From: Marsupella aquatica | Lineage: Eukaryota; Plantae; Marchantiophyta | Direction: 5' to 3' | DNA: 64,000 nucleotides | Assembly: GCA_973895155.1 (NCBI GenBank) | Contig: OZ316898.1 | Coordinates: 35,540-99,539 of the forward strand | Part shown: in pieces, positions 1 through 64,000 of the stretch | Position numbering within the stretch: the stretch's first letter is position 1 | Layout of the letters: every line of letters starts with the position of its first letter | The notes under the pieces: model-generated | What the model was told of the DNA's origin: nothing | The model's input: only the letters and a program-made list of their open reading frames with translations | Database searches by the model: none | Position numbers and translations under genes: made by a program

Positions 1-1971
1 GGGTTTGCAACCCTAAGTCACTAGGGAAGGCTAGTAGGAAATCATGGAAGGGAGAAAATGTGTTGTTCTAAGCAAATGTAAAGGGATAAGTAATGTGATT
101 TTGGTAGGCAACAAATGTTCCACCCTTACTTAGGATACGCGACTAATTCAGGACCGGAAAATGACCCGACACCTGACATCTTATTTTTGGCTGATATTTC
201 TCCCATGGGTGCTGGGAGGTCACTAGGGAACCCTGAAAAAGTATGAAGTCAAGTGGGGTCTCAACCTAGGAGTTGTGAGTATTTTGACAGAAATTAAAAT
301 AACCAACTAGCGGCCCCGGAGAAAATAGCCAAGGGGTAAATTTTGTGGGTTCGAGGTTAGAATTGAGTTTAGTATAGACCATAATATCCCTGGATTGTCT
401 CAGAAATAATTTGTCACCTTTTGTTACTTTTTGGGAACACCTCAAAGATTGGGAATAGTAATGCACTTTAATAGATATGGTCAAACTTATGTATTTTTAG
501 AAAAGTCGCTATGGAGTGTTTAGAGAGTTTGATAAATTTAGGAGTGAGTCCTATGTCCAAGGATTCCAGAAATGTGCTCAGAAGTACGTTTGGACATTTG
601 AGTGAATTATGGCATGGCCTTCAAGAGGGGCCAGTATAACTGTTTCTCCCGAGAGTAAAACGAAAATTTTCTAAGTGTCAAAACGCGTCGACGTGACTGC
701 GACCAGACTAGCACGAGGTCAGGCAAGCACGACATGGGCAGGAATGCACGAGGTGGGCTAATTGAAAGGCTGGCCGATGCTCATCAAAATAGGCCACTCT
801 TGATCTGAATAGGCAGGTGCGGGATTGAATTGAGCTAGCTACTGCTGAGAAGGACTTGACCCAGCTGCTACTGTGAAATTGAATTGTGAGCTATGGCTGC
901 TAATTGGAATACGGAGGCTGGCTTTGAATTGGGAAGGTTGCTTGCTGCTATGGCAGCGGCACAATAGATTAGAGGTGCTGCTATTAATCAGGCATGAGAT
1001 ACTCACGAGAATTGGCTGGCTATTGCCTTGATGCTGTTGAATTGATGGATGTTGCTGCTAGCTATGAAATTGCAGAGGTGGGCAGCTACGAAATTGAGAA
1101 GAGAGACCTGCTTGGCTAAGTGATTGGAATAGAGCTAGTTGTTGAGAAGGAATCAAGCTATGGCTGCTGCTGTTGTAATTCAAGCTGCTATGCTTCGAAT
1201 CTGCTGCTGTGCTGTTGTGCTGCAAAGCTGCGAATTGGTGGGCTATGGCTGCTGCAAAATTCTGCTGCGATTTTGAATCACTTGCAAGGCTGGATGACTA
1301 TGGAGGTGGATTGAGAAGGGTGCTGTAGACCTGGCTGAGCTATCAATTGACCTGCTGTCATTCAATCCAATAGAGAATTCTGCCATTTCAGATTGAATTC
1401 AAGAGAGAGGAAAATGCTGCAAAAATTGGTGTCCTTATCAATCTTCTTCATAAGAAACATGAGTATAATGAGAGTACTCTCCCCTCATGACACATGGAAT
1501 CCCCATAAGGGGCGTGTAAGGTTCAAGTGTAATCGGGTCGCCGCTTACACCCGCTTTACACCAAAAACAGGCCTTGGGAGAATGGGCATAACTTTGGCTA
1601 GGGGTATCCGTTGGGGCCCAAATTTTTTTGTGCTGAGTTAGGGGAAGGTAAGGCACCCCTTGGTGAAGGTGGAAACCCAGAAAAATAATCACTCAAATAT
1701 GTTTTTAGCGGAGGCCACGAGGGGGTCCCCATAGCTTGCAAACGGGAGTCGGCATGGGGGAAGTAAGACCAGGTTTTTAGGCCGACACTTCTTGCACCCA
1801 TGTCACCCAAGTTAGGATACATGGAGAAGAGAGTAACTCAGGGTAAAGGTGCAAGGCCGTTAGGGTAAGGAAAGTAAGTTGATAGGTCGGGGTAGTAAGT
1901 AAGAACTAGTACATAAGGAGCCAACTTTGACATGACACAACTTGAGACTCCCTCACTCTTTTTGCGAGCTT

Positions 1972-4320
1972 TGTCACGCGATTGACATGGGTCTTAACAC
2001 CAAAAACGTCACTATGGGTGCCAAAACCATCTCCTTGTACCTGAGGATCACGAAGGGATGTTGTGAATGCCGGTAAACACCAGTTTATGCCCTTAACACC
2101 AGACTATCATAGCAAGACTCTATCACACATCACCCAAGCTCAATCCCAAGGAACCAAGGTTGGGGATCAGATCTGCGCTCATGATAGTTCTGGTGAGAAG
2201 GGGTCTTCATATCGGGCCCGTACACACAGGGCCTAGCGCTACGGTGCGCATAGGTCTATACATATGCTTACTGTCATAGGTATGTTTCTATTCCGCCGCC
2301 GGAATGTACCCATAAACCAGTGACTCCTGACTGATTCCCGGCTTAGGGACTTCTAAGCCATTGCCCCACCACTCTGCCATTCCACTCTCAACAATCAGAG
2401 CTATGACAGTCCTCACCCAGCCCGCTTCAATGCACCCGGTACACCTCTCAGTGGCGCTGCTAGTTCCATCATACACTCAGATTGCCTCACACACACACAC
2501 ATCCATGAGAGAAATGAGGCCTGAGAGGAAAACTCAATTAGATTCAAAGATGTGCACAATAGTTCACTGAGAACACTTGATCCGAACACTAGGGCCGAAG
2601 GCTGTCTCCTCCAGATTGTGATGTGCTTGCCCTGCAAGCCCCGTGCTTGCCATGCAAGCTCAATCCTGAACTCAACCTCCTTCACTACACTTCATTCTTG
2701 GGGGCACATACAGATCTCACACCTCCAATTTAGAACGTCAAGTTACGCATGCATAGTTGACTCGACTTCAAAGCTGGTACCAGGCCTAACGACGATCTAT
2801 CCCAGACTGCAATGAGGCCCGGCCTCACGCTTGCCCTGCAAGCTCAGCTCTGGCCATAGATCCCTTAGTGCTCTCCACCAGACAAAGGCCGGGACTCCCC
2901 ATGGATCACGTAGCCTTGCCAGACTGAACTGTAAATGCTCCTCCTGCTGCCCCTTAATCAGTACCTCAGCCTCCCTAATGTGCCCACCGCAAATCGAATT
3001 GAAATCCTCCCCACAGTTTACAATCACCAATACATCACCTATCACCAAGGCTCTGTATCGGGGGAAAAGAACCCAGTTGTGCTGCCCACTAGAAAGAGCC
3101 ACAATCCAGCTCGCAAACCTAGCAACCCGTTGCTGTGAAGCTTGGCTGATTACTCCCTGAGTAATAGCACAACCAAGCTCTCCCCAACACGCAGCGTCCA
3201 AGTCCAGCCTTGCTTGCACAGAGCTCCTCCCCGCTACTCAGTCTAAGTGAGATCACACAACTGAAGTCCCCCCCTGCCTCTACCGGAGGGATGCTCTATA
3301 TACTCTCTCATACTGAGCCCAAATGGGTGGATACTATGCTGCTGGAGCCCCATCCCAGCCCTAACAGAGCCGCCACTATCTCTAACTATTGAACCCTAAC
3401 TCACAACTTTATTTCTATCTCGAATTGGCTATGTACTTCGGATTCGGCCCTCCTCCATGGTTTTTGCGAGCTTGCACCTCCTCTCCCGATTTCTCTATTT
3501 AACCATTTTCTGCGTGGATAGCAGCGTTGGAAGCGGCTTGAGCTCCTCTTTCCAACGAGGTCAATTATAGCCGATTTGATCAAATACACAGAGAGTTATG
3601 CCCCCGCAACCGAGAGGGGGTACTCACTGCTGCGCTAACCCGAGTTTGGCTAACCTAGCTATCCTATCTAACCCGAGTAGAGCTAACCCGTGGTCTCGGG
3701 TTAGGCCGCTACCCGCTATCCGCTAACCTAGCCTAAGCTGAGCCCGAATCCGAGCTTACCTATGCTAACCTGAGGCCGCGCTGACCTGAGCTAAGCTGAA
3801 GCCGTGTTGACCTGAGCTAAGCTGAAGCCGTGCTGACCTGAGCTAAGCTGAAGCCGTTCTTACCTGAGATAAGCTGAAGCCGTGCTTACCTAAGCTAAGC
3901 TGAAGCCGTGCTGACCTGAGCTAAGCTGAAGCCGTGCTCACATAAGCTAAGCCGTGGTCGAACTTGGGTTAACCCGAAACTGAAGCCGAATCCGCTAATT
4001 CCGGCCACAAGTTAACCCGTCACACTAATCAGGCCGTATCTTTCTTAATACACCTCCGTTTCCCGAGTGTTTTATATCGATTTTACTCGCCTTGACCAGA
4101 TCTTTCCAATGCTCTTTACAGATCCGGATTTGGTGACATATTGAAAGAGATATGGTCACCGACCACCTGCGACATAACTTTTATTTCCCTACTCTTAACG
4201 CCATGATTGCCCTTATTCTTGCCATCTTGCTAATTGTTATGCAATATTAATAGCTACTCCTTGCATACAGCAACCTACTTAATCAGATTACAAAATAAGG
4301 ACCATGTCATTGGCGTCACA
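1972..4320. mobile_element. Solo LTR (~2.35 kb), family A, copy 1
   Basis: Starts TGTCAC and ends GTCACA. Flanked by a 5-bp TSD AGCTT (1967-1971 / 4321-4325). Highly similar second copy starts at 6919. No internal domains. Confidence 0.85.
3775..3955. repeat. 26-bp minisatellite (GCCGTGCTGACCTGAGCTAAGCTGAA)n, about 7 copies, inside the solo LTR
   Basis: Tandem copies visible directly; only about 2-3 units in the second LTR copy (about 8900-8960). Confidence 0.8.
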
Positions 4321-5390
4321 AGCTTTCAAGTGGGCTGGGAAGCTGGTGAGGAGGACCATAAGTGAGAGCAGTTTTGGAGGTCAAGGCATGCAACTCATGT
4401 GTGGCATATTCCAGGGCTTGGAAGGAGTCAAGCAATAGGTTGTAGAGTGAGCTACAAACTTTAGAGTTGGACTTTGTGTGTTAGGAGGACTTGGGGGAGG
4501 AGTAGTTGGACCCCAGGTCAAGCTTGGTGTGGTGTGGAAGGAGAATAGTATATAAGGAGAAAGTTTTCCTTTGTTAGGGACCGAGAGTCTCATCTCTTAA
4601 GTGGAATCTCTACCTTGCCAAGGTAGGGCTAAGCTTGAGAAGGGAAAGGTGGTCCATGCTTAATGTGGAGAATGTGTAGTGAACTTTTGTTGTAAAGGTG
4701 ATGCAATAAAAGGAGACTTGCCAATCTTCATTGTGACCATTAAGTGTGAGTGCATTTGAAGTATATGAAGAGCAAGAGAAGAGATGCTATGATGTAATCT
4801 TGGTCTAAGCTCAAAGGGGATGTGCTAGTACAAAACCAAGGCCAAGAGGCAAGGTTAAGGTAGAGCACTACTTTGAGACTTAGAGAGGATTATAGCTTGA
4901 GGGTGGAAAGTATTTTGCTTGGTGTGTGGTGTTAACAAGAAGTAAGAACAAGAGGAAGAGTCCTTAGATAGAGGAGCCCTCTCTAGAGCTCAAAGGGGAT
5001 GTGTGGACCCAAACCAAGGCCAGGGGGCAAGGTTAAGGGGTAACACTACTTTGAGGGTCTTGAGGAGACTTAAGCTTGAAGAGGAAAGTACTTTGGTTCT
5101 TGGGTGTTTGTGTGAGAATCTACTCTAAGGTGACAGCTTGGAGCGGAGATCCCCTTTGCTGATCCTTGGAGTAGAGGAGAGGGGAAGGGTGCGAGTACAA
5201 AAGTAGTCAAGGGGACTACCTCTCTAGAAGTGGAGAGTTGAAACTACTTATGTGTGGAGTGATTAGACATTGTAGGCACATTTCAGAAGTTTTGTCAATC
5301 CTTTGTGACCCTGGTATGATATGGAACAGGTATTAGGTAGTCTTTTGGGGAGAAAAGCCGCTTAAGTTCCTTGACAAGTGTTTGACAACA
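4321..5390. mobile_element. Probable older LTR-like sequence (continues into 1-1971) that hosts the solo LTR
   Basis: Non-coding, with an internal duplication of about 180 bp (about 4810-4920 vs 4988-5095), and ends ...TGACAACA. The other end is not visible in the window. Confidence 0.3.
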
Positions 5391-6499
5391 GGGAAGTCGC
5401 AACTCATCTCATCCACGCCCGCCATGGCAAGTTGTAGCTACGGTTCTTGAAGTTGAGTCACTATTGCTACAAAAATCTAAGTCGCAAAAAGTCGGGGCGT
5501 ATTGGCGTGATCGCGCATGAGCGTATAAATACCACGGCGCTCAAGCGTCTCTACGTATGGGCATGAACGTCGAGGCCTTTGGTAGCAAACAGGGAAGTGG
5601 AAATATTCGTCGAGAGCAGATGGTCCAGTAAGTCACTTTGTCACTCCCTCCTCATCGTCAATGGCTACTTTTGGTTACCGGTAGGGTGGGCTGCGTATAA
5701 GCGTCTGGGTGCATCAGCGCATAAGCCTCTATGCGTCTGAGCGCATTAGCGCATAAGCATCTATGCGACTCCCGATTTGACATGGCCTTAAAAGTAACTA
5801 GTTTTAGTAGACTACAGGGATGTACTTGAAGAGGGCGTAACTACTCTAATGCTCCTAATTAATATAGATAACCTGAGTTGAATCACTACTTATCTCAAAA
5901 AGTTGAAAATTTTAAAGTTTTCACAGAAATTCTGAATAACTGCTATATCACATACAACACTTGGCATTACGGGCCCAAGAGTTTGAGGCGGATCGGGCAT
6001 AGACCCGGGTGTGGATTAGCATTGAGTCTAGAGAGTAAATAATATATCATAACTGTACAGAGTGAATTAGTTCTAATCAGGAAGCCTGGTCTTCTTTAAT
6101 AATTTGTGTCTCATTTCCCACGTCCAAAATTGAATGGTGACACATTTGATGCTAACGGAGTTTAAAGGTTCAACATGAAAGCTATGGGAGTCTACGGTTT
6201 AACCGAAAATGTTATGGGAGCCTACACTTTAACCGAAAATGTTGTGGGAGTCCATATGCTGAAACTTGGAGACATACCATGCATCGCATGTGAGACACAG
6301 CCTTTACATAAGAGTCTTGTATGGTGGGTTGGATAGTGAAGGCGATTTGGGTCCTAAGAGTGTCTGAATGGAGTTGCAATGGAGCTGCAACACAGATGGA
6401 GGTGAGTAGCAAGGCATGAATACAGCAACCATGGATGTTGTACAAAAGAGAAGCTCCATCACTGCAAGCTCCATCACTGCAAACTTGGCCTGAAACCAC

Positions 6500-6790
6500 G
6501 CCACTGCCAGCAGTAAGCATAAAAAATGCAACCATTTGGAAACGCCTTCGCTCAAAGACTACATCCGACAATGACTCAAATCCATCACTTGCTGCAATTA
6601 TTGACGATGTCAGTACGCCATCCAAGCGACGCAAGATTCAGGACGCACTGCCACCAAAAAGCATAAAAAATGTAACCATTCGGAAATGCCTTTGCTCAAA
6701 GACTGCATCCGACAACGACTCTAATCCATCACTTGCTGCAATTATTGACGACGTCAGTACGCCATCCAAGCGACGCAAGATTCAAGATGC
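6500..6790. repeat. Two ~126-bp tandem copies within short ORF 6435-6887
   Basis: Peptide SIKNxTIxKxLxSKTxSDNDSNPSLAAIIDDVSTPSKRRKIQDA occurs twice. Confidence 0.75.
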
Positions 6791-9296
6791 AAAAGGGAAT
6801 TTGGAGGTGGCGAGCACAGTAAAGGACCAGATTGAAGGCCAGCGACAGGAATTTTTGAAGGCCAATGCTTCCCGACCAAAATACTGACCCAACAATAATG
6901 CAGAAGGGAATTTGAAGGTGTCACGCGATTGACATGGGTCTTAACACCAAAAACGTCACTATGGGTGCCAAAACCATCTCCTTGTACCTGAGGATGATGA
7001 AGGGATGTTGTGAAGGCCGGTAAACACCAATTTATGCCCTTAACACCAGATTATCATAGCAAGACTCTATCACACATCACCCAAGCTCAATCCCAAGGAA
7101 CCAAGGTTGGGGATCAGGTCTGCGCTCATGATAGTTCTGGTGAGAAGGGGTCTTCATATCGGGCCCGTACACACAGGGCCTAGCGCTACGGTGCGCATAG
7201 GTCTATACGTATGCTTACTGTCATAGGTATGTTTCTATTCCGCCGTCGGAATGTACCCATAAACCAGTGACTCCTGACTGATTCCCGGCTTAGGGACTTC
7301 TAAGCCATTGCCCCACCATTCTGCCATTCCACTCTCAGCAATCAGAGCTATGATAGTCCTCACCCAGCCCGCTTCAATGCACCCTGTACACCTCTCAGTG
7401 GCGCTGCTAGTCCCATCATACACTCAGATTGCCTCACACACACACACACATCCATGAGAGAAATGAGGCCTGAGAGGAAAACTCAATTAGATTCAAAGAT
7501 GTGCACAATAGTTCACTAAGAACACTTGATCCGAACACTAGGGCCGAAGGTTGTCTCCTCTAGATTGTGGCGTGCTTGCCCCGCAAGCCCCATGCTTGCC
7601 ATGCAAGCTCAATCCTGAACCTGAGCCCGGCTCACTCCAAATTGCGATGGCAGATTGGACTCAAACCAATCACGTACTTGCCTTGCAAACTCAATCCTGA
7701 ACTCAACCTCTTTCACTGCACTTCATTCTTGGGGGCACATACAGATCTCACACCTCCAATTCAGAACGTCAAGTTACGCATACATAGTTGACTCAACTTC
7801 AAAGCTGGTACCAGGCCTAACGGCAATCTACCCCAGACTACAATGAGGCCCGGCCTCATGCTTGCCCTGCAAGCTCCGCTCTGGCCATAGATCCCTTAGT
7901 GTTCTCCACCAGACAAAGGCCGGGACTCCCCATGGATCACGTGGCCTTGCCAGACTGAACTGTAAATGCTCCTCCTGCTGCCCCTCAATCAGTGTCTCAG
8001 CCTCCCTAATGTGCTCACCACAAATCAAATTGACATCCTCCCCACAGTTTACAATCACCAATACATCACCTATCACCAAGGCTCTGTATCGGGGGAAAAG
8101 AACCCAGTTGTGCTACCCACTAGAAAGAGCCACAATCCAGCTCGCAAACCTAGCAACCCGTTGCTGTGAAGCTTGGCTGATTACTCCCTGAGTAATAGCA
8201 CAACCAAGCTCTCCCCAATACGCAGTGTCCAAGTCCAGCCTTGCTTGCACAGAGCTCCTCCCTGCTGCTCAGTCTAAGTGAGATCACACAACTGAAGTCC
8301 CCCCCCCCCTTGCCTCTACCGGGGGGCTGCTCTATATACTCTCATACTGAGCCCAAATGGGTGGATACTACGCTGTTGGAGCCCCATCCCAGCCCTAACA
8401 GAGCCGCCACTATCTCTAACTACTGAACCCTAACTCGCAACTTTATTTCTATCTCGAATTGGCTATGTACTTCGGATTTGGCCCTCCTCCATGGTTTTTG
8501 CGAGCTTGCGCATCCTCTCCTGATTTCTCTATTCAACCATTTGCTGCATGGATAGCAGCGTTGGAAGCGGCTTGAGCTCCTCTTTCCAACGAGGTCAATT
8601 ATAGCCGATTTGGTCAAATACACAGAGAGTTATGCCCCCGCAACCGAGAGGGGGTACTCACTGCTGCGCTAACCCGAGTTACATAGCTAACCCGAGTTCG
8701 GCTAACCTAGCTATCCTATCTAACCCGAGTAGAGCTAACCCGTGGTCTCGGGTTAGGCCGCTACCCGCTATCCGCTATCCACTAACCGCTAACCTAAGCT
8801 GAGCCCGAACCCGAGCTTACCTATGCTAACCTGAGCCCGAGTTTAGGCTAACCCGAGTTAACTCTAACCCGGGATCAATCTAATCCGAACCCGGGTTAAG
8901 CCTAAGCTGAAGCTGTGCTTACCTGAGATAAGCTGAAGCCGTGCTTACCTAAGCTAAGCCGTGGCCGAGCTTGGGTTAACTCGAAACTAAAGCCGAATCC
9001 GCTAATTCCGGCCACAAGTTAACCCGTCACACTAATCAGGCCGTATCTTCCTTAATACACTTCCGTTTCCTGAGTGTTTTATATCGATTTTACTCGCCTT
9101 GACCAGATCTTTCCAATGCTCTTTACAGATCCGGATTTGGTGACATATTGAACAAGATATGGTCGCCGACCACCCGCGACATAGCCTTTAATTTCCCTAA
9201 CATTCTAAGACTAGACTATGAACCACTAACCTAACTAACAAAATGAAGCTACACACCCAAGACATTCAAATTTTATCATGAGAACAATCACCATAC

Positions 9297-9460
9297 TGTT
9301 GTAACCATTTACTCTAGACCATGGTTAACCCCTAACCCTATCCTGAAGGGGTAACATGGGTTAACACCAACCCCAACATGTAACCCTATGGTGACTATAT
9401 AAGTCACACCCATAATGGAACACAACAGCGAGTTGCAAGTCTCTCCATTGTCACACAACA
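9297..9460 (+). repeat. 5' LTR of the copia element (164 bp)
   Basis: Identical to 14918-15081. Confidence 0.95.
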
Positions 9461-9473
9461 CGTTATCAGCGCG
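9461..9473 (+). promoter_or_regulatory. Primer-binding site, Bianca type (complementary to the tRNA-Ile anticodon arm)
   Basis: CGTTATCAGCGCG immediately after the LTR; the same motif follows the LTR at 41480. Confidence 0.7.
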
Positions 9474-9915
9474 ATAGCATCTAATTTTTTTTTTCAGTTT
9501 GGAGTTAAGGTAGGATAATTGGAGTACGGCTTTCAGACAAAGAAATTGACTTCCAATGTTGCGTTTTTAGCCCCACCCCACATCAGTAACTGCCACCGAT
9601 TCAAATCACACCATAATTTAAACTTCGGATCCTCTGAATAGTCCACGAATCCTTACGGAAAACACACAATCCGTATATAATTGATTAGTGACACTATCGG
9701 AGAGGCATGAATCACTTTGAAATAGTGTTTTCCCGTTCAAATTCGACTCAATTTTTTTTATATCTTATTGTTCCGCCACGGAAATCCTGAGTTTCTTTTA
9801 TCGCCAAGGAAAATCCCGTGGATAAAAAGGCACGAGTGATTGAAGTAATTGAGAACGACATAGATTTGATATTAATCAGAACGCGGACAGTGATTTGTTA
9901 CAGATTTGAGATACT

Positions 9916-12756
9916 ATGGCCACTCTGGAGAAATTACACTTTCCAGCCCTATTGGCAGATGGCAATAGTTACTTAACCTGGTCAATAGATGTAGAGACCT
10001 ACTTCGCATCAATACAACTAGAGGATACATTAATTACTGATGACAATTTAACATTGCAACAGAAGGCCAAAGCTGTATTTCTACTTAGACAGCATTTGAC
10101 ACCATCACTGAAGACACAATATATGAGTGATCTTAATCCCCGTCTATTATGGGACAAATTAAAAGCTCGATTTGACCATATGCGAGAGGTCTGGCTCCCA
10201 GAAGCCCGCAGGGATTGGTTTAATCTACGTGTCATGGATCATACTTCTATAGCAAATTATAATAGTTCTCTATTTCGTATTACATCTCAATTGGAGATGT
10301 GTGGCCACCCAGTTGCAGACTTAGACAAAATCGATAAAACGTTGAGTACTTTCCCAGAGGCCAACATCGCCTTGGGAACTCAATACAGGAATATGCAATT
10401 CACAACTTATTCTAACTTAATTGCACATCTCCTAGTAGAGGAGAAACAACAAATTGTCTCTCTACAGAATGCAAGGAAACGACCACCAGGCACTGCACCA
10501 ATACCACAGAAACCAGAAATTAATTACAATGCCCCAGAAGACCAACAACGAAATATAAAAGGCCGGGGTACACAAAGAGGTGGATATAGAGGACGAGGTC
10601 GCAACTCAAATTATAGTGGAAGGGGAAATCAGTATGAAAATACCAGAGGTCGAGGCAGCAGAAGCCGTGGCCGGGGTAGAGGAAGAGGACGTGGCAGAGG
10701 TCACGCCCAATCATCTGACAACACACGAGAAGACCGAATGTGTTATAGATGTGGAAAAATTGGCCACCTAAAGAAAGACTGCTGGGCTTCTGACCAAGCG
10801 GCTAAGAGGCACTCAGAAGCAAGAGCTAAGTTAAAGCAAAATCCAGATGGCAACTATATGGAATTGGAAGAGGAGCTACCATCTTATCGAGAAGAAACTG
10901 ATATGATAGACCAATCCAACGCTGAAGCTCATCTGGTGACAGCAGAGCCACCATATCCCTCCTCCAACGATCCCAATTTAGGTATCATTGATAGTGGGAC
11001 ATCCCACACTATCCTAAAAGATAGGAGTTATTTCCAAGACATCACTCCATCTGCCAGGGTAATGACAACCATATCAGGTACGAATAAGATTGAGGAAGGA
11101 ACAGGAAAGGCTACTGTCAAATTTCCCCAAGGAACAGTCATTAACATCGAAGCAGCTATCTTTGCACCAAAAGCTACTCGAAATTTGATTAGCTTCAAAG
11201 ACGTTGTTGCTAATAATTATCAACTCCGCACAGCAATGCTCCAGCAGAAACCTACTTTGCAAATAGTAGCCATGACCACAGATGGAATTCAAATCAAAGA
11301 GATACTACCTCTAATACCCCCGGGTTTATATGCAGCCCCAATAACAGCGAACTATGCCACAGCAGAATCAAATAATCTTACATACCTCTGGCACTGTCGA
11401 CTGGGGCACCCGGGAATAAATATGTACCGTCGCATCATCAATGACTCACGAGGAATCCCTAAAGGAGTGCGTCCATCTATAAATCATAAGCAATGTCTGG
11501 CATGTTCTCAGGGGAAGCTGAGTACACGCCCAGCTACACAAAAGACCATCTATACTATCCCTAAATTCCTGGAACGTCTAAATGCTGATGTCTGCGGGCC
11601 AATACACCCTCCAAGTGGGCCTTTCAGATATTTTTTAGCCATTGTAGACTCTTCAACTAAATGGCTCCAAGTTTCATTAATTTCTACTCGTAACCTGGTC
11701 TTTGCCAGAATCTTAGCCAACTTATTAAAACTTCGAGTACAATTCCCAGATTGTCCAATTAAGAAATTGCGAGTGGACGGGGCAGGGGAATTTACCTCCA
11801 GAGCATTTGACGACTTCTGTATGACAGCGGGGATCGACATTGAATACTCAGTTCCTTACGTCCATTTCCAGAACGGCATAGCAGAGTCAGTCATAAAAAG
11901 GATTCAAATGATAACAAGGCCACTTCTATTGAACTCTAAACTACCACCTTCAGCATGGGGACACGCTGTCCTCCATGCAACAACTTTGCTTAAGTATCGG
12001 CCGTCAGCATTTAATACTAAAACCCCTCATCAACTTGCATTCGGTTTACCCCCTGATCTTTCACACATTAGAGTATTCGGATGTAAAGTGATGGTACCCA
12101 TCCTTGGGCCACATCGATCCAAACTTGGCCCACAGAGGAGAGAAGGTATTTATATTGGCCATGACTCCTCGTCTATTATCCGCTATCTGGAACCTAGCAC
12201 AGCTGATGTATTTAAAGCAAGACACGCTGACTGCCATTTCTATGAGGAAATTTTCCCCTCATTACTTAAGGCGCCAACTACATCACACGACATAACACCA
12301 GTACAGCTCAATTGGAATAGCAGAAATCTACTCAATCAAGATCCAAGAACTCAAAGTGCAGACGAGGAGGTAAGGCGCTTATTACATCTCCACGAAATGT
12401 TGGAAAAGATTCCTGACGCTTTCAATGACGCAGCAAATGTGACCAGATCACATGTTGAAGCAGTCAATACCCCAGCTCGGATTCAGCTGCTGCCAACTCA
12501 AGCAAAGGAAACCTTACCTAAGGCGAAGAGAGGACGCCCACTAGGATCCACTGATTCTCGCCCTCGCCAGAGACGTGCACAAACGGTAAATACTGAAACC
12601 ACATTTAATCTGGTCAGTATCGAACCAGAGAAAAAGAGGGCACCAGATAATGAAGAAATGTCTATTCAATACACACACAGGACACATTTATGCTCGATCA
12701 AACACAATAATAGACGAGCAGTTTGCTTATCATATAGCCCAATCCATCTCAAATGA
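9916..12756 (+). CDS. Copia polyprotein part 1: Gag (CCHC knuckle), aspartic protease, GAG-pre-integrase, integrase
   Basis: CYRCGKIGHLKKDC; IIDSGTSH; LWHCRLGH...CLAC; ADVCGP...RVDGAGEF...QNGIAE. Confidence 0.92.
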   Translation: MATLEKLHFPALLADGNSYLTWSIDVETYFASIQLEDTLITDDNLTLQQKAKAVFLLRQHLTPSLKTQYMSDLNPRLLWDKLKARFDHMREVWLPEARRDWFNLRVMDHTSIANYNSSLFRITSQLEMCGHPVADLDKIDKTLSTFPEANIALGTQYRNMQFTTYSNLIAHLLVEEKQQIVSLQNARKRPPGTAPIPQKPEINYNAPEDQQRNIKGRGTQRGGYRGRGRNSNYSGRGNQYENTRGRGSRSRGRGRGRGRGRGHAQSSDNTREDRMCYRCGKIGHLKKDCWASDQAAKRHSEARAKLKQNPDGNYMELEEELPSYREETDMIDQSNAEAHLVTAEPPYPSSNDPNLGIIDSGTSHTILKDRSYFQDITPSARVMTTISGTNKIEEGTGKATVKFPQGTVINIEAAIFAPKATRNLISFKDVVANNYQLRTAMLQQKPTLQIVAMTTDGIQIKEILPLIPPGLYAAPITANYATAESNNLTYLWHCRLGHPGINMYRRIINDSRGIPKGVRPSINHKQCLACSQGKLSTRPATQKTIYTIPKFLERLNADVCGPIHPPSGPFRYFLAIVDSSTKWLQVSLISTRNLVFARILANLLKLRVQFPDCPIKKLRVDGAGEFTSRAFDDFCMTAGIDIEYSVPYVHFQNGIAESVIKRIQMITRPLLLNSKLPPSAWGHAVLHATTLLKYRPSAFNTKTPHQLAFGLPPDLSHIRVFGCKVMVPILGPHRSKLGPQRREGIYIGHDSSSIIRYLEPSTADVFKARHADCHFYEEIFPSLLKAPTTSHDITPVQLNWNSRNLLNQDPRTQSADEEVRRLLHLHEMLEKIPDAFNDAANVTRSHVEAVNTPARIQLLPTQAKETLPKAKRGRPLGSTDSRPRQRRAQTVNTETTFNLVSIEPEKKRAPDNEEMSIQYTHRTHLCSIKHNNRRAVCLSYSPIHLK

Positions 12757-14554
12757 TACACCTGATCCCTATACAATCAAAGAAGCACAGAAAAGGCCCG
12801 ATTGGCCACAGTGGAGAGAGGCTATCAATACAGAAATGGACGCATTAATCAAAAGACAAGTATTCGGCCCAGTTAAGGTTGTACAACCAAAGAATGACTA
12901 TACAGATAGTCGTTTTATATTCGTTAGAAAACGCAATGCCCAAGGAGATGTCATAAGATATCGAGCAAGGCTTGTAGCGAAAGGCTACACCCAAATCCCT
13001 GGAAGGGATTACGATTTAACCTATTCGCCAGTTATGGATGTAACTACCTTTAGGTACTTAATATCTTTTTCAAGAAAGCATAAACTCAAAAACATACTCA
13101 TGGACGTGGTAACTGCGTACCTATATGGAGTCTTAGACTCCGAAATATATATGAAAGCTCCAAAGGAATTGCTCGAAAGAGTGGTAGAGCACATCCAGGG
13201 GAAGAATATACATACCCTAAGTCAGGACATGAAGTCGGGACTTCGACAGATTGTCCCTGATGATGACATTAAAGGCCTAGTGTTGAGCAGTGGCAACACA
13301 CTCAAAGAACCACTCCAGTACCCAGGTAAATATGGGACTGGACAGCAGGCATTTGCTGTGCAAGTCCTTAAATCAATAAACGGACTGAAACAGAGCGGAC
13401 GCATCTGGTATCAGACATTCAAAACTAAGATGCAGACTCTTGGCTTTATAAATGACGACCTCGCCCCTTGCATTTTTATAAAACACCTAGCACCTGAGTT
13501 CGTGATATTAGCACTATATGTTGATGACGTCAATCTGTTCGGCACCCCCAAGCTATTAAAGCAGACTATTAATACAATGAAGGGCATCTTCGAAATGAAA
13601 GAACTGGGAGAACCGACGTATTGCCTCGGTCTACAGTTCGACCACCTGCCACAAGGTATGTTTATTAGTCAATCAACTTACACAAAGAAAATTCTTCGAC
13701 AGTTTAACATGCAGAATGCTTACTCAGTCTCGACTCCCATGGAGATGCGATCCCTGGACACCACTAAAGATATGTTTAGAAGGAGACAAGAAAATGAACC
13801 ACTTCTTGATGCAGACAAGCCTTATTTATCTGCAATCGGAGCTCTCCTCTATCTGGCGAACAACACCCGTCCCGACATTTCATTTGCAGTGAGTCTCTTG
13901 GCACGACATAGCGCCCAACCTACTATTCGCCACTGGAACGGCATCAAACGACTATTTCGTTATCTTCAAGGCTCCATGGATATGGGCCTGTATTTCGCCA
14001 ATGATAACCCGGATGAACTGCAAGGATACGCGGACGCTGGATATCTATCCGATCCGCATGACTCGAAATCTCAGACTGGTTATGTCTTCTTGCAAGGCAA
14101 CACAGCAATATCATGGCGCAGTACAAAACAAACCTTGACTACCACATCGTCCAATCATTCAGAAGTAATAGCTCTTTACGAAGCAACAAGAGAAGCGCTA
14201 TGGCTTCGAAACATCATAAACCACATCCACAAGAATACTGGTAAGCCACTACTCACCAAACCGACGATTATCCATGAAGATAACAAAGCTTGCGTGGACC
14301 AAATCAATGCAGGATATATGAAGACAGACCGCACGAAGCATATCGACCCAAAATTTTTCTTTACCCATGAACAGATAGGGCAGCACATCAATGTGCACTG
14401 GAAGAGCTCCCAGGAGAACTGTGCTGATCTATTCACGAAGCCATTACCCGCCAGCCTCCATCGAAAGCACGTAGCAGCGATCGGCATGACAAGATTGTCG
14501 ACATTGCGCCCGCCCGTCGACACACAAACGAGAGAAACTCCACAATTTGAATGA
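12650..14554 (+). CDS. Copia polyprotein part 2: reverse transcriptase and RNase H (shifted frame)
   Basis: RYRARLVAKG, MDVVTAYLYG, GLKQSGRIW, LYVDD, GYADAG, HEDNKAC, ADLFTKPL. Confidence 0.92.
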   Translation: MKKCLFNTHTGHIYARSNTIIDEQFAYHIAQSISNDTPDPYTIKEAQKRPDWPQWREAINTEMDALIKRQVFGPVKVVQPKNDYTDSRFIFVRKRNAQGDVIRYRARLVAKGYTQIPGRDYDLTYSPVMDVTTFRYLISFSRKHKLKNILMDVVTAYLYGVLDSEIYMKAPKELLERVVEHIQGKNIHTLSQDMKSGLRQIVPDDDIKGLVLSSGNTLKEPLQYPGKYGTGQQAFAVQVLKSINGLKQSGRIWYQTFKTKMQTLGFINDDLAPCIFIKHLAPEFVILALYVDDVNLFGTPKLLKQTINTMKGIFEMKELGEPTYCLGLQFDHLPQGMFISQSTYTKKILRQFNMQNAYSVSTPMEMRSLDTTKDMFRRRQENEPLLDADKPYLSAIGALLYLANNTRPDISFAVSLLARHSAQPTIRHWNGIKRLFRYLQGSMDMGLYFANDNPDELQGYADAGYLSDPHDSKSQTGYVFLQGNTAISWRSTKQTLTTTSSNHSEVIALYEATREALWLRNIINHIHKNTGKPLLTKPTIIHEDNKACVDQINAGYMKTDRTKHIDPKFFFTHEQIGQHINVHWKSSQENCADLFTKPLPASLHRKHVAAIGMTRLSTLRPPVDTQTRETPQFE

Positions 14555-14917
14555 GCAGCTTGAGCCGACAGACGACAGCCGACTCGACGACGATGCAACC
14601 TAAAACTTTCATTCCTGTATACATAGACAGAATATGATTTCTCATACCAATACAAGATAGAATAATTATTATCGTAAACACCCCATTTAAACTAAGGGGA
14701 AGTAGTTTTAGTAATAGGGGACCCAAATTAAACTTTACATTTGGACAAATTATAAGGTAGACTCACCTTAGTGCAAATTTAAGAAAATCCTACTAATGGT
14801 GGCTAGAACCCTTTTTCCTTATGAAGAAAGCAGAAGGTTTTAATGGGGCAGCACCAAAAAATAAACATAGGGTTAGTAGTGTGGTGATTTTATACCCCTA
14901 AACTCTCCAAGGGGAAG

Positions 14918-15081
14918 TGTTGTAACCATTTACTCTAGACCATGGTTAACCCCTAACCCTATCCTGAAGGGGTAACATGGGTTAACACCAACCCCAACAT
15001 GTAACCCTATGGTGACTATATAAGTCACACCCATAATGGAACACAACAGCGAGTTGCAAGTCTCTCCATTGTCACACAACA
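14918..15081 (+). repeat. 3' LTR of the copia element
   Basis: Identical to the 5' LTR; preceded by the PPT at 14909-14917. Confidence 0.95.
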
Positions 15082-15609
15082 CATACCACACAACTTCATA
15101 TTCAGTTATGGAGACTCGCTTCCTCCTCTCTTCCCCAGCTTCTCCTTTGTGACCTTGACAGTGACTACCTCAACTGTGTCTGCCTTGGTTGTGCAGTCTT
15201 CAAGCTGAAATACCTTTATCCCTACTCTTAACACCATGATTGCCCTTATTCTTGCCAACTTGCTAATTGTTATGCGGTATCAATAGCTACTCCTTGCATA
15301 CAGCAACCTAGTTACTCAGATTATAGAATAAGGACCATGTCATCGGCGTCACAAAAGGTGACGAGCTCATTAAGGAATTCTAGAAGCATTGACCAAGCTT
15401 TGTTTCCTTTGTATTTCTCACGAACCTAATTGAATGGTGACACTTTTGATGCTAACCGAGTCCAATGGTTTCAACATGAATGTTATAGCTGCAAAAGACT
15501 TTAATTGGAAATGTTATGGGAGTGCGGGATTACAAGTGAGTCACCATGAATGCTAGTGGTGTATGAATACTTAAAAAATCATGTTATGGGAGCCTTCGGC
15601 CCGCCTTCG

Positions 15610-16740
15610 GTAACCACCCGTAAGTCACCCTAATCAATACTAGCGGACTTTAAAGGTTTTAATAATAATGTTGTGGGAGTCCAAATGTTGAAACGTCGAG
15701 ACCGTGCACCGCATGTAGGAGACCATGCACCGCGCTCCCTAAAAACCCTAAAATGGCCTGAAGACCAGCCTCATTGCAAGCGCAGTGAGGAGAAGATATA
15801 TATAGGTAACCACCTGTAAATCACCCTAATCAATACTAGCAGACTTTAAAGGTTTTAATAATAATGTTGTGGGAGTCCAAATGTTGAAACGTCAAGACTG
15901 TGCACCGCATGTAGGAGACCATGCACCGCGCTCCCTAAAAACTCTAAAATGGCCTGAAGACCGGCCTCATTGCACGCGCAGTGAGGAGAAGATATATACA
16001 GGGGTTGTGATCATGAGTTGACATTTTGAGAATGGCAGGATTGGAGTTATCCCTTTGTGTGTGCAAGGCTGGGGCAGGGAGCCACGACAAAGAAGGTAAG
16101 GGTTTAGGGTAAACCCCTAAACACGTAAACACAAAACCCTAACCGTCGGGAGGGAAGGCTGAGGGGTGCCCTGGTTTTCTGCCATGAATGGAGTTTGAGG
16201 TAATTCCAGGTTTGGGCAACCCTAATAAACCCTAAACTTTGGGCGGGTGTGCGCTGGCCAGCCGCACAGGGAGAGGCTCTATGCGATAGTCGCGCAGAGG
16301 GGAGTGGAAGAAGGCAAGGGTTTAGGGAAAACCCCTAAACCTGTAAACACAAAACCCTAACTGCCAGGAGGGAAGGCTGAGTGGTGCCCTGGTTTGATAC
16401 CATCGGGGCTCATGATGAGATTGCTGCACTATGCGGGGTTGTGATCATGAGTTGACATTTCAAGAATGGCAGGATTGGAGTTATCCCTTTGTGTGTGCAA
16501 GGCCGGGGCAGGGAGCCACGACGAAGAAGGTAAGGGTTTAGGGAAAACCCTAAACACGTAAACACAAAACCCTAACCGCTGGGAGGGAAGGCTGAGGGGT
16601 GCCCTGGTTTTCTGCCATGAATGGAGTTTGAGGTAATTCCAGGTTTGGGCAACCCTAATAAACCCTAAACTTTGGGCGGGTGTGAGCTGGCCAGCCGCAC
16701 ATGGAGAGGCTCTACACGATAGTCGTGCAACCGGGGGGGG
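15610..16740. repeat. Local tandem duplications (~195 bp x2, then ~435 bp with a partial second copy) rich in AAACCCTAA/TTAGGG motifs
   Basis: Direct repeats, e.g. GGTAACCACC...AGATATAT at about 15609 and 15804, and GGGGTTGTGATCATGAGTTGAC at about 16001 and 16435. Confidence 0.7.
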
Positions 16741-17615
16741 TGAAAGAAGGCAAAGGTGGGACTAGTACAGTAGTGGTGCTAGTATAGTTTTGTGGAGGGC
16801 GTTCGTGTTCTCTAAGGCAAGTGATGTGCCCATGGAGTGAACATGGGTTGAGGGTGGGTCACGCGTCCTGGTTGCTATAAAGCCAGGAATCGGGTGTCGC
16901 AAAATTAGATGGCGGGGAAATGAGTGAGTGTTACGGAATTGGCCAGAAAGAGGACGGTGAATCCCATGAGTGAAGTTCCAGGAGAGGCAGAGGTGAGGTA
17001 GTCCACAGTGGCTGCAGCGTATGGAGAGGCTCTACGCGATAGATGGCAGGGTGGGCAGAGTTGGTGCGTGGGGAGTATGGAAAGACGGCCTCAGTGCTAT
17101 CCGGGCTCCCGAAGGAGTGACGTTTGAAGAATGGTGCAGGGATTGATTTACTTTGTATTTTCATGGCACGACTGTCTTTTTTGGGTGTTCGTGGCAAGAA
17201 GAACACGAAACTAGGGTAAACCCTGAACCGTAAACGGTAAACCCCGAACCATAAATGTGAGTTGACATTTGGAGGATGGCAGGATTGTAGTTGATCCCTT
17301 GGTGTATTGGGGGCCGTGGGAGGGAGCCACGAGGAACAACGCAAGGGTAAGGAAACCCTATAATAAACCCTATATGTCGGGGAGGGAGGGTGGACAGAGT
17401 TGATGCGAGGGGAGTATGGGAAGAAGGCCGCAGTGCTATCCGGGCTCCCAAAGTAGTGACTTTTGAAGAATGGCACGGGGATCGACTTGCTTTGTAATGT
17501 TGGTTCCTTGTATGTTCATGGCGGGACGGTCTTTTTCGGGCACTCATGGCAAAAAGACCACGAAAAAGACCGCAAAGACCGGGCATTGCGATCGCTGGGC
17601 TGCACAAAAATGTAT

Positions 17616-18835
17616 ATACCAGCCCAACCATGGCGCAGAAGGGAAATTGAAGGCGATAAGCACATTAAGGAACCAGATTGAAGGCGGGCGGCAGGAATTC
17701 TAGAAGGCCAATGCTTCCCAACCAAAATACCAGCCCAACCATGGCGCAGAAGAGAAATTGAAGGCGATGAGCACATTAAGGAACCAGATTGAAGGTGGGC
17801 GGCAGGAATTCTAGAAGGCCAATGCTGCCCGTCCAAAATACCAGCCCAACCATGGCGCAGAAGGGAAATTGAAGGCGACGAGCACATTAAGGAACCAGAT
17901 TGAAGGCGGGCGGCAGGAATTCTAGAAGGCCAATGCTTCCCGACCAAAATACCAGCCCAACCATGGCGCAGAAGAGAAATTGAAGGCGATGAGCACATTA
18001 AGGAACCAGATTGAAGGTGGGCGGCAGGAATTCTAGAAGGCCAATGCTGCCCGTCCAAAATACCAGCCCAACCATGGCGCAGAAGGGAAATTGAAGGCGA
18101 CGAGCACATTAAGGAACCAGATTGAAGGCGGGCGGCAGGAATTGTAGAAGGCCAATGCTTCCCGACCAAAATACCAGCCCAACCATGGCGCAGAAGAGAA
18201 ATTGAAGGCGATGAGCACATTAAGGAACCAGATTGAAGGTGGGCGGCAGAAATTCTAGAAGGCCAATGCTGCCCGTCCAAAATACCAGCCCAACCATGGC
18301 ACAGAAGGGAAATTGAAGGCGACGAGCACATTAAGGAACCAGATTGAAGGCGGGCAACAGGAATTCTAGAAGGCCAATGCTTCCCGACCAAAATACCAGC
18401 CCAACCATGGCGCAAAAGAGAAATTGAAGGCGATGAGCACATTAAGGAACCAGATTGAAGGTGGGCGGCAGGAATTCTAGAAGGCCAATGCTGCCCGTCC
18501 AAAATACCAGCCCAACCATGGCGCATAAGGGAAATTGAAGGCGACGAGCACATTAAGGAACCAGATTGAAGGCGGGCAACAGGAATTCTAGAAGGCCAAT
18601 GCTTCCCGACCAAAATACCAGCCCAACCATGGCGCAAAAGAGAAATTGAAGGCGATGAGCACATTAAGGAACCAGATTGAAGGTGGGCGGCAGGAATTCT
18701 AGAAGGCCAATGCTGCCCGTCCAAAATACCAGCCCAACCATGGCGCAGAAGGGAAATTGAAGGCGACGAGCACATTAAGGAACCAGATTGAAGGCGGGCA
18801 ACAGGAATTCTAGAAGACCAATGCTTCCCGACCAA
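17616..18835. repeat. 111-bp tandem array, about 11 units, with alternating A/B variants (222-bp higher-order repeat)
   Basis: Unit ATACCAGCCCAACCATGGCGCAGAAG...GGCCAATGCT(T/G)CCCG(A/T)CCAAA recurs every 111 bp; diagnostic variants alternate. Confidence 0.92.
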
Positions 18836-19512
18836 GCTTTGTTTCCTTTGTATGTCATTTCCCACGTACCTAATTGAATGGTGACACTTTTGATGCTAAC
18901 GGAGTCCGAAGGTTTTGACATGAATGCTATAGCTGCAAAAGAGTTTAGCTGGAAATGTTATGGGAGTGCAAGATTGCAAGTCAGTCACCATCAATGCTAG
19001 TGGTGTATGAATATTTAAAAAATAATGTTATGGGAGTCTATGGTAACCACCCGTAAGTCACCCTACTCAATACTAGCGGAGTTTAAAGGTTTAAACAATA
19101 ATGTTGTGGGAGTCCAAATGCTGAAATGAAGAGACCGTGCACCGCATGTAGGAGACCGTGCACTAGGCTCCCTAAATACCCTGAAATGGCCTAAAGACCG
19201 CCCTCATTGCACGCGCTATGCGGAGAAGATATGTACAGCTACAGTAGGGTTGCACACGCCCCCTAGTACTCGCACCCTCAAAACTGGGGGCGACCCTCAC
19301 CCTCAACCATCATGGAACCGCTCCCCCACCCTCACCCCCAACTCGTTACACCCCCAGCTCGTTACACCCCCAAATTCTATAGTAGGGTTGCACACGCCCC
19401 CTAGTACTCGCACCCTCAAAACTGGGGGCACCCTCACCCTCAACCCCCATGGAACCCCTCCCCCACCGTCACCCCCAGCTTGTTACGCCCCCAAATGCTA
19501 CAATAGGGTTGC

Positions 19513-22500
19513 TGTGGTGCGTCCCATGGCTCCCTAAACCCAAGAAACCCCCCAGCTCAAGCCGATTCCCGCAGGTTTCGCGCTTGGCAAGGCCGTTTCC
19601 GCGGCTTAGCGGCATGGGACGCTGCTAACCTTCTACTACTACTATTAACATTTTACACACATATACTGGACAGATCCTTCATCGGGTCATGAGATACGTA
19701 GCCGGCCTAATCTAGGCCTTCCCTCATCTTCCCCTCCGTCTTGTTAAGTATGTTTGGATTCCGCCGCCGGAATGATCCCCAATAGGCTTGGTTAAGCCGC
19801 TAAGACCTCTCTCAGCTCGACACATCCAACTCTCACTCCCCTGCTTACTTTCCTTCCTTCTAGTTGATGTGGGCACTCTTCACACAAGTTAAACCCTAAA
19901 CGCCCTGCCCACTCACGCCTCCTCCCTCCACGTCCGCCCTTCCTAAAAGGAACGGCGCCCTTGCACCGTCACGACACCGGTGGTGGATCCTTAATGGACG
20001 CCCCCAACGCTTCCTCCTCAGCCACTGCCGTAGGTTCATTCTCTGACAGATTACCTGCCCTTGACTGAGTCAACTCTCCATCGGCCTGACTGGGTCCACC
20101 ATCGGCATCGGCTCGGGAATCGGTTACGGCCTCAGCCTCGGTTACGGCCTCAGCCTCGGCTACGGTCTCCCGGCCTGCTCAAGAGGCGGATCTGGGATAC
20201 TGGCCTCATTATTGAGTAGTTCGGCTTGGGCCGCACCATCCCCACCCTTGATGATAGCGGAATCTATTGCCGTATTCATGTCGGAGGTTGGTGCTGGGTC
20301 TACCTCCTTGGTCACCACGGCCTGTGGAGTCGGATTACTCCTTGACCCTGAAGGTTTCCGCTTCTTCTTCTTTTCTGGTTCGGCAGCTGGTCCCTTCCCC
20401 TTCCCACTTACTTCCGGCACTGGTGCAGGTGGCGCGGCTTTTTCTTCGGCCAGTACCACTCCTGGTAACTTGGTTGCCCCAATTGGAGTTGGGCCTGATG
20501 AAGACAAGCACTTAAATACTACGGCTTGTTTCTTCAGCCGCTCTGTTTGGTTGTCGGCCCGCCGCTGGAGGTTCTCCATCTTCCTCGTGATTTCCTCCAA
20601 CTCCTCCTGGGTCTCATCCAGGTCCTTGCGCGCCTCCTCTAGTTCCTTCTGGGCTTCCTCCCATTCTTTTTTCAAGGTAGTCCTCTCCTCCCGGGTTGCT
20701 CTTAGCTCCTTGTCGAGCTCTGCAATGATGACAGACTCCATCTGGTTCATCTTGGCGTAAGTCTGATCGAGCATCTCGTCCTTCTCCCTTAGGTTGGCCT
20801 TGAAGCTGGCCGTCAGGGACGCAAGCTCCTGCTGCAGCGCCATAATCCCTTGATAGGATTTTCCTAACTCGGCCTCCTTCTGCTCAAGGGCTCCGCGGAT
20901 TTTCTCGAGCTCCCCCTTCAACGCCCATTCCTTTCTTTGGGTCTCCGCCATGGCCCGGCTATTGGCTGTTATGTGGGCCTCCTCTGCATTCCTTAGCTCT
21001 CGCTTCCACTTCTCCCTCTCTTTGATCGTATCGGCCAACTCTCCCTGCGTCTGAGTCAGTTTATCCTTGATATTCTGATTATCAGCCTGCGCGGTGTCCA
21101 ACTGCCCCTGCATGATGTTCAGCTCATGCCGTTTAATCCGCAGTTCATCTTGGGCTTTCTTGGCCGCCCTTAGATCTTCAATCTCGGCTTCCATCCTCCT
21201 AAGCCGCTGAATGACCTCGTCCTTCTTGCTTCTCTCTAAAGCCACCGCTTCTTCTAATTGGTGCTTCTCCAACTGCTCCCTATGGAAAAAGGGTCCTACC
21301 TCCAACTCCTCTCCAAAGATGCCGAGCGCAAGTTCCCCACACATCTCACCATACTCCATGGCTCTATTCTTAGCGTAGGTGGAGTAAGTAGAAGTGATCG
21401 GCATCGCCCATCGCGGCCTTTGCTCCCAAGCCGTCTTGTGGATCTCTTCAATCGTGGCTAGAGGTTTGCTTCCTTTTTTGGCTAGCCGCCTGATGTCCTC
21501 CGGCCAATCTCCTCCTGGTAAATCCTTTTCCCTAGCCAGGGCTGCCTCCTCTTCCTGCCTGATTCGCTCCTGAAATTCCTGTGCCGTCTGTTTTATGCCG
21601 TCAAAGCTCGGGGCAGCAACATCTGGTGGGGGAGACTCAGGGCTACTCTACTGGTTGGGGTCCCCTCGTACTACCCTTGGAAGTGTGGGGACAAACCGGC
21701 CACAGGTCCTTACTCCTGGAACGTGATGGTCCGACCCATAGCCGGAGTTATCATGGCTGCAGTCCTCCATTGCCTCCTCTACTTCTTGGACGTCCGGCTT
21801 CTCCCTCTCCTCTTCGTCGGTAGGAGCTTCAGGCAATTCTGCCTCAGATTCAGGGCTTGAGACTCCCACATACATTCGAACACCTGGCTTGGATTCCGGC
21901 CTGATTCTCTCCTTGTCTCCAGCAAAGGGGTTTTCTCTTGTGAGCCGGTGTAGGCCTACCTCTGGAGTAGTGTCCTGCATTGTTGCCGTTGCCGTTGTCG
22001 TTGCCGATGCCGATCTCTTTTCTTTCTCCAGTAGTTTCAGCAGACTCTGCATGCCTGGTTGCTGCATCGGCAAGTCCTCCGTCCTTGGCCTAAACACCTG
22101 CTCGATCATAGGGCTAACAGGTGGTTGAGGCTTCTCTGCTAACGGCCTCGGCGTTGGAGCTTCCTCGGGTGCCCTTACCTGCAGGGGAAGTACTGGGGCA
22201 AAAGTCTGACCTCTGGCATACCGGCACAACAGCGGCATGTGATAGCCAAGCCGCGACACGCTCCCCATGCCGATTACCTGCTGCTCCTCCTTTAAGATCT
22301 TCTTCAATTGGTTGAGGAGGTACCCGTTGTAGTCCCGACTTGGGTCTGGCCTCTCTGCCAGATAGACCTATGCCTTGCCGATCTCTGCCCTTGGCAAGTT
22401 ACAATGCATGGTCACCCGCAAGAAGTCGATCATCTCTCCTATGTGCGGGTTGGTGCAGGTGTTCCGGAAGAAGCCATTCTTCGTTGATGGCCCGGGGAAC

Positions 22501-23730
22501 GACCGGAACTCCTTGTCAGGCAAGGTCTTCCTGGTATCAACTTTGGTCTTATTGCCTATCGGCAAGCCAAACACTTCGGCAATCACTTTGGGAGTAAGAT
22601 AGAAATCCTTCCCATATATCCTCGTGCAATTGGTCTCGGGTTCCCATGACCCCACGAATTCTAATAGGTCTGACTCCGGTACCTCCGGCTTCAGCCATGG
22701 TAATCTTACAAAGGCCTCTAAGCCGGATCCGGCCATGAAGCCTTGATACTTCTTGGTCTGCATGGCCGTAAAGCATGCATCCTCCTCCCGTGCAAAATGT
22801 AGTTGCACCTCCACCGATAGGGTTGCCGCCCAGCCCTTCCAGGTGTCATCCCTGGTTGGAATGGCCTTGATGGGATCGACCTCCTCTTCTTTGGCTTCTC
22901 CCTGCCTCCTGCTTTGCTGCTCGATTGGCTTCTTTGGTGCCGCCGACCTCATTCTTTTTGCCGGGGTGGCTTCATCGTTGACGGCTCCCTTCCTCTTCAT
23001 CTCTGCTGCCGTGGAGGTTTCTCCTAGCACCGTTGCCTGGGTCCACCTTTCCGTGCTACCCTTTAATTCCCAGTGTATGTCGTTGCAATTCTTGATGGCC
23101 TCTCGGATGCCAACGACGCTGTCTTTGCAAAACAGAAGATCGTCGAGTTAATTGGAAGTAGGAGTCCACAAGAACTCGTCCTTGATGAGTTCGCCTCCTA
23201 AGAAAGCCGTCTTCTGCAGCTCCCACAATCGAGCGAGCTCCTGCCGTTCTCGAGCTGCCCTTTCTGATTCCTCGTCCTCGTAAGTCTTGATGTACTCAGT
23301 TGCCCGTTCGAACAGGCATCCCCAGAAATGTGCCACTTGATTGACGTTGCTCATACCCTCCTTAGGTTGATCGTCGGTATCTACTCTCTCCCCGAGTGCT
23401 TGCCTAAGCAGCTGACAGTAGTTGGCCTCCCGTAGTCGTCTGCCTAGTTCGTGCTCACAACTGAGCCACCATCTCCTGCAAGCGCTCCTTACCCCTCTCC
23501 TCTTCAGGTCCTTCCTCCCGTTGATCCTTCCTAGCCGCCGACGCTTAACGCGCCCTAACCCTAATTGAGTTTTCACCCCCAGCGTCCTTACCTCCGGCCT
23601 CGGCCCAGGTTCCATGGTCGCCCCTAATTGTTTATATTTTCCTTGTTTTGTCCCTATACTAAGGTGTTTCTAGGGTGCCTTCCTGCTTTACCCACTTAAC
23701 TGGCCGAGTGATTCCTGTCTAGACATCACA
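19513..23730 (-). mobile_element. Solo LTR (4,218 bp) of the coding-LTR gypsy family
   Basis: Reverse complement of LTRs 46156-50850 and 57075-61730; TG...CA termini; TSD GTTGC on both sides. Confidence 0.95.
19969..23615 (-). pseudogene. Disrupted copy of the LTR-encoded PMD-like/coiled-coil protein
   Basis: Fragments 23615-23148, 23030-22368, 22307-21648 and 21404-20160 are colinear with ORF 57151-60813. CAA/CAG-to-stop changes and one frameshift near 20170. Confidence 0.9.
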
Positions 23731-26700
23731 GTTGCACACGCCCCCTAGTACTCGCACCCTCAAAACTGGGGGGTACCCTCACCCTCAACCCCCCTAGAAC
23801 CCCTCCCCCACCGTCACCCCCAGCTTGTTACGCCCCCAAATGCTACAATAGGGTTGCACACGCCCCCTAGTACTCGCACCCTCAAAACTGGGGGGTACCC
23901 TCACCCTCAACCCCCATGGAACCCCTCCCCCACCCTCACCCCCAGCTCATTACACCCCCAAATGCTACAGTAGGGTTGGACACGCCCCCTAGTACTCGCA
24001 CCCTCAAAACTGGGGGGCACCCTCACCCTCAACCCCCATGGAACCGCTCCCCCACCCTCACCCCCAGCTCGTTACACCCCCAGCTCGTTACACCCCCAAA
24101 TGCTACAGTAGGCTTGCACACGCCCCCTAGTACTCGCACCCTCAAAACTGGGGGGCACTCTCACCCTCAACCCCCATGGAACCCCTCCCCCACCCTCACC
24201 CCTAGCTTGTTACTCCCCCAAAAGCTACAGTCTGGTGGCACTCGCCCCCTAGTACTCGCACCCTCAAAACTGGGGGCCACCCTCACCCTCAACTCCCATG
24301 GAACCACTCCCCCATCCTCACCCCCAGCTCATTACACCCCCAAATGCTACAGTAGGGTTGCACACGCCCCCTAGTACTCACACCCTCAAAACTGGGGGGC
24401 ACCCTCAGCCTCAACCCCCATGGAATTGAACCGCTCCCCCACCCCCAGCTCGTTACACCCCCAAAAGCTATAGTAGGGTTGCACACGCCCCCTAGTACTC
24501 GCACCCTCAAAACTAGGGGGCACCCTCACCCTCAACCCCCATGGAACCCCACCCCCACCGTCACCCCCAGCTTGTTACACCCCCAAAAGCTACAGTAGGG
24601 TGGCACTCGCCCCCTAGTACGCGCACCCCAAAAATTGGGGGGTACCCCCACCCCTAACCCCTCCAAAATGCACACACAACAAACTAGGGGTGAAACTCAC
24701 CCCCAATATTCCCAAATCTCACTAGTACTTAAAAAACTGGGGATGACACCCTAAACCCTAAACTTAAATTTTTGGGTTTTGTGTTAAACGGTTGCTGTTT
24801 GACAAAGCACTACTCTCCATAACTGATGGTGTACAATTGCTTTTTGGATATACATGCGATGAAAGAAACCAGTGTAATCATTCATAGTTTTACTAGCAAT
24901 GTCGCTAGCAAGAATAGTACACATTGTAACATTGCAATAGGACAAACTGTTCAAACATTTATTCCAAATTCAACCCAACCGTTTTGAGATATAACTTTGT
25001 TACACACCAAACGTCCGAGAACTCTTGGAACTTCGAGGTCAAGGGTCCGGACTCAGGAGAACTAGATTGTTACAAAATGTCTATGCCCTAGAAGCTGGAC
25101 TACTGATCATGGACTTCTGATCAAGGACTTGCTGCCTTGTATGCATCGGAATCGGAGTCAGAAATCGTATCATAGTCGGATGAAGCGAGTACATTTTCCG
25201 TCCAATAGTTGTGAATCTCCAGGTCCCTCCAGTATGACTCCTCTCTCTTCTGCTTCTCTGATACCCCCTTAGTGAGGGGAACATTTGAGCGAGAAGACAA
25301 GGGAGTTTGGGAGACCGACTTGGAAGATGTCTCCTTAGAAGGTGTCATTACCTGTGATTCCTTGCAGACAAAGGGAAAGACTCAAGTGGAAGAAGATGTA
25401 CTACTCTTCATTGCATGGTTATACTACTCTGCTTTGGTTGAGGTTAGCTTGGCGGGGAGTCTAGTGGACCGTTTGTTTTGGCGTTATATCGGAGGACTTT
25501 GAGAATCCATTTTGGAGGAGCTTTACCCTGTTCCGTGCTATTTCTCTTTGTAACTGAAACCAATGCGATTCAGATTATTTATAATCTTATGCAAGATCTA
25601 CTTATGTCGACAAACCAGAAAGCAGATGACATTCAATACCTCAAAGATGACCAAATAGCAGGGAGAAAAGTGACAGAGAACGTAGATACCTCAATCCGGA
25701 ACCGACTTACAAATCCCTGGTGCGTATGATTGCCGAGGAACTCTTTGCAATGCTGCAATGACAGTAGAACATGACAGGCCTTCGAGTCCCGCAAAGAGAA
25801 GAAGAGAAGCGCGTTTGGAGTCTCGCGGTGAAGAGAAGGAGAGCGCAAAACAATGACCGAAATGGAAGGAATGGAAATGGTTCGGAAGGTCCGAGTGAGA
25901 TATAGGGGATGGTGGAAAGCGGGAGATCCTACACAACGGTTTCAGGATCCGGTCTGTTAGGGGGTACGATGAGTGTCACGCTTGATAGCGTATGGAGCTT
26001 TGGATTCTGTCCGGGGATGCGCTCCCAACATTGCTTTAGTCAAAGACCGTTATTCCCAGTCCGTTCTCATGATGCATTTTTCACGTTGTTAAAGACCGCA
26101 CACCAAAGTTCGTGGGAGAATTATGGGCTGCACGATGGCTAGCGATTTTGCTGGCCTGATGTACTTTCAAATAGTAGGGTCAATTCTGGTTGGTTTGAGT
26201 GGCCGGTTGTGCGAGAAATACATGATATGTACAAATATACTGCCGACGATAGGTTTCGTAATGTAATAATGAAGTTTATGTTGTAAAACAAATTACTTTT
26301 AGGCTAGCGAGTGTCAATTCATGCTACAGAGGTAATTTCCATGCCAGATTTTGCATATGGCAAGGAGAAAATGTTCCAGGAGGAATTTTTTTACTGTTTA
26401 CTCGCACGTTACAATGACCCGCTGAAACTGGCATCCTTACAGGTCATCAAAGCTTAGACCCGGTCGAGCTAGCGGAGCAGGCGATAGGGAACTTTAGGAA
26501 GATGGACGAACAAGCCAAGGCACTAGCATGGAGACACAGAGCAAAAAGAACTAGAGAGCACAACGAGGCCTGCTTAAGAGAAGCAGCTACTGCTCAAATT
26601 AGATTAGGAGAATTTGGTGAGGCTCCTAGTGGGGCTTTTGGTGAAAGGGGGCAATGTTGACTCTCGTACAGAAAAGCCAAGAGGTGGGCTGACTGCTCTC

Positions 26701-28900
26701 TTGCGAAAGAAACCAACGGTGAAGGATAGGCTGGCTCGCAGGCTACTGAATGGGCGTGTCACGGATGCAACTGTTAGTCAGCTAGCCAGGGATCAAGATG
26801 CAGCTTACCGTGAATCATTTCGCAATCAGTGGACAATGAAGTAGTTGTCTTCATGAGTCCTTCAAAAGGTTCCAGATTATGTGTGTAGTCAACTGGACCA
26901 TAGAAACTGATCGAGGCGAACGTCCTGGTACAGTTTTTAAAGTTCCATCTTGAGATTGGTAAGCTGCGAAAGGGGAAACAGTGAGCTAATATGGAAGTTG
27001 TCAAGCTTATTCTAAGACTTCCGCAGGTTTCTGAAAGGAAGACTGGGAGTAAACTAAAGAGAGATATGGAAGACTTTACCTGGTGAGTTAAGGCAACTCA
27101 TAGAAGAAGTTTTCTTTATGGCATCTGAATTTCAGGACTTGTGAGTCTCAAAATTTATCAGTCCGGCCGCGGTGTTAATGGCAAAGGACCGTCCTGAGAT
27201 TTGCGTTGGTTGCCGAATACTATCCATCGTTTGAAAGTTTGGCAGTTGAATGAGAGGGGGCTTCTTTTTTGCGTCATATGAACTACGTTGTAAAGGGCAG
27301 AATGTACAGAAGAATTGCATTTAGTGTAGTTCTGTATTTGTTTTGACAGCTCGGTCTGATTATTTCATAGTGGATTGCTGTCAGGTTTTGGAAAGGAAGA
27401 AGTGAAGGCTCACGCAACCATGCCTCTCAGATCAATCTCTTGGAAGACCATTATTGGGATTAAATTGTCAGATTTCGTACATGATCTCACGACTTGCAGA
27501 GTGAGCAAGGCAGATATGTCAAAGATAGTTCAAAAGGATCTCACAATGAAAAAGAGTATCTAATTGGCAGCCGATGTAGGTATGCAGTAGTTCCTATTTG
27601 GGGGAAACTCTAGCAGCTGTAGCTTATTCTGCTAACTTCCCACTCAGTTTCCGATGCAAAGGGAGAATCTCCTGTTCATTGACGATTGGGCTCAAACCCA
27701 TTGATATTTTAAACTCTCCTGTGCCCTTCTTGGTCCCGTGTGTCCTCATTCTTGATTGGGTCATTATTTGGCATCTTGTACTCTGTCCTTTCCGTTCCCA
27801 AGTGGGGGATTTTAGACTTGAAAATCAATCTATTCGACAAAAATCAACGGAGGATTCATCATCCCAAACTACTGAATGTCTTTGGACCTCGTTGCTACTG
27901 TAAGTGCAGAGAAGTACATTAAAGTATGCTTACATGTGGAGCATCACTCAATTTGTGCCTCTAGTTGCTACTTCCTATCCTGTTCCATCAAAACTAATGG
28001 TATGATCGAAGGCAAAGTTCTGGCAAGGCAGAGTGAAAAAGGGGGCAACGTGGCTCTCGTCTGCCATCTTCGTGCAAATTTTGCATACCAACAATGCTAT
28101 GCAAATTGTGTATACTAACTGCATTAGACCCAATTTTGGACAGTCAAGTCCATGTCATATGGTGACAACTGATTCACCCATAGTTTCTCTGGCTTCTCCT
28201 ATATGGGGACACCTGATCCTATGGTTTCTCTGACTTCTCCAATTACAATTGGGTTTTGTTATTGCATCTGTCAGTCAATGAAGATTTGGAGAAGAAAAAA
28301 CATAGGGCAGTCTCCTCCAAGGAGAGACAGTTGATGCCAATCAACAGCAATCGACTTGACAGAACTCAACAAATATGGAAGATAGAAATGTATCAGTTAT
28401 ACTTGCGTGTCAAGAAGTAAAATTTAATACAAAAATGTTAAATGTTCTCTTAGGGTGTCATCAGTTGATCGTTGATTGTGTCTTCAAAGTTGGCCACCAA
28501 CTGTCACTCCAACACACCCCTCTCATGAAATGTGAACTATAGTCATCACTATCTTCAGGGTTTTGAGGCCCAAATCTCAGCAAGGAATGCGGTCTTGGCA
28601 TTGCCTGAGAAACAAGAAGCACCTACTTTTCAGACTAACTGAAACAGACACACAACACCAGAAAACAGCAGATCAACACTATCATGCCTGCCACCTAACG
28701 TATCCATGTGAAGTGCATTGGAGATTGAAAAGATCAACATCCACAAGAAGTGACCGAGTTGTAGTCATCTAGACTAAGATCAATGGGCAAAACGAAGGGT
28801 AAACCACCCAAGATGAGTATGCTGATGAGAATTGAACACGAATTTCAGGGAAAGCAGATCACCTTCCAATGAGTTACTGATACGAGTATCAGAATCCTGT

Positions 28901-31003
28901 CTACAGCTTTGTGCCAAACACGCGACATCGTTCGCAACGTTTCTTGCAGATATCCTCAAGCATCTTCGCTGCTGCTGTACGCTCCTGCTGCATTTGTTTT
29001 GCCCGGGATCTCATCAATTGACGTTCTTCCGTACCGCCTATAGAAAAGTCATCGAGCCATTCAGCTATAAGTTTCCCGAGTTGGTACATGTCCGATCCCT
29101 TGGTGTATCTTTTCCTTTTGTCATTGTCTTCTTCCAACGTTTCCGCATCCCAACCCGTTAAGTCCTCACCAACCCATACTTCATTGTCGGGTCCAGCAGC
29201 TTCCAAGTCTATGATCACCCATTTCCATTCACCCATATCATTTACTTTGATAACGTTGGGCCACCTTATGTCCCTGTGGGTGTAGCCTTTCATGTGCAAG
29301 TCCGCAAGGCCGCATAACATGTCATGCGTGGCACTTACTAAATCCTTGCAATCCTTAGGCTTTGCAGATCGGTCACCAACAGGTTGTAGTTGCAATACTG
29401 TTTTAGCCCTGGATGGTCGGGCGGATATAAGTTGGATCAGGTACCTGGAACCCTCGATTTTTGCATATAGGCATTTTATCGCGGTCACCTTATCTTTCAT
29501 CAATCGTGGGATTTCCTTCGTCACGAAGTCAGGATAGATCGTCACTGCTCCACCATCATCTCTTGCTATTGGCTTATATAATGACAAGAGGTTTTCACTA
29601 CCCAGTTCTTCCTGTAGTTTCTGTAGGAGACAGTGCATCCGAATGGTGCTATGTAGGAACTTGGCTACGTCGGTCAATACATTCAAGTCATAGAGTTGTG
29701 AGATACTTTCACAAACAATTTCCTTGCCTCGCGGATAGAGCTTCAGCCATTCAAACTGCCTTCCACCGCAGCCACCACCAATCACATAAGGGAGCTTACC
29801 ATAGAACAAAGGGCTCCATGCCTTTAATTTTGAGGTGTTCTCAAGTACAGCCTCGTTCCGAAGTGCCGCGTCTATCGTATTCTCCCATCTGAGAATGAGA
29901 CAACCCCTCACAAACAGCTGAAAATCTGGTCTTAATAGCGGTTTTAGTGGTCGCGATGCTACAGTACTAGTCGGGGGATTGGGTGAATCCAGTAACCAGT
30001 CCAAACCTTGTAATTTTCCGTTTGCTGGAGCCTCCTCATTTAATAATGAGATGAAGTCTCCAGTGAGATTAGCCAATTCATGTGAGCTGGTGGCCTCATT
30101 GCGTGGACAACGACGCATCATCTGTCCGAACACATAATCGCAGAAGGTTGCCAAGTTTTCCGCCGCTGCGGGAGTTTCAAGCTCCACCAGCTCAGAAGTG
30201 CGTATTTTCTGGAAAATTCCAAGATCGTTAGTTGGGAGCGGTACTGGTGTCTGGGACAAAAACTCTGAGAGTTCATGGGTACTTCGTGGGAGCGTCGGAG
30301 GTGGTTCCAACAGTTTCCCAAAATAGCGCTGTCTAGCATCAACAGCAGCTCTTGCGAAGGACAGGACCTCTGGTGACGGTTTTGCCTTTTTTGCAAGTCG
30401 AGCCCCCTCTGCGTACACACCAATCACGAAGTGTTGAAGAGGAAGAGAAAAACAGGAAAGTCATCCAATAATCACTCGAGCAAGGAGTCTACAAATTTGG
30501 CACGATTCCGGCAGAAATGCTTTATCGGTTAGCAAAGCAGGAAGACACAGGACACCTGTAATTGCAAAAGTGCTTTCCAAACAAATGCCAGAGCAAGGGC
30601 GACAGCTGCTGTCCATGATACCCTTGATCACTTTTCAGCAAAGAAAACAAAGCAGCAACAGAGGGGTGCTCAAAGGAAAAAACTCAACGAAAAGACAAAC
30701 CAGAACAAGAACCACAAGATACTGACGAGAAACACATTGCTGTGAAATTCAGTTGGAATTACCATCCGTAGAGTTTCGTTTTTGAAGCCGAATTGCCAAC
30801 TTAATTGCCATTCCCAATCCGTCAGATTCCACTGGGAACACGCGCCGGATTATGGCTTCGAGCTCCAATTCCGACGACTCTAGCAACAGAGGTACTCCGA
30901 CCCAGTCAAGGCATAGTTTCGCAGCAATGTCTCGCAGTCGTGTTTCGTCATGAATAGTTCTCCGAAGCAGGTTCATAATATTTTCTTCTTCACCACTCGC
31001 CAT
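28901..31003 (-). CDS. Crinkler (CRN)-like protein: N-terminal header, REase-like domain, C-terminal protein-kinase-like domain. Two exons (31003-30763, 30408-28901), about 582 aa
   Basis: LRPDF, WSPLFYGKLPYVIG, LQPVG, LHMKGYTHRDIRWPNVI, IDLEAAG, YTKGSDMYQLGKLI. A GT-AG intron at 30762-30409 joins the exons in phase (TD-E-GAR); total CDS 1,749 bp. Confidence 0.72.
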
Positions 31004-32149
31004 TGGATCTTGCAGGCTGAACAATATACTGCTTACTTCTTCAGATATATGCTATGAAACCAGGCAGAGACAAGACAGCCACAAACGCAAGTTATAACAA
31101 AAGAAAGCACATACAAATGACAAGCAGAAACGAAACCCTCGGGTTGACAGAAATCGTAGCAACAGAGGAAGCGACAGAGGAAAGAGCACCACAAGGATGA
31201 AAACTACGGTACAAGGCCGTGAAACTCACCATCCACCAAACCCTGGATCACCGAAAACCCAGTCCAAATCCTGCAAACGCACGATGTAAGGCCATTTGAT
31301 CCGCAGTGTATCATGACAATCAATTAAACATGCAACGATTCACCACCTCAAAATTTCCAAACCAGACTGCTAGCGAATCCGCCTCACTTCAGTCTATGCC
31401 GAACAGACCAGTATACCGAATGCTCGGACTCTTTATGCCGACGGCCTCCTCGGTCGGCAGACAAGGAGTTGATCCGTTCCCGACCAGTTGTGCCTTGTGT
31501 AAACCCCCGGGCCTATATTTGAGACCTCCCAATGTTGATCCGTTGCCGACCTGTTGTGCCTTGTGTAACCTCCGGGTCTATATTTGAGAACCCCTATGTA
31601 TATGTTTATGGTCCTTCCTTACTCCTTGTACTTAGCCCTCCATTCGGGATCGCCCTTCATGATGCAAATCTTGGTCCTTCATTCAGGCTGCTCTACCCGC
31701 GGCCAATCTGGGCCGTCCATTCAGGGCGCTCAATCCGCGGCTAATCTCTGCCCTCCATTTAAAAATGAACGGCCCAGATTGTTAGGGTTGAGGGCGTTCC
31801 TGCATCGCCATCCAACGGACAGCTGCTATTGGACGGCCCAGATTTTGTTCAATGGGCCGGTGGTTTCCTGGGCGGGCGTTAATCTAGGAGAGCAGCAGGA
31901 TGTGGCCACTTCCCATTTCACTTTCTGGAAACGCCGTCAGGCTGGAAGTTTGTCGTCTGTGCAGGAGCCATTTCCGTCTCGGCCGGGATGAGCTTTCTCT
32001 CGCATTCTAGTCATTCTTCTTCGTGCCTCTCATTCCGTGTTCATCGAGAGCTTGAGTAGATTCGGGTGTTTTGTCTGGGCTCAGGTTGACCGGCTGCGGT
32101 GAATGTGGGTTCGGCTGTGCGTTGACAGTTGGAGCGCAACTCAGCTTGC

Positions 32150-32500
32150 TCTTTTTTTTCTTCTTCTTTTTTTCCCTTTTTTTCAATAAAACCCGCGAAA
32201 CCCCGCGGGAAAGGAGGACCAAACAGGCCAGGGCAAAGCCCACAAAGCCCCAAAACGGAAAGAAAGCCAGGTGGCCAGCACCAAAGCCAAGCGAAGACAA
32301 AGTCAAGTGAAATCATGGCCAAGCAAAAACCTGAAACTAACTTCGAGTCAGCCCCAAAGTGAGGGGGAAGACAAAAAGCCTACTTCATCTGTGTCATAGG
32401 TAAGTGACACACTAAGGTCGCAGGCAAAGGAGCCCAGGGGACCCATCCAGGCATACCCAAAGACAACCGAGCCCCAGCCAAAGGAGCAAAGCACCTACAA
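32150..32500 (-). mobile_element. Possible short LINE 3'-UTR remnant
   Basis: T-rich tail followed by A/C-rich sequence, similar in character to the L1 3' UTR at 36940-37165. No TSD found. Confidence 0.3.
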
Positions 32501-33989
32501 TCAAGGCAGGAATATCCTAATCCTAAATCTTAATATATTTCTAACCAGGGAATAGAAAGCACCTCTCAGAGGGTAATTGTAACATGCGAGCAAATAGTAG
32601 AATTTTTGCTTGCACAGACAAGTTTTCCCCTTGTATTGGGCCCCAAAATCAGGTCCGGAATCTTCCTCGCTAGCATGAAGACCCCGTTTGATCATAAAAA
32701 AGGAGAAGATAATGACATAGAAAATGAGTAAACATGAGCATGTTCTAGTCCCTTGAATGTACTGGGAGAAAACATTTGGACCAATTTTTACGAGGCAACT
32801 CTAGCCACCTGTTTTTACCTCCATGTCCGATCATTCAAAATGACATTTGCTTCAGGCCAGCAAAATCGCTAGTCCAATCACACCAACACTTTGGGCCACT
32901 CACACGAGGTACGGGCTCCAGATACAGGCTCCCACATGTGAAAATTCCCACCCAAGGCAAAGCAAAAACGGAAAAGTATAGCGCAATTCCCGCGTGACAA
33001 GAATCCGCATCTCATTACTGACGAGTCAAGGATGATTAAGGCCGTTTGGAACCTAATCAAGTCACTTGCGAGTAAACGGGACAATTACCGTTTGAACCAC
33101 GTACAGGCGAATGCAAGGCGAACCCTCCACTTAAACAAAGCCAGTCACCCTAAAACCTCCAGTCTTTGGAATCATTCTCCCGATCATTTCCACCGCCTCC
33201 GTCTTGAGCTCGTTGATTTGGAACTGCTATTAGTATTACAAGTCCTCAACGCTCACCAGATCAAGTTCAGGTACGCGCCTCTCTGATCTTTTTTCAGTGA
33301 AGAACTCTGCGTCAAGGCATTCATTGTTTTTTAGCGTGGAAAGGCTTTTCATTTCACAAATGGCGTTCATTTTTAATCACTGTTTGGTTCTTGTAAGTGC
33401 AGAGACATGTCAGGGGTTCCAACCATTCCTCCTAATGGGAAATGACGACTTGAGGTCCGTCGTTTCAACCCGGCAACGGATGGCCCTCTAGAAGACGACT
33501 CTCCGCCGAAGCGTCAAACCAATGTGTCCCAAATCCACACTGGGAATGTTAGTCCCCAGGCCTTCGGCTTTATACATCACACATTAAAGTCTTAGTACCA
33601 CTTTATGCCAATAATACCGTACTTTCAGGCTTAGAACTTGGGCGGTACATCAGACGTTAAAGTACCCGTACTTTACGCCAAGAATACCGTTCCGGACAAC
33701 GTGCGTACCATATAACGATCATAGAATCCGGAGCGTACATATAACAACTGTACCACAAAGAAGGTACCTATTTGCTAGCGGCCACCAAGAAGGTACAGAT
33801 TCTGCACATGTACAAGGTACATATTTGCCAGCAGCCGCCAAGAAGGTACATGCAAACTCTTGGGATGTAGTATATTCTCCAAGATTCCGTCCGGCCTTGC
33901 CTAAAACATTTCTTCTTCTTCTGTCGTGTGGCTTATAATCCCCTCTGCAAATATGCCTGACTTGAAGGATGAATAAATAGCCTTCCGAC

Positions 33990-35030
33990 TTCCTACTCGG
34001 CGAGGGTCTTTGACATGCAGTCGTGCTATCTGGCAAGCCTCTTTGTGGTGGATTAGGGACTTCCTCGGTCGTTGAGTGTCATTTACTTTTCATCCCAAGT
34101 CATTCTCGGCGGGGGTCTCCAAGATTTTGAGATGGATTCTCATAGACTTTTATCTAGAATCCTACTCGGCGAGGGTCTCTGACATGCGGTTGCGCTATCT
34201 GGCGAGCCTCTCTGTGGTGGATTAGGGACTTCCTCGGTCATTGAGTGTCATTTACTTTTCATCCCAAGTCATTCTCGGCGGGAGTCTCCGAGATTTTGAG
34301 ATGGATTCTCATAGACTTTTATCTAGAATCCTACTCGGCGAGGGTCTCTGACATGCGGTCGCGCTATCTGGTGAGCCTCTCTGTGGTGGATTAGGGACTT
34401 CCTTGGTCGCTGAGTGTCATTTACTTTTCATCCCAAGTCATTCTCGGCGGGGGTCTCCGAGATTTTGAGATGGATTCTCATAGACTTTTACCTAGAATCC
34501 TACTCGGCGAGGGTCTCTGACATGCAGTCGCGCTATCTGGCGAGCCTCTCTGTGGTGGATTAGGGACTTCCTTGGTCGCTGAGTGTCATTTACTTTTCAT
34601 CCCAAGTCATTCTCGGCGGGGGTCTCCGAGATTTTGAGATGGATTCTCATAGACTTTTACCTAGAATCCTACTCGGCGAGGGTCTCTGACATGCGGTTGC
34701 GCTATCTGGCGAGCCTCTCTGTGGTGGATTAGGGACTTCCTTGGTCGCTGAGTGTTATTTACTTTTCATCCCAAGTCATTCTCGGCGGGGGTCTCCGAGA
34801 TTTTGAGATGGATTCTCATAGACTTTTACCTAGAATCCTACTCGGCGAGGGTCTCTGACATGCGGTTGCGCTATCTGGCGAGCCTCTCTGTGGTGGATTA
34901 GGGACTTCCTTGGTCGCTGAGTGTCATTTACTTTTCATCCCAAGTCATTCTCGGCGGGGGTCTCTGAGATTCTGAGATGGATTCTCATAGACTTTTACCT
35001 AGAATCCTACTCGGCGAGGGTCTCTGACAT
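33990..35030. repeat. 169-bp tandem array, about 6 units
   Basis: CCTACTCGGCGAGGGTCT recurs at about 33991, 34161, 34330, 34499, 34668, 34837 and 35006. Confidence 0.92.
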
Positions 35031-35310
35031 TTAGTTTCCACCCTAAATTATTCTTGGTGGGGGTCTCTGAGATGGACTCAGGTCATTTGGGCAACAGTAT
35101 TTGTACTCGGCGAGCCTCTCTGAGATGGTAGATTTGTATGGACACACGATCCATACAGAATTACATTGTAAAAACATTGAAAAGTATTGTACGGTCAGTT
35201 TTTGCATGCACTTTTGGGTTCATCCTTGTATTTTGGTGAGGGTCTGACATCGAATGTGGGATAGAACCAATTTGGGTCCTTCATTTGAAACGGAATACCC
35301 TTAATTTCAT

Positions 35311-35738
35311 CCCGTTCGAACAGGCATCCCCAGAAATGTGCCGCTTGATTGACGTTGCTCATACCCTCCTTAGGTCGATCGTCGGTATCTACTCTCTCCC
35401 CGAGTGCTTGCCTAAGCAGCTGACAGTAGTTGGCCTCCCGTAGTCGTCTGCCTAGTTCGTGCTCGCAAATGAGCCACCATCTCCTACAAGCGCTCCTTAC
35501 CCCTCTCCTCTGCCGGTCCTTCTTCCCGTTGATCCTTCCTAGCCGCCGACGCTTAACGCGCCCTAACCCTAATCGAGTTTTCACCCTCAGCGTCCTTACC
35601 TCCGGCCTCGGCCCGGGTTCCATGGTTGCCCCTAATGGTTTATATTTTCCTTGTTTTGTCCCTATACTAAGGTGTTCCTAGGGTGCCTTCCTGCTTTACC
35701 CACTTAACTGGCCGAGTGATTCCTGTCTAGGCATCACA
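35311..35738 (-). mobile_element. Truncated 5' end (~430 bp) of the coding LTR
   Basis: Matches the start of the LTR (TGTGATGCCTAGACAGG) and the first ~100 codons of the LTR ORF (MEPGPRPEVR...FWGCLFER). Confidence 0.9.
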
Positions 35739-36929
35739 TGCACTTATATTCTATCCGCTGCTAACATTGCATCGCAGACCGAGGACCTTAAGAAGAAATT
35801 TGCTCTTAAGGAGGCTCAAGGCGAGCCCCTTTCCAAGGCTGCACAGGACTTAGCAATGCGTGACATGATGAAAGAACAACTTGCTGATTGGAATGTGAAA
35901 GTTCCAAAGATCGGTCCATTACTAAATCCTGAGTTTGGAGACTTTTTCAAGAAATGTGTTGAAATGCATAACTACTGCGAGAACGAGAGAAAGGAGGCCC
36001 AGAGAACAGATGACAAAGGCAGGGGAAATGTTTCTTGTGGTCTTGATCGAGCTCGATTGTTCACTAGTGTGACCTCTTTATCCCCAGAGCTCCGATGTAC
36101 ACTCCTGGAGGCACAGTGTCGTCCTGAGCTTCGGAAAAAATTCTTTCATCCAGGTCAATTCTCAGATGGTGAGACTAAGCTTTGGCTTCATCGTTGGGCA
36201 GTGTGGGAGCAAGTCGAGTCAATTTCGTCTTCCCTCATGTCTGAAATTGTTTCTGAGGTAATGCCTATTGTCCCTGAGTCGAGGATCCTTACGTCTTCAG
36301 AGAAGACGAAAGCTTCGCTAATCCTTGACATTGAGGAGGATTTTGAGGATTTCCAAACTCGTGTGAAAACTCATTTTTTCAAGCAGATTTGGCCACCCAA
36401 GACAGGAGAGAAGGTAGACATTAAATTGTTTTGGAGGAGAGCAAAGAGATACCCGTATCGATTTTTTGTAGACAGAGAAGTAGCAGACAAATTTTACTGG
36501 TGGTCCTACCCAGCCTGTTTCTCCCCATGGATAGCTGGGGTTAAAGAGGACCCTACAAGTGATAAGTTTGGGAATATTGTATGTTTCCTTGCTAGGGAAG
36601 TGAAGCTCCGAGGAGATTGAGCGAGTGGGAGGTTCTTCATTGTCCATGGTATTTGGACTTGGACAAATGGTCTGTGACATTTGACACTGCAGAGAAAGCA
36701 ACTCTTCACATGATCAATCGAGGATTCCTTCCGGAATCTTACATCTCCGAGTCCAAATAGGCACCCACTGATGCTGAAGTTGGTGGTTGCGAGGCGATGG
36801 AAAAAGCTTGTCTTGGTGTAGCTGCCATAGTGGATAGGAGTTGAGCACGGAAGCCAAGAAAAGGAGCATTGAAGGACACATCCAAAGATGGGTCCCAGAT
36901 TTCCGGAAAGCCAAGTAAGTCTGTTAATT

Positions 36930-39224
36930 CCTTGGAATGGTTTTTTTTATAAATTTTAATACCGTGAAAGACCCCACGGATAGGGGGAACAACAGCCCTT
37001 AATATAGGGACAGCAACAGCACACTAGCGAGCCACAAAGAGAGCCCAAAAGCACAAAAGAGAGCATCAAAGCCCCAGGGAGAGCCCCCCCTCCAAGAAGG
37101 GAAATAACACCGATCAAGAGAGCACCCATGCCCTTCCCACAACAGCCCCCCAAAAAGTAGACCCCTCAATCAGCACCGCCGCCGCTAGAGGGCACCAAGA
37201 GAATCCTGTCCCCACCCCGTCTCAGCCAGATTTGCCTTGTTCCCCGCAACCATTCCTGAGCCCGGTTCAACCGAGAGCGACGCCGCCCAAAGCGTAAACC
37301 AGCCCCAACCGCATGGATGTGATTGGCAGTCTCAGCAAGCATCAGGCCCAAGTCAAATGAACGTCCCACCTTGTCAGAGAACATATGTTCATTTCTTCCC
37401 AGCCAAATCATCCAGAGAGTCTGATATACACAAAAGATCCTAGCAGTGTGAATAGGCTCCGGTCCTGTCGATGCATCAAGAATAGCCAGCAGACCACCTC
37501 CAATGGGTAAGCGAAGCTCCGTCAAAATCCTGTCACACATCCTCCAGCAACATGAGGCATGGGAACATTCAATGAACAAATGTTGCATCGTCTCCAAGAC
37601 CCCACAGCAAAGCTTGCAATTCCCAGTACCAGCCTGGATACGGAGGGCCCGTTGACCAGTAAACAATCCACCAACCAGGATCCGCCAGATAAAGGTTTTT
37701 GCCCTGCAGGAGAGGTCAGAAATCCACAGCTTCTTCCATCCAATGCACCATTCAATTTCCGACCGGTGTGAGGACCAGCACCTATTAAGCAGCACATGAA
37801 GGCTCATCTTGGGTCTCAAGAACTGGTAGACCCTGCAGTTGGTGATCTGAAAGTCCTTGAGAGGTTCTGCCCTGTCAGACCAGCGCCACTGTCTGGCCAG
37901 AGGATCCCTGTCCCACCTGCAGGCAGTTGACTCCCAAATTCTCCCTAGGAACGCTCTAGCCAGCCCTCTGTGCTCCCCCGTGAATCCTCGCAGCACCTGC
38001 CCCCTAAGCGGAAGGTCTTTCCAGCCCCCTGTCTCCACCGACCATCCGTCCTGAATTGATCTCATTCCCAAGCGTCCACAAATAGCAGTGACTCCTACAA
38101 TGTCCACATTCGGCAATGAATTGAAATCTACCATACATCTAATTGCATCGTTAATGCTCCAGCGTCCAGGGGCACCATATCTCCCAGGACAAAAAGCCAG
38201 ATGGGCACGCAGCTCCTCCCAAGCCTTCCATAGACCACTTGTATACCTGAGACCACCGCCTGCCCTAGGAGTACAGAGCAGAAGCCTATCCTTGAACGTG
38301 TAATTGTTTCTTCTGATCACCTTGTAATTCAACCATCCCATTAAAGATAAGTTGGCTGCCAGCATCTTCGACCATTCCCTGTCTGGATACTCTAGGGCCT
38401 TAGTGAACCATTGTGATAATAATGCATTGGAGTGGCTTCTGAAGTCCTTGAATCCCAGGCCGCCCTCTATTTTTGGAAGTGTCATCTTGTCCCATGCCAC
38501 CAGCGGAATTTTCTTCCCACCTGCAGGATTATATCCCCACAGAAAATCTCTACTGAGGGCAATGAGTTTCTTGGCCAGACCCGCTGAAGCCTTGAGGTGC
38601 ATCACATGGTAGATTGGGATGGCCTGGAGCACGTGTTTGACCAATAAGGTTCGACCTGTGAAAGAGAGGAGCTTATTTGTCCAGGATGACAGTCGTGAGC
38701 TGATTTTATCTAGGCAGAATCTGTGCAATTGCTCAGTCTTCAGCCCGGCCCCCAAGGGAGCGCCCAGATATTTCTGAACCTCCCCCATTGCACTCACTTG
38801 ACAGCCAGAGTACAGCAGCCAATCCGGGATGACCTCAATTGCCAAGGGAATCACCACAGATTTTCGTAGGTTCAGCTTTGCTCCAGAACCCATTTCATAA
38901 CATGCAAGTGCAGTTTGTGCCTGGGTGAAAGCTTCCTCCGTGGCAGGAATGAACATTCCAACATCATCTGCGAATAATCTGTAGCATATTGTGAGTGTGT
39001 CCGTGATTGACAGTCCACTAAGTCTCCCAGCCTCCATCTCCGCAGCTAAGAAGTCCATCAGCGGTTGTGTCGAGATGACAAAAAGTAGGGGCGACAAGGG
39101 GCAGCCCTGTCTCACCCCCCTCTTAAGCTCAATCATACCCGTCGCAAAACCATTGACCATTGCCTTCGAGAAAGATCCAGCCAACAGAGCCCGTACCAGT
39201 GTGATAAAGTGGCCACTTATTCCC
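36930..39224 (-). mobile_element. 5'-truncated L1-type LINE inserted in an intron
   Basis: 16-bp TSD AGTAAGTCTGTTAATT (36914-36929 / 39225-39240), T-tract at about 36941, RT ORF. Confidence 0.9.
37166..39184 (-). CDS. LINE ORF2 C-terminal part: reverse transcriptase and zf-RVT zinc-binding domain
   Basis: GVRQGCPLSPLLF, LFADD, KYLG, GGLG, CKLC...ETMQHLFIEC, WMIWLGRN. Confidence 0.9.
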   Translation of the reverse strand: MAGSFSKAMVNGFATGMIELKRGVRQGCPLSPLLFVISTQPLMDFLAAEMEAGRLSGLSITDTLTICYRLFADDVGMFIPATEEAFTQAQTALACYEMGSGAKLNLRKSVVIPLAIEVIPDWLLYSGCQVSAMGEVQKYLGAPLGAGLKTEQLHRFCLDKISSRLSSWTNKLLSFTGRTLLVKHVLQAIPIYHVMHLKASAGLAKKLIALSRDFLWGYNPAGGKKIPLVAWDKMTLPKIEGGLGFKDFRSHSNALLSQWFTKALEYPDREWSKMLAANLSLMGWLNYKVIRRNNYTFKDRLLLCTPRAGGGLRYTSGLWKAWEELRAHLAFCPGRYGAPGRWSINDAIRCMVDFNSLPNVDIVGVTAICGRLGMRSIQDGWSVETGGWKDLPLRGQVLRGFTGEHRGLARAFLGRIWESTACRWDRDPLARQWRWSDRAEPLKDFQITNCRVYQFLRPKMSLHVLLNRCWSSHRSEIEWCIGWKKLWISDLSCRAKTFIWRILVGGLFTGQRALRIQAGTGNCKLCCGVLETMQHLFIECSHASCCWRMCDRILTELRLPIGGGLLAILDASTGPEPIHTARIFCVYQTLWMIWLGRNEHMFSDKVGRSFDLGLMLAETANHIHAVGAGLRFGRRRSRLNRAQEWLRGTRQIWLRRGGDRILLVPSSGGGAD

Positions 39225-41337
39225 AGTAAGTCTGTTAATTGTATGTTACTTTTTATTTTTAAGTCCGGATGTGTGTCGAATATACAGACACTAATGTCTT
39301 TTGCTTCACAGAGAGGAGGAAGGGAGCAGCTTCTGAGAGTTTGAAGAGTGGAGCAGATGATGGTGAGGAACCTCAGTCCCCAGATGCCGAAGTCACAACA
39401 AAGAGCGCAGTGGATTTAGGAAGTATAAAACGTTTGAAACGGAAGCGGAACATCCAGATTCTTTCAGATTTGGACGATGAGGAAGTTTCAGTTGCTCAAG
39501 GTGTTGCTCGGATGTGTGGTTTGAAGATGGATGGGCAGCGACATTTCCTGGCTCGTAGCAATTTGACCGATACTGCAAACTCAATTAGTGTAAGTAAAGT
39601 GAGGCCATCTTGGATGGGAGATGGAGATCGATGGATTACTGGGATGTCGAAGAGCGTAGAGTGCCCGAACCATGTCGTAATTAATGGAAAGCCTTATGCT
39701 GGGATTGGAGCACATTTGGGATTCATTTCTCTTCCAATTGGGCATAGAACAAGCGTTACAGACAAACAGGTTCCGTCTTGGAATGTTTGGAGCGAGAAAC
39801 TCCCATATTATTTTTTTGGAGTGATGAGACCAATGCTTTCAGACGACGGATATGTTGCTGTCTTGCACAGCTCAGACTTCAATCACATGAGGTAAATATT
39901 TACGGCAGTCGAGCAAAAAAACAAATTCAAACATGTGCAGCAATATACCGTTTTGTTGTCCACCCCTTTATGGAGGGCAGATATGGATATTGAGGTAGTT
40001 ATCCCTTGAATTTCTTGAGAGTTTTAATGCTAGCGATGTCGCTAACAAAATTATAATTTTCAGCTACCAAACATATCTTGTTTAGGTGTTAATTTTCTAT
40101 TTTCCGACTAAGTTAATGCTAGCGAGCTCACTAACAAAGTTAGCATTGTTTCTGGTGTATTTTGGTTTTTATGCAGGTGTGCACTCTCATCCTGGATGTT
40201 TTTTGTCGGGTGGAATTTAGTGCAAAGATTCCTAAAGACCCAGCGTATGTTCCATTGACGTCTTTGGAAGATGCAAGACATAAGTCAATGTTGAGTGTTT
40301 GTTACCCTAAGACTGACCCCTGTCCAGAAGCGGCTGTTGCTGGATCGAAAAGGCTTTCAATTGGGTTCATGCAAGCCGTGATGGAATTCCTCACGAAGCC
40401 CAAAGATATAGTCCTTGACTGGACTGTGTGTGACGGTAGCTCGTTTTCTGCCGAAGAATTCTCCGGGAGATTTGTTGTCGGTGTTGAAGACAGGGACATT
40501 CTCCATTGCTGTGCAGAAAAAACTTTAAACAGTGTTCTGGCGAGGCATTCGAGCAAGGCAAAGCAGATTAGGGATCAGCCAGCCAAGGTTAATCAAGACG
40601 CTGGGTCGGATGATGAGTTCACGATTCCAGGGGATGAACAGGCTGGGCCTTCAAGCGAGAAAGACGAATTCGACCTGGAGTAAAGTACTTGGCCTCTTCT
40701 GATGTCGGACTCCCTATTTGGTTTCTTTTGTTTTCTTTATTTTGTTGCTCTTTGTCAACTGATGTTGGTGGTTGCGTCAGTGATAGGAGGGTGGATTGGT
40801 TTTCTGAGGAGAGATTTCGTCTTTGGAGGGAAGTTCAGGAGTCCATTGTGGTTACTCCTGAGAAGCCTTTTACTCTTCCGTGCTATGTTGAGACATCGGC
40901 GAGGCAGGTTGATGAAGATCCTGTTATCTTGACTTGGGAATCGAAAGGACTTCGGTCCATGAGAGGTTCTCGAAGATATCTGGATTGTTCAAAGTTTATC
41001 GACAATGAGGCGGGGACAGTCCGTCAGTATTTAGATGAGTCTGCCGAGTCCACGGAGAGGGAGACCAGTAGCGATCCTAGTAGTAGTGACATCTCTGATG
41101 AATCAGAGGATGAAGTTTATGACTGAACAAGTAAGAGGAAGTAGGACTGGATGTACTGGTCGAAGTTGACTCTTACCGTTTTTCTGTCTTGAAGTTGTTG
41201 GCGATCCACACTTTCAATGTAAAGAGGTTCCATATTTTGATGGGAGTTTCTAGTTTTGGTGATCCTTTTTAGATGATTAAAACGTGTGTGGCTCAAGTAT
41301 GGAATACTTATGAAAATCATGCAGGATTTTTCATTGT

Positions 41338-44300
41338 TGTTGTAACTCATACCTGAGTTAAGTCTACCTTTGGGATAACTACCTATGTAACTACCCTAAC
41401 TACTTAGGCTGTAGCCACATGTACATATTCTACCAGGAATACAGATGGAACAACTCTTTGTCTCATTTCTCCCACAACACGTTATCAGCACTTTGTCTCA
41501 CCAGCGGAGCGGAGAGAAGAGAACAGGCTATGGCGATTAAAATCTGAAAACGCTCGGGAAGAGAAGAAGAAGAGAGATCGAACAAGAGAGCACTTTTTAG
41601 AAAATCGGACATAGAAATTCATAAGGCATTCGAGAGGAATCGATAAGGACAGCAAGAACAGAAACGCAAATTGATATCATCACACAAGAGGACCGATCCT
41701 GAGAAGCAGCATTCCCCTCCAGGGTGAAAAGGATAAGAAGAGCAAGACGACAGCAATAGAGAGAAGACGATCAAAAAGCAGAAAGAAGAATTCGATTAGG
41801 ACATCGCGACCTCATAGGGACAGGCCTCGCTCGATAGCCAATGATAGCCGCACGGGATGCAGCTATCTTGGAGCAAAATTTGGCTATCACGGAGAGAATA
41901 GTTGCATATGAGGAGAGAGACGTTGCTCTTCTGCTACGTGACGTAGCTTACGCTGATCGAGATTCCGCCATGGAGGAACGCGATGCTGCTGTTACAACTC
42001 TTGATATTTCAGCGAACAACACCCTTGTCGAAAAGAGGCCATTGGTGAAAGATTCAAAGCTCTTCCATATGCTGAGTATGAAAAAGAATTGTACTATTGT
42101 AGGAGTTTTTCATCAGGCTCCCTTGTCTTCCACACGGTACAGTGCTGTTGTTCAAGAGCAAAGTGACCTTGGCAAGATCGGCAATGCCAAAAGAGTCAGT
42201 TTGTGGGTTTCCTAGGAAGAGGAAGCTAATAGTGAAATCTACGCTCGATCGCACAGTGCATTCGAAAAGATCATGTCGTTCTCCCCAGGAGCATCGTTTG
42301 GAGCTTGGAGATAGCGACGAGGCCGATTACCTGAAGGGCCCAAACGATGATGTTCACGTTGATAATGTGCAATACCCCATTCCCCACTGCTCCTGTATAG
42401 GTGTGAGACAGCAGTGTTACAGATGGGGTAACGGGGGCTGGCAATTCTCGTGTTGCACTACTATGATCTCCATGAACTTTTTGGAACAACTCGGCTCCGA
42501 AGGGATAAATGTAAATTATCCTGTCGATTTGAAGGAGCACTGGGCAAAGCATGGAACTAACCGTTACGTTACAATTCGATAACAAGACGAAGCATGCTCC
42601 GTCATTCAAGATCGACGACATGTAGGGAAGTTTCCGTCAATCATATTTGTGAAGCTCTCATGACAGGCGCAAAATGTTTTGGTTTCGGGGGCCAAGTGAG
42701 GCACACTGGGCGTTTGCCGAGATGATACGTGGTTATACTGACGCGTCTGCACGAGTTCCACATTTGAAGTATATAATACTGTTGTATTTTGTAAGTTCAT
42801 GGAGATCTGCGTTTTGGAACGAGTCATCAGACCTCCTATTTCCAGTCCGTGAAGGCGACCTCATACGGAAGATTGATTCATAAGGAACACCCATACGCCT
42901 AATTCCCAATTGAAAAGATAAGAAGAGAGAAGATGCTACAGAAATTGAACGCAGATCGTGAGCAAGGCAGGCAGCATCGTGAACATATAAAGACAGTCCA
43001 TGATCGAATGCGAAGGGAGAAACTGAAAACTTCGAAGGAAAGAATGCGAGACAGCGGAGAAACAATAAGCACCGAAGGCAAGGAGGATAAATCCAAGAAC
43101 ATTGAAGGAAGCACAAACCCGAAAAACCAAAGAGAGAACGTGAGGAACGCCAGGAGAGAGAAGGACGTCCAGTGCAGACGGAGATCGTGGTACAAGCTAA
43201 AGACGAGACGCCGGGCAAAGGAGACAAACAAAGAGAAGCCATCAAACCAAAGGAAAGTCCTCCACCTTTTCTTCTAAGAAGACCATTTTACACTAAGTAA
43301 TGGAGAACTAAAGAACAAAGAGACTTTCTCTTCAAAAGGAAAGAAAAACCAAACAACAAAGCATGAAGTAAGGACATAAAGAAAGAAGCTAAACTACAGA
43401 ACCTACATGGCGACAAATGATGATTACTTCCACCAATTAATTTCATAAATTCAAGGGGAGATATTTTTCCCAGGGGTGCCTACTACACATAAAATCCCTG
43501 TGCCTACTGCACATGGAAGCAAATGGGTGCCTACTGCACACCCAGCCAGAAAGGAAAAATATTTGACAAATTGAGGGGGAGACCTCAAGCAAGACTTGCC
43601 TCCCAGAAATTTAACCCATGGGATGTGCCTACTGCAAAAGTGCTTTTCACAACAATCAATATTTAAAAAAATGGAACTACATTCCATGAGTTAGAAACAT
43701 ATGGCCAAATTATGAAAAATGCATTAAATCACCAATATTGGATGACATGTCATGATGACTGAATTTGGTATCATATCATGATAAGGTATCATATGATCAT
43801 ATGAAGTATGGTATCACATTACAAGGTACTATCAGGTGAGGTATGAAAGATGGTACGCTATATCTTGATAGGAAATCCCTATGATATATGAGACCTAAGA
43901 TTGGGCACTCCAAACAATTCCAAGGCCAACGGATTTCAATCAACCATATCATCTTCATTATGCACTAATTATACCTTTTTTCCTTTCCTTGCATGTAATC
44001 AATGACCATTGAGGAATCTTCATTGCCTGATCGGGAAGAGACGCAAGACACAAAACAGCATCAACTTTGCTAACACCAACCAAGGAGGATCTTCAACATG
44101 CCTATAGTGTTGACAAACACCTTAAGAGACTTTGTAGAAATTACACATACACTATATGCTTAAACCCAATTATGTTACACCCATGGGGATGGTAATACTC
44201 TTTCCTCCCACAAAGAAAGTAGGGGAGGTTTTAATGAGATTACATCCCCCACTTACACTTTACCATGCAACATGAATTATAAGACATCTATTAGGAGAAG

Positions 44301-44588
44301 CTTTACATTCATTTATAGTAGACTTGAGATGGCTACACCATTTATAAAATAGGCTAGACATAAACAAAACCTATTGTATACCACTGAGTATGCCCACAGT
44401 AGACTCTTGAATGTAACATTTAAACCCCAATGTTACAAAGGGGGAGTGTTGTAACTCATACCTGAGTTAAGTCTACCTTTGGGATAACTACCTATGTAAC
44501 TACCCTAACTACTTAGGCTGTAGCCACATGTACATATTCTACCAGGAATACAGATGGAACAACTCTTTGTCTCATTTCTCCCACAACA
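41338..44588 (+). mobile_element. Non-autonomous Bianca-type LTR retroelement (3,251 bp) carrying a captured gene fragment
   Basis: Identical 142-bp LTRs (41338-41479, 44447-44588), TSD ATTGT, PBS CGTTATCAGCAC, PPT AAAGGGGGAG. No gag or pol motifs. Confidence 0.92.
41841..42582 (+). pseudogene. BPC: Intronless BBR/BPC (GAGA-binding) transcription factor copy, class II-like, with a frameshift and an internal deletion
   Basis: Alanine-zipper repeats (ARDAAI...ERDVA...DRDSAMEERDAA); C-terminal CSCIGVRQQCYRWGNGGWQFSCCTT and PVDLKEHWAKHGTNRYVTIR. Confidence 0.88.
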
Positions 44589-44610
44589 ATTGTCATATTC
44601 TTTTCATTAT

Positions 44611-46155
44611 TGTAAGAGGTGGAAAACTGAGACTGTTTGGGCATTGTTTTCGTGGAATGTGAGAGAAATTTATCCGCCAGAATGCTTCGCTAACAATGTT
44701 GCCTCGCTAGCAAAATCTCCTGTTTCCTCGCACCGTACAATTCCTCTACCTCAAGCATTTCAGAGAGGACAACCAGATTACCAAGCCACTAACCAGTACG
44801 GTAAGGAGGTACCATGCTTGGGTCATTCGCAAGGCCCTAATCGGATGGGTGAGGCCTGGAGAAGGGCTCTTTCATGTCAAGGGGACCTAGGCTGGTTCTG
44901 GAGTCCAGGAATAAGGAGGTTAAGGAGTGGAGTCCTTAAAGCCAACATGGAGGGTACCTAAGGACCTGAGTTACATGGAGACTTTGGAGGAACTTGGAGG
45001 GCCATTGGAAGTTGATCCCTCTACTATTTTTAGAGCTATTTGGTAGATAGGGATGACTGTACTTTGGAGGCTGACTTAGTCCCTGTTTTGGAGGGATAGG
45101 ACAGCCAAGTCAGGAGGTGAGGTGGACCTGAATGAAGGGCTAAAATCAAGGAGTTGATTTAGGCTTTCAAAAGGCCACCAACTAGCTCATTAGTTAGGTA
45201 AGACAAACAAGTGAGTTAGTGAGATAGTTAGGAGGATAAGTAAGGATCTTTGACCCCCTTGAAAGGTGGGCTGGTCTTCTTTTAGTGGTAAGTCACTTGC
45301 TGGCCTTTGGGGTGGTTTTGGACTTTGTGATGAATTGAAGCCAAGCAAGGAGTACTTAAGTTGGTGTGAGTTACTTTGTGTGGGTCCAAGGATGGAGAAT
45401 CAAGGAGTAGCACTAAGAGACCTTAGGGGAACTAAGGTAGATGTTCTAGGGGTACTAGAACTCAAGTGTATGCCTTGAGGCTTGAAAGGACCATAGTGTT
45501 AAGTAGTAGGAGTTGAAGAAGCTAAAGTATAGCAAGTAGGTAGTGACAACCTACCCATGTACTTCCTTTGAAATTCTTATGAAATTTCAGCGCGTTTATG
45601 GGAAAGAAATTATTGATGTGCACTCATCTGAAATCTTGAGGCCCTTGTGGTCTAGCATGTTGCTCATATGATTGTTGTGAGCCCAGAAGTCTTCTCTTTG
45701 GGAAAGGGAGACTTAGATTAGTTGTCTTGCCGGGTAGGGGGACATTTCCAGCGGTGGAAACCAAAGAATACCCATTTCTGGTGACGGAAACCAAATACAT
45801 CTGCACAGTCTCAAGGAGAAGCAAAGGCTTAATGGAAATAGAGGTAGTTCCTTCTTATGGAGCGTCCCTCTCGTAGTTCCTGGTGATAAAGAGCTATCAA
45901 GTGCAAGCTTTTAGTACAATAAGGCTTATTAGCTCATAAGCGAGGGTTTGACATATAGTGTCACTCTTGTTTTTGGCGCCACTGCCGGGGAGAACTGATC
46001 TGAAATCTCAGGTCAGGGGAGCCACTAACCAAGAAGGAAGATTTCTTTGATGGTAGGTTGAAGGGGCATGCCCTGCACTAGGAGTCAAGGATTTCAAGAA
46101 AGAGGCCATCTTACTTTGGAGGAAGAGATACTTGAAATTCAAAGAGAGGTGGAAG
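44611..46155 (+). mobile_element. 5' part of an older Athila-like gypsy element: LTR (about 44611-45970), tRNA-Asp-type PBS (45974-45991), gag start at 46068
   Basis: PBS TGGCGCCACTGCCGGGGA. MPCTRSQG...REVE continues in frame after the nested element (from 61736). Confidence 0.7.
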
Positions 46156-49100
46156 TGTGATGCCTAGACAGGAATCACTCGGCCGGTTAAGTGGGTAAAG
46201 CAGGAAGGCACCCTAGGAACACCTTAGTATAGTGACAAAACAAGGAAAATATAAACAATTAGGGGCAACCATGGAACCCGGGCAGAGGCTGGAGGTAAGG
46301 CTGAGGGTGAAAACCCGATTAGGGTTAGGGCGCATTAAGCGTCGGCGGCTAGGAAGGATCAACGGGAAGAAGGACCGGCAGAGGAGAGGGGTAAGGAGCG
46401 CTTGCAGGAGATGGTGGCTCATTTGCGAGCACGAACTAGGCAGACGACTACGGGAGGCCAACTACTGTCAGCTGCTTAGGCAAGCACTCGGGGAGAGAGT
46501 AGATACCGACGATCAACCTAAGGAGGGTATGAGCAACGTCAATCAAGCGGCACATTTCTGGGGATGCCTGTTCGAACGGGCAACTGAGTACATCAAGACT
46601 TACGAGGACGAGGAGTCAGAAAGGGCAGCTCGAGAACGGCAGGAGCTCGCTCGATTGTGGGAGCTGCAGAAGACGGCTTTCTTAGGAGGCGAACTCATCA
46701 AGGACGAGTTCCTGTGGACGCCTACTTCCAATCAACTCGACGATCTTCTGTTTTGCAAAGACAGCGTCGTCGGCATCCGAGAGGCCATCAAGAACTGCAA
46801 CGACATACATTGGGAATTAAAGGGTAGCACGGAAAGGTGGACCCAGGCAACGGTGCTAGGAGAAACCTCCACGGCAGCAGAGATGAAGAGGAAGGGAGCC
46901 GTCAACGATGAAGCCACCCCGGCAAAAAGAACGAGGTCGGTGGCACCAAAGAAGCCAGCCGAGCAGCAGAGCAGGAGGCAGGGAGAAGCTGAAGAGGAGG
47001 AGGTCCATCCCATGAAGGCCATTCCAACCAGGGATGACACCTGGAAGGGCTGGGCGGCAACCCTACCGGTGGAGGTGCAACTACATTTTGCACGGGAGGA
47101 AGATGCATGCTTTACGGCCATGCAGACCAAGAAGTACCAAGGCTTCATGGCCGGATCCGGCTTGGAGGCCTTTGTAAGATTACCATGGCTGAAGCCGGAG
47201 GTACCGGAGTCAGACCTATTAGAATTCGTGGGGTCATGGGAACCCGAGACCAATTGCACGAGGATATATGGGAAGGATTTCTATCTTACTCCCAAGGTGA
47301 TTGCCGAAGTGTTTGGCTTGCCGATGGGCAATAAGACCAAAGTTGATACCAAGAAGACCTTGCCTGACAAGGAGTTCCGGTCGTTCCCCGGGCCATCAAC
47401 GAAGAATGGCTTCTTCCGGAACACCTGCACCAACCCGCACATAGGAGAGATGATCGACTTCTTGCGGGTGACCATGCATTGTAACTTGCCGAGGGCAGAG
47501 ATCGGCAAGGCACAGGTCTATCTGGCAGAAAGGCCAGACCCAAGCCGGGACTACAACGGGTACCTCCTCAACCAATTGAAGAAGATCTTAAAGGAGGAGC
47601 AGCAGGTAATCGGCATGGGGAGCGTGTCGCGGCTTGGCTATCACATGCCGCTGTTGTGCCGGTATGCCAGAGGTCAGACTTTTGCCCCGGTACTTCCCCT
47701 GCAGGTAAGGGCACCCGAGGAAGCTCCAACGCCGAGGCCGTTGGCTGAGAAGCCTCAACCACCTGTTAGTCCTACGATCGAGCAGGTGTTTAGGCCCAGG
47801 AAGGAAGACTTGCCGATGCAGCAACCAGGCATGCAGAGTCTGCTGAAACTACTGGAGAAAGAAAAGAAATCGGCATCGGCAACAACAACGGCAACGGCAA
47901 CAATGCAGGACACTACTACAGAGGTAGGCCTACACCGGCTCACAAGAGAAAACCCCTTTGCTGGAGACAAGGAGAGAATCAGGCCGGAATCCAAGCCAGG
48001 TGTTCGAATGTACGTGGGAACCTCAAGCTCCAAATTTGAGGCAGAATTGCCTGAAGCTCCTACCGAGGAAGAGGAGAGGGAGAAGCCGGACGTCCAAGAG
48101 GTAGAGGAGGCAGTGGAGGACTGCAGCCATGATAATTCCGGCTATGGGTCGGACCATCACGTTCCAGGAGTAAGGACCTGTGGCCGGTTTGTCCCCACAC
48201 TTCCAAGGGTAGTGCGAGGGGACCCCAACCAGCAGAGTAGCCCTGAGTCTCCCCCACCAGATGTTGCTCCCCCGAGCTTCGACGGCATAAAACAGACGGT
48301 GCAGGAATTTCAGGAGCGAATCAAGCAGGAGGAAGAGGCCGCCCTGGCTAAGGAAAAGGATTTACCAGGAGGAGATTGGCCGGAGGACATCAGGCGGCTA
48401 GCCGAAAAAGGAAGCAAACCTCTAGCCACGATTGAAGAGATCCGCAGGACGGCTTGGGAGCAGAGGCCACGATGGGCGATGCCGATCACTTCTACTTACT
48501 CCACCTACGCTAAGAATAGAGCCATGGAGTATGGTGAGATGTGTGGGGAACTTGCGCTCGGCATCTTTGGAGAGGAGTTGGAGGTAGGACCCTTTTTCCA
48601 TAGGGAGCAGTTGGAGAAGCACCAATTAGAAGAAGCGGTGGCTTTAGAGAGAAGCAAGAAGGACGAGGTCATTCGGCGGTTTAGGAGGATGGAAGCCGAG
48701 ATTGAAGATCTAAGGGCGGCCAAGAAAGCCCAAGATGAACTGCGGATTAAATGACATGAGCTGAACATCATGCAGGGGCAGTTGGACACCGCGCAGGCTG
48801 ATAATCAGAATATCAAGGATAAACTGACTCAGACGCAGGAAGAGTTGGCCGACACGATCAAAGAGAGGGAGAAGTGGAAGCAAGAACTGAAGAATACAGA
48901 GGAGGCCCACATAACAGCCAACAGCCGGGCCATGGCGGAGACCCAAAGAAAGGAATGGGCGTTGAAAGGGGAGCTCGAGAAAATCCGCGGAGCCCTTGAG
49001 CAGAAGGAGGTCGAGTTAGGGAAATCCTATCAAGGGATTATGGCGCTGCAGCAGGAGCTTGCGTCCCTGACGGCCAGCTTCAAGGCCGACCTAAGGGAGA

Positions 49101-50850
49101 AGGACGAGATGCTCGAACAGACTTACGCCAAGATGAACCAGATGGAGTCTGTCATCATTGCAGAGCTCGACAAGGAGCTAAGAGCAACCCAGGAGGAGAG
49201 GGCTACCTTGAAGAAGGAATTGGAGGAAGCCCACAGGGAGCAGGAGGAGGCCAAAAACGAGCTGGAGGGGGCACGTAAGGACCTGGATGAAACCCAAGAG
49301 GAGTTGGAGGAAATCACGAGGAAGATGGAGAACCTACAGCGGCGGGCCGACAACCAAACAGAGCGGCTGAAGAAACAAGCCGCAGTATTTAAATGCTTAG
49401 CTGCAGCAGGTCCATCTCCCGTTGGGACAAACCAGTTACCAGGGGTGGTAATTGCCGAAGGACAAGCCGCGCCACCTGCACCAGTGCCGGAAGTAAGTGG
49501 GAAGGGGAAGGGACCAGCTGCCGAGCCACCAACGAAGAAGAAGCGGAAACCTTCAGGGTCAAGGAGTAATACGACTTCACAGGCCGTGGTGATCAAGGAG
49601 GTAGACCCAGCACCGACCCCAGACAGGGTCACGGCTAAGGATCCAACTACCCTAGGGGAAGGGGAGGCCGAAGCCGTGGGAGTGGCTGAGGCCGAAGCCG
49701 AGGGAGTGGCTGAAGCCGAAGCCGTGGGAGTGGCTGAAGCCGAAGCCGTGGGAGTGGCTGAGGCCAAAGCCGTGGGTATTGCCGAGGCCGGTGTCGAGGC
49801 TGAAGCCGAAGGTGGACCCAGTCAGGCCGATGGAGAGTTGACTCGGTCAAGGGCAGGTAATCTGTCAGTAGGCGGGCCAACGGCAGTGGCTGAGGAGGAA
49901 GTGTTGGGGGCGTCCATTGAGGATCCACCACCGGTGTCGTGACGGTGCAAGGGCGCCGTTCCTTTTAGGGAGGGCGGAGGCGTGAGTGGGCAGGGCGGGC
50001 ACGGATCTCCACGTTTAGGATTAGGATCAGAACCAGGAACGGCCCTGACACTTAGCTTAGTGGGATTGCGGTCCCACTGGTAGGAGCAACACTTGTGCTC
50101 CTGCCTTGCTGTACATAGGTAGATTCGGGCAAGTAGATTACTGTTAAGTAGATTAGGCTTACGATGCAAAGAATGGCGGATCCACTACCAGGATAAGTAC
50201 CTGGGCAGCGGGGAGCTCAGGGCCTCTTCTTTAGCAAGTTTTTAGTTTGCACCAGCCGGGCTGGGATCAAGTAGTACGAGAAGCTCTCGGTTAGTCATAC
50301 AGTGACCCTTGTGTATATTCATGTTTCCTCATGCCTAAGAGCTGAATAGAGTTGGCCTCACGGCTTAGTTCGCAGAACTTGTGTATGAGATGTACTGTTT
50401 GTATGGCAAGTGCATGGTATGACTCAGTCAGAAGGAGTCATTTTGCTATTTGTGTGTCGCATTAACTTGTGTGAAGAGTGCCCACATCAACAGAAGGAAG
50501 GAAAGTAAGCAGGGGAGTGAGAGTTGGATGTGTCGAGCTGAGAGAGGTCTTAGCGGCTTAACCAAGCCTATTGGGGATCATTCCGGCGGCGGAATCCAAA
50601 CATACCTAACAAGACGGAGGGGAAGACAGGGGAAGACAGGGGAAGGCCTATATTAGGCCGGCTACGTATCTCATGACTCGATGAAGGATCTGTCCAGTAT
50701 ATGTGTGTAAAATCTTAATAGTAGTAGTAGAAGGTTAGCAGCGTCCCATGCCGCTAAGCCGCGGAAACAGCCTCGCCAAGCTCGAAACCTGCGGGAATCG
50801 GCTTGAGCTGGGGGGTTTCTTGGGTTTAGGGAGCCATGGGACGCACCACA
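46156..50850 (+). repeat. 5' LTR (4,695 bp)
   Basis: Nearly identical to 57075-61730; the length difference is explained by 48-bp, 10-bp and 1-bp indels. Confidence 0.95.
46271..49942 (+). pseudogene. 5'-LTR copy of the LTR-encoded protein, with one CGA-to-TGA nonsense mutation at 48752
   Basis: ORFs 46232-48754 and 48770-49942 are in the same frame and match 57151-60813. Confidence 0.92.
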
Positions 50851-50854
50851 TTTT

Positions 50855-50872
50855 TGGTGCTAGATGGAGGGG
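50855..50872 (+). promoter_or_regulatory. PBS, probably tRNA-Asn type
   Basis: TGGTGCTAGATGGAGGGG, 4 nt after the LTR; close to the complement of the plant tRNA-Asn 3' end (TGGCGCTAGAAGGAGGGG, recalled sequence). Confidence 0.65.
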
Positions 50873-50919
50873 GCATTTCTTAAGCCGTGAGATATGAAGT
50901 TAGAACGGAAGCGTAGGTA

Positions 50920-53913
50920 ATGACTGACCTTACGCCGAGGGAAGAAAGAGTGATTCAACGGGAGAGAGCTCGACTGCAGCAGCTCGCCGGGTGGCATGAT
51001 ACACAGCGACTGAGAGGGGCAGAAAGAGCTGGTAGCTCCGAAACTGGAAGTGGCGTCGAAGAAGACATACCAGAAGAAGAGTCGGTAAGGAGAAGTGAGT
51101 CTCCAACCGACATGGGGGAACCAGAGGCACGGCCAGACGAGAGGCCAGGGACCAGATTGAGCCAGCGGTCGCGCATACATTACAAGGCATTTCATGGGAG
51201 AGGAGATGAGGATCCGGACGAATGGGTGGATGATTTCGAGGGAACCGCTGCAGCAAATGGAGAATCGGCCATCAAGATGCAGATTCTTCCCGGCCTGTTC
51301 AAGGGTGAGGCTAGGCCTTGGTACAGAGCATTAGATGTGGAAGATCAAGCCATCTGGGATATCTTCAAAACACTCTTTGTTAAGGAGTTTCGACCCATTG
51401 GAACTTCAGAACTAGCAGTGCTGAAGTTGGGACAACTTCGGTTCAAGGAGAACAAATCCTTCAGGAAGTTCTTGGAACGCTTTCAGAAACTGGTAAGACG
51501 TACAAAGACCAATGCATCTGAAGGTATGCAACTTCAATGGTTAGTGAATGCTTTGCCACAGAAGATGAGTTTGCAATTAGGAAGGAGAACCCGGAGACTT
51601 TAGCCGAAGCAATTAAGGATATTCAATTATACATTAATGCAGATATCACAAGCCAGAAGAAACAGCTTAAGTCTGAGAGTTCCTCATCAGAGGAGGGATC
51701 ACCCCATAAGAAAAAAGATAAGAAGAAGAAACATTCCAAGAAGTCTAGAAGTGATAAGTCAAGCTCGGATAGTGGGAGTAGCAAGAGTGAGTCATCTTCT
51801 AGTTCTGAAGAAGAAAAAAACTAGGAAAAGGAAGGGCAGAAGGAGAGGGAAGACGAAAGTCAAGATGGAGGCTAAGCCACCAGATAACATCGTAGCCCTT
51901 ACCGAGCAACTTAAGGCTATCATTGCAGAGGTAAAACCAAAGAAGAAGGTAGTACAGGAGGATAGCTCTGTATGGTGTGCCTTATGTTATAAAACCGGAC
52001 ACCATAAAGATGCGTGTCCTAAGCTTAATACTAATCATGTTCGGCATGTGGCCGAGATCAGACCATGTCAGGGAGAAGTAGAGTACTTTTTGGGAGATGC
52101 CGCTGATAGTGTTTTCGGCATCAGTGAGACTGGAGCACGAGACCTATCCAACAGACCTGCATCTCTGTGGTCAGGGTTAAGGAACAATCCAGGAGAGATG
52201 TATCCTCGGATTATTCAGAACACGTCAGTACCTCCTAGGCCGAATGTGCAAAGATTTGCGGCGTGCTATAATTGTGGTCAACCTGGCCATTTTGCTAGAG
52301 AATGCCCGAATGCACGCAAACAGGGTGATGGACAACCAGCTCAGCTATGTATGGGATGCCGACAGGAAGGTCATATGCTAGGGCAATGTCCTACTTGGTT
52401 GGCAGGCCTGGCCGCAAATCATAAGCTTTTGCCGATCAAGATCTTACCGCCAGGTACTACCCCCGGAGGAGTTCAAATCAACCACATCGAACTAGGATGG
52501 CAAGAGGATGCCGAGGCAGAGTTCGTACCATCTGATGATGAGGCCGAAGCCCTATCAACCTTCTCAGAGGAGGATTTAGATCATGATTGCTACCGGGTCT
52601 CTACTCGATCTACCAGAAGGAAGGAAAGGTGGGATGGGCTGGCCAAAAATAAAGGGAAGGTTACGGAGGAAAGGATCGACTCTTCGTCAACATCAACAGA
52701 AGGAGAAGGGAGGGCTCCGGCAATACAGGTAAGCCATGAGCCCACCAGTGAAACCAATCCTTCACAAGATAGCGACTTCAATCGAGATCATCCTAAGTTG
52801 TTCTACCCCTCTGTTACGGCTAGTGTTAAGGAACAACTAAGAGAATTAGAAACCCTGGAGAATACCGAAGCCATTGCCAAGGATGTAAAACGAGCAAAAG
52901 CATTGTTTGCTTCGGAAGACCCAACAGCTGTGGAGACTAGCGTGGCAAAACTGGCCGAATCCAAGACGGAAACACCACCAGAAGAGAAGTCGATTGTTCC
53001 CTATGACCTGGCTAAAGATGTACTAGAATCTAGAGTCTCGGCAACAGTAGGTCAACTATTGAAAAATAGCCCGTACTTCCGGAAGCAATTAAGGAAGGCT
53101 ATTCTCGGCAAGCCGAGATTACCCAAGGTAGCAACCAGATCCGACGTACTAATGATAGAAGAAGATCAAGGAGCCCCAGCATTACCATTAATGATTCAAG
53201 GAGAATTATTACTACGGGTACCCATCGATGGAGGATCAGGGGTATGTATTATGATTGATTCAACAGCAAAAGGGTGGGGTCTAACACCGGAGATGACTGG
53301 AAGAGTGTTGAACATGGCCAATGGATATCAGGTCATTCCGACGGGAGTGTTAACCGGCATCAAGACAGAGATAGGAGGTATCTTCTTTAGCATTAACTAT
53401 GTAGTAATGAAGCCGGTAAATCCTACGTCATTCCGGCTATTGATTGGTAGGCCATGGCTGTACCTAGCCGAGGTAATAGAAGATTGGGGTAAAAAGCAGT
53501 TCACTTTCGGGACCCCCTCTATCACGGTATCCTGGGACACTAAGGATGACCGTAGGAAAAGCATAAGGGAAGTAGATGGGTACGACAGTGGACTGGAGTC
53601 AGCCGATGAAGTACGTTGGTTAGAATGCCTCACTAACCTAACCGAAGAAGGTGTCTTTGGACTAGAGGTACCCCCCAGCGGATTATGGCAAGAACCAATG
53701 GAAGGTGACTTGGAAGAAGAAGACAAAGAGGTCGAGGACTGCTTTACAATAGAATCCACCTTTTTAGCTGCAATTCCGGAGGAAGTAAAGGATGTAGACC
53801 AATTGGATGAAACGGCTAAGTGGGGAGCAGTAGCAGGGACAGTGGATTTTCTGCAGGCGTTGTGGCAGAGCCGACGGGGTCCACAACGCCATCGATCATC
53901 GGCAAGGAATTAA
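50920..53913 (+). CDS. Gag (three CCHC knuckles) plus aspartic protease, with two compensating frameshifts around 51570-51820
   Basis: FHGRGDEDPDEW capsid-like motif; CALCYKTGHHKDAC, CYNCGQPGHFAREC, CMGCRQEGHMLGQC; IDGGSG...LLIGRPWL. Confidence 0.85.
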
Positions 53914-56900
53914 ATACCAAGGGATCGGCATACAAGCCGATTACGAGGGCAGAACAAATTGAGGCCCTATTAGAAGCCGAGAGAGCACAGCGGCCTAACT
54001 CTCAGGAGCAAGAGGTGGATGAGATGGACAGACACGATCTAGAGCCAAGGCAGGAAGGGGAGCCGACCACTAATTCAAAACCGAATAGACCGGTAAGGGG
54101 ACAATCTATGGACACCAAGGAAGGGACCGACTCGGCTAGTCCAGCCGAGATCCCAGTTTATGGAGGTATGAGATTAGAGAGACTGGAAGCCGAACTGGAC
54201 CCGAATTTGAAGAAGCAGATTAATATGATCCAAGCACGGCAATATCGGAAGCTCGACTTAGGAGAGGGAAGAGAACTGAACTTAGGGAGAAACCTAGCAC
54301 CTGAGCTCGAGAAAGAGATCAGTGACTTATTGATTGAATTTCAGGATGTGTTTGCATGGAGTCACCAAGATCTAAAGGGAGTAGATCCAACACTAGGGGA
54401 ACATCGAATTGATCTCATGTTAGGAGCCAAATCATTTTGACAACCAATTCGAAGGATGAACCCGAAGTATTCCCTGCTGGTCAAAACAGAAATCGACAAA
54501 CTAGTGGAAGCTGGATTCATCACTCCAGTCCTGCATTCAGACTGGGTGTCTCCAATTGTGATAGTTCCCAAGAAAGCTGGACCCGATGGTAAACCCAAGA
54601 TCCGGGTTTGTCAGGATTACAGGAAGCTGAATGAAGCAACATTAAAAGACCATTTTCCTTTACCGTTTACTGATATGGTACTAGACATGGTAGCCAGTCA
54701 TGAACTATATTCATTCATGGATGGATACTCTGGTTATAACCAAATCAGGATTCGGCAGGAAGACCAAATCAAGACGGCCTTCATCACGGAATGGGGGATC
54801 TATGTCTTCAATCGTATGCCGTTTGGACTCTGCAACGCACCAGCTATGTTCCAACGATTAATGGTGAACATTTTTCATGATTACTTGAGAAAGTTCATGG
54901 AAATCTTCATTGATGACTTTGCAGTATTCGGGAAGGCATCGAAACATGCTAAATACCTCAGGAAAACCTTCATGAGATGTAGAGAGGTGGGTCTCAAGTT
55001 ACACCCAGATAAATGTTTTTTTGCAGTAACCGAGGGGGTGCTACTAGGTCACAAGGTATCAAGGAAGGGCATTGAGATTGACAAAGGTAAGCTAGCAGTA
55101 TGGCTAGATATCATGCAACCTAAGAACATAAAGGATGTAAGATCCTTCTTGGGATGCATTGGTTACTATCGCCGGTTCATCAAGGATTTTGCCAAGCTGG
55201 CTTTACCATTAACCAATATGCTCAAGGCAGGAGCAGACTTCGAACCCACACCCGAACGAGTCACAGCGGTGGTAGAATTGAAGCAGATGTTAGTAGAGGC
55301 CCCAGTCATGATAGCACCGGACTGGAACAAAGATTTTCATGTTTTTGTAGATGTCTCGGGCTTCTGTATTGGCTCAGTACTAAGTCAGTTGGATGAGAAA
55401 GGAAGGGACCATCCCATATACTTCGCAAGCCGTCAGCTTGCCGATGCCGAACGTAACTACTCTACCACGGAAAGAGAAGCATTAGGAGTCATTTATTCTT
55501 GTAAAAAGTTTAGGCATTATTTACTAGGGTACAAGGTAATCTTTCATACTGATCATGAAAGTTTGAAGTACCTAGTCAATAAGCCGGACCTTACAGGCAG
55601 AGTAGCAAGATGGATTTTGCTATTACAGGAGTTTGACTATGAGCTGAGGATCAAGCCGGGAAAGTTACATGCCAATGCCGACTTCTTTTCAAGGATCACA
55701 GGTAAACCTGCCACGGATTGCATCGATGATCGATTCCCCGACGAGGAGCTATTCGTTGTGGAAATAGCTGGTACATGGTACCCTGAGATTTTACAATTTC
55801 TCAGCACTTCCAGATTACAGCCAGGATTAAGCCGAGAGCAAGCCGCAGTCTTTGTGCGGAAGGTCAGACAGTATCAGTGCATTAAAGGCATACTGCACAA
55901 GCATGGAATCAACGGCACGATTCAAAGATGTTTGGAAAAGAGAGAGGTAAAACGAGTCCTACGGGCCATGCATGGAGAGGAGGCCGGAGGACATTTTGCC
56001 CCAGTAACCACGTCTAAGAAGATATTAAATGCCGGTTACTGGTGGCCCACCTTGCACAAAGATGTCTATCAGTTTATCAAACAATGCGATCCTTGTCAAC
56101 GAGCGGGAGGACCAAGGGCGTCCACCAGGCATCCACTGCACCCTATTCTACCTCTGGCACCATTCGAGAAGTGGGGTATTGATTACATTGGACCTCTGAA
56201 ACCACTGACCCACCCTCGACGGAACAAGTACATAATCCTGGCTACGGATTATGCAACTAAATGGGTAGAGGCCAGACCAACAACGAAGGATGATGCAATT
56301 ACTACGGCTAGATTCATGTATGAGCAGATCTTCACCAGGTATGGAGCACCCCTAGAATTAGTTAGTGATAGAGGAACCCATTTTTTGAATGATATAATTA
56401 GTCGTTTAAATGAGCAGTATTTAGTTAAACATAGGCCTACTACTCCCTACCATCCAAAGGCAAACGGGTTGACAGAACGAGCAAACGGGATCATAGGAAA
56501 GATATTGAACAAGACAGTAGCTCAGAACAAACTTGATTGGGATGATAAATTGTTTGCTGCTGTTTTTGCTTACAATCTTGCCTATAAATCCACTACCGGT
56601 CATACACCCTTCTTCTTAACCTTTGGACAAGAAGCCCTGGTACCCATGCAACTTGAGATACCGACATTTCAAGTTACAATTGAGGAAAGAGCCTCAACGG
56701 AGGAGAGCCTAAAGGAGCGAGAATATAGGTTAGAAGCTTTAGAGGAAGCGAGAATGATTTCAGCCGAGAGAGTAGAATATAGACAGAATATCATGAAGCA
56801 GCAGTATGATAAAAGGTTAAAAGTAGTTAGTATTCATACCGGTGATCTTGTGCTACTTTATGACAGTAGGTATAGTAGGTTTCCAGGAAAGCTTTACACT

Positions 56901-57086
56901 CGCTGGTTAGGACCCTTTAGAGTAACCATGATGTTCCCCAATGGCTCCGTGCAATTGGCCAACATTACGGGAGAGGTATATCCAGTTCGCATCCATTATG
57001 ACCGCCTCAAGAAATACTATATGGACGAAGATGAAGTTGTTCGCGAGGACGCTTCACAATTAAGTGGGGAGCTATGTGATGCCTAG
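53820..57086 (+). CDS. Pol: RT, RNase H, integrase (-1 frame relative to Gag-PR), with one internal TGA at 54438-54440
   Basis: RVCQDYRKLN, MPFGLCNAPA, FIDDF, FVDVS, TDH, HHCC zinc finger, GIDYIGP/SDRG/NGLTER, WLGPF. Confidence 0.92.
53844..53903 (+). promoter_or_regulatory. Candidate -1 programmed ribosomal frameshift signal
   Basis: In-frame G-GAT-TTT, 5-nt spacer, perfect 10-bp stem GGCGTTGTGG/CCACAACGCC; loop GCCGA can pair with downstream TCGGC. Confidence 0.72.
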
Positions 57087-60000
57087 ACAGGAATCACTCG
57101 GCCGGTTAAGTGGGTAAAGCAGGAAGGCACCCTAGGAACACCTTAGTATAGTGACAAAACAAGGAAAATATAAACAATTAGGGGCAACCATGGAACCCGG
57201 GCAGAGGCCGGAGGTAAGGCTGAGGGTGAAAACCCGATTAGGGTTAGGGCGCGTTAAGCGTCGGCGGCTAGGAAGGATCAACGGGAAGAAGGACCGGCAG
57301 AGGAGAGGGGTAAGGAGCGCTTGCAGGAGATGGTGGCTCATTTGCGAGCATGAACTAGGCAGACGACTACGGGAGGCCAACTACTGTCAGCTGCTTAGGC
57401 AAGCACTCGGGGAGAGAGTAGATACCGACGATCAACCTAAGGAGGGTATGAGCAACGTCAATCAAGCGGCACATTTCTGGGGATGCCTGTTCGAACGGGC
57501 AACTGAGTACATCAAGACTTACGAGGACGAGGAGTCAGAAAGGGTAGCTCGAGAACGGCAGGAGCTCGCTCGATTGTGGGAGCTGCAGAAGACGGCTTTC
57601 TTAGGAGGCGAACTCATCAAGGACGAGTTCCTGTGGACGCCTACTTCCAATCAACTCGACGATCTTCTGTTTTGCAAAGACAGCGTCGTCGGCATCCGAG
57701 AGGCCATCAAGAACTGCAACGACATACATTGGGAATTAAAGGGTAGCACGGAAAGGTGGACCCAGGCAACGGTGCTAGGAGAAACCTCCACGGCAGCAGA
57801 GATGAAGAGGAAGGGAGCCGTCAACGATGAAGCCACCCCGACAAAAAGAACGAGGTCGGCGGCACCAAAGAAGCCAGCCGAGCAGCAGAGCAGGAGGCAG
57901 GGAGAAGCCGAAGAGGAGGAGGTCGATCCCATGAAGGCCATTCCAACCAGGGATGACACCTGGAAGGGCTGGGCGGCAACCCTACCGGTGGAGGTGCAAC
58001 TACATTTTGCACGGGAGGAAGATGCATGCTTTACGGCCATGCAGACCAAGAAGTACCAAGGCTTCATGGCCGGATCCGGCTTGGAGGCCTTTGTAAGATT
58101 ACCATGGCTGAAGCCGGAGGTACCGGAGTCAGACCTATTAGAATTCGTGGGGTCATGGGAACCCGAGACCAATTGCATGAGGATATATGGGAAGGATTTC
58201 TATCTTACTCCCAAGGTGATTGCCGAAGTGTTTGGCTTGCCGATGGGCAATAAGACCAAAGTTGATACCAGGAAGACCTTGCCTGACAAGGAGTTCCGGT
58301 CATTCCCCGGGCCATCAACGAAGAATGGCTTCTTCCGGAACACTTGCACCAACCCGCACATAGGAGAGATGATCGACTTCTTGCAGGTGACCATGCATTG
58401 TAACTTGCCGAGGGCAGAGATCGGCAAGGCACAGGTCTATCTGGCAGAAAGGCCAGACCCAAGCCGGGACTACAACGGGTACCTCCTCAACCAATTGAAG
58501 AAGATCTTAAAGGAGGAGCAGCAGGTAATCGGCATGGGGAGCGTGTCGCGGCTTGGCTATCACATGCCGCTGTTGTGCCGGTATGCCAGAGGTCAGACTT
58601 TTGCCCCGGTACTTCCCCTGCAGGTAAGGGCACCCGAGGAAGCTCCAACGCCGAGGCCGTTGGCTGAGAAGCCTCAACCACCTGTTAGTCCTACGATCGA
58701 GCAGGTGTTTAGGCCCAGGAAGGAAGACTTGCCGATGCAGCAACCAGGCATGCAGAGTCTGCTGAAACTACTGGAGAAAGAAAAGAAATCGGCATCGGCA
58801 ACAACAACGGCAACGGCAATAATGCAGGACACTACTACAGAGGTAGGCCTACACCGGCTCACAAGAGAAAACCCCTTTGCTGGAGACAAGGAGAGAATCA
58901 GGCCGGAATCCAAGCCAGGTGTTCGAATGTACGTGGGAACCTCAAGCTCCAAATCTGAGGCAGAATTGCCTGAAGCTCCTACCGAGGAAGAGGAGAGGGA
59001 GAAGCCGGACGTCCAAGAGGTAGAGGAGGCAGTGGAGGACTGCAGCCATGATAATTCCGGCTATGGGTCGGACCATCACGTTCCAGGAGTAAGGACCTGT
59101 GGCCGGTTTGTCCCCACACTTCCAAGGGTAGTGCGAGGGGACCCCAACCAGCAGAGTAGCCCTGAGTCTCCCCCACCAGATGTTGCTCCCCCGAGCTTCG
59201 ACGGCATAAAACAGATGGTGCAGGAATTTCAGGAGCGAATCAAGCAGGAGGAAGAGGCCGCCCTGGCTAAGGAAAAGGATTTACCAGGAGGAGATTGGCC
59301 GGAGGACATCAGGCGGCTAGCCGAAAAAGGAAGCAAACCTCTAGCCACGATTGAAGAGATCCGCAGGACGGCTTGGGAGCAGAGGCCACGATGGGCGATG
59401 CCGATCACTTCTACTTACTCCACCTACGCTAAGAATAGAGCCATGGAGTATGGTGAGATGTGTGGGGAACTTGCGCTCGGCATCTTTGGAGAGGAGTTGG
59501 AGGTAGGACCCTTTTTCCATAGGGAGCAGTTGGAGAAGCACCAATTAGAAGAAGCGGTGGCTTTAGAGAGAAGCAAGAAGGATGAGGTCATTCGGCGGCT
59601 TAGGAGGATGGAAGCCGAGATTGAAGATCTAAGGGCGGCCAAGAAAGCCCAAGATGAACTGCGGATTAAACGACATGAGCTGAACATCATGCAGGGGCAG
59701 TTGGACACCGCGCAGGCTGATAATCAGAATATCAAGGATAAACTGACTCAGACGCAGGAAGAGTTGGCCGACACGATCAAAGAGAGGGAGAAGTGGAAGC
59801 AAGAACTGAAGAATACAGAGGAGGCCCACATAACAGCCAACAGCCGGGCCATGGCGGAGACCCAAAGAAAGGAATGGGCGTTGAAAGGGGAGCTCGAGAA
59901 AATCCGCGGAGCCCTTGAGCAGAAGGAGGTCGAGTTAGGGAAATCCTATCAAGGGATTATGGCGCTGCAGCAGGAGCTTGCGTCCCTGACGGCCAGCTTC

Positions 60001-61730
60001 AAGGCCGACCTAAGGGAGAAGGACGAGATGCTCGAACAGACTTACGCCAAGATGAACCAGATGGAGTCTGTCATCATTGCAGAGCTCGACAAGGAGCTAA
60101 GAGCAACCCAGGAGGAGAGGGCTACCTTGAAGAAGGAATTGGAGGAAGCCCACAAGGAGCAGGAGGAGGCCAAAAACGAGCTGGAGGGGGCACGTAAGGA
60201 CCTGGATGAAACCCAAGAGGAGTTGGAGGAAATCACGAGGAAGATGGAGAACCTACAGCGGCGGGCCGACAACCAAACAGAGCGGCTGAAGAAACAAGCC
60301 GCAGTATTTAAATGCTTAGCTACAGCAGGTCCATCTCCCGTTGGGACAAACCAGTTACCAGGGGTGGTAATTGCCGAAGGACAAGCCGCGCCACCTGCAC
60401 CAGTGCCGGAAGTAAGTGGGAAGGGGAAGGGACCAGCTGCCGAGCCACCAACGAAGAAGAAGCGGAAACCTTCAGGGTCAAGGAGTAATACGACTTCACA
60501 GGCCGTGGTGATCAAGGAGGTAGACCCAGCACCGACCCCAGACAGGGTCACGGCTAAGGATCCAACTACCCTAGGGGAAGGGGAGGCCGAAGCCGAGGGA
60601 GTGGCTGAAGCCGAAGCCGTGGGAGTGGCTGAGGCCGAAGCCGTGGGTATTGCCGAGGCCGGTGTCGAGGCTGAAGCCGAAGGTGGACCCAGTCAGGCCG
60701 ATGGAGAGTTGACTCGGTCAAGGGCAGGTAATCTGTCAGTAGGCGGGCCAACGGCAGTGGCTGAGGAGGAAGTGTTGGGGGCGTCCATTGAGGATCCACC
60801 ACCGGTGTCGTGACGGTGCAAGGGCGCCGTTCCTTTTAGGGAGGGCGGAGGCGTGAGTGGGCAGGGCGGGCACGGATCTCCACGTTTAGGATTAGGATCA
60901 GAACCAGGAACGGCCCTGACACTTAGCTTAGTGGGATTGCGGTCCCACTGGTAGGAGCAACACTTGTGCTCCTGCCTTGCTGTACATAGGTAGATTCGGC
61001 AAGTAGATTACTGTTAAGTAGATTAGGCTTACGATGCAAAGAATGGCGGATCCACTACCAGGATAAGTACCTGGGCAGCGGGGAGCTCAGGGCCTCTTCT
61101 TTAGCAAGTTTTTAGTTTGCACCAGCCGGGCTGGGATCAAGTAGTACAAGAAGCTCTCGGTTAGTCATACAATGACCCTTGTGTATATTCATGTTTCCTC
61201 ATGCCTAAGAGCTGAATAGAGTTGGCCTCACGGCTTAGTTCGCAGAACTTGTGTATGAGATGTACTGTTTGTATGGCAAGTGCATGGTATGACTCAGTCA
61301 GAAGGAGTCATTTTGCTATTTGTGTGTCGCATTAACTTGTGTGAAGAGTGCCCACATCAACAGAAGGAAGGAAAGTAAGCAGGGGAGTGAGAGTTGGATG
61401 TGTCGAGCTGAGAGAGGTCTTAGCGGCTTAACCAAGCCTATTGGGGATCATTCCGGCGGCGGAATCCAAACATACCTAACAAGACGGAGGGGAAGACAGG
61501 GGAAGACAGGGGAAGACAGGGGAAGGCCTATATTAGGCCGGCTACGTATCTCATGACCCGATGAAGGATCTGTCCAGTATATGTGTGTAAAATGTTAATA
61601 GTAGTAGTAGAAGGTTAGCAGCGTCCCATGCCGCTAAGCCGCGGAAACGGCCTCGCCAAGCACGAAACCTGCGGGAATCGGCTTGAGCTGGGGGGTTTCT
61701 TGGGTTTAGGGAGCCATGGGACGCACCACA
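57075..61730 (+). repeat. 3' LTR (4,656 bp), preceded by PPT TAAGTGGGGAG
   Basis: Match to the 5' LTR; TSD follows at 61731-61735. Confidence 0.95.
57190..60813 (+). CDS. Intact LTR-encoded protein (1,207 aa from the first ATG; 1,220 aa from GTG at 57151): basic N-terminus, PMD-like domain, long coiled coil, low-complexity tail
   Basis: Uninterrupted 3.6-kb ORF entirely within the LTR. LLEFVGSWEPETN...GKDFYLTPKVIAEVFGLP resembles the PMD core. About 250 aa of E/K/L-rich heptads. Confidence 0.85.
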   Translation: MEPGQRPEVRLRVKTRLGLGRVKRRRLGRINGKKDRQRRGVRSACRRWWLICEHELGRRLREANYCQLLRQALGERVDTDDQPKEGMSNVNQAAHFWGCLFERATEYIKTYEDEESERVARERQELARLWELQKTAFLGGELIKDEFLWTPTSNQLDDLLFCKDSVVGIREAIKNCNDIHWELKGSTERWTQATVLGETSTAAEMKRKGAVNDEATPTKRTRSAAPKKPAEQQSRRQGEAEEEEVDPMKAIPTRDDTWKGWAATLPVEVQLHFAREEDACFTAMQTKKYQGFMAGSGLEAFVRLPWLKPEVPESDLLEFVGSWEPETNCMRIYGKDFYLTPKVIAEVFGLPMGNKTKVDTRKTLPDKEFRSFPGPSTKNGFFRNTCTNPHIGEMIDFLQVTMHCNLPRAEIGKAQVYLAERPDPSRDYNGYLLNQLKKILKEEQQVIGMGSVSRLGYHMPLLCRYARGQTFAPVLPLQVRAPEEAPTPRPLAEKPQPPVSPTIEQVFRPRKEDLPMQQPGMQSLLKLLEKEKKSASATTTATAIMQDTTTEVGLHRLTRENPFAGDKERIRPESKPGVRMYVGTSSSKSEAELPEAPTEEEEREKPDVQEVEEAVEDCSHDNSGYGSDHHVPGVRTCGRFVPTLPRVVRGDPNQQSSPESPPPDVAPPSFDGIKQMVQEFQERIKQEEEAALAKEKDLPGGDWPEDIRRLAEKGSKPLATIEEIRRTAWEQRPRWAMPITSTYSTYAKNRAMEYGEMCGELALGIFGEELEVGPFFHREQLEKHQLEEAVALERSKKDEVIRRLRRMEAEIEDLRAAKKAQDELRIKRHELNIMQGQLDTAQADNQNIKDKLTQTQEELADTIKEREKWKQELKNTEEAHITANSRAMAETQRKEWALKGELEKIRGALEQKEVELGKSYQGIMALQQELASLTASFKADLREKDEMLEQTYAKMNQMESVIIAELDKELRATQEERATLKKELEEAHKEQEEAKNELEGARKDLDETQEELEEITRKMENLQRRADNQTERLKKQAAVFKCLATAGPSPVGTNQLPGVVIAEGQAAPPAPVPEVSGKGKGPAAEPPTKKKRKPSGSRSNTTSQAVVIKEVDPAPTPDRVTAKDPTTLGEGEAEAEGVAEAEAVGVAEAEAVGIAEAGVEAEAEGGPSQADGELTRSRAGNLSVGGPTAVAEEEVLGASIEDPPPVS

Positions 61731-61735
61731 GGAAG

Positions 61736-62264
61736 CAGAATTTAGAGATCGACGGTCTGAAGGGAGCCCATCTGAAGAGACCAGTGAAGGGACACTTGCA
61801 CAAGAAGCGTGGAGTGAATCATTCGAAGAAGAAGAAGCTCCGACGGTGCTAGTCATGGCTGCAACACAAAGGGCAAGGTTTCAGTATAAACCTTTCCATG
61901 GGAAAGCTAAGGAGGACCCTGACGAGTGGGTAGAAGACTTTGTTGGAACTGCTGAAGCCAATGGTAAGGATGCTATCAAGTTGACTACATTGGCTGGTGT
62001 CTTGAGAGGAGAAGCTAGGCCATGGTACAAAGGGCTGCCTGCTGTGACAAAGGGTGATTGGAATTTGTTTAGAGTTGCTTTTCTACAAGAGTTTCGGAAG
62101 GTGGGAGAGGAGAGTGAAGCTCTTATCAAGATTGGCCGGCTGAGAATGTCAAGTGAAGAATCAGTTTGAAGTTTTCTACAGAAGTTCCAAAGAGTTGCCA
62201 GAAAGATAGATCCAGCTCTAGATGACTCTATGTTGATGAGATGGTTTGTGTCCTCTCTACCTAA
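61736..62264 (+). pseudogene. Continuation of the host element's gag
   Basis: YKPFHGKAKEDPDEWVEDF...WFVSSLP, homologous to the gag at 50920; in frame with 46068-46155. Confidence 0.8.
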
Positions 62265-64000
62265 TGTGGTGCATCCCATGGCTCCCTAAACCCAAGAAAC
62301 CCCCCAGCTCAAGCCGATTCCCGCAGGTTTCACGCTTGGCGAGGCCGTTTCCGCGGCTTAGTGGCATGGGACGATGCTAACCTCCTCCTACTATTACTAT
62401 TAGCCTTTTACACACATATACTGGACAGATCCTTCATCGAGTCATGAGATACTTAGCCTATAAGTAGTGGGTAATTCCAAAAGCATGAAGAAACTGAAAT
62501 TTTTTAAATTTTTTACGATGTTTAGACTGCAATTATTGCTAACTATAACTAAAACAGCATTCAAAGTTACTAAGTTCCTAAGTTACGAGTTTACTAGTTC
62601 ACTGCTTTACGAGTTACACCTTAAGATTTGGCGACCCTGTGATCATGACATCTTACAACTAGTTCAACGGGACTCCACAACGGATGAAGAGCTCACCTTG
62701 AAAGGGAAGGAATGCAAGACATAGGCGCTCATTACTGACTTCTCTTCCACCTTACCTCTCAAACTCTGCCCAGCTTCAACCGGTATTTCAGAGATGTCAA
62801 ATGGAGACTTTGACCCTTCTATTCCAGGATGATGAGTAGTGATGAGTTCCTGTTTCATTATCCTCAAGTGTATGCTGCTACCTGCAACAACTATGATGTG
62901 ATCGGGATGTACAGAGAAGCTCTTCGTATAGATTCATGTTATTTGATGAAGAGAATGCCTCTGATGTATCCTGAGAGACAACTGAGATGCCTACCTTACT
63001 CCAGAGGATCCCCACGCCAAGCTGAGCTGATAGAGGTTACTCAGAACCGAACTGTTACCCTTGTGGAGTTACTAGAACCAGAGGACATCCGACAGCAAGC
63101 TTGAAGAAGTCTCTAAGTGTTTTTAGTTAGTTTTACCAGTAGTGCATCTTATCTGATTTTTAGAAATGTGTTCTAGAGCTTTAAAAGCTGTCATACTTCT
63201 TTAGTGTATAGTCTATACCTAGGAAAACCACCCGGCAAAATCTCAGAGTTTTCTGACTTATAGTTAGGAAGTTAAAAATAGTTGAATTCATCAAGTCTTT
63301 ACTTTACCGTGATTACGAGTTACGACTTAGCTTTTACTAGTTTAAGAGTTACTAGTTTACGATTACGAGTTCCGATAGACAGCCGATTACGAGTTAATAG
63401 TTTACTAGTTACGAGTTCATACTTAGCCATTTTTCCGGATTTTCACTTACTGAATCGCCATTTTAAAATTTTGAGGGGTATGAAGAGGCATGTCTCTTCG
63501 ACCCTGTGACCTCTCACTCAGTAGATTTTTACTATAAGACCCCTCTACCACTAGTGTAGATGATGGTAAAGTTTAGCAATTTTTGCCTTTCCTTGGTGTT
63601 CTACCAGTTGATCATGAATGTTAAGAGTTCGAGATCAAGCTTGACACCAGGAGAAGACTTTCCTCCTTCTTGTGGTTTAATCCTTTGAATAAATCATGGG
63701 AAGTAAAATTCCAATTGTGTAAATCTTATGAGATCTGATGACAGATTCCTCTTTGGTGACTCATTACAATCTCCTGAGTTCTTGGAGTTAACTCACTGAG
63801 TTTAAGTCTTATTTGAAATTGATGGATTTTCTTTCGTGTTGCTTAGTACCATCTAAATGTTGAAGTAGCTACCTTTTAGATCTTATGTGAGTACCATTTA
63901 GAAAGAAAGGATAAGACATGTTGACGGCATTTTAAAAGAGTACTCTAGTAAGCAATTTAGATCTGAAAAGCAATATGGATTTGAATCCTGAAGTCTTTTC
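62265..64000 (-). mobile_element. Second nested insertion, sharing the terminal ~190 bp of the coding LTR and running out of the window
   Basis: 62265-62458 is a diverged reverse complement of the LTR 3' end (...GCACCACA). Sequence beyond is unrelated and contains GTTACGAGTT repeats. Confidence 0.6.

What the first reader, a model, noticed from the sequence alone, without database searches (positions are those of the whole stretch)
46156..61730. Ty3/gypsy element whose ~4.7-kb LTRs each encode a ~1,210-aa protein
Seen: a TSD-bounded element in which about 78% of each LTR is one ORF, intact in the 3' LTR and with a single CGA-to-TGA change in the 5' LTR. Because the two LTRs are identical at insertion, the ORF was intact and duplicated by reverse transcription. 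Known: plant Athila/Tat elements carry extra ORFs, but normally between pol and the PPT or before gag. LTR-resident genes are known mainly from retroviruses (MMTV sag, HIV nef overlapping U3) and are far shorter. Inference: the LTR absorbed the accessory gene, so every insertion carries two copies and every solo LTR retains a complete gene plus LTR promoter/terminator signals.
Basis: partly seen in the sequence, partly recalled or inferred. Interest (0 to 1): 0.92.

Follow-up and report, generated by a model that had tools for sequence, protein, structure and literature searches.

The report
Anti-silencing-like gene inside retrotransposon LTRs
A plant jumping gene, likely from a liverwort, carries a 1,200-codon gene inside each of its two end repeats, which are normally non-coding; the protein is predicted to share the fold of a known DNA-binding anti-silencing factor and likely helps the element escape silencing by binding a short DNA word that the element is rich in.

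The parts
46151..46155 (+). 5' target-site duplication GGAAG (repeated at 61731-61735)
46156..50850 (+). 5' LTR, 4,695 bp, TGTG...CACA
46271..49942 (+). Accessory ORF, 5' LTR copy; one in-frame stop at 48752-48754; tail has two extra 24-bp repeat units
50855..50872 (+). Candidate primer-binding site (starts TGG, 4 nt after the LTR); tRNA not identified; no self-priming match longer than 8 nt
50920..53913 (+). gag (Retrotrans_gag, zinc knuckles) and protease region; broken by frame changes
54441..57086 (+). RT, RNase H and integrase; no extra RNase H or chromodomain hit; the stop codon lies 12 nt inside the 3' LTR, so there is no pol-LTR spacer
57060..57074 (+). Polypurine tract inside the integrase coding end, preceded by a GTTCGCG-AGGAC-type block shared with L002 and L004-L008
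57075..61730 (+). 3' LTR, 4,656 bp
57169..57174 (+). TATAAA, 95 nt into the LTR; candidate promoter of the accessory gene (inferred)
57190..60813 (+). Intact accessory ORF, 1,207 aa (1,121 aa if Met87 at 57448 is the start); no transmembrane segment
57970..58620 (+). Conserved domain aa 261-477; predicted VANC21-like (PMD-type) fold; lowest dN/dS
59560..60384 (+). Charged, proline-free, heptad-rich region aa ~791-1065; coiled coil inferred from a crude heptad score
60826..60851 (+). Second purine tract just after the ORF; resembles the post-pol tract of L002 and L003
61449..61478 (+). Hairpin block shared with the unrelated-looking LTR pair at 1972-9201
61529..61537 (+). TATA-like box 200 nt before the LTR end; candidate genomic-RNA promoter (inferred)
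19513..23730 (-). Solo LTR of the same family, TSD GCAAC; ORF from 23615 with three stops, a tail frameshift and a 439-bp non-coding deletion
35311..35738 (-). First 428 bp of the LTR; the ORF start is open
62265..62458 (-). Last 194 bp of the LTR; the match stops just downstream of the TATA-like box

Best explanation
This Athila-like retrotransposon, likely from a liverwort, carries a selected 1,207-codon accessory gene inside each LTR, whose product is predicted to have a VANC/PMD-type DNA-binding fold plus a coiled coil and likely acts as a sequence-specific anti-silencing factor on a GCCG-type word enriched in its own family. Shown: the layout, two copies per insertion and one per solo LTR, purifying selection, the same layout in a sister clade, and the family-specific motif excess. 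Predicted: the fold. Inferred: the gene moved from the usual pol-PPT interval into U3 when the plus-strand primer came to lie upstream of it. It would be transcribed from a promoter near the LTR 5' end, while gag-pol RNA starts near the LTR 3' end. The oligomeric protein would bind the motif and relieve DNA-methylation or Polycomb silencing in cis and in trans, so fresh solo LTRs would stay helper genes. Step odds: real selected gene 0.92; VANC/PMD fold 0.8; U3 position 0.65; anti-silencing through the motif 0.5.
Confidence: 0.52

Rival explanations
1. The gene is real but lies in R/U5, downstream of the single LTR promoter. The genomic RNA would begin with the 1.2-kaa ORF, gag-pol would need splicing or internal initiation, and minus-strand strong-stop DNA would be about 4.5 kb.
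For: In L004-L006 and L008 the best TATA box, with motif arrays upstream and a pyrimidine-rich run downstream, lies 330-460 nt into the LTR and before the ORF. Here the only canonical TATAAA is at +95. The related LTR at 1972-4193 has its TATA about 1.3 kb before its 3' end, upstream of the hairpin it shares with this LTR. Splice-donor-like sites at 46292 and 46388 and acceptor-like sites at 49956 and 50223 bracket the ORF (pattern scan only).
Against: L005 has a second clear TATA with its own motif array 150 nt before the LTR end. The internal homolog in L002 lies on the pol side, which becomes U3 on absorption. The 62265-62458 fragment shares only the part after the distal TATA-like box.
Confidence: 0.3
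2. The protein is a selected accessory factor with a PMD/VANC-like scaffold, but it has another job (integration targeting, chromatin tethering or particle function), and the GCCG excess comes from mutational or codon bias in this family.
For: A shared fold shows no function. The motif is short and unprotected. Functions of plant extra ORFs are described as unknown (PMC7264820, main text read). Host PMD proteins were first described as silencing factors (PMC5418596, search listing).
Against: The excess survives synonymous shuffling, is absent from other elements in the same window (0.9-2.7 per kb vs 13.2), and differs between lineages (GCCG, CCGGA, AGCGC), as VANC targets do.
Confidence: 0.35
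3. The ORF is a decaying relic or a captured host gene carried passively in the LTR.
For: The solo copy and the 5' copy are broken; overall dN/dS of 0.35-0.47 is not very low; the ends of the ORF are neutral.
Against: Breaks are expected after insertion. The synonymous excess is significant in three separate segments. The frame is kept across four organisms' contigs as far as listed. Homologs occur at the matching place in 7 of 80 related loci.
Confidence: 0.06
4. The repeats are independent or tandem insertions, or an assembly artefact, not LTRs.
For: 4.7 kb is near the top of the reported plant LTR size range (about 5 kb; PMC6317226, passages).
Against: Shared TSD, TG...CA ends, PPT and PBS at the right junctions, 29 real differences between the copies, and a solo LTR with its own TSD and the same ends.
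Confidence: 0.01

Closest known systems
Extra ORFs of OTA-clade Ty3/gypsy elements (Athila ORF, Ogre plant mobile domain ORF, Retand Transposase_28 ORF); PMC6317226 (passages and supplement 3) and PMC7264820 (main text)
   Same: Non-chromovirus pol without extra RNase H, 5-bp TSD, large size, a long sense accessory ORF 3' of pol with a globular domain plus a coiled-coil-like region, function unknown.
   Different: Both papers place extra ORFs in the internal region. Here the ORF lies wholly inside the LTR, fills 78% of it, is duplicated per insertion and stays in solo LTRs. No Pfam model of those families passes.
VANC21 of Arabidopsis VANDAL21 (Mutator-like DNA transposon), PDB 9LNK/9LNJ; PMC5735166 (passages), PMC13547354 (passages)
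   Same: Predicted fold over 206 of 217 residues; a coiled-coil region; a transposon-encoded accessory gene; a family-specific short motif enriched in the element.
   Different: Retrotransposon rather than DNA transposon, non-seed-plant lineage rather than eudicot, 8% identity, a dispersed 4-6-nt CG-containing motif also in coding DNA rather than 9-nt tandem arrays; binding and demethylation untested.
Host PMD proteins MAIN/MAIL1/MAIL2; 10.1101/2024.09.27.615353 (passages)
   Same: Reported structural similarity to VANC; act through short DNA motifs against Polycomb silencing; PMD-A clades are retrotransposon-encoded.
LTR-resident retroviral genes, MMTV sag and HIV nef (recalled, no call)
   Same: Coding sequence in U3, duplicated by reverse transcription.
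   Different: About four times shorter or less, unrelated proteins, true viruses.

Membership tests
Ty3/gypsy LTR retrotransposon | LTRs with TG...CA ends, TSD, PBS and PPT | tested here: met
   the PBS is a candidate only, tRNA unidentified
Ty3/gypsy LTR retrotransposon | Domain order gag-PR-RT-RH-INT | tested here: met
   protease recognised by eye, no Pfam hit
OTA|Athila (REXdb) | No chromodomain and no additional RNase H | tested here: met
   one RNase H region, nothing after integrase
OTA|Athila (REXdb) | 5-bp TSD (Phygy and Selgy have 4 bp) | tested here: met
OTA|Athila (REXdb) | Clusters with reference Athila RT/RH/INT | tested here: inconclusive
OTA|Athila (REXdb) | Dominant PBS tRNA-Asp, -Asn or -Ala | tested here: inconclusive
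   This element's PBS differs from the TGGCGCC-type site of L002, L004, L005 and the host element; reading that site as tRNA-Asp is recalled; no tRNA in 10 loci scanned
Known extra-ORF layouts (eORF-5'F/5'R/3'F/3'R) | ORF lies in the internal region, between PBS and gag or between pol and PPT | tested here: not met
   The ORF starts 115 nt downstream of the PPT/TG junction and is present in both LTRs and a solo LTR
PMD / Transposase_28 / Transposase_32 / ATHILA Pfam families | Pfam match above the curated cut-off | tested here: not met
   no such hit. ESM Atlas leads to PF20167 and PF03078 at 0.86-0.87 only; hhalign probability 0.1, though placed on the Transposase_32 domain
VANC-type anti-silencing factor | VANC21-like fold | tested here: met
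VANC-type anti-silencing factor | Element enriched in a family-specific short motif | tested here: met
VANC-type anti-silencing factor | Motif arranged as tandem arrays in non-coding DNA | tested here: inconclusive
   Dense in the non-coding LTR of L005 and L007-L008; dispersed and mostly coding here, apart from a 24-bp tandem repeat in the ORF tail
VANC-type anti-silencing factor | Binds the motif and causes sequence-specific loss of silencing | not testable with these tools
   needs DAP-seq/EMSA and methylome data
env-like ORF | Transmembrane segment | tested here: not met
   maximum 19-residue hydropathy 0.98
U3-resident gene (sag/nef type) | ORF upstream of the genomic TSS and of the poly(A) site | not testable with these tools
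   only pattern-level hints

The most novel reading that the evidence does not exclude
A bryophyte Athila-related clade has moved a VANC-fold, sequence-specific anti-silencing gene into its LTR and co-evolves a private CG-containing address word with it (GCCG here, CCGGA in the sister clade). Every insertion then carries two copies, and solo LTRs, normally the dead end by which hosts remove retrotransposons, remain expressed helper genes that keep the family unsilenced in trans. It would be a VANC-like system in a plant retrotransposon and in a non-seed-plant lineage, which questions the proposed eudicot origin of VANC from captured host MAIN.
Probability: 0.35. Interest if true: 0.92.

Novelty: new variant of a known kind. 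Interest (0 to 1): 0.76.

Why it matters
LTRs are treated as non-coding, and the two surveys read describe extra ORFs only in the internal region, so genes like this may be missed systematically. An LTR-borne gene changes the arithmetic of element removal: LTR-LTR recombination leaves the gene behind. The fold match gives a testable function to the long-unexplained accessory ORFs of Athila/Ogre/Retand-type elements. The protein-motif pairing (GCCG vs CCGGA vs AGCGC) gives a direct swap experiment on whether retrotransposons use VANC-like, sequence-specific anti-silencing.

Tried and rejected
No whole genome is held, so there is no genome-wide copy collection or family dN/dS. The word-index protein search with ORF aa 1-800 found nothing at E<=0.001 among 7,980 scored. 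The 'longer' search with A3 covered only proteins of 1,379-3,935 aa and found none of 4,413, which is uninformative. P0008 among the 18 hits is a bacterial repeat protein and was left out of all alignments. No RNA holder was listed; this says nothing about expression. Depth was not used as copy number. LTR junctions and the internal region in the public runs stay unexamined. Viral contigs gave no relative; Foldseek against BFVD and PDB gave nothing at E<=0.001; the PDB sequence search gave only a weak Mycoplasma hit, E 0.006, treated as chance. No PMD/MAIN structure appeared in the fold searches, so that link rests on papers. The second Atlas search did not complete. L001 first looked LTR-resident, but its post-pol tract is orthologous to the non-terminal tract of L002, so it was dropped as undetermined; L003 ends too early. 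A simple PPT switch does not explain the order of the two tract types (in L002 type B before the ORF and type A after it; here the reverse); the post-ORF match is modest (4 and 8 of 200 shuffles reach it; the L001 tract does not match) and no such tract stood out in L005-L007. Self-priming: no match over 8 nt. Motif protection from deamination: not seen. The sigma-70 scan is irrelevant to a plant and was ignored. The careful tree did not finish. Wright and Voytas 2002, Tanaka et al. 2026 and Sasaki et al. 2022 are not held. REXdb supplements 1 and 3 were too large to read and could contain elements with long coding LTRs. No complex prediction was run.
Full report
Observation. Self-comparison gives one 4.7-kb direct repeat, 46156-50850 and 57075-61730. 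Both copies start TGTGATGC and end GCACCACA, GGAAG flanks the element, a purine tract abuts the 3' LTR and a TGG-starting candidate PBS follows the 5' LTR. The copies differ by 29 substitutions in 4,646 aligned bases and three indels. K2P distance is 0.0063, or 0.24-1.3 Myr at assumed rates of 1.3e-8 to 2.5e-9 (rates recalled). The ORF 57190-60813 (1,207 aa) fills 77.8% of the 3' LTR; the 5' copy has one stop. LTRs make up 60% of the element. The 6,224-bp internal region is gag-pol from end to end, and the integrase stop falls 12 nt inside the 3' LTR. This copy's gag-pol is broken in several places. The element sits in the gag of another gypsy element. A solo LTR at 19513-23730 (minus) with TSD GCAAC and two terminal fragments show the same boundaries.

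Is the ORF a gene? Between the element's own two LTRs, which diverge neutrally, dN/dS is 0.83. Between the 5' LTR and the solo LTR it is 0.35 over the first 1,130 columns (P 1e-9) and 0.12 in columns 260-470. With a null that keeps the mutation spectrum, 58 of 121 changes are synonymous against 36.7 expected (0 of 5,000 simulations; ratio about 0.47). Three segments are individually significant (p 0.01-0.02). The first 88 codons (3 of 10) and the tail (8 of 27) are neutral, with low power. TATAAA lies only 21 nt before the first ATG, so Met87 may be the true start, although the first ATG has the stronger context. Contigs of four public runs from four organisms cover 29-30 of 30 bins of the LTR. 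Of the 40 variants shown (434 more not shown), 36 lie in the ORF, 25 are not among the 3'-versus-5' LTR differences, and 13 of these are synonymous (7.2 expected, p 0.011). The 12 indels shown (6 not shown) all lie at or after 60740. The solo copy has three stops, a tail frameshift and a 439-bp non-coding deletion.

Lineage and layout in relatives. Pol matches liverwort elements best (Calypogeia 65%, also Riccia and Marchantia) and angiosperm elements at about 41-50%. The host is therefore likely a liverwort or other bryophyte (inference). Of 80 loci returned (186 confirmed), 7 carry the accessory domain downstream of pol: L001, L002, L004-L008. The independent links are a profile built without the loci (L002 E 1e-4, L001 E 4e-4) and a profile built from five loci alone (window ORF E 0.002-0.004; P0015, P0013, P0010 at 1e-10 to 5e-9 among 18 proteins); one search is circular for the loci. 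In L004 and L005 the PPT and TG follow pol directly, the other LTR end and the PBS are on the same contig, the termini match as inverted repeats, and the ORF starts inside the LTR. L006-L008 show the same PPT-TG-ORF order without the other end. L002, a circular contig, has the ORF between pol and the PPT and a 1-kb LTR. L001 and L003 are undetermined. In a quick RT-RH tree of 103 rows (46 of the 120 listed protein hits offered, plus loci with enough aligned length), the window and Calypogeia are sister to the clade holding L004-L008 (SH-aLRT 95), with L001-L003 outside. The LTR-resident state thus looks like a clade character, with the conventional state next door. A second purine tract just after the window ORF resembles the post-pol tract of L002 and L003 (8 and 4 of 200 shuffles reach the score), but the order of the two tract types is reversed, so the route of absorption is not settled.

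A family-specific motif. GCCG occurs 13.2 per kb in the element, 3.5 in the rest of the window and 0.9-2.7 in four other stretches (copia, kinase-like ORF, LINE-like ORF, host gypsy); 34% versus 12% of CGs are in this context (P 9e-24). It exceeds synonymous shuffles in the ORF (TGCCGA 13 vs 2.2) and gag-protease (8 vs 1.6) but not in RT-RH-INT. L004-L008 are instead saturated with CCGGA (63 vs 6.7 in the L005 LTR), and L002 has AGCGC in its non-coding parts. The six most skewed of 60 sequences are L004-L008 and this element; these are two independent states, not six, and different hosts may contribute for the loci. VANC21 binds a 9-mer arrayed in non-coding DNA and related VANCs have different motifs (PMC5735166, passages). 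Against a protective role: motif CGs mutate as often as others (11 of 68 vs 22 of 110), and 23 of 25 LTR-LTR transitions are at CG or CHG.

U3 or U5. For U3: two TATA-like boxes in L005 (before the ORF, and 150 nt before the LTR end) and here (57169, 61529), the pol-side position of the internal homolog, and a fragment sharing only the part after the distal box. For R/U5: the proximal TATA is the more canonical one, and a related LTR in this window has its TATA 1.3 kb before its end, upstream of a hairpin shared with this LTR. I put U3 at 0.65.

Comparison with the literature. REXdb (PMC6317226; passages and supplement 3) and the review PMC7264820 (parts 1 and 2 of 3, the whole main text) describe extra ORFs only upstream or downstream of gag-pol in the internal region, and LTRs up to about 5 kb. 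Nine searches listed no paper on a long ORF inside a retrotransposon LTR; two searches returned none, and subscription journals and large supplements were not searched. PMC12844716 (passages) states that whether Athila-type ORFs modulate methylation remains to be investigated. PMC11728184 and PMC3601003 (term searches) added nothing. MMTV sag and HIV nef are recalled. This scan has earlier, unchecked notes on LTR-resident ORFs and on motif arrays in fungal gypsy elements and none on look-alike DNA.

Verdict. The feature is real and selected. Its parts are of known kinds (OTA-type accessory ORF, VANC/PMD fold), but the LTR-resident layout of a gene this large, its spread over a clade, and its pairing with a lineage-specific motif are a new variant. 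The mechanism is plausible and directly testable but unproven. Interest 0.76.

Noticed in passing
window 1972-4193 and 6919-9201 (minus): A second long repeat pair (~2.2 kb, 89-97% alike, LTR-like ends) with no gag-pol ORF between. It carries a 26-bp tandem array containing GAAGCCGTG, the same 9-mer as the 24-bp repeat in the accessory ORF tail, and shares a 37-nt hairpin block with the studied LTR. Possible non-autonomous user of the same factor.
   Followed up: partly
window 9297-15082: Young Ty1/copia element with identical 165-bp LTRs and TSD CATAC; gag-pol in two long ORFs (948 and 654 aa).
   Followed up: partly
window 41338-44588: 3.2-kb element with identical 142-bp LTRs, TSD ATTGT, copia-like termini and no recognised long ORF; probably non-autonomous.
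   Followed up: partly
window 28901-30460 (minus): Uninterrupted 519-codon ORF with a fungal protein kinase match (PF17667, E 7e-6, above cut-off) in a likely bryophyte genome.
   Followed up: no
window 37166-39415 (minus): LINE-like reverse transcriptase ORF (RVT_1, zf-RVT), 749 aa.
   Followed up: no
window 17616-18835, 33991-35030, 23731-24661 and 19238-19512: Tandem arrays of 111, 169 and 122-138 bp; the solo LTR is inserted inside the 122-138-bp array.
   Followed up: partly
window 62458-64000: AT-rich stretch with repeated AACTCGTAA/ACTAGTAA words (6 copies each of several 7-mers) joined to the last 194 bp of the studied LTR; a different U3 or a nested insertion.
   Followed up: partly
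window 45960-46155 and 61731-62264: Host of the insertion is another gypsy element (TGGCGCC-type PBS at 45974, gag 68% alike in DNA over 141 bp to the studied gag), strongly CG-depleted.
   Followed up: partly
window 60075-60675 vs 61275-61730, compared with the solo LTR: Divergence to the solo LTR rises to 8-20% in the ORF's 3' part and drops to about 1% in the last 400 bp, which suggests recombination between subfamilies or constraint on the LTR end.
   Followed up: partly
L004, L005, L006, L007 pol and accessory ORFs: CCGGA saturates coding sequence as well (80-100 vs 32-34 expected in the L004/L005 pol under synonymous shuffling), while L002 pol has lost nearly all CpG (o/e 0.07).
   Followed up: yes

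Follow-up and report, generated by a model that had tools for sequence, protein, structure and literature searches.

How does a retrotransposon produce its reverse transcriptase when the frame that encodes it is offset from that of Gag and protease? Plant LTR retrotransposons are thought to be mostly single-ORF elements, in which the Gag:Pol ratio depends on splicing or on means that are not known. The window analyzed here, a 64-kb stretch of DNA from Marsupella aquatica, contains a 15.6-kb Ty3/gypsy LTR retrotransposon (positions 46156 to 61730) in which reverse transcriptase (RT) lies in a frame shifted by -1 from the one that encodes Gag and protease (PR). The arrangement of the frames, a slippery heptamer in register, a downstream stem, the conservation of both across family copies, and a coding type of variation in Pol together lead us to infer that a programmed -1 frameshift at the PR/RT junction is probably a feature of the whole family.

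The hallmarks of Ty3/gypsy elements are present: two TG...CA LTRs, a 5-bp target-site duplication (GGAAG), a primer-binding-site-like motif, and a polypurine tract (PPT). All features described below lie on the + strand. The 5' LTR (46156 to 50850) and the 3' LTR (57075 to 61730) are approximately 4.7 kb each and are 98.15% identical over 4,705 columns. An intact sense ORF of 1,225 codons is found in the 3' LTR (57136 to 60813); the 5' LTR contains most of a long sense ORF, interrupted by a single stop at 48752 to 48754. A TGG motif resembling a primer-binding site was read from the sequence at 50855 to 50872, 4 nt past the 5' LTR, and the 3' PPT (57061 to 57074) immediately precedes the 3' LTR. 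The domain order, assigned from Pfam matches and homology to relatives, is Gag, zinc knuckle, protease, RT, RNase H (RH), and integrase (IN).

The capsid part of gag spans 50920 to 51824 (PF03732, E = 1.6e-10). In the window copy, gag is distributed over three ORF pieces (50917 to 51603, 51522 to 51824, and 51604 to 53913) with two frame breaks, one around 51570 and one around 51815, that cancel each other. By eye, the middle piece is similar to the matching part of P0139, a relative described below. An A-rich stretch that precedes the gag stop (51822 to 51824) resembles a slippery site but was rejected; since a -1 shift there leads into the wrong frame, we counted it as a break in the window copy. 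The zero-frame Gag-PR ORF (51604 to 53913) encodes zinc knuckles (PF00098, E = 1.2e-8), an aspartic protease (approximately 53000 to 53590), and an acidic linker. The Pfam match of the protease is weak (PF13975, E = 0.057); the region is 36 to 44% identical to the same region in PR-RT relatives, and there is 39% identity to P0139 over 628 columns. The -1 frame (53820 to 57086) encodes the rest of the linker, RT, RNase H, and integrase (PF00078, PF17917, PF17919, PF17921, and PF00665). It is interrupted in the window copy by an in-frame stop at 54438 to 54440, ahead of RT, and at 54438 most of the aligned contig depth from four sequencing runs has a different letter. Because the window copy is broken in both gag and pol, the mechanism is claimed for the family. 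The 64-kb window holds no second copy of gag-PR-pol, but LTR fragments and a related gag alone.

To place the element, we compared it with described lineages. There was no chromodomain hit at E ≤ 0.01, as would mark a chromovirus. An archaeal RNase H in the polyprotein is a feature of the Tat clade (PMC6317226); Pfam gave no hit to this domain here, and RNase H is followed directly by integrase. Phygy elements are described as having a 4-bp NCGN target-site duplication and a length of 7.7 to 10 kb, without an extra ORF (PMC6317226), as opposed to the 5-bp GGAAG, 15.6 kb, and long extra ORF found here. For these reasons, we left the element in an unnamed non-chromovirus Ty3/gypsy lineage.

The Gag-PR and -1 Pol frames overlap by 94 nt, the -1 frame being open from 53820 and the zero frame ending with a TAA at 53911 to 53913. 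For this overlap, the first-pass annotation had pointed out a correctly registered G GAT TTT, a spacer of 5 nt, a perfect stem of 10 bp, and loop bases complementary to a downstream pentamer, and each of these proved exact. The zero frame reads GTG GAT TTT (V-D-F), so the heptamer G GAT TTT (53844 to 53850) has the X XXY YYZ register; it is the sole in-register heptamer of the overlap with AAA or TTT as its second triplet. The spacer CTGCA (53851 to 53855) separates it from stem 1 (53856 to 53890, with a 15-nt loop), whose 5' arm, GGCGTTGTGG (53856 to 53865), is the exact reverse complement of 53881 to 53890. Stem 1 alone has a computed energy of -17.2 kcal/mol and pair probabilities of 0.89 to 1.0. 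The distance of 5 nt falls within the 5 to 9 nt used as a criterion for -1 frameshift signals; it is on the short side of the 6 to 9 nt given in one source (PMC3835772) and lies within the 5 to 8 nt given in another (PMC12789967).

We evaluated how often such a combination would arise by chance. On both strands of the window, 603 slippery-type heptamers were found, two of which are followed 5 to 9 nt downstream by a perfect stem of at least 8 bp, and the longest stem in the entire set (10 bp) belongs to the heptamer at 53844 to 53850. When the sequence between 53820 and 53980 was subjected to 20,000 dinucleotide shuffles, an in-register heptamer appeared in the overlap in 1,728 of them, a heptamer with a stem of at least 8 bp in 4, and a heptamer with a 10-bp stem in none. 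The fold of the whole 87-nt segment is modestly unusual (z = -1.83; 10 of 200 shuffles were equal or better). Two weak matches in Rfam (E of 1.5 to 1.6) were dismissed.

The loop bases GCCGA (53870 to 53874) are the exact reverse complement of TCGGC at 53899 to 53903. Their pairing would form stem 2 of an H-type pseudoknot (53870 to 53903) with links of 4, 6, and 8 nt. The predicted stem 2 is weak (5 bp, with a duplex energy of -6.9 kcal/mol), and 6 nt (53875 to 53880) lie between the two stems. An interstem link of this length is long for a compact pseudoknot, and stem 2 is short. As a nested alternative, ViennaRNA pairs 53852-53854 with 53902-53904 and 53893-53895 with 53899-53901; variation that is common at positions 53852, 53853, and 53894 breaks this fold. 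Given frameshifting, we somewhat favor the predicted pseudoknot as the stimulatory structure, with less assurance than the hairpin.

According to the proposed mechanism, a minority of ribosomes would slip back by one base on G GAU UUU through tandem -1 slippage. The stimulus would be the 10-bp hairpin located 5 nt downstream, which is predicted to close into the pseudoknot. Most ribosomes would stop at 53911 to 53913 and yield abundant Gag-PR, so that protease would be made at the level of Gag, with RT and integrase reaching between a few percent and tens of percent of that amount. The product of the shift would be a minor, full Gag-PR-RT-RH-IN fusion, expected to read ...V-D-F and then F/S-A-G-V-V in the -1 frame.

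Conservation was examined in contigs from four public runs, which represent two studies and two organism labels; the stretch was present in 8 of the 10 run rows listed, none of which is recorded as RNA. These contigs may include the source of the window itself, rare variants were dropped, and variants are pooled and do not represent haplotypes. Positions 53800 to 53945 were covered by 373 contigs, 112 of them less than 90% alike, and the full table for this stretch consists of 20 variant places at a frequency of at least 1%. No indels are listed there among the 373 contigs of the four runs, and the heptamer, stem 1's 3' arm, and both of the stops that bound the overlap are free of listed variants. 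Since no indel is listed, we regard the frame offset as a family trait and not as damage.

Three of the 20 variant places are in the spacer (53851, 53852, and 53853), the length of which is constant; two are in the interstem link, two in the 8-nt link, three at paired positions, and ten outside the signal. The single variant listed in stem 1, at 53859, accounts for 1 to 3% of the depth and breaks a central pair unless 53887 changes as well, a change present solely in one loose end of two reads. Each of the stem-2 variants, at 53874 and 53900, would retain a G-U pair. Between 53833 and 53910, variants were found at 3 of the 37 heptamer or paired places and at 17 of the 41 others (Fisher p = 0.0008), a contrast that depends on the range chosen (p = 0.03 for 53844 to 53903 and p = 0.28 for 53803 to 53940), partly because an upstream copy of the PPT is also invariant. 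Dual coding in the overlap constrains the letters for reasons besides the signal, which counts against this test of conservation.

Divergent loose ends of the contigs, inspected by eye, keep the heptamer and the 5-nt spacer. They also keep TCGGC at 53899 to 53903, with differences in the preceding 8-nt link and in the bases that follow, and they display three single changes in stem 1, all of which leave G-U pairs. One two-read loose-end line of run X2 appears to lack a single nucleotide within stem 2, in its 3' arm; this would close the Pol frame and is evidence against the reading. A two-sided compensatory change on one molecule was not seen among the pooled variants of the four runs.

Over the longer stretch from 53600 to 54500 (901 nt; 763 contigs from the four runs), the listed indels are three 1-nt losses in one contig, which sum to 3 and keep the frame. 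Long pieces without gaps span the junction (53702 to 53976 in X2 and 53600 to 54230 in X3). As regards the checks proposed in the first-pass annotation, the condition that would have refuted it, other copies continuous through PR and RT, was not encountered, since no frame-changing indel that could join PR and RT is listed in the 373 or the 763 contigs, and conservation in family contigs follows the predicted pairing. Of the 148 variants in the 901-nt stretch, 40 are listed. Of these, 30 lie downstream of the Gag stop, and for 22 of the 30 the site is a third codon position in the -1 frame (p = 9e-6). Judged by this bias, the Pol frame is under coding constraint across family copies, mainly from 54150 on, as 4 of the 30 variants lie within 53914 to 54150.

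We next compared the element with its relatives. The nearest named relatives by Pol come from the liverworts Calypogeia fissa, Riccia sorocarpa, and Marchantia polymorpha, and unnamed non-chromovirus gypsy relatives from bryophytes have RT-RH regions 68 to 74% identical to that of the window. Among these bryophyte relatives are P0139, the P0144 cluster, the Calypogeia fissa protein CAM6094694.1 (P0068), and Riccia sorocarpa proteins. P0139 is a continuous Gag-PR-RT-RH-IN ORF of 1,954 aa with a Pol 69% identical to that of the window; in the P0144 cluster (62% identical in Pol), 8 of the 12 members are a single ORF of 1,926 aa. A quick tree, restricted to search hits and built from the 105 of 250 that passed cover and identity filters, grouped the window with P0139 and P0068 (SH-aLRT 95), then with the P0144 cluster (98), and placed it distant from angiosperm rows.

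Because these sister families have one continuous ORF, the split appears to be special to this family. That P0139, the closest of them, manages with no split at all weighs against the frameshift reading. From where the protease homology ends to where that of Pol begins, there are 80 residues in P0139 versus 491 nt in the window, whose linker is approximately 250 nt longer; the linkers of P0139 and P0144, both known as protein sequence alone, are 70 to 85 residues shorter than that of the window. With the nearest sisters in a single ORF and their linkers about 80 residues shorter, the heptamer-stem cassette looks like a derived state, gained within an expanded PR-RT linker. It was not found outside the family among the relatives examined. 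P0068 was rejected as evidence of a shared split since its start is the Met of a gene model.

Other ways of making Pol can be weighed against these observations. In Ogre elements, a partly spliced intron parts GAG-PROT from RT-RH-INT (PMC6317226), and a junction intron could likewise be removed from some transcripts here, in which case the heptamer and the stem would be incidental or would aid splicing. Donor-like sequences do occur upstream, at 53705 (8 of 9 consensus places) and 53651 (7 of 9), and the additional 250 nt or so of linker also speak for this reading. However, the region is purine-rich and T-poor (12 to 20% T), none of its AGs is preceded by a strong pyrimidine tract, and the best downstream acceptor, at 54149, is out of frame with the donor at 53705. 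Moreover, no stop-rich spacer lies between the two frames, which overlap and remain open, and splicing would not account for a heptamer that is invariant, in register, and always 5 nt away from a stem. We consider splicing unlikely. Separate initiation, in which Pol would be a protein of its own translated from a shortened transcript or after reinitiation on a linker AUG (the first near 54024), is more doubtful still: the -1 frame has AUG codons before RT, and the gene model of P0068, which is annotation only, starts at a Met approximately 155 residues before RT, but this scenario gives no reason for a -1 frame open as far upstream as 53820 or for the conservation of the heptamer and stem, and free Pol would be expected to need its own route into particles.

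It is also very improbable that the split is a fixed accident, i.e., an old 1-nt change after which the family spread non-autonomously on the Pol of single-ORF relatives. The single ORFs of P0139 and of most of the P0144 cluster agree with such a history, as do the other breaks in the window copy. On the other hand, Pol variation is biased toward third positions across divergent copies, unlike that expected of a passenger Pol; the split is accompanied by a cassette that none of the 20,000 shuffles reproduced; and the offset is common to the aligned contigs, whereas the stop at 54438 to 54440 is absent from most of the depth. A further reading comes from the PPT copy mentioned above, a 12-nt exact match (53817 to 53828) to positions 57061 to 57072. 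It is located 16 nt upstream of the heptamer and 115 to 125 nt from the midpoint of the element (53943), and the stop after which the -1 frame opens is made up of its first three bases. Any such 12-mer was found in 11 of 2,000 shuffles of the internal region, and no variant is listed between 53803 and 53832 in the 373 contigs of the four runs. Ty1, EVADE, and lentiviruses are known to have central PPTs (PMC7197481); by its sequence, 53817 to 53828 is a candidate for another and may share the conserved block with the frameshift signal. That the block acts in DNA or reverse transcription, as a central PPT with a flap or as a packaging or dimerization hairpin, and not on the ribosome, has a very slight chance of being correct. 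Such a role accounts for 53817 to 53828 yet leaves Pol without a route of production, and it is compatible with frameshifting, not an alternative to it.

The frameshift reading has a close counterpart in alpharetroviruses. Rous sarcoma virus (RSV) and avian leukosis virus likewise encode PR together with Gag, and they reach Pol by one -1 shift driven by a pseudoknot (PMC12789967, PMC3835772). In contrast to these viruses, the window element is a plant Ty3/gypsy element without env, it has a different heptamer, and its structure is short, at 48 nt, whereas the pseudoknot of RSV has a very long loop. Since the nearest sisters of the element are single-ORF, the likeness would be due to convergence. 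The first-pass annotation had placed the shift downstream of protease, in contrast to the usual gag/pol junction. The place is supported; as for its being unusual, the layout is normal in alpharetroviruses, and a split between PR and RT is found in Ogre and Retand.

In these two lineages of the Tat clade, GAG-PROT is separated from RT-RH-INT by a spacer (35%) or a single stop (14%) in Ogre and by a single stop (49%) in Retand (PMC6317226). They resemble the window element in the place of the split, the large LTRs, and the extra ORFs, but they are angiosperm lineages with an archaeal RNase H, and they have an intron or an in-frame stop instead of overlapping frames. Overlapping frames do occur in Ty3/gypsy elements of non-seed plants, as the structure GAG:o:PROT-RT-RH-INT is reported for 65% of intact Selgy elements (lycophyte) and 60% of intact Tcn1 elements (moss); however, the overlap there precedes protease, and the direction of the shift is not given in the table (PMC6317226). 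With regard to the heptamer, G_GAU_UUU is the shift site used by RNA2 of pea enation mosaic virus (PEMV2), an umbravirus, and G_GA is the first triplet in some umbraviruses and dianthoviruses (PMC5009743), in agreement with the earlier statement that the site is functional in dianthoviruses. PEMV2 has the same heptamer, plant ribosomes, and a downstream stem-loop in common with the window element. The umbraviruses and dianthoviruses rely on long-range (ALIL) pairing kilobases away, whereas the second pairing is local in the window element, and the stop is 3 nt past the site in PEMV2 versus 60 nt here.

According to a recoding review of 2016, a survey from 2003 found no offsets other than +1 in plant elements, and these in two types (PMC5009743). 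The 2019 survey gives no lineage in which GAG-PROT overlapping RT is the prevailing form and leaves several, including Phygy, undetermined (PMC6317226). Searches of the open-access literature turned up no description of this layout for plant elements; subscription papers could hold one. The mechanism itself is known, and its likely placement between PR and RT in a plant retrotransposon is a layout not listed in the 2019 survey (PMC6317226). If the reading is correct, this short, local -1 signal would be a host-encoded frameshift element for plants that can be tested in wheat-germ extract. It also matters for annotation, where such copies get scored as frameshifted pseudogenes.

The wider clade provides a context for this junction. 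Among the proteins P0005 to P0029, 20 of 25 have PR and RT in one Gag-less ORF that starts 44 to 140 residues before the protease region, in a search that left out proteins longer than 1,542 aa; these starts suggest a break before protease. L001, the closest DNA locus among the loci listed (RT 64% identical), has PR and RT in the same frame, separated by a single TAG followed by CAA TCA (L001:814-822). This junction matches the tobamovirus readthrough consensus UAG_CAR_YYA (PMC3542737), and its context is found at 1 of the 136 TAG triplets of L001. As a second branch also breaks between PR and RT, this junction appears to be a place where the clade meters Pol, and judging from the sequences at hand, the clade seems to have three or more ways of doing so in addition to the single ORF. 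The states observed form a series: single ORF, break before protease, UAG-CAR-YYA readthrough after protease, and -1 shift. We give an even chance to the broader proposition that a bryophyte gypsy family independently evolved the RSV layout, beside a central PPT, within a clade that repeatedly swaps the point and mechanism of Pol metering. The sister families could serve as a comparative series for the origin of a recoding signal from a single ORF, and they also bear on why protease is sometimes made at the level of Gag.

In the metagenome scan, none of the loci listed (80 kept of at least 565) belongs to this family, and L001 and L051 are the only ones among them with an RT more than 60% identical. 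The PR/RT offsets in the distant loci L028, L050, and L063 lack an in-register slippery site and look like decay. Viral contigs contained no relative by protein; the one match to the signal pattern there, L081, is without the 3' stem arm and was attributed to chance. A search for the pattern in genome contigs gave 0 matches. The resemblance of the LTR ORF to the 3' ORF of L001 was not significant (E = 0.59). Finally, among the protease relatives listed (150), 3 that belong to other clusters at 50% identity terminate exactly at the motif of the L001 junction, I/V-G-S-K/R-E-L-K, which likewise speaks for Pol metering at this place. The -1 frame of the window has a look-alike, IGKELN, across the Gag stop, a weak similarity noted post hoc.

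In a related element at the metagenome locus L001, PR and RT lie in one frame and are separated by TAG CAA TCA (L001:814-822), which fits the UAG-CAR-YYA readthrough context. Among the protease relatives listed, three proteins (P0274, P0280, and P0305) have their C-terminal end at the same protein motif as this junction. On the strength of the junction context and these shared ends, the clade of the window element likely includes a readthrough branch. Of the 25 related proteins P0005-P0029, 20 encode PR-RT-RH-IN as one ORF that lacks Gag and starts near an RVSTRSST motif. These protein sequences suggest a break between gag and PR in this branch. Two distant gypsy elements (L068:3135-3144 and L076:589-595) carry U UUA AAC sites of the ordinary gag|pol kind, and the hairpins that come after these sites are near-identical.

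The 3' polypurine tract of the window element (57061-57072) has an exact 12-nt copy at 53817-53828, near the element's midpoint. This copy was invariant among the family copies compared and is a candidate central polypurine tract.

An additional ORF within the LTR itself is unusual. Here, a sense ORF of 1,225 codons (57136-60813) lies entirely within the 4.7-kb LTR and is therefore present twice per element, the other copy being at 46217-49942; a further copy occupies 20220-23666 on the minus strand. The C-terminal half of the protein is coiled-coil, and EAEAVGVA repeats are present. For residues 280 to 500, only weak Atlas leads were obtained, to plant transposon PF20167/ATHILA-type clusters (scores of 0.86 to 0.90).

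The element is inserted into the gag of a related element (61687-62262), 62% identical to the gag of P0139, one of the closest full-length relatives of the inserted element. A further LTR-end fragment is found inverted at 62256-62458, and solo or partial LTRs of the same family occur on the minus strand at 19498-23737 (about 93% identical) and 35311-35743 (about 97% identical).

Elsewhere in the window, a Ty1/copia-like gag-pol (9910-14554), with zinc knuckle, integrase, RT, and RNase H motifs recognized by eye, changes frame near 12590-12756, between integrase and RT; its flanks are partly repeated on both sides. The minus strand carries a kinase-like ORF at 28901-30460, judged by eye to be crinkler-type, and, at 37166-39415, a fragment of a LINE-like reverse transcriptase. 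Tandem arrays have periods of 111 bp (17505-18914), about 122 bp (23610-24778), and 169 bp (33991-35135). On its minus strand, the 111-bp array has a reading frame that stays open for 459 codons.

Follow-up and report, generated by a model that had tools for sequence, protein, structure and literature searches.

We asked what a long open reading frame (ORF) inside the long terminal repeat (LTR) of a retrotransposon encodes, and what its product may do for the element that carries it. The window analyzed here, a 64,000-nucleotide stretch of the liverwort Marsupella aquatica, had received a preliminary description in which an "LTR protein" combined a Plant Mobile Domain (PMD)-like motif with an SMC-like coiled coil. 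The name proved literally correct: the entire ORF is contained in an LTR of ~4.66 kb, and hence a copy is present in both LTRs of the element and in a solo LTR. Taking the evidence together, we see even odds that this selectively conserved LTR gene of a young Ty3/gypsy element makes a nuclear factor, remotely related to the PMD/DUF1985 (VANC) superfamily, that sustains transcription of the element in trans.

The ORF is carried by a young Ty3/gypsy retrotransposon (46156-61730; Table 1) with LTRs that begin with TG and end with CA, a 5-bp target duplication, a primer-binding site (PBS), a polypurine tract (PPT) and an LTR-LTR divergence of 0.6%. The domain order, gag followed by RT, RNase H and integrase, is that of Ty3/gypsy elements, and the best PDB match is Ty3 Gag-Pol (E 5.8e-92); the protease is probable, being assigned from a DGGSG motif in a region where Pfam gives no protease match. 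No chromodomain, the mark of a chromovirus, was detected after the integrase, and pol ends soon past it. A single RNase H region was matched, and the additional archaeal-type RNase H typical of the Tat/Ogre/Retand clade was not detected in pol, but that enzyme is missing from the liverwort Tat clades Z1 and Z2 (PMC10508981). The full element is inserted within the gag of a foreign element, and the solo LTR is located in a satellite. While the ORF is intact in the 3′ LTR, its copy in the 5′ LTR (46217-49942) has a single nonsense codon, at codon 846, and the solo LTR copy has three stop codons. An intact copy of the family is thus present in the window. Several public organisms contain close relatives of it, and a contig from another organism (run X6) departs from the window sequence exactly at the first base of the 3′ LTR. 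Summed contig depth, which is no copy number, is higher for the LTR than for gag-pol.

Table 1 Features of the element, its LTR-borne ORF and the related solo LTR (window positions).
Feature	Position	Strand	Remarks
Solo LTR, same family	19513..23730	-	~93% identical; target-site duplication GCAAC
Left target-site duplication, GGAAG	46151..46155	+	Right copy 61731-61735
5′ LTR	46156..50850	+	4695 nt, TG...CA
PBS-like site	50855..50872	+	Starts TGG, 4 nt past 5′ LTR; tRNA pairing presumed
gag (Retrotrans_gag, zinc knuckle) and probable protease region	50917..54440	+	Split into several ORFs in this copy
pol: RT - RNase H - integrase	54441..57086	+	Stop codon 12 nt inside 3′ LTR
PPT-like stretch	57062..57071	+	Immediately 5′ of 3′ LTR
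3′ LTR	57075..61730	+	4656 nt, TG...CA; holds intact ORF
LTR-borne ORF	57136-60813	+	1225 codons stop to stop; Met19 at 57190
TATAAA, candidate promoter	57169..57174	+	Sole one in LTR; 95 nt from LTR start
N-terminal domain, probably helical	57448..57780	+	aa 105-215; pN/pS 0.09
Bipartite NLS-like cluster, KRK-x10-KRTR	57805..57855	+	aa 224-240; pattern match only
Conserved globular domain, remotely PMD/DUF1985-like	57961..58605	+	aa ~276-490; core motif aa 315-369 = 58078-58242
Predicted coiled coil	59512..60330	+	aa 793-1065; 273 aa without proline; pN/pS 0.22
Monopartite NLS-like KKKRKP	60454..60471	+	aa 1107; disordered tail
10-bp tandem repeat AGGGGAAGAC	61488..61535	+	3.8 copies; 2.8 in 5′ LTR, fewer in solo LTR

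We next considered whether the ORF is a gene. Because it holds 1225 open codons, is under purifying selection relative to the solo LTR copy and has 17 plausible relatives, it goes beyond chance, and it is almost certainly a real functional gene. Judged from the comparison with the solo LTR copy, purifying selection acts over aa 105-215 and 276-1065 (pN/pS of 0.09, 0.13, 0.29, 0.31 and 0.22 in five segments); none was seen in aa 216-275 and 1066-1225 (0.84 and 1.06). The 5′ and 3′ LTRs of the full element differ neutrally (15 non-synonymous and 4 synonymous changes, ratio 1.09). Their 29 substitutions have a methylation-type bias, 23 of 25 transitions falling at CG/CHG sites against 41% expected, and the host therefore likely methylates the LTR.

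The probable start is Met105, at 57448, giving a protein of 1121 aa. The 32 places with frequent variants are divided among codon positions 1/2/3 as 5/7/7 before Met105 and as 4/1/8 after it; synonymous variants occupy 6/15 places upstream and 13/24 downstream, with clustered neighboring changes and second alleles excluded, but a 3-nt insertion upstream preserves the frame. The ORF that the preliminary description placed at 58060..60310 is real, but its protein reaches past that span on both sides. The motifs quoted there share one frame, with GLEAFVRLPW at aa 315 (58078), LLEFVGSWEPETNC at aa 334 (58135) and KVIAEVFGLP at aa 360 (58213). Both basic clusters also exist, yet outside the span: KKKRKP lies near the C-terminus, and KRRRLGR, at aa 41 (57256), is upstream of Met105 and so may not be translated. 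The bipartite cluster had been overlooked. That a gene sits wholly inside an LTR is the best-shown oddity of the locus, and it had been given too little weight.

A search of 1.84 billion proteins returned 18 matches, from which P0010 was rejected as a bacterial adhesin false positive. Only two of the 17 plausible relatives are named, both from the liverwort Calypogeia fissa, and a profile search of longer proteins found two Calypogeia proteins alone among 7987 candidates. Word-indexed homolog searches from the single protein gave no matches, no related loci were obtained from viral or metagenome contigs, and the one match in a profile search of PDB sequences (E 0.93) is attributable to chance. 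The distant relatives P0027 and P0028 have the same order of domain, disordered basic linker and coiled-coil-like C-terminus, and the N-terminal domain weakly resembles the corresponding end of two distant relatives (pairwise scores reached by 2/1000 and 87/1000 shuffles).

How might such a protein serve its element? With a TATA-like box at 61529 downstream of it, the ORF would belong to U3, and reverse transcription would then carry it from the RNA 3′ end to each new LTR. Its expression would probably depend on a promoter of its own close to where the LTR begins, for which the TATAAA is a candidate, or on a spliced RNA; the 10-bp repeat with the TATA-like box directly after it is a candidate promoter of the genomic RNA. 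The basic clusters may direct nuclear import, the PMD-like domain may recognize DNA or chromatin, and the coiled coil may mediate oligomerization or recruit host factors, so that the accessory factor would work in trans at the chromatin of its own element and keep that element transcribed. The earlier view of an element-encoded, probably nuclear regulator that is not env-like is consistent with the evidence, and we see even chances that the product regulates its own element from the nucleus. A specifically anti-silencing function, suggested by analogy to VANC and MAIL1, is a tentative reading that we hold to be somewhat unlikely.

The protein could instead serve the RNA or integration phase, by exporting unspliced genomic RNA, by scaffolding the particle or by tethering the integration machinery to heterochromatin. 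An oligomeric scaffold would be consistent with so long a coiled coil and with the basic disordered linkers, and the integrase is without a chromodomain, yet the element is nested in a foreign gag and the solo LTR in a satellite. RNA export also reportedly has a precedent in the CERV protein of C. elegans Cer1 (PMC10309623), and Vicient and Casacuberta list such roles for the extra ORFs of plant elements (PMC7264820). On the other hand, no RNA-binding or chromatin-reader Pfam domain was matched, the only families with a likeness to the conserved domain act on chromatin and transcription in the papers cited here, and two insertion sites in a repeat-rich window have little bearing on targeting. 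We regard an RNA or integration role as unlikely.

For the conserved domain, remote homology to PMD/DUF1985 is probable. "PMD-like" stood only as a remote resemblance, with modest support from motif register and ESM Atlas neighbors, while no Pfam model matched and the W-x-P-E-T letters are not conserved (P in 4/13 and T in 5/14 family rows). Pfam PMD, DUF1985, Transposase_28, Transposase_32 and ATHILA matched neither the query pieces nor any of the 18 search matches, and the 16 members of the alignment gave no match to these models, PMD (PF10536) and DUF1985 (PF09331) included, with E allowed to reach 10. The motif pattern of PF20167 is presumably similar to the core motif. Our PMD comparison was made by eye against published rows and with a short motif. 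This 17-position motif, derived from published PMD sequences, scores best at the motif noted earlier, where 8/17 positions agree; the score is equaled by 25/2000 whole-protein and 29/5000 domain shuffles. Of 14 family members, eight have their top-scoring site at this core column and six rank another site first. The test is crude, since one site found by six-frame translation of the window, within the protease region, outscores the core motif (29.6 against 28.6 bits). By eye, the spacing of Gly, Trp, Thr and Gly-Leu and a following helical block with an aromatic residue agree with published PMD rows; the domain, which has no net positive charge, spans ~200 aa before a proline-rich linker and appears to be without the C-terminal third and motif block of the full PMD (~350 aa). 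Its ESM Atlas neighbors are a DUF1985 cluster (0.91) and a PMD cluster (0.88), although the DUF1985 row has 151/256 features in common, below the 170 typical of true family members, and the distant relative P0011 retrieves both clusters again at 0.85, which, being below 0.9, is a lead only. The structural model has a pLDDT of 30 without an alignment (AlphaFold2) and of 42 with 21 sequences (pTM 0.24); at this low confidence, the lack of Foldseek matches at E up to 0.001 (PDB, BFVD) and a best VIA-align Z of 3.2 are uninformative on the fold.

The motif match might then have arisen by chance in an accessory factor of undescribed fold unrelated to PMD. Consistent with this, Pfam matched none of the 16 members, the motif p-value is only ~0.01 and was found post hoc, and 4 to 10 in every 100 shuffled proteins score 0.9 in the Atlas. 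However, two members ~25% identical each retrieve the DUF1985 and PMD clusters, the motif spacing and helical block agree with the published rows as described, the predicted order of helix, helix, beta hairpin and helix suits the motif (in a low-confidence model), and PMD is commonly carried by gypsy elements (PMC6317226). Chance resemblance appears quite unlikely.

The two weakest alternatives can be treated briefly. That the protein is env-like or an SMC-derived captured host gene is very improbable: a sense ORF immediately past pol occupies the usual position of env, and domain scans of Retand ORFs label their long coiled coils "Smc" (PMC11963269), but the product has no transmembrane helix, as previously described (maximum Kyte-Doolittle 19-residue mean 0.98), and matches no SMC or env Pfam model. 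The "coiled coil of about 250 aa" is indeed present, as a 273-aa proline-free stretch rich in E/K/R/Q with sub-threshold Pfam matches to generic coiled-coil models only; "SMC-like" goes too far, as Walker A, Walker B and the signature motif are all missing. That the 4.7-kb repeat is a tandem duplication of this ORF with a short LTR, or an assembly artifact, has the unusual length of LTRs with a full gene in its favor and a negligible probability, since it is already refuted by the 5-bp target duplications, one pair around the full element and another around the solo LTR, three copies share the TG start and CA end, the PPT adjoins the repeat start and the PBS follows its end, the element interrupts a foreign gag, and the substitutions between LTR copies carry the methylation-type bias.

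A gene within an LTR is doubled at each insertion and outlasts the recombination that yields solo LTRs, so a regulator could still come from solo LTRs taken to be "dead". Surveys restricted to ORFs beside gag-pol, or dependent on Pfam, could overlook it. Extra ORFs are common in plant gypsy elements, and anti-silencing has been shown for VANC proteins of DNA transposons and only suspected for element-encoded PMDs. An LTR acting as a self-contained anti-silencing cassette, with a VANC/PMD-type protein and its target beside its own promoter, is an improbable extension: each insertion would supply two doses, and each solo LTR would be an autonomous gene keeping the family awake in trans. No dispersed motif of the VANC target type was enriched in the non-coding LTR, which has one local 10-bp repeat only. 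If a regulator of this kind is confirmed, it would form a bryophyte branch of PMD/DUF1985 invisible to Pfam, would date gypsy-borne PMD-like factors to early land plants, and would have a bearing on a possible retrotransposon origin of host MAIL genes. In Marchantia, many transposons are marked with H3K27me3 (10.1101/827881); PMD-C proteins counteract Polycomb silencing, and the PMD of MAIL1 structurally resembles the DUF1985 domain of VANC, according to one report (10.1101/2024.09.27.615353).

Among known systems, the product is best read as an accessory protein of Ogre/Retand type from a new family that escapes Pfam, its gene being unusually placed inside an LTR. PMD is a frequent passenger of gypsy elements and present in 57% of Ogre elements (PMC6317226). 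The PMD-A (PF10536) extra ORFs of Ogre/Tat are likewise gypsy-borne with a PMD-type core motif, but lie up- or downstream of gag-pol, with PMD in angiosperms (PMC5418596, PMC6317226), whereas here the ORF is inside the LTR, PF10536 does not match, the domain is shorter, pol gave no second RNase H, and a liverwort is the source of the named relatives. Like our ORF, Retand TRP28 (PF04195), Grande gene23, whose product is nuclear and which has its own promoter, and PvRetro13 ORF2 are post-pol accessory ORFs with a small conserved domain, which in that group is often joined by an "Smc"-scoring coiled coil; they run antisense in the interval from pol to a 0.4-1.2-kb LTR, unlike our sense ORF inside the LTR, which has no PF04195 match (PMC11963269, PMC7264820).

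VANC (DUF1985, PF09331), the nearest named ESM Atlas family, is also element-encoded with a conserved domain and variable repeat-rich regions. It is encoded by VANDAL (MULE) DNA transposons, in which the motifs that it binds are amplified as tandem repeats, and VANC21 binds a short motif and strips methylation from its own element (PMC5735166); our protein, in contrast, has no Pfam match, and its element a single short local repeat. The core motif is in register with the N-terminal part of MAIN, MAIL1 and MAIL2 (host PMD-C); these are host genes with the full ~350-aa PMD, whereas ours is a multi-copy element gene whose product has two additions, an N-terminal domain and the coiled coil of 273 aa. 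Athila Transposase_32 (PF20167) and ATHILA ORF-1 (PF03078) are sense post-pol ORFs of non-chromovirus gypsy elements, as here, but lie outside the LTR, and neither model matches our ORF (PMC11728184).

For ORFs inside LTRs, the one exact-phrase match in the open-licence PMC and bioRxiv literature concerns MMTV; this does not imply that other cases are absent from print. The superantigen ORF of MMTV lies in the LTR, and HIV nef and the foamy-virus bel ORFs extend into U3. These are animal retroviruses with far shorter ORFs and no sequence relationship to the LTR-borne ORF, and the likeness is one of layout only: in each, as here, an LTR gene is copied to both ends.

Self-comparison of the window places gag and pol between two directly repeated 4.7-kb copies, at 46156-50850 and 57075-61730, that are 98% identical when aligned with gaps. 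Both copies start with TG and end with CA, GGAAG stands on both sides of the whole element, a TGG-initial PBS-like site lies 4 nt past the left copy, and a purine tract immediately precedes the right one. On the minus strand, a third copy (19513-23730) shares these ends and is flanked by a separate duplication, GCAAC, which makes it a solo LTR. Taken together, the shared ends, flanking duplications, PBS-like site and purine tract show that the 4.7-kb repeat is a true LTR. In pol, RT is followed by RNase H and then integrase; the best match of pol among solved structures is Ty3. With 29 differences between the two LTRs in 4646 aligned positions, the insertion is young. Pol and the 3′ LTR gene are both open, whereas stops and frame changes interrupt the gag-protease region (50917-54440). 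The LTR has close relatives in other public runs: at least half of its words were present in 6 of 16 listed runs, under four organism labels, and one of these six runs may be the window's own source.

Entirely within the LTR lies an open frame of 1225 codons, stop to stop (57136-60813, plus strand), which begins 62 nt past the LTR start and stops 917 nt short of its end. All motifs quoted in the preliminary description are present in this single frame, although the coordinates assigned there span just its middle. The view that the protein lacks a transmembrane segment also holds, the highest 19-residue hydropathy being 0.98. The longest proline-free stretch, residues 793-1065, has a high content of E, K, R and Q; in the Pfam scan it matched generic coiled-coil models only, all below cut-off. 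The coding sequence of the acidic tail contains a 24-bp repeat with 3.3 copies in the 3′ LTR (60583-60661) and 5.3 in the 5′ LTR (49664-49790), a difference in copy number between the two LTRs of one young insertion.

Two in-frame start candidates, Met19 (57190) and Met105 (57448), were compared. Two distant relatives start a few residues ahead of an F-W pair that aligns just past Met105; the similarity is weak, with pairwise scores reached by 2 and 87 of 1000 shuffles and a two-sequence profile score by 10 of 1000. The third-codon-position bias of variants was seen downstream of Met105 only. These comparisons favour Met105 as the start of the protein, and sequence upstream of it may also be coding. 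A start at Met105 would leave KRRRLGR untranslated, so that of the two basic clusters proposed as NLS-like only KKKRKP (aa 1107) would stay; a bipartite basic cluster (aa 224-240) lies within the protein even with this start.

We next consider the identity of the protein. The suggestion that its coiled coil is SMC-like is rejected, since the Walker A, Walker B and signature patterns of the SMC ATPase are all missing and no SMC model matched; 'Smc' is reported as a routine label for the coiled coils in ORFs of Retand, PvRetro13 and Burro (PMC11963269, PMC7264820, PMC6431247). For the conserved domain (aa ~276-490), a search of 1.84 billion protein representatives returned 18 matches, one a bacterial false positive. 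Two of the ten matches looked up bear the organism name of the liverwort Calypogeia fissa, and a profile search found a third Calypogeia protein. The host of the window is itself likely a bryophyte. The family conserves a core running from G-L-x-x-F-V-x-L-P-W through E-F-x-x-x-W and a beta hairpin with Gly to L-T...F-x-L, and in its distant members, too, the linkers are basic and disordered and the C-terminus resembles a coiled coil.

Whether this domain is PMD-like, as first described, depends on the test applied. Pfam models of PMD, DUF1985 and Transposase matched none of the query pieces, the 18 search matches or the 16 alignment members, and the P-E-T letters of the quoted motif are not family-conserved. 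Two weaker tests point the opposite way. The ESM Atlas neighbours of the query were unnamed plant clusters, DUF1985 at 0.91 and PMD at 0.88, and those of a distant relative about 25% identical (P0011) included DUF1985 and PMD, both at 0.85. With a 17-position motif derived from published PMD sequences (PMC5418596, supplement file 4), the best site was exactly the motif quoted originally (8 positions matching), its score being equalled or exceeded by 25 of 2000 shuffles. Among 14 family members, not independent of one another, this was the top-ranking site in 8, and one unrelated site in the window scored slightly higher. A fold model (pLDDT 42) was too poor to decide the fold. Overall, the domain is not a PF10536 member but probably belongs, as a distant branch, to the PMD/DUF1985 superfamily.

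Comparison with the solo LTR, setting aside that copy's three stop codons, gave pN/pS values of 0.09 (aa 105-215), 0.84 (216-275), 0.13 (276-490), 0.29 (491-690), 0.31 (691-800) and 0.22 (801-1065), and 1.06 in the repeat-rich tail. The two LTRs of the one insertion, compared with each other, gave a ratio of 1.09; the 5′ copy carries one nonsense change. This pattern is as expected for a gene selected during replication of the family and decaying once inserted. Transitions between the LTRs fell at CG or CHG sites in 23 of 25 cases, relative to 41% expected, an excess that points to methylation by the host.

A 10-bp repeat with variable copy number is followed at 61529 by a TATA-like box, a candidate promoter element from which the genomic RNA would begin about 170 nt short of the LTR end. 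Such a start would place the ORF in U3, and reverse transcription would then copy it to both LTRs. The lone TATAAA of the LTR (LTR position 95; 57169) could serve as the gene's own promoter; an own promoter is reported for gene23 of Grande (PMC7264820). A candidate GT splice donor lies at about 57215. VANC21 is described as binding a short motif and removing methylation from its own element (PMC5735166). MAIL1, MAIN and MAIL2, whose predicted structure is reported to resemble VANC DUF1985, are described as occupying DNA motifs and counteracting H3K27me3 (10.1101/2024.09.27.615353), a mark reported on many Marchantia transposons (10.1101/827881). Because the nearest domains of known function act on chromatin, we propose that the product works in the nucleus, in trans, on elements of its own family. 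Anti-silencing is put forward tentatively as its single most likely activity, the main rival being RNA export or integration tethering.

A conserved transposable-element domain with a coiled coil in an extra gypsy ORF is an already known kind of arrangement: PMD is reported in 57% of Ogre elements (PMC6317226), and Transposase_28 in 23% of Retand and Athila ORF-1 in 16% of Athila elements (PMC6317226, PMC9289625, PMC11728184). Those ORFs are described as adjoining gag-pol, whereas here the ORF is inside the LTR. Ogre and Retrosat2 also have long LTRs (1.9-6.5 kb and over 3.2 kb, respectively), whose descriptions mention no genes in them. A limited literature phrase search for ORFs inside LTRs gave a sole exact match, concerning MMTV. 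The novelty lies in a combination: an LTR that holds a complete gene of more than 1,100 codons, a family that is invisible to Pfam and includes liverwort members, and a likely connection to VANC/PMD.

The full element sits in the gag of another gypsy-type element (45970-46155 and 61731-62260). That second element carries a related gag motif and, near 45974, a PBS-like site of its own. The solo LTR lies within a 122-bp tandem satellite (19238-19512 and 23610-24778) and is without about 440 nt past the ORF's stop codon.

Further features of the window
Feature	Position	Strand	Remark
LTR fragment	35311-35739	-	first 430 nt of LTR
LTR fragment	62262-62458	-	last 190 nt of LTR
519-codon ORF	28901-30460	-	Pkinase_fungal (fungal-type protein kinase) match above cut-off
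Ty1/copia polyprotein	9910-14554	+	in two frames
LINE-type RT	37166-39415	-	with zf-RVT
111-bp tandem array	17505-18914		459-codon frame open on minus strand
169-bp tandem array	33991-35135		

The second of the two LTR fragments begins just past the TATA-like box and corresponds roughly to the expected R-U5 part.
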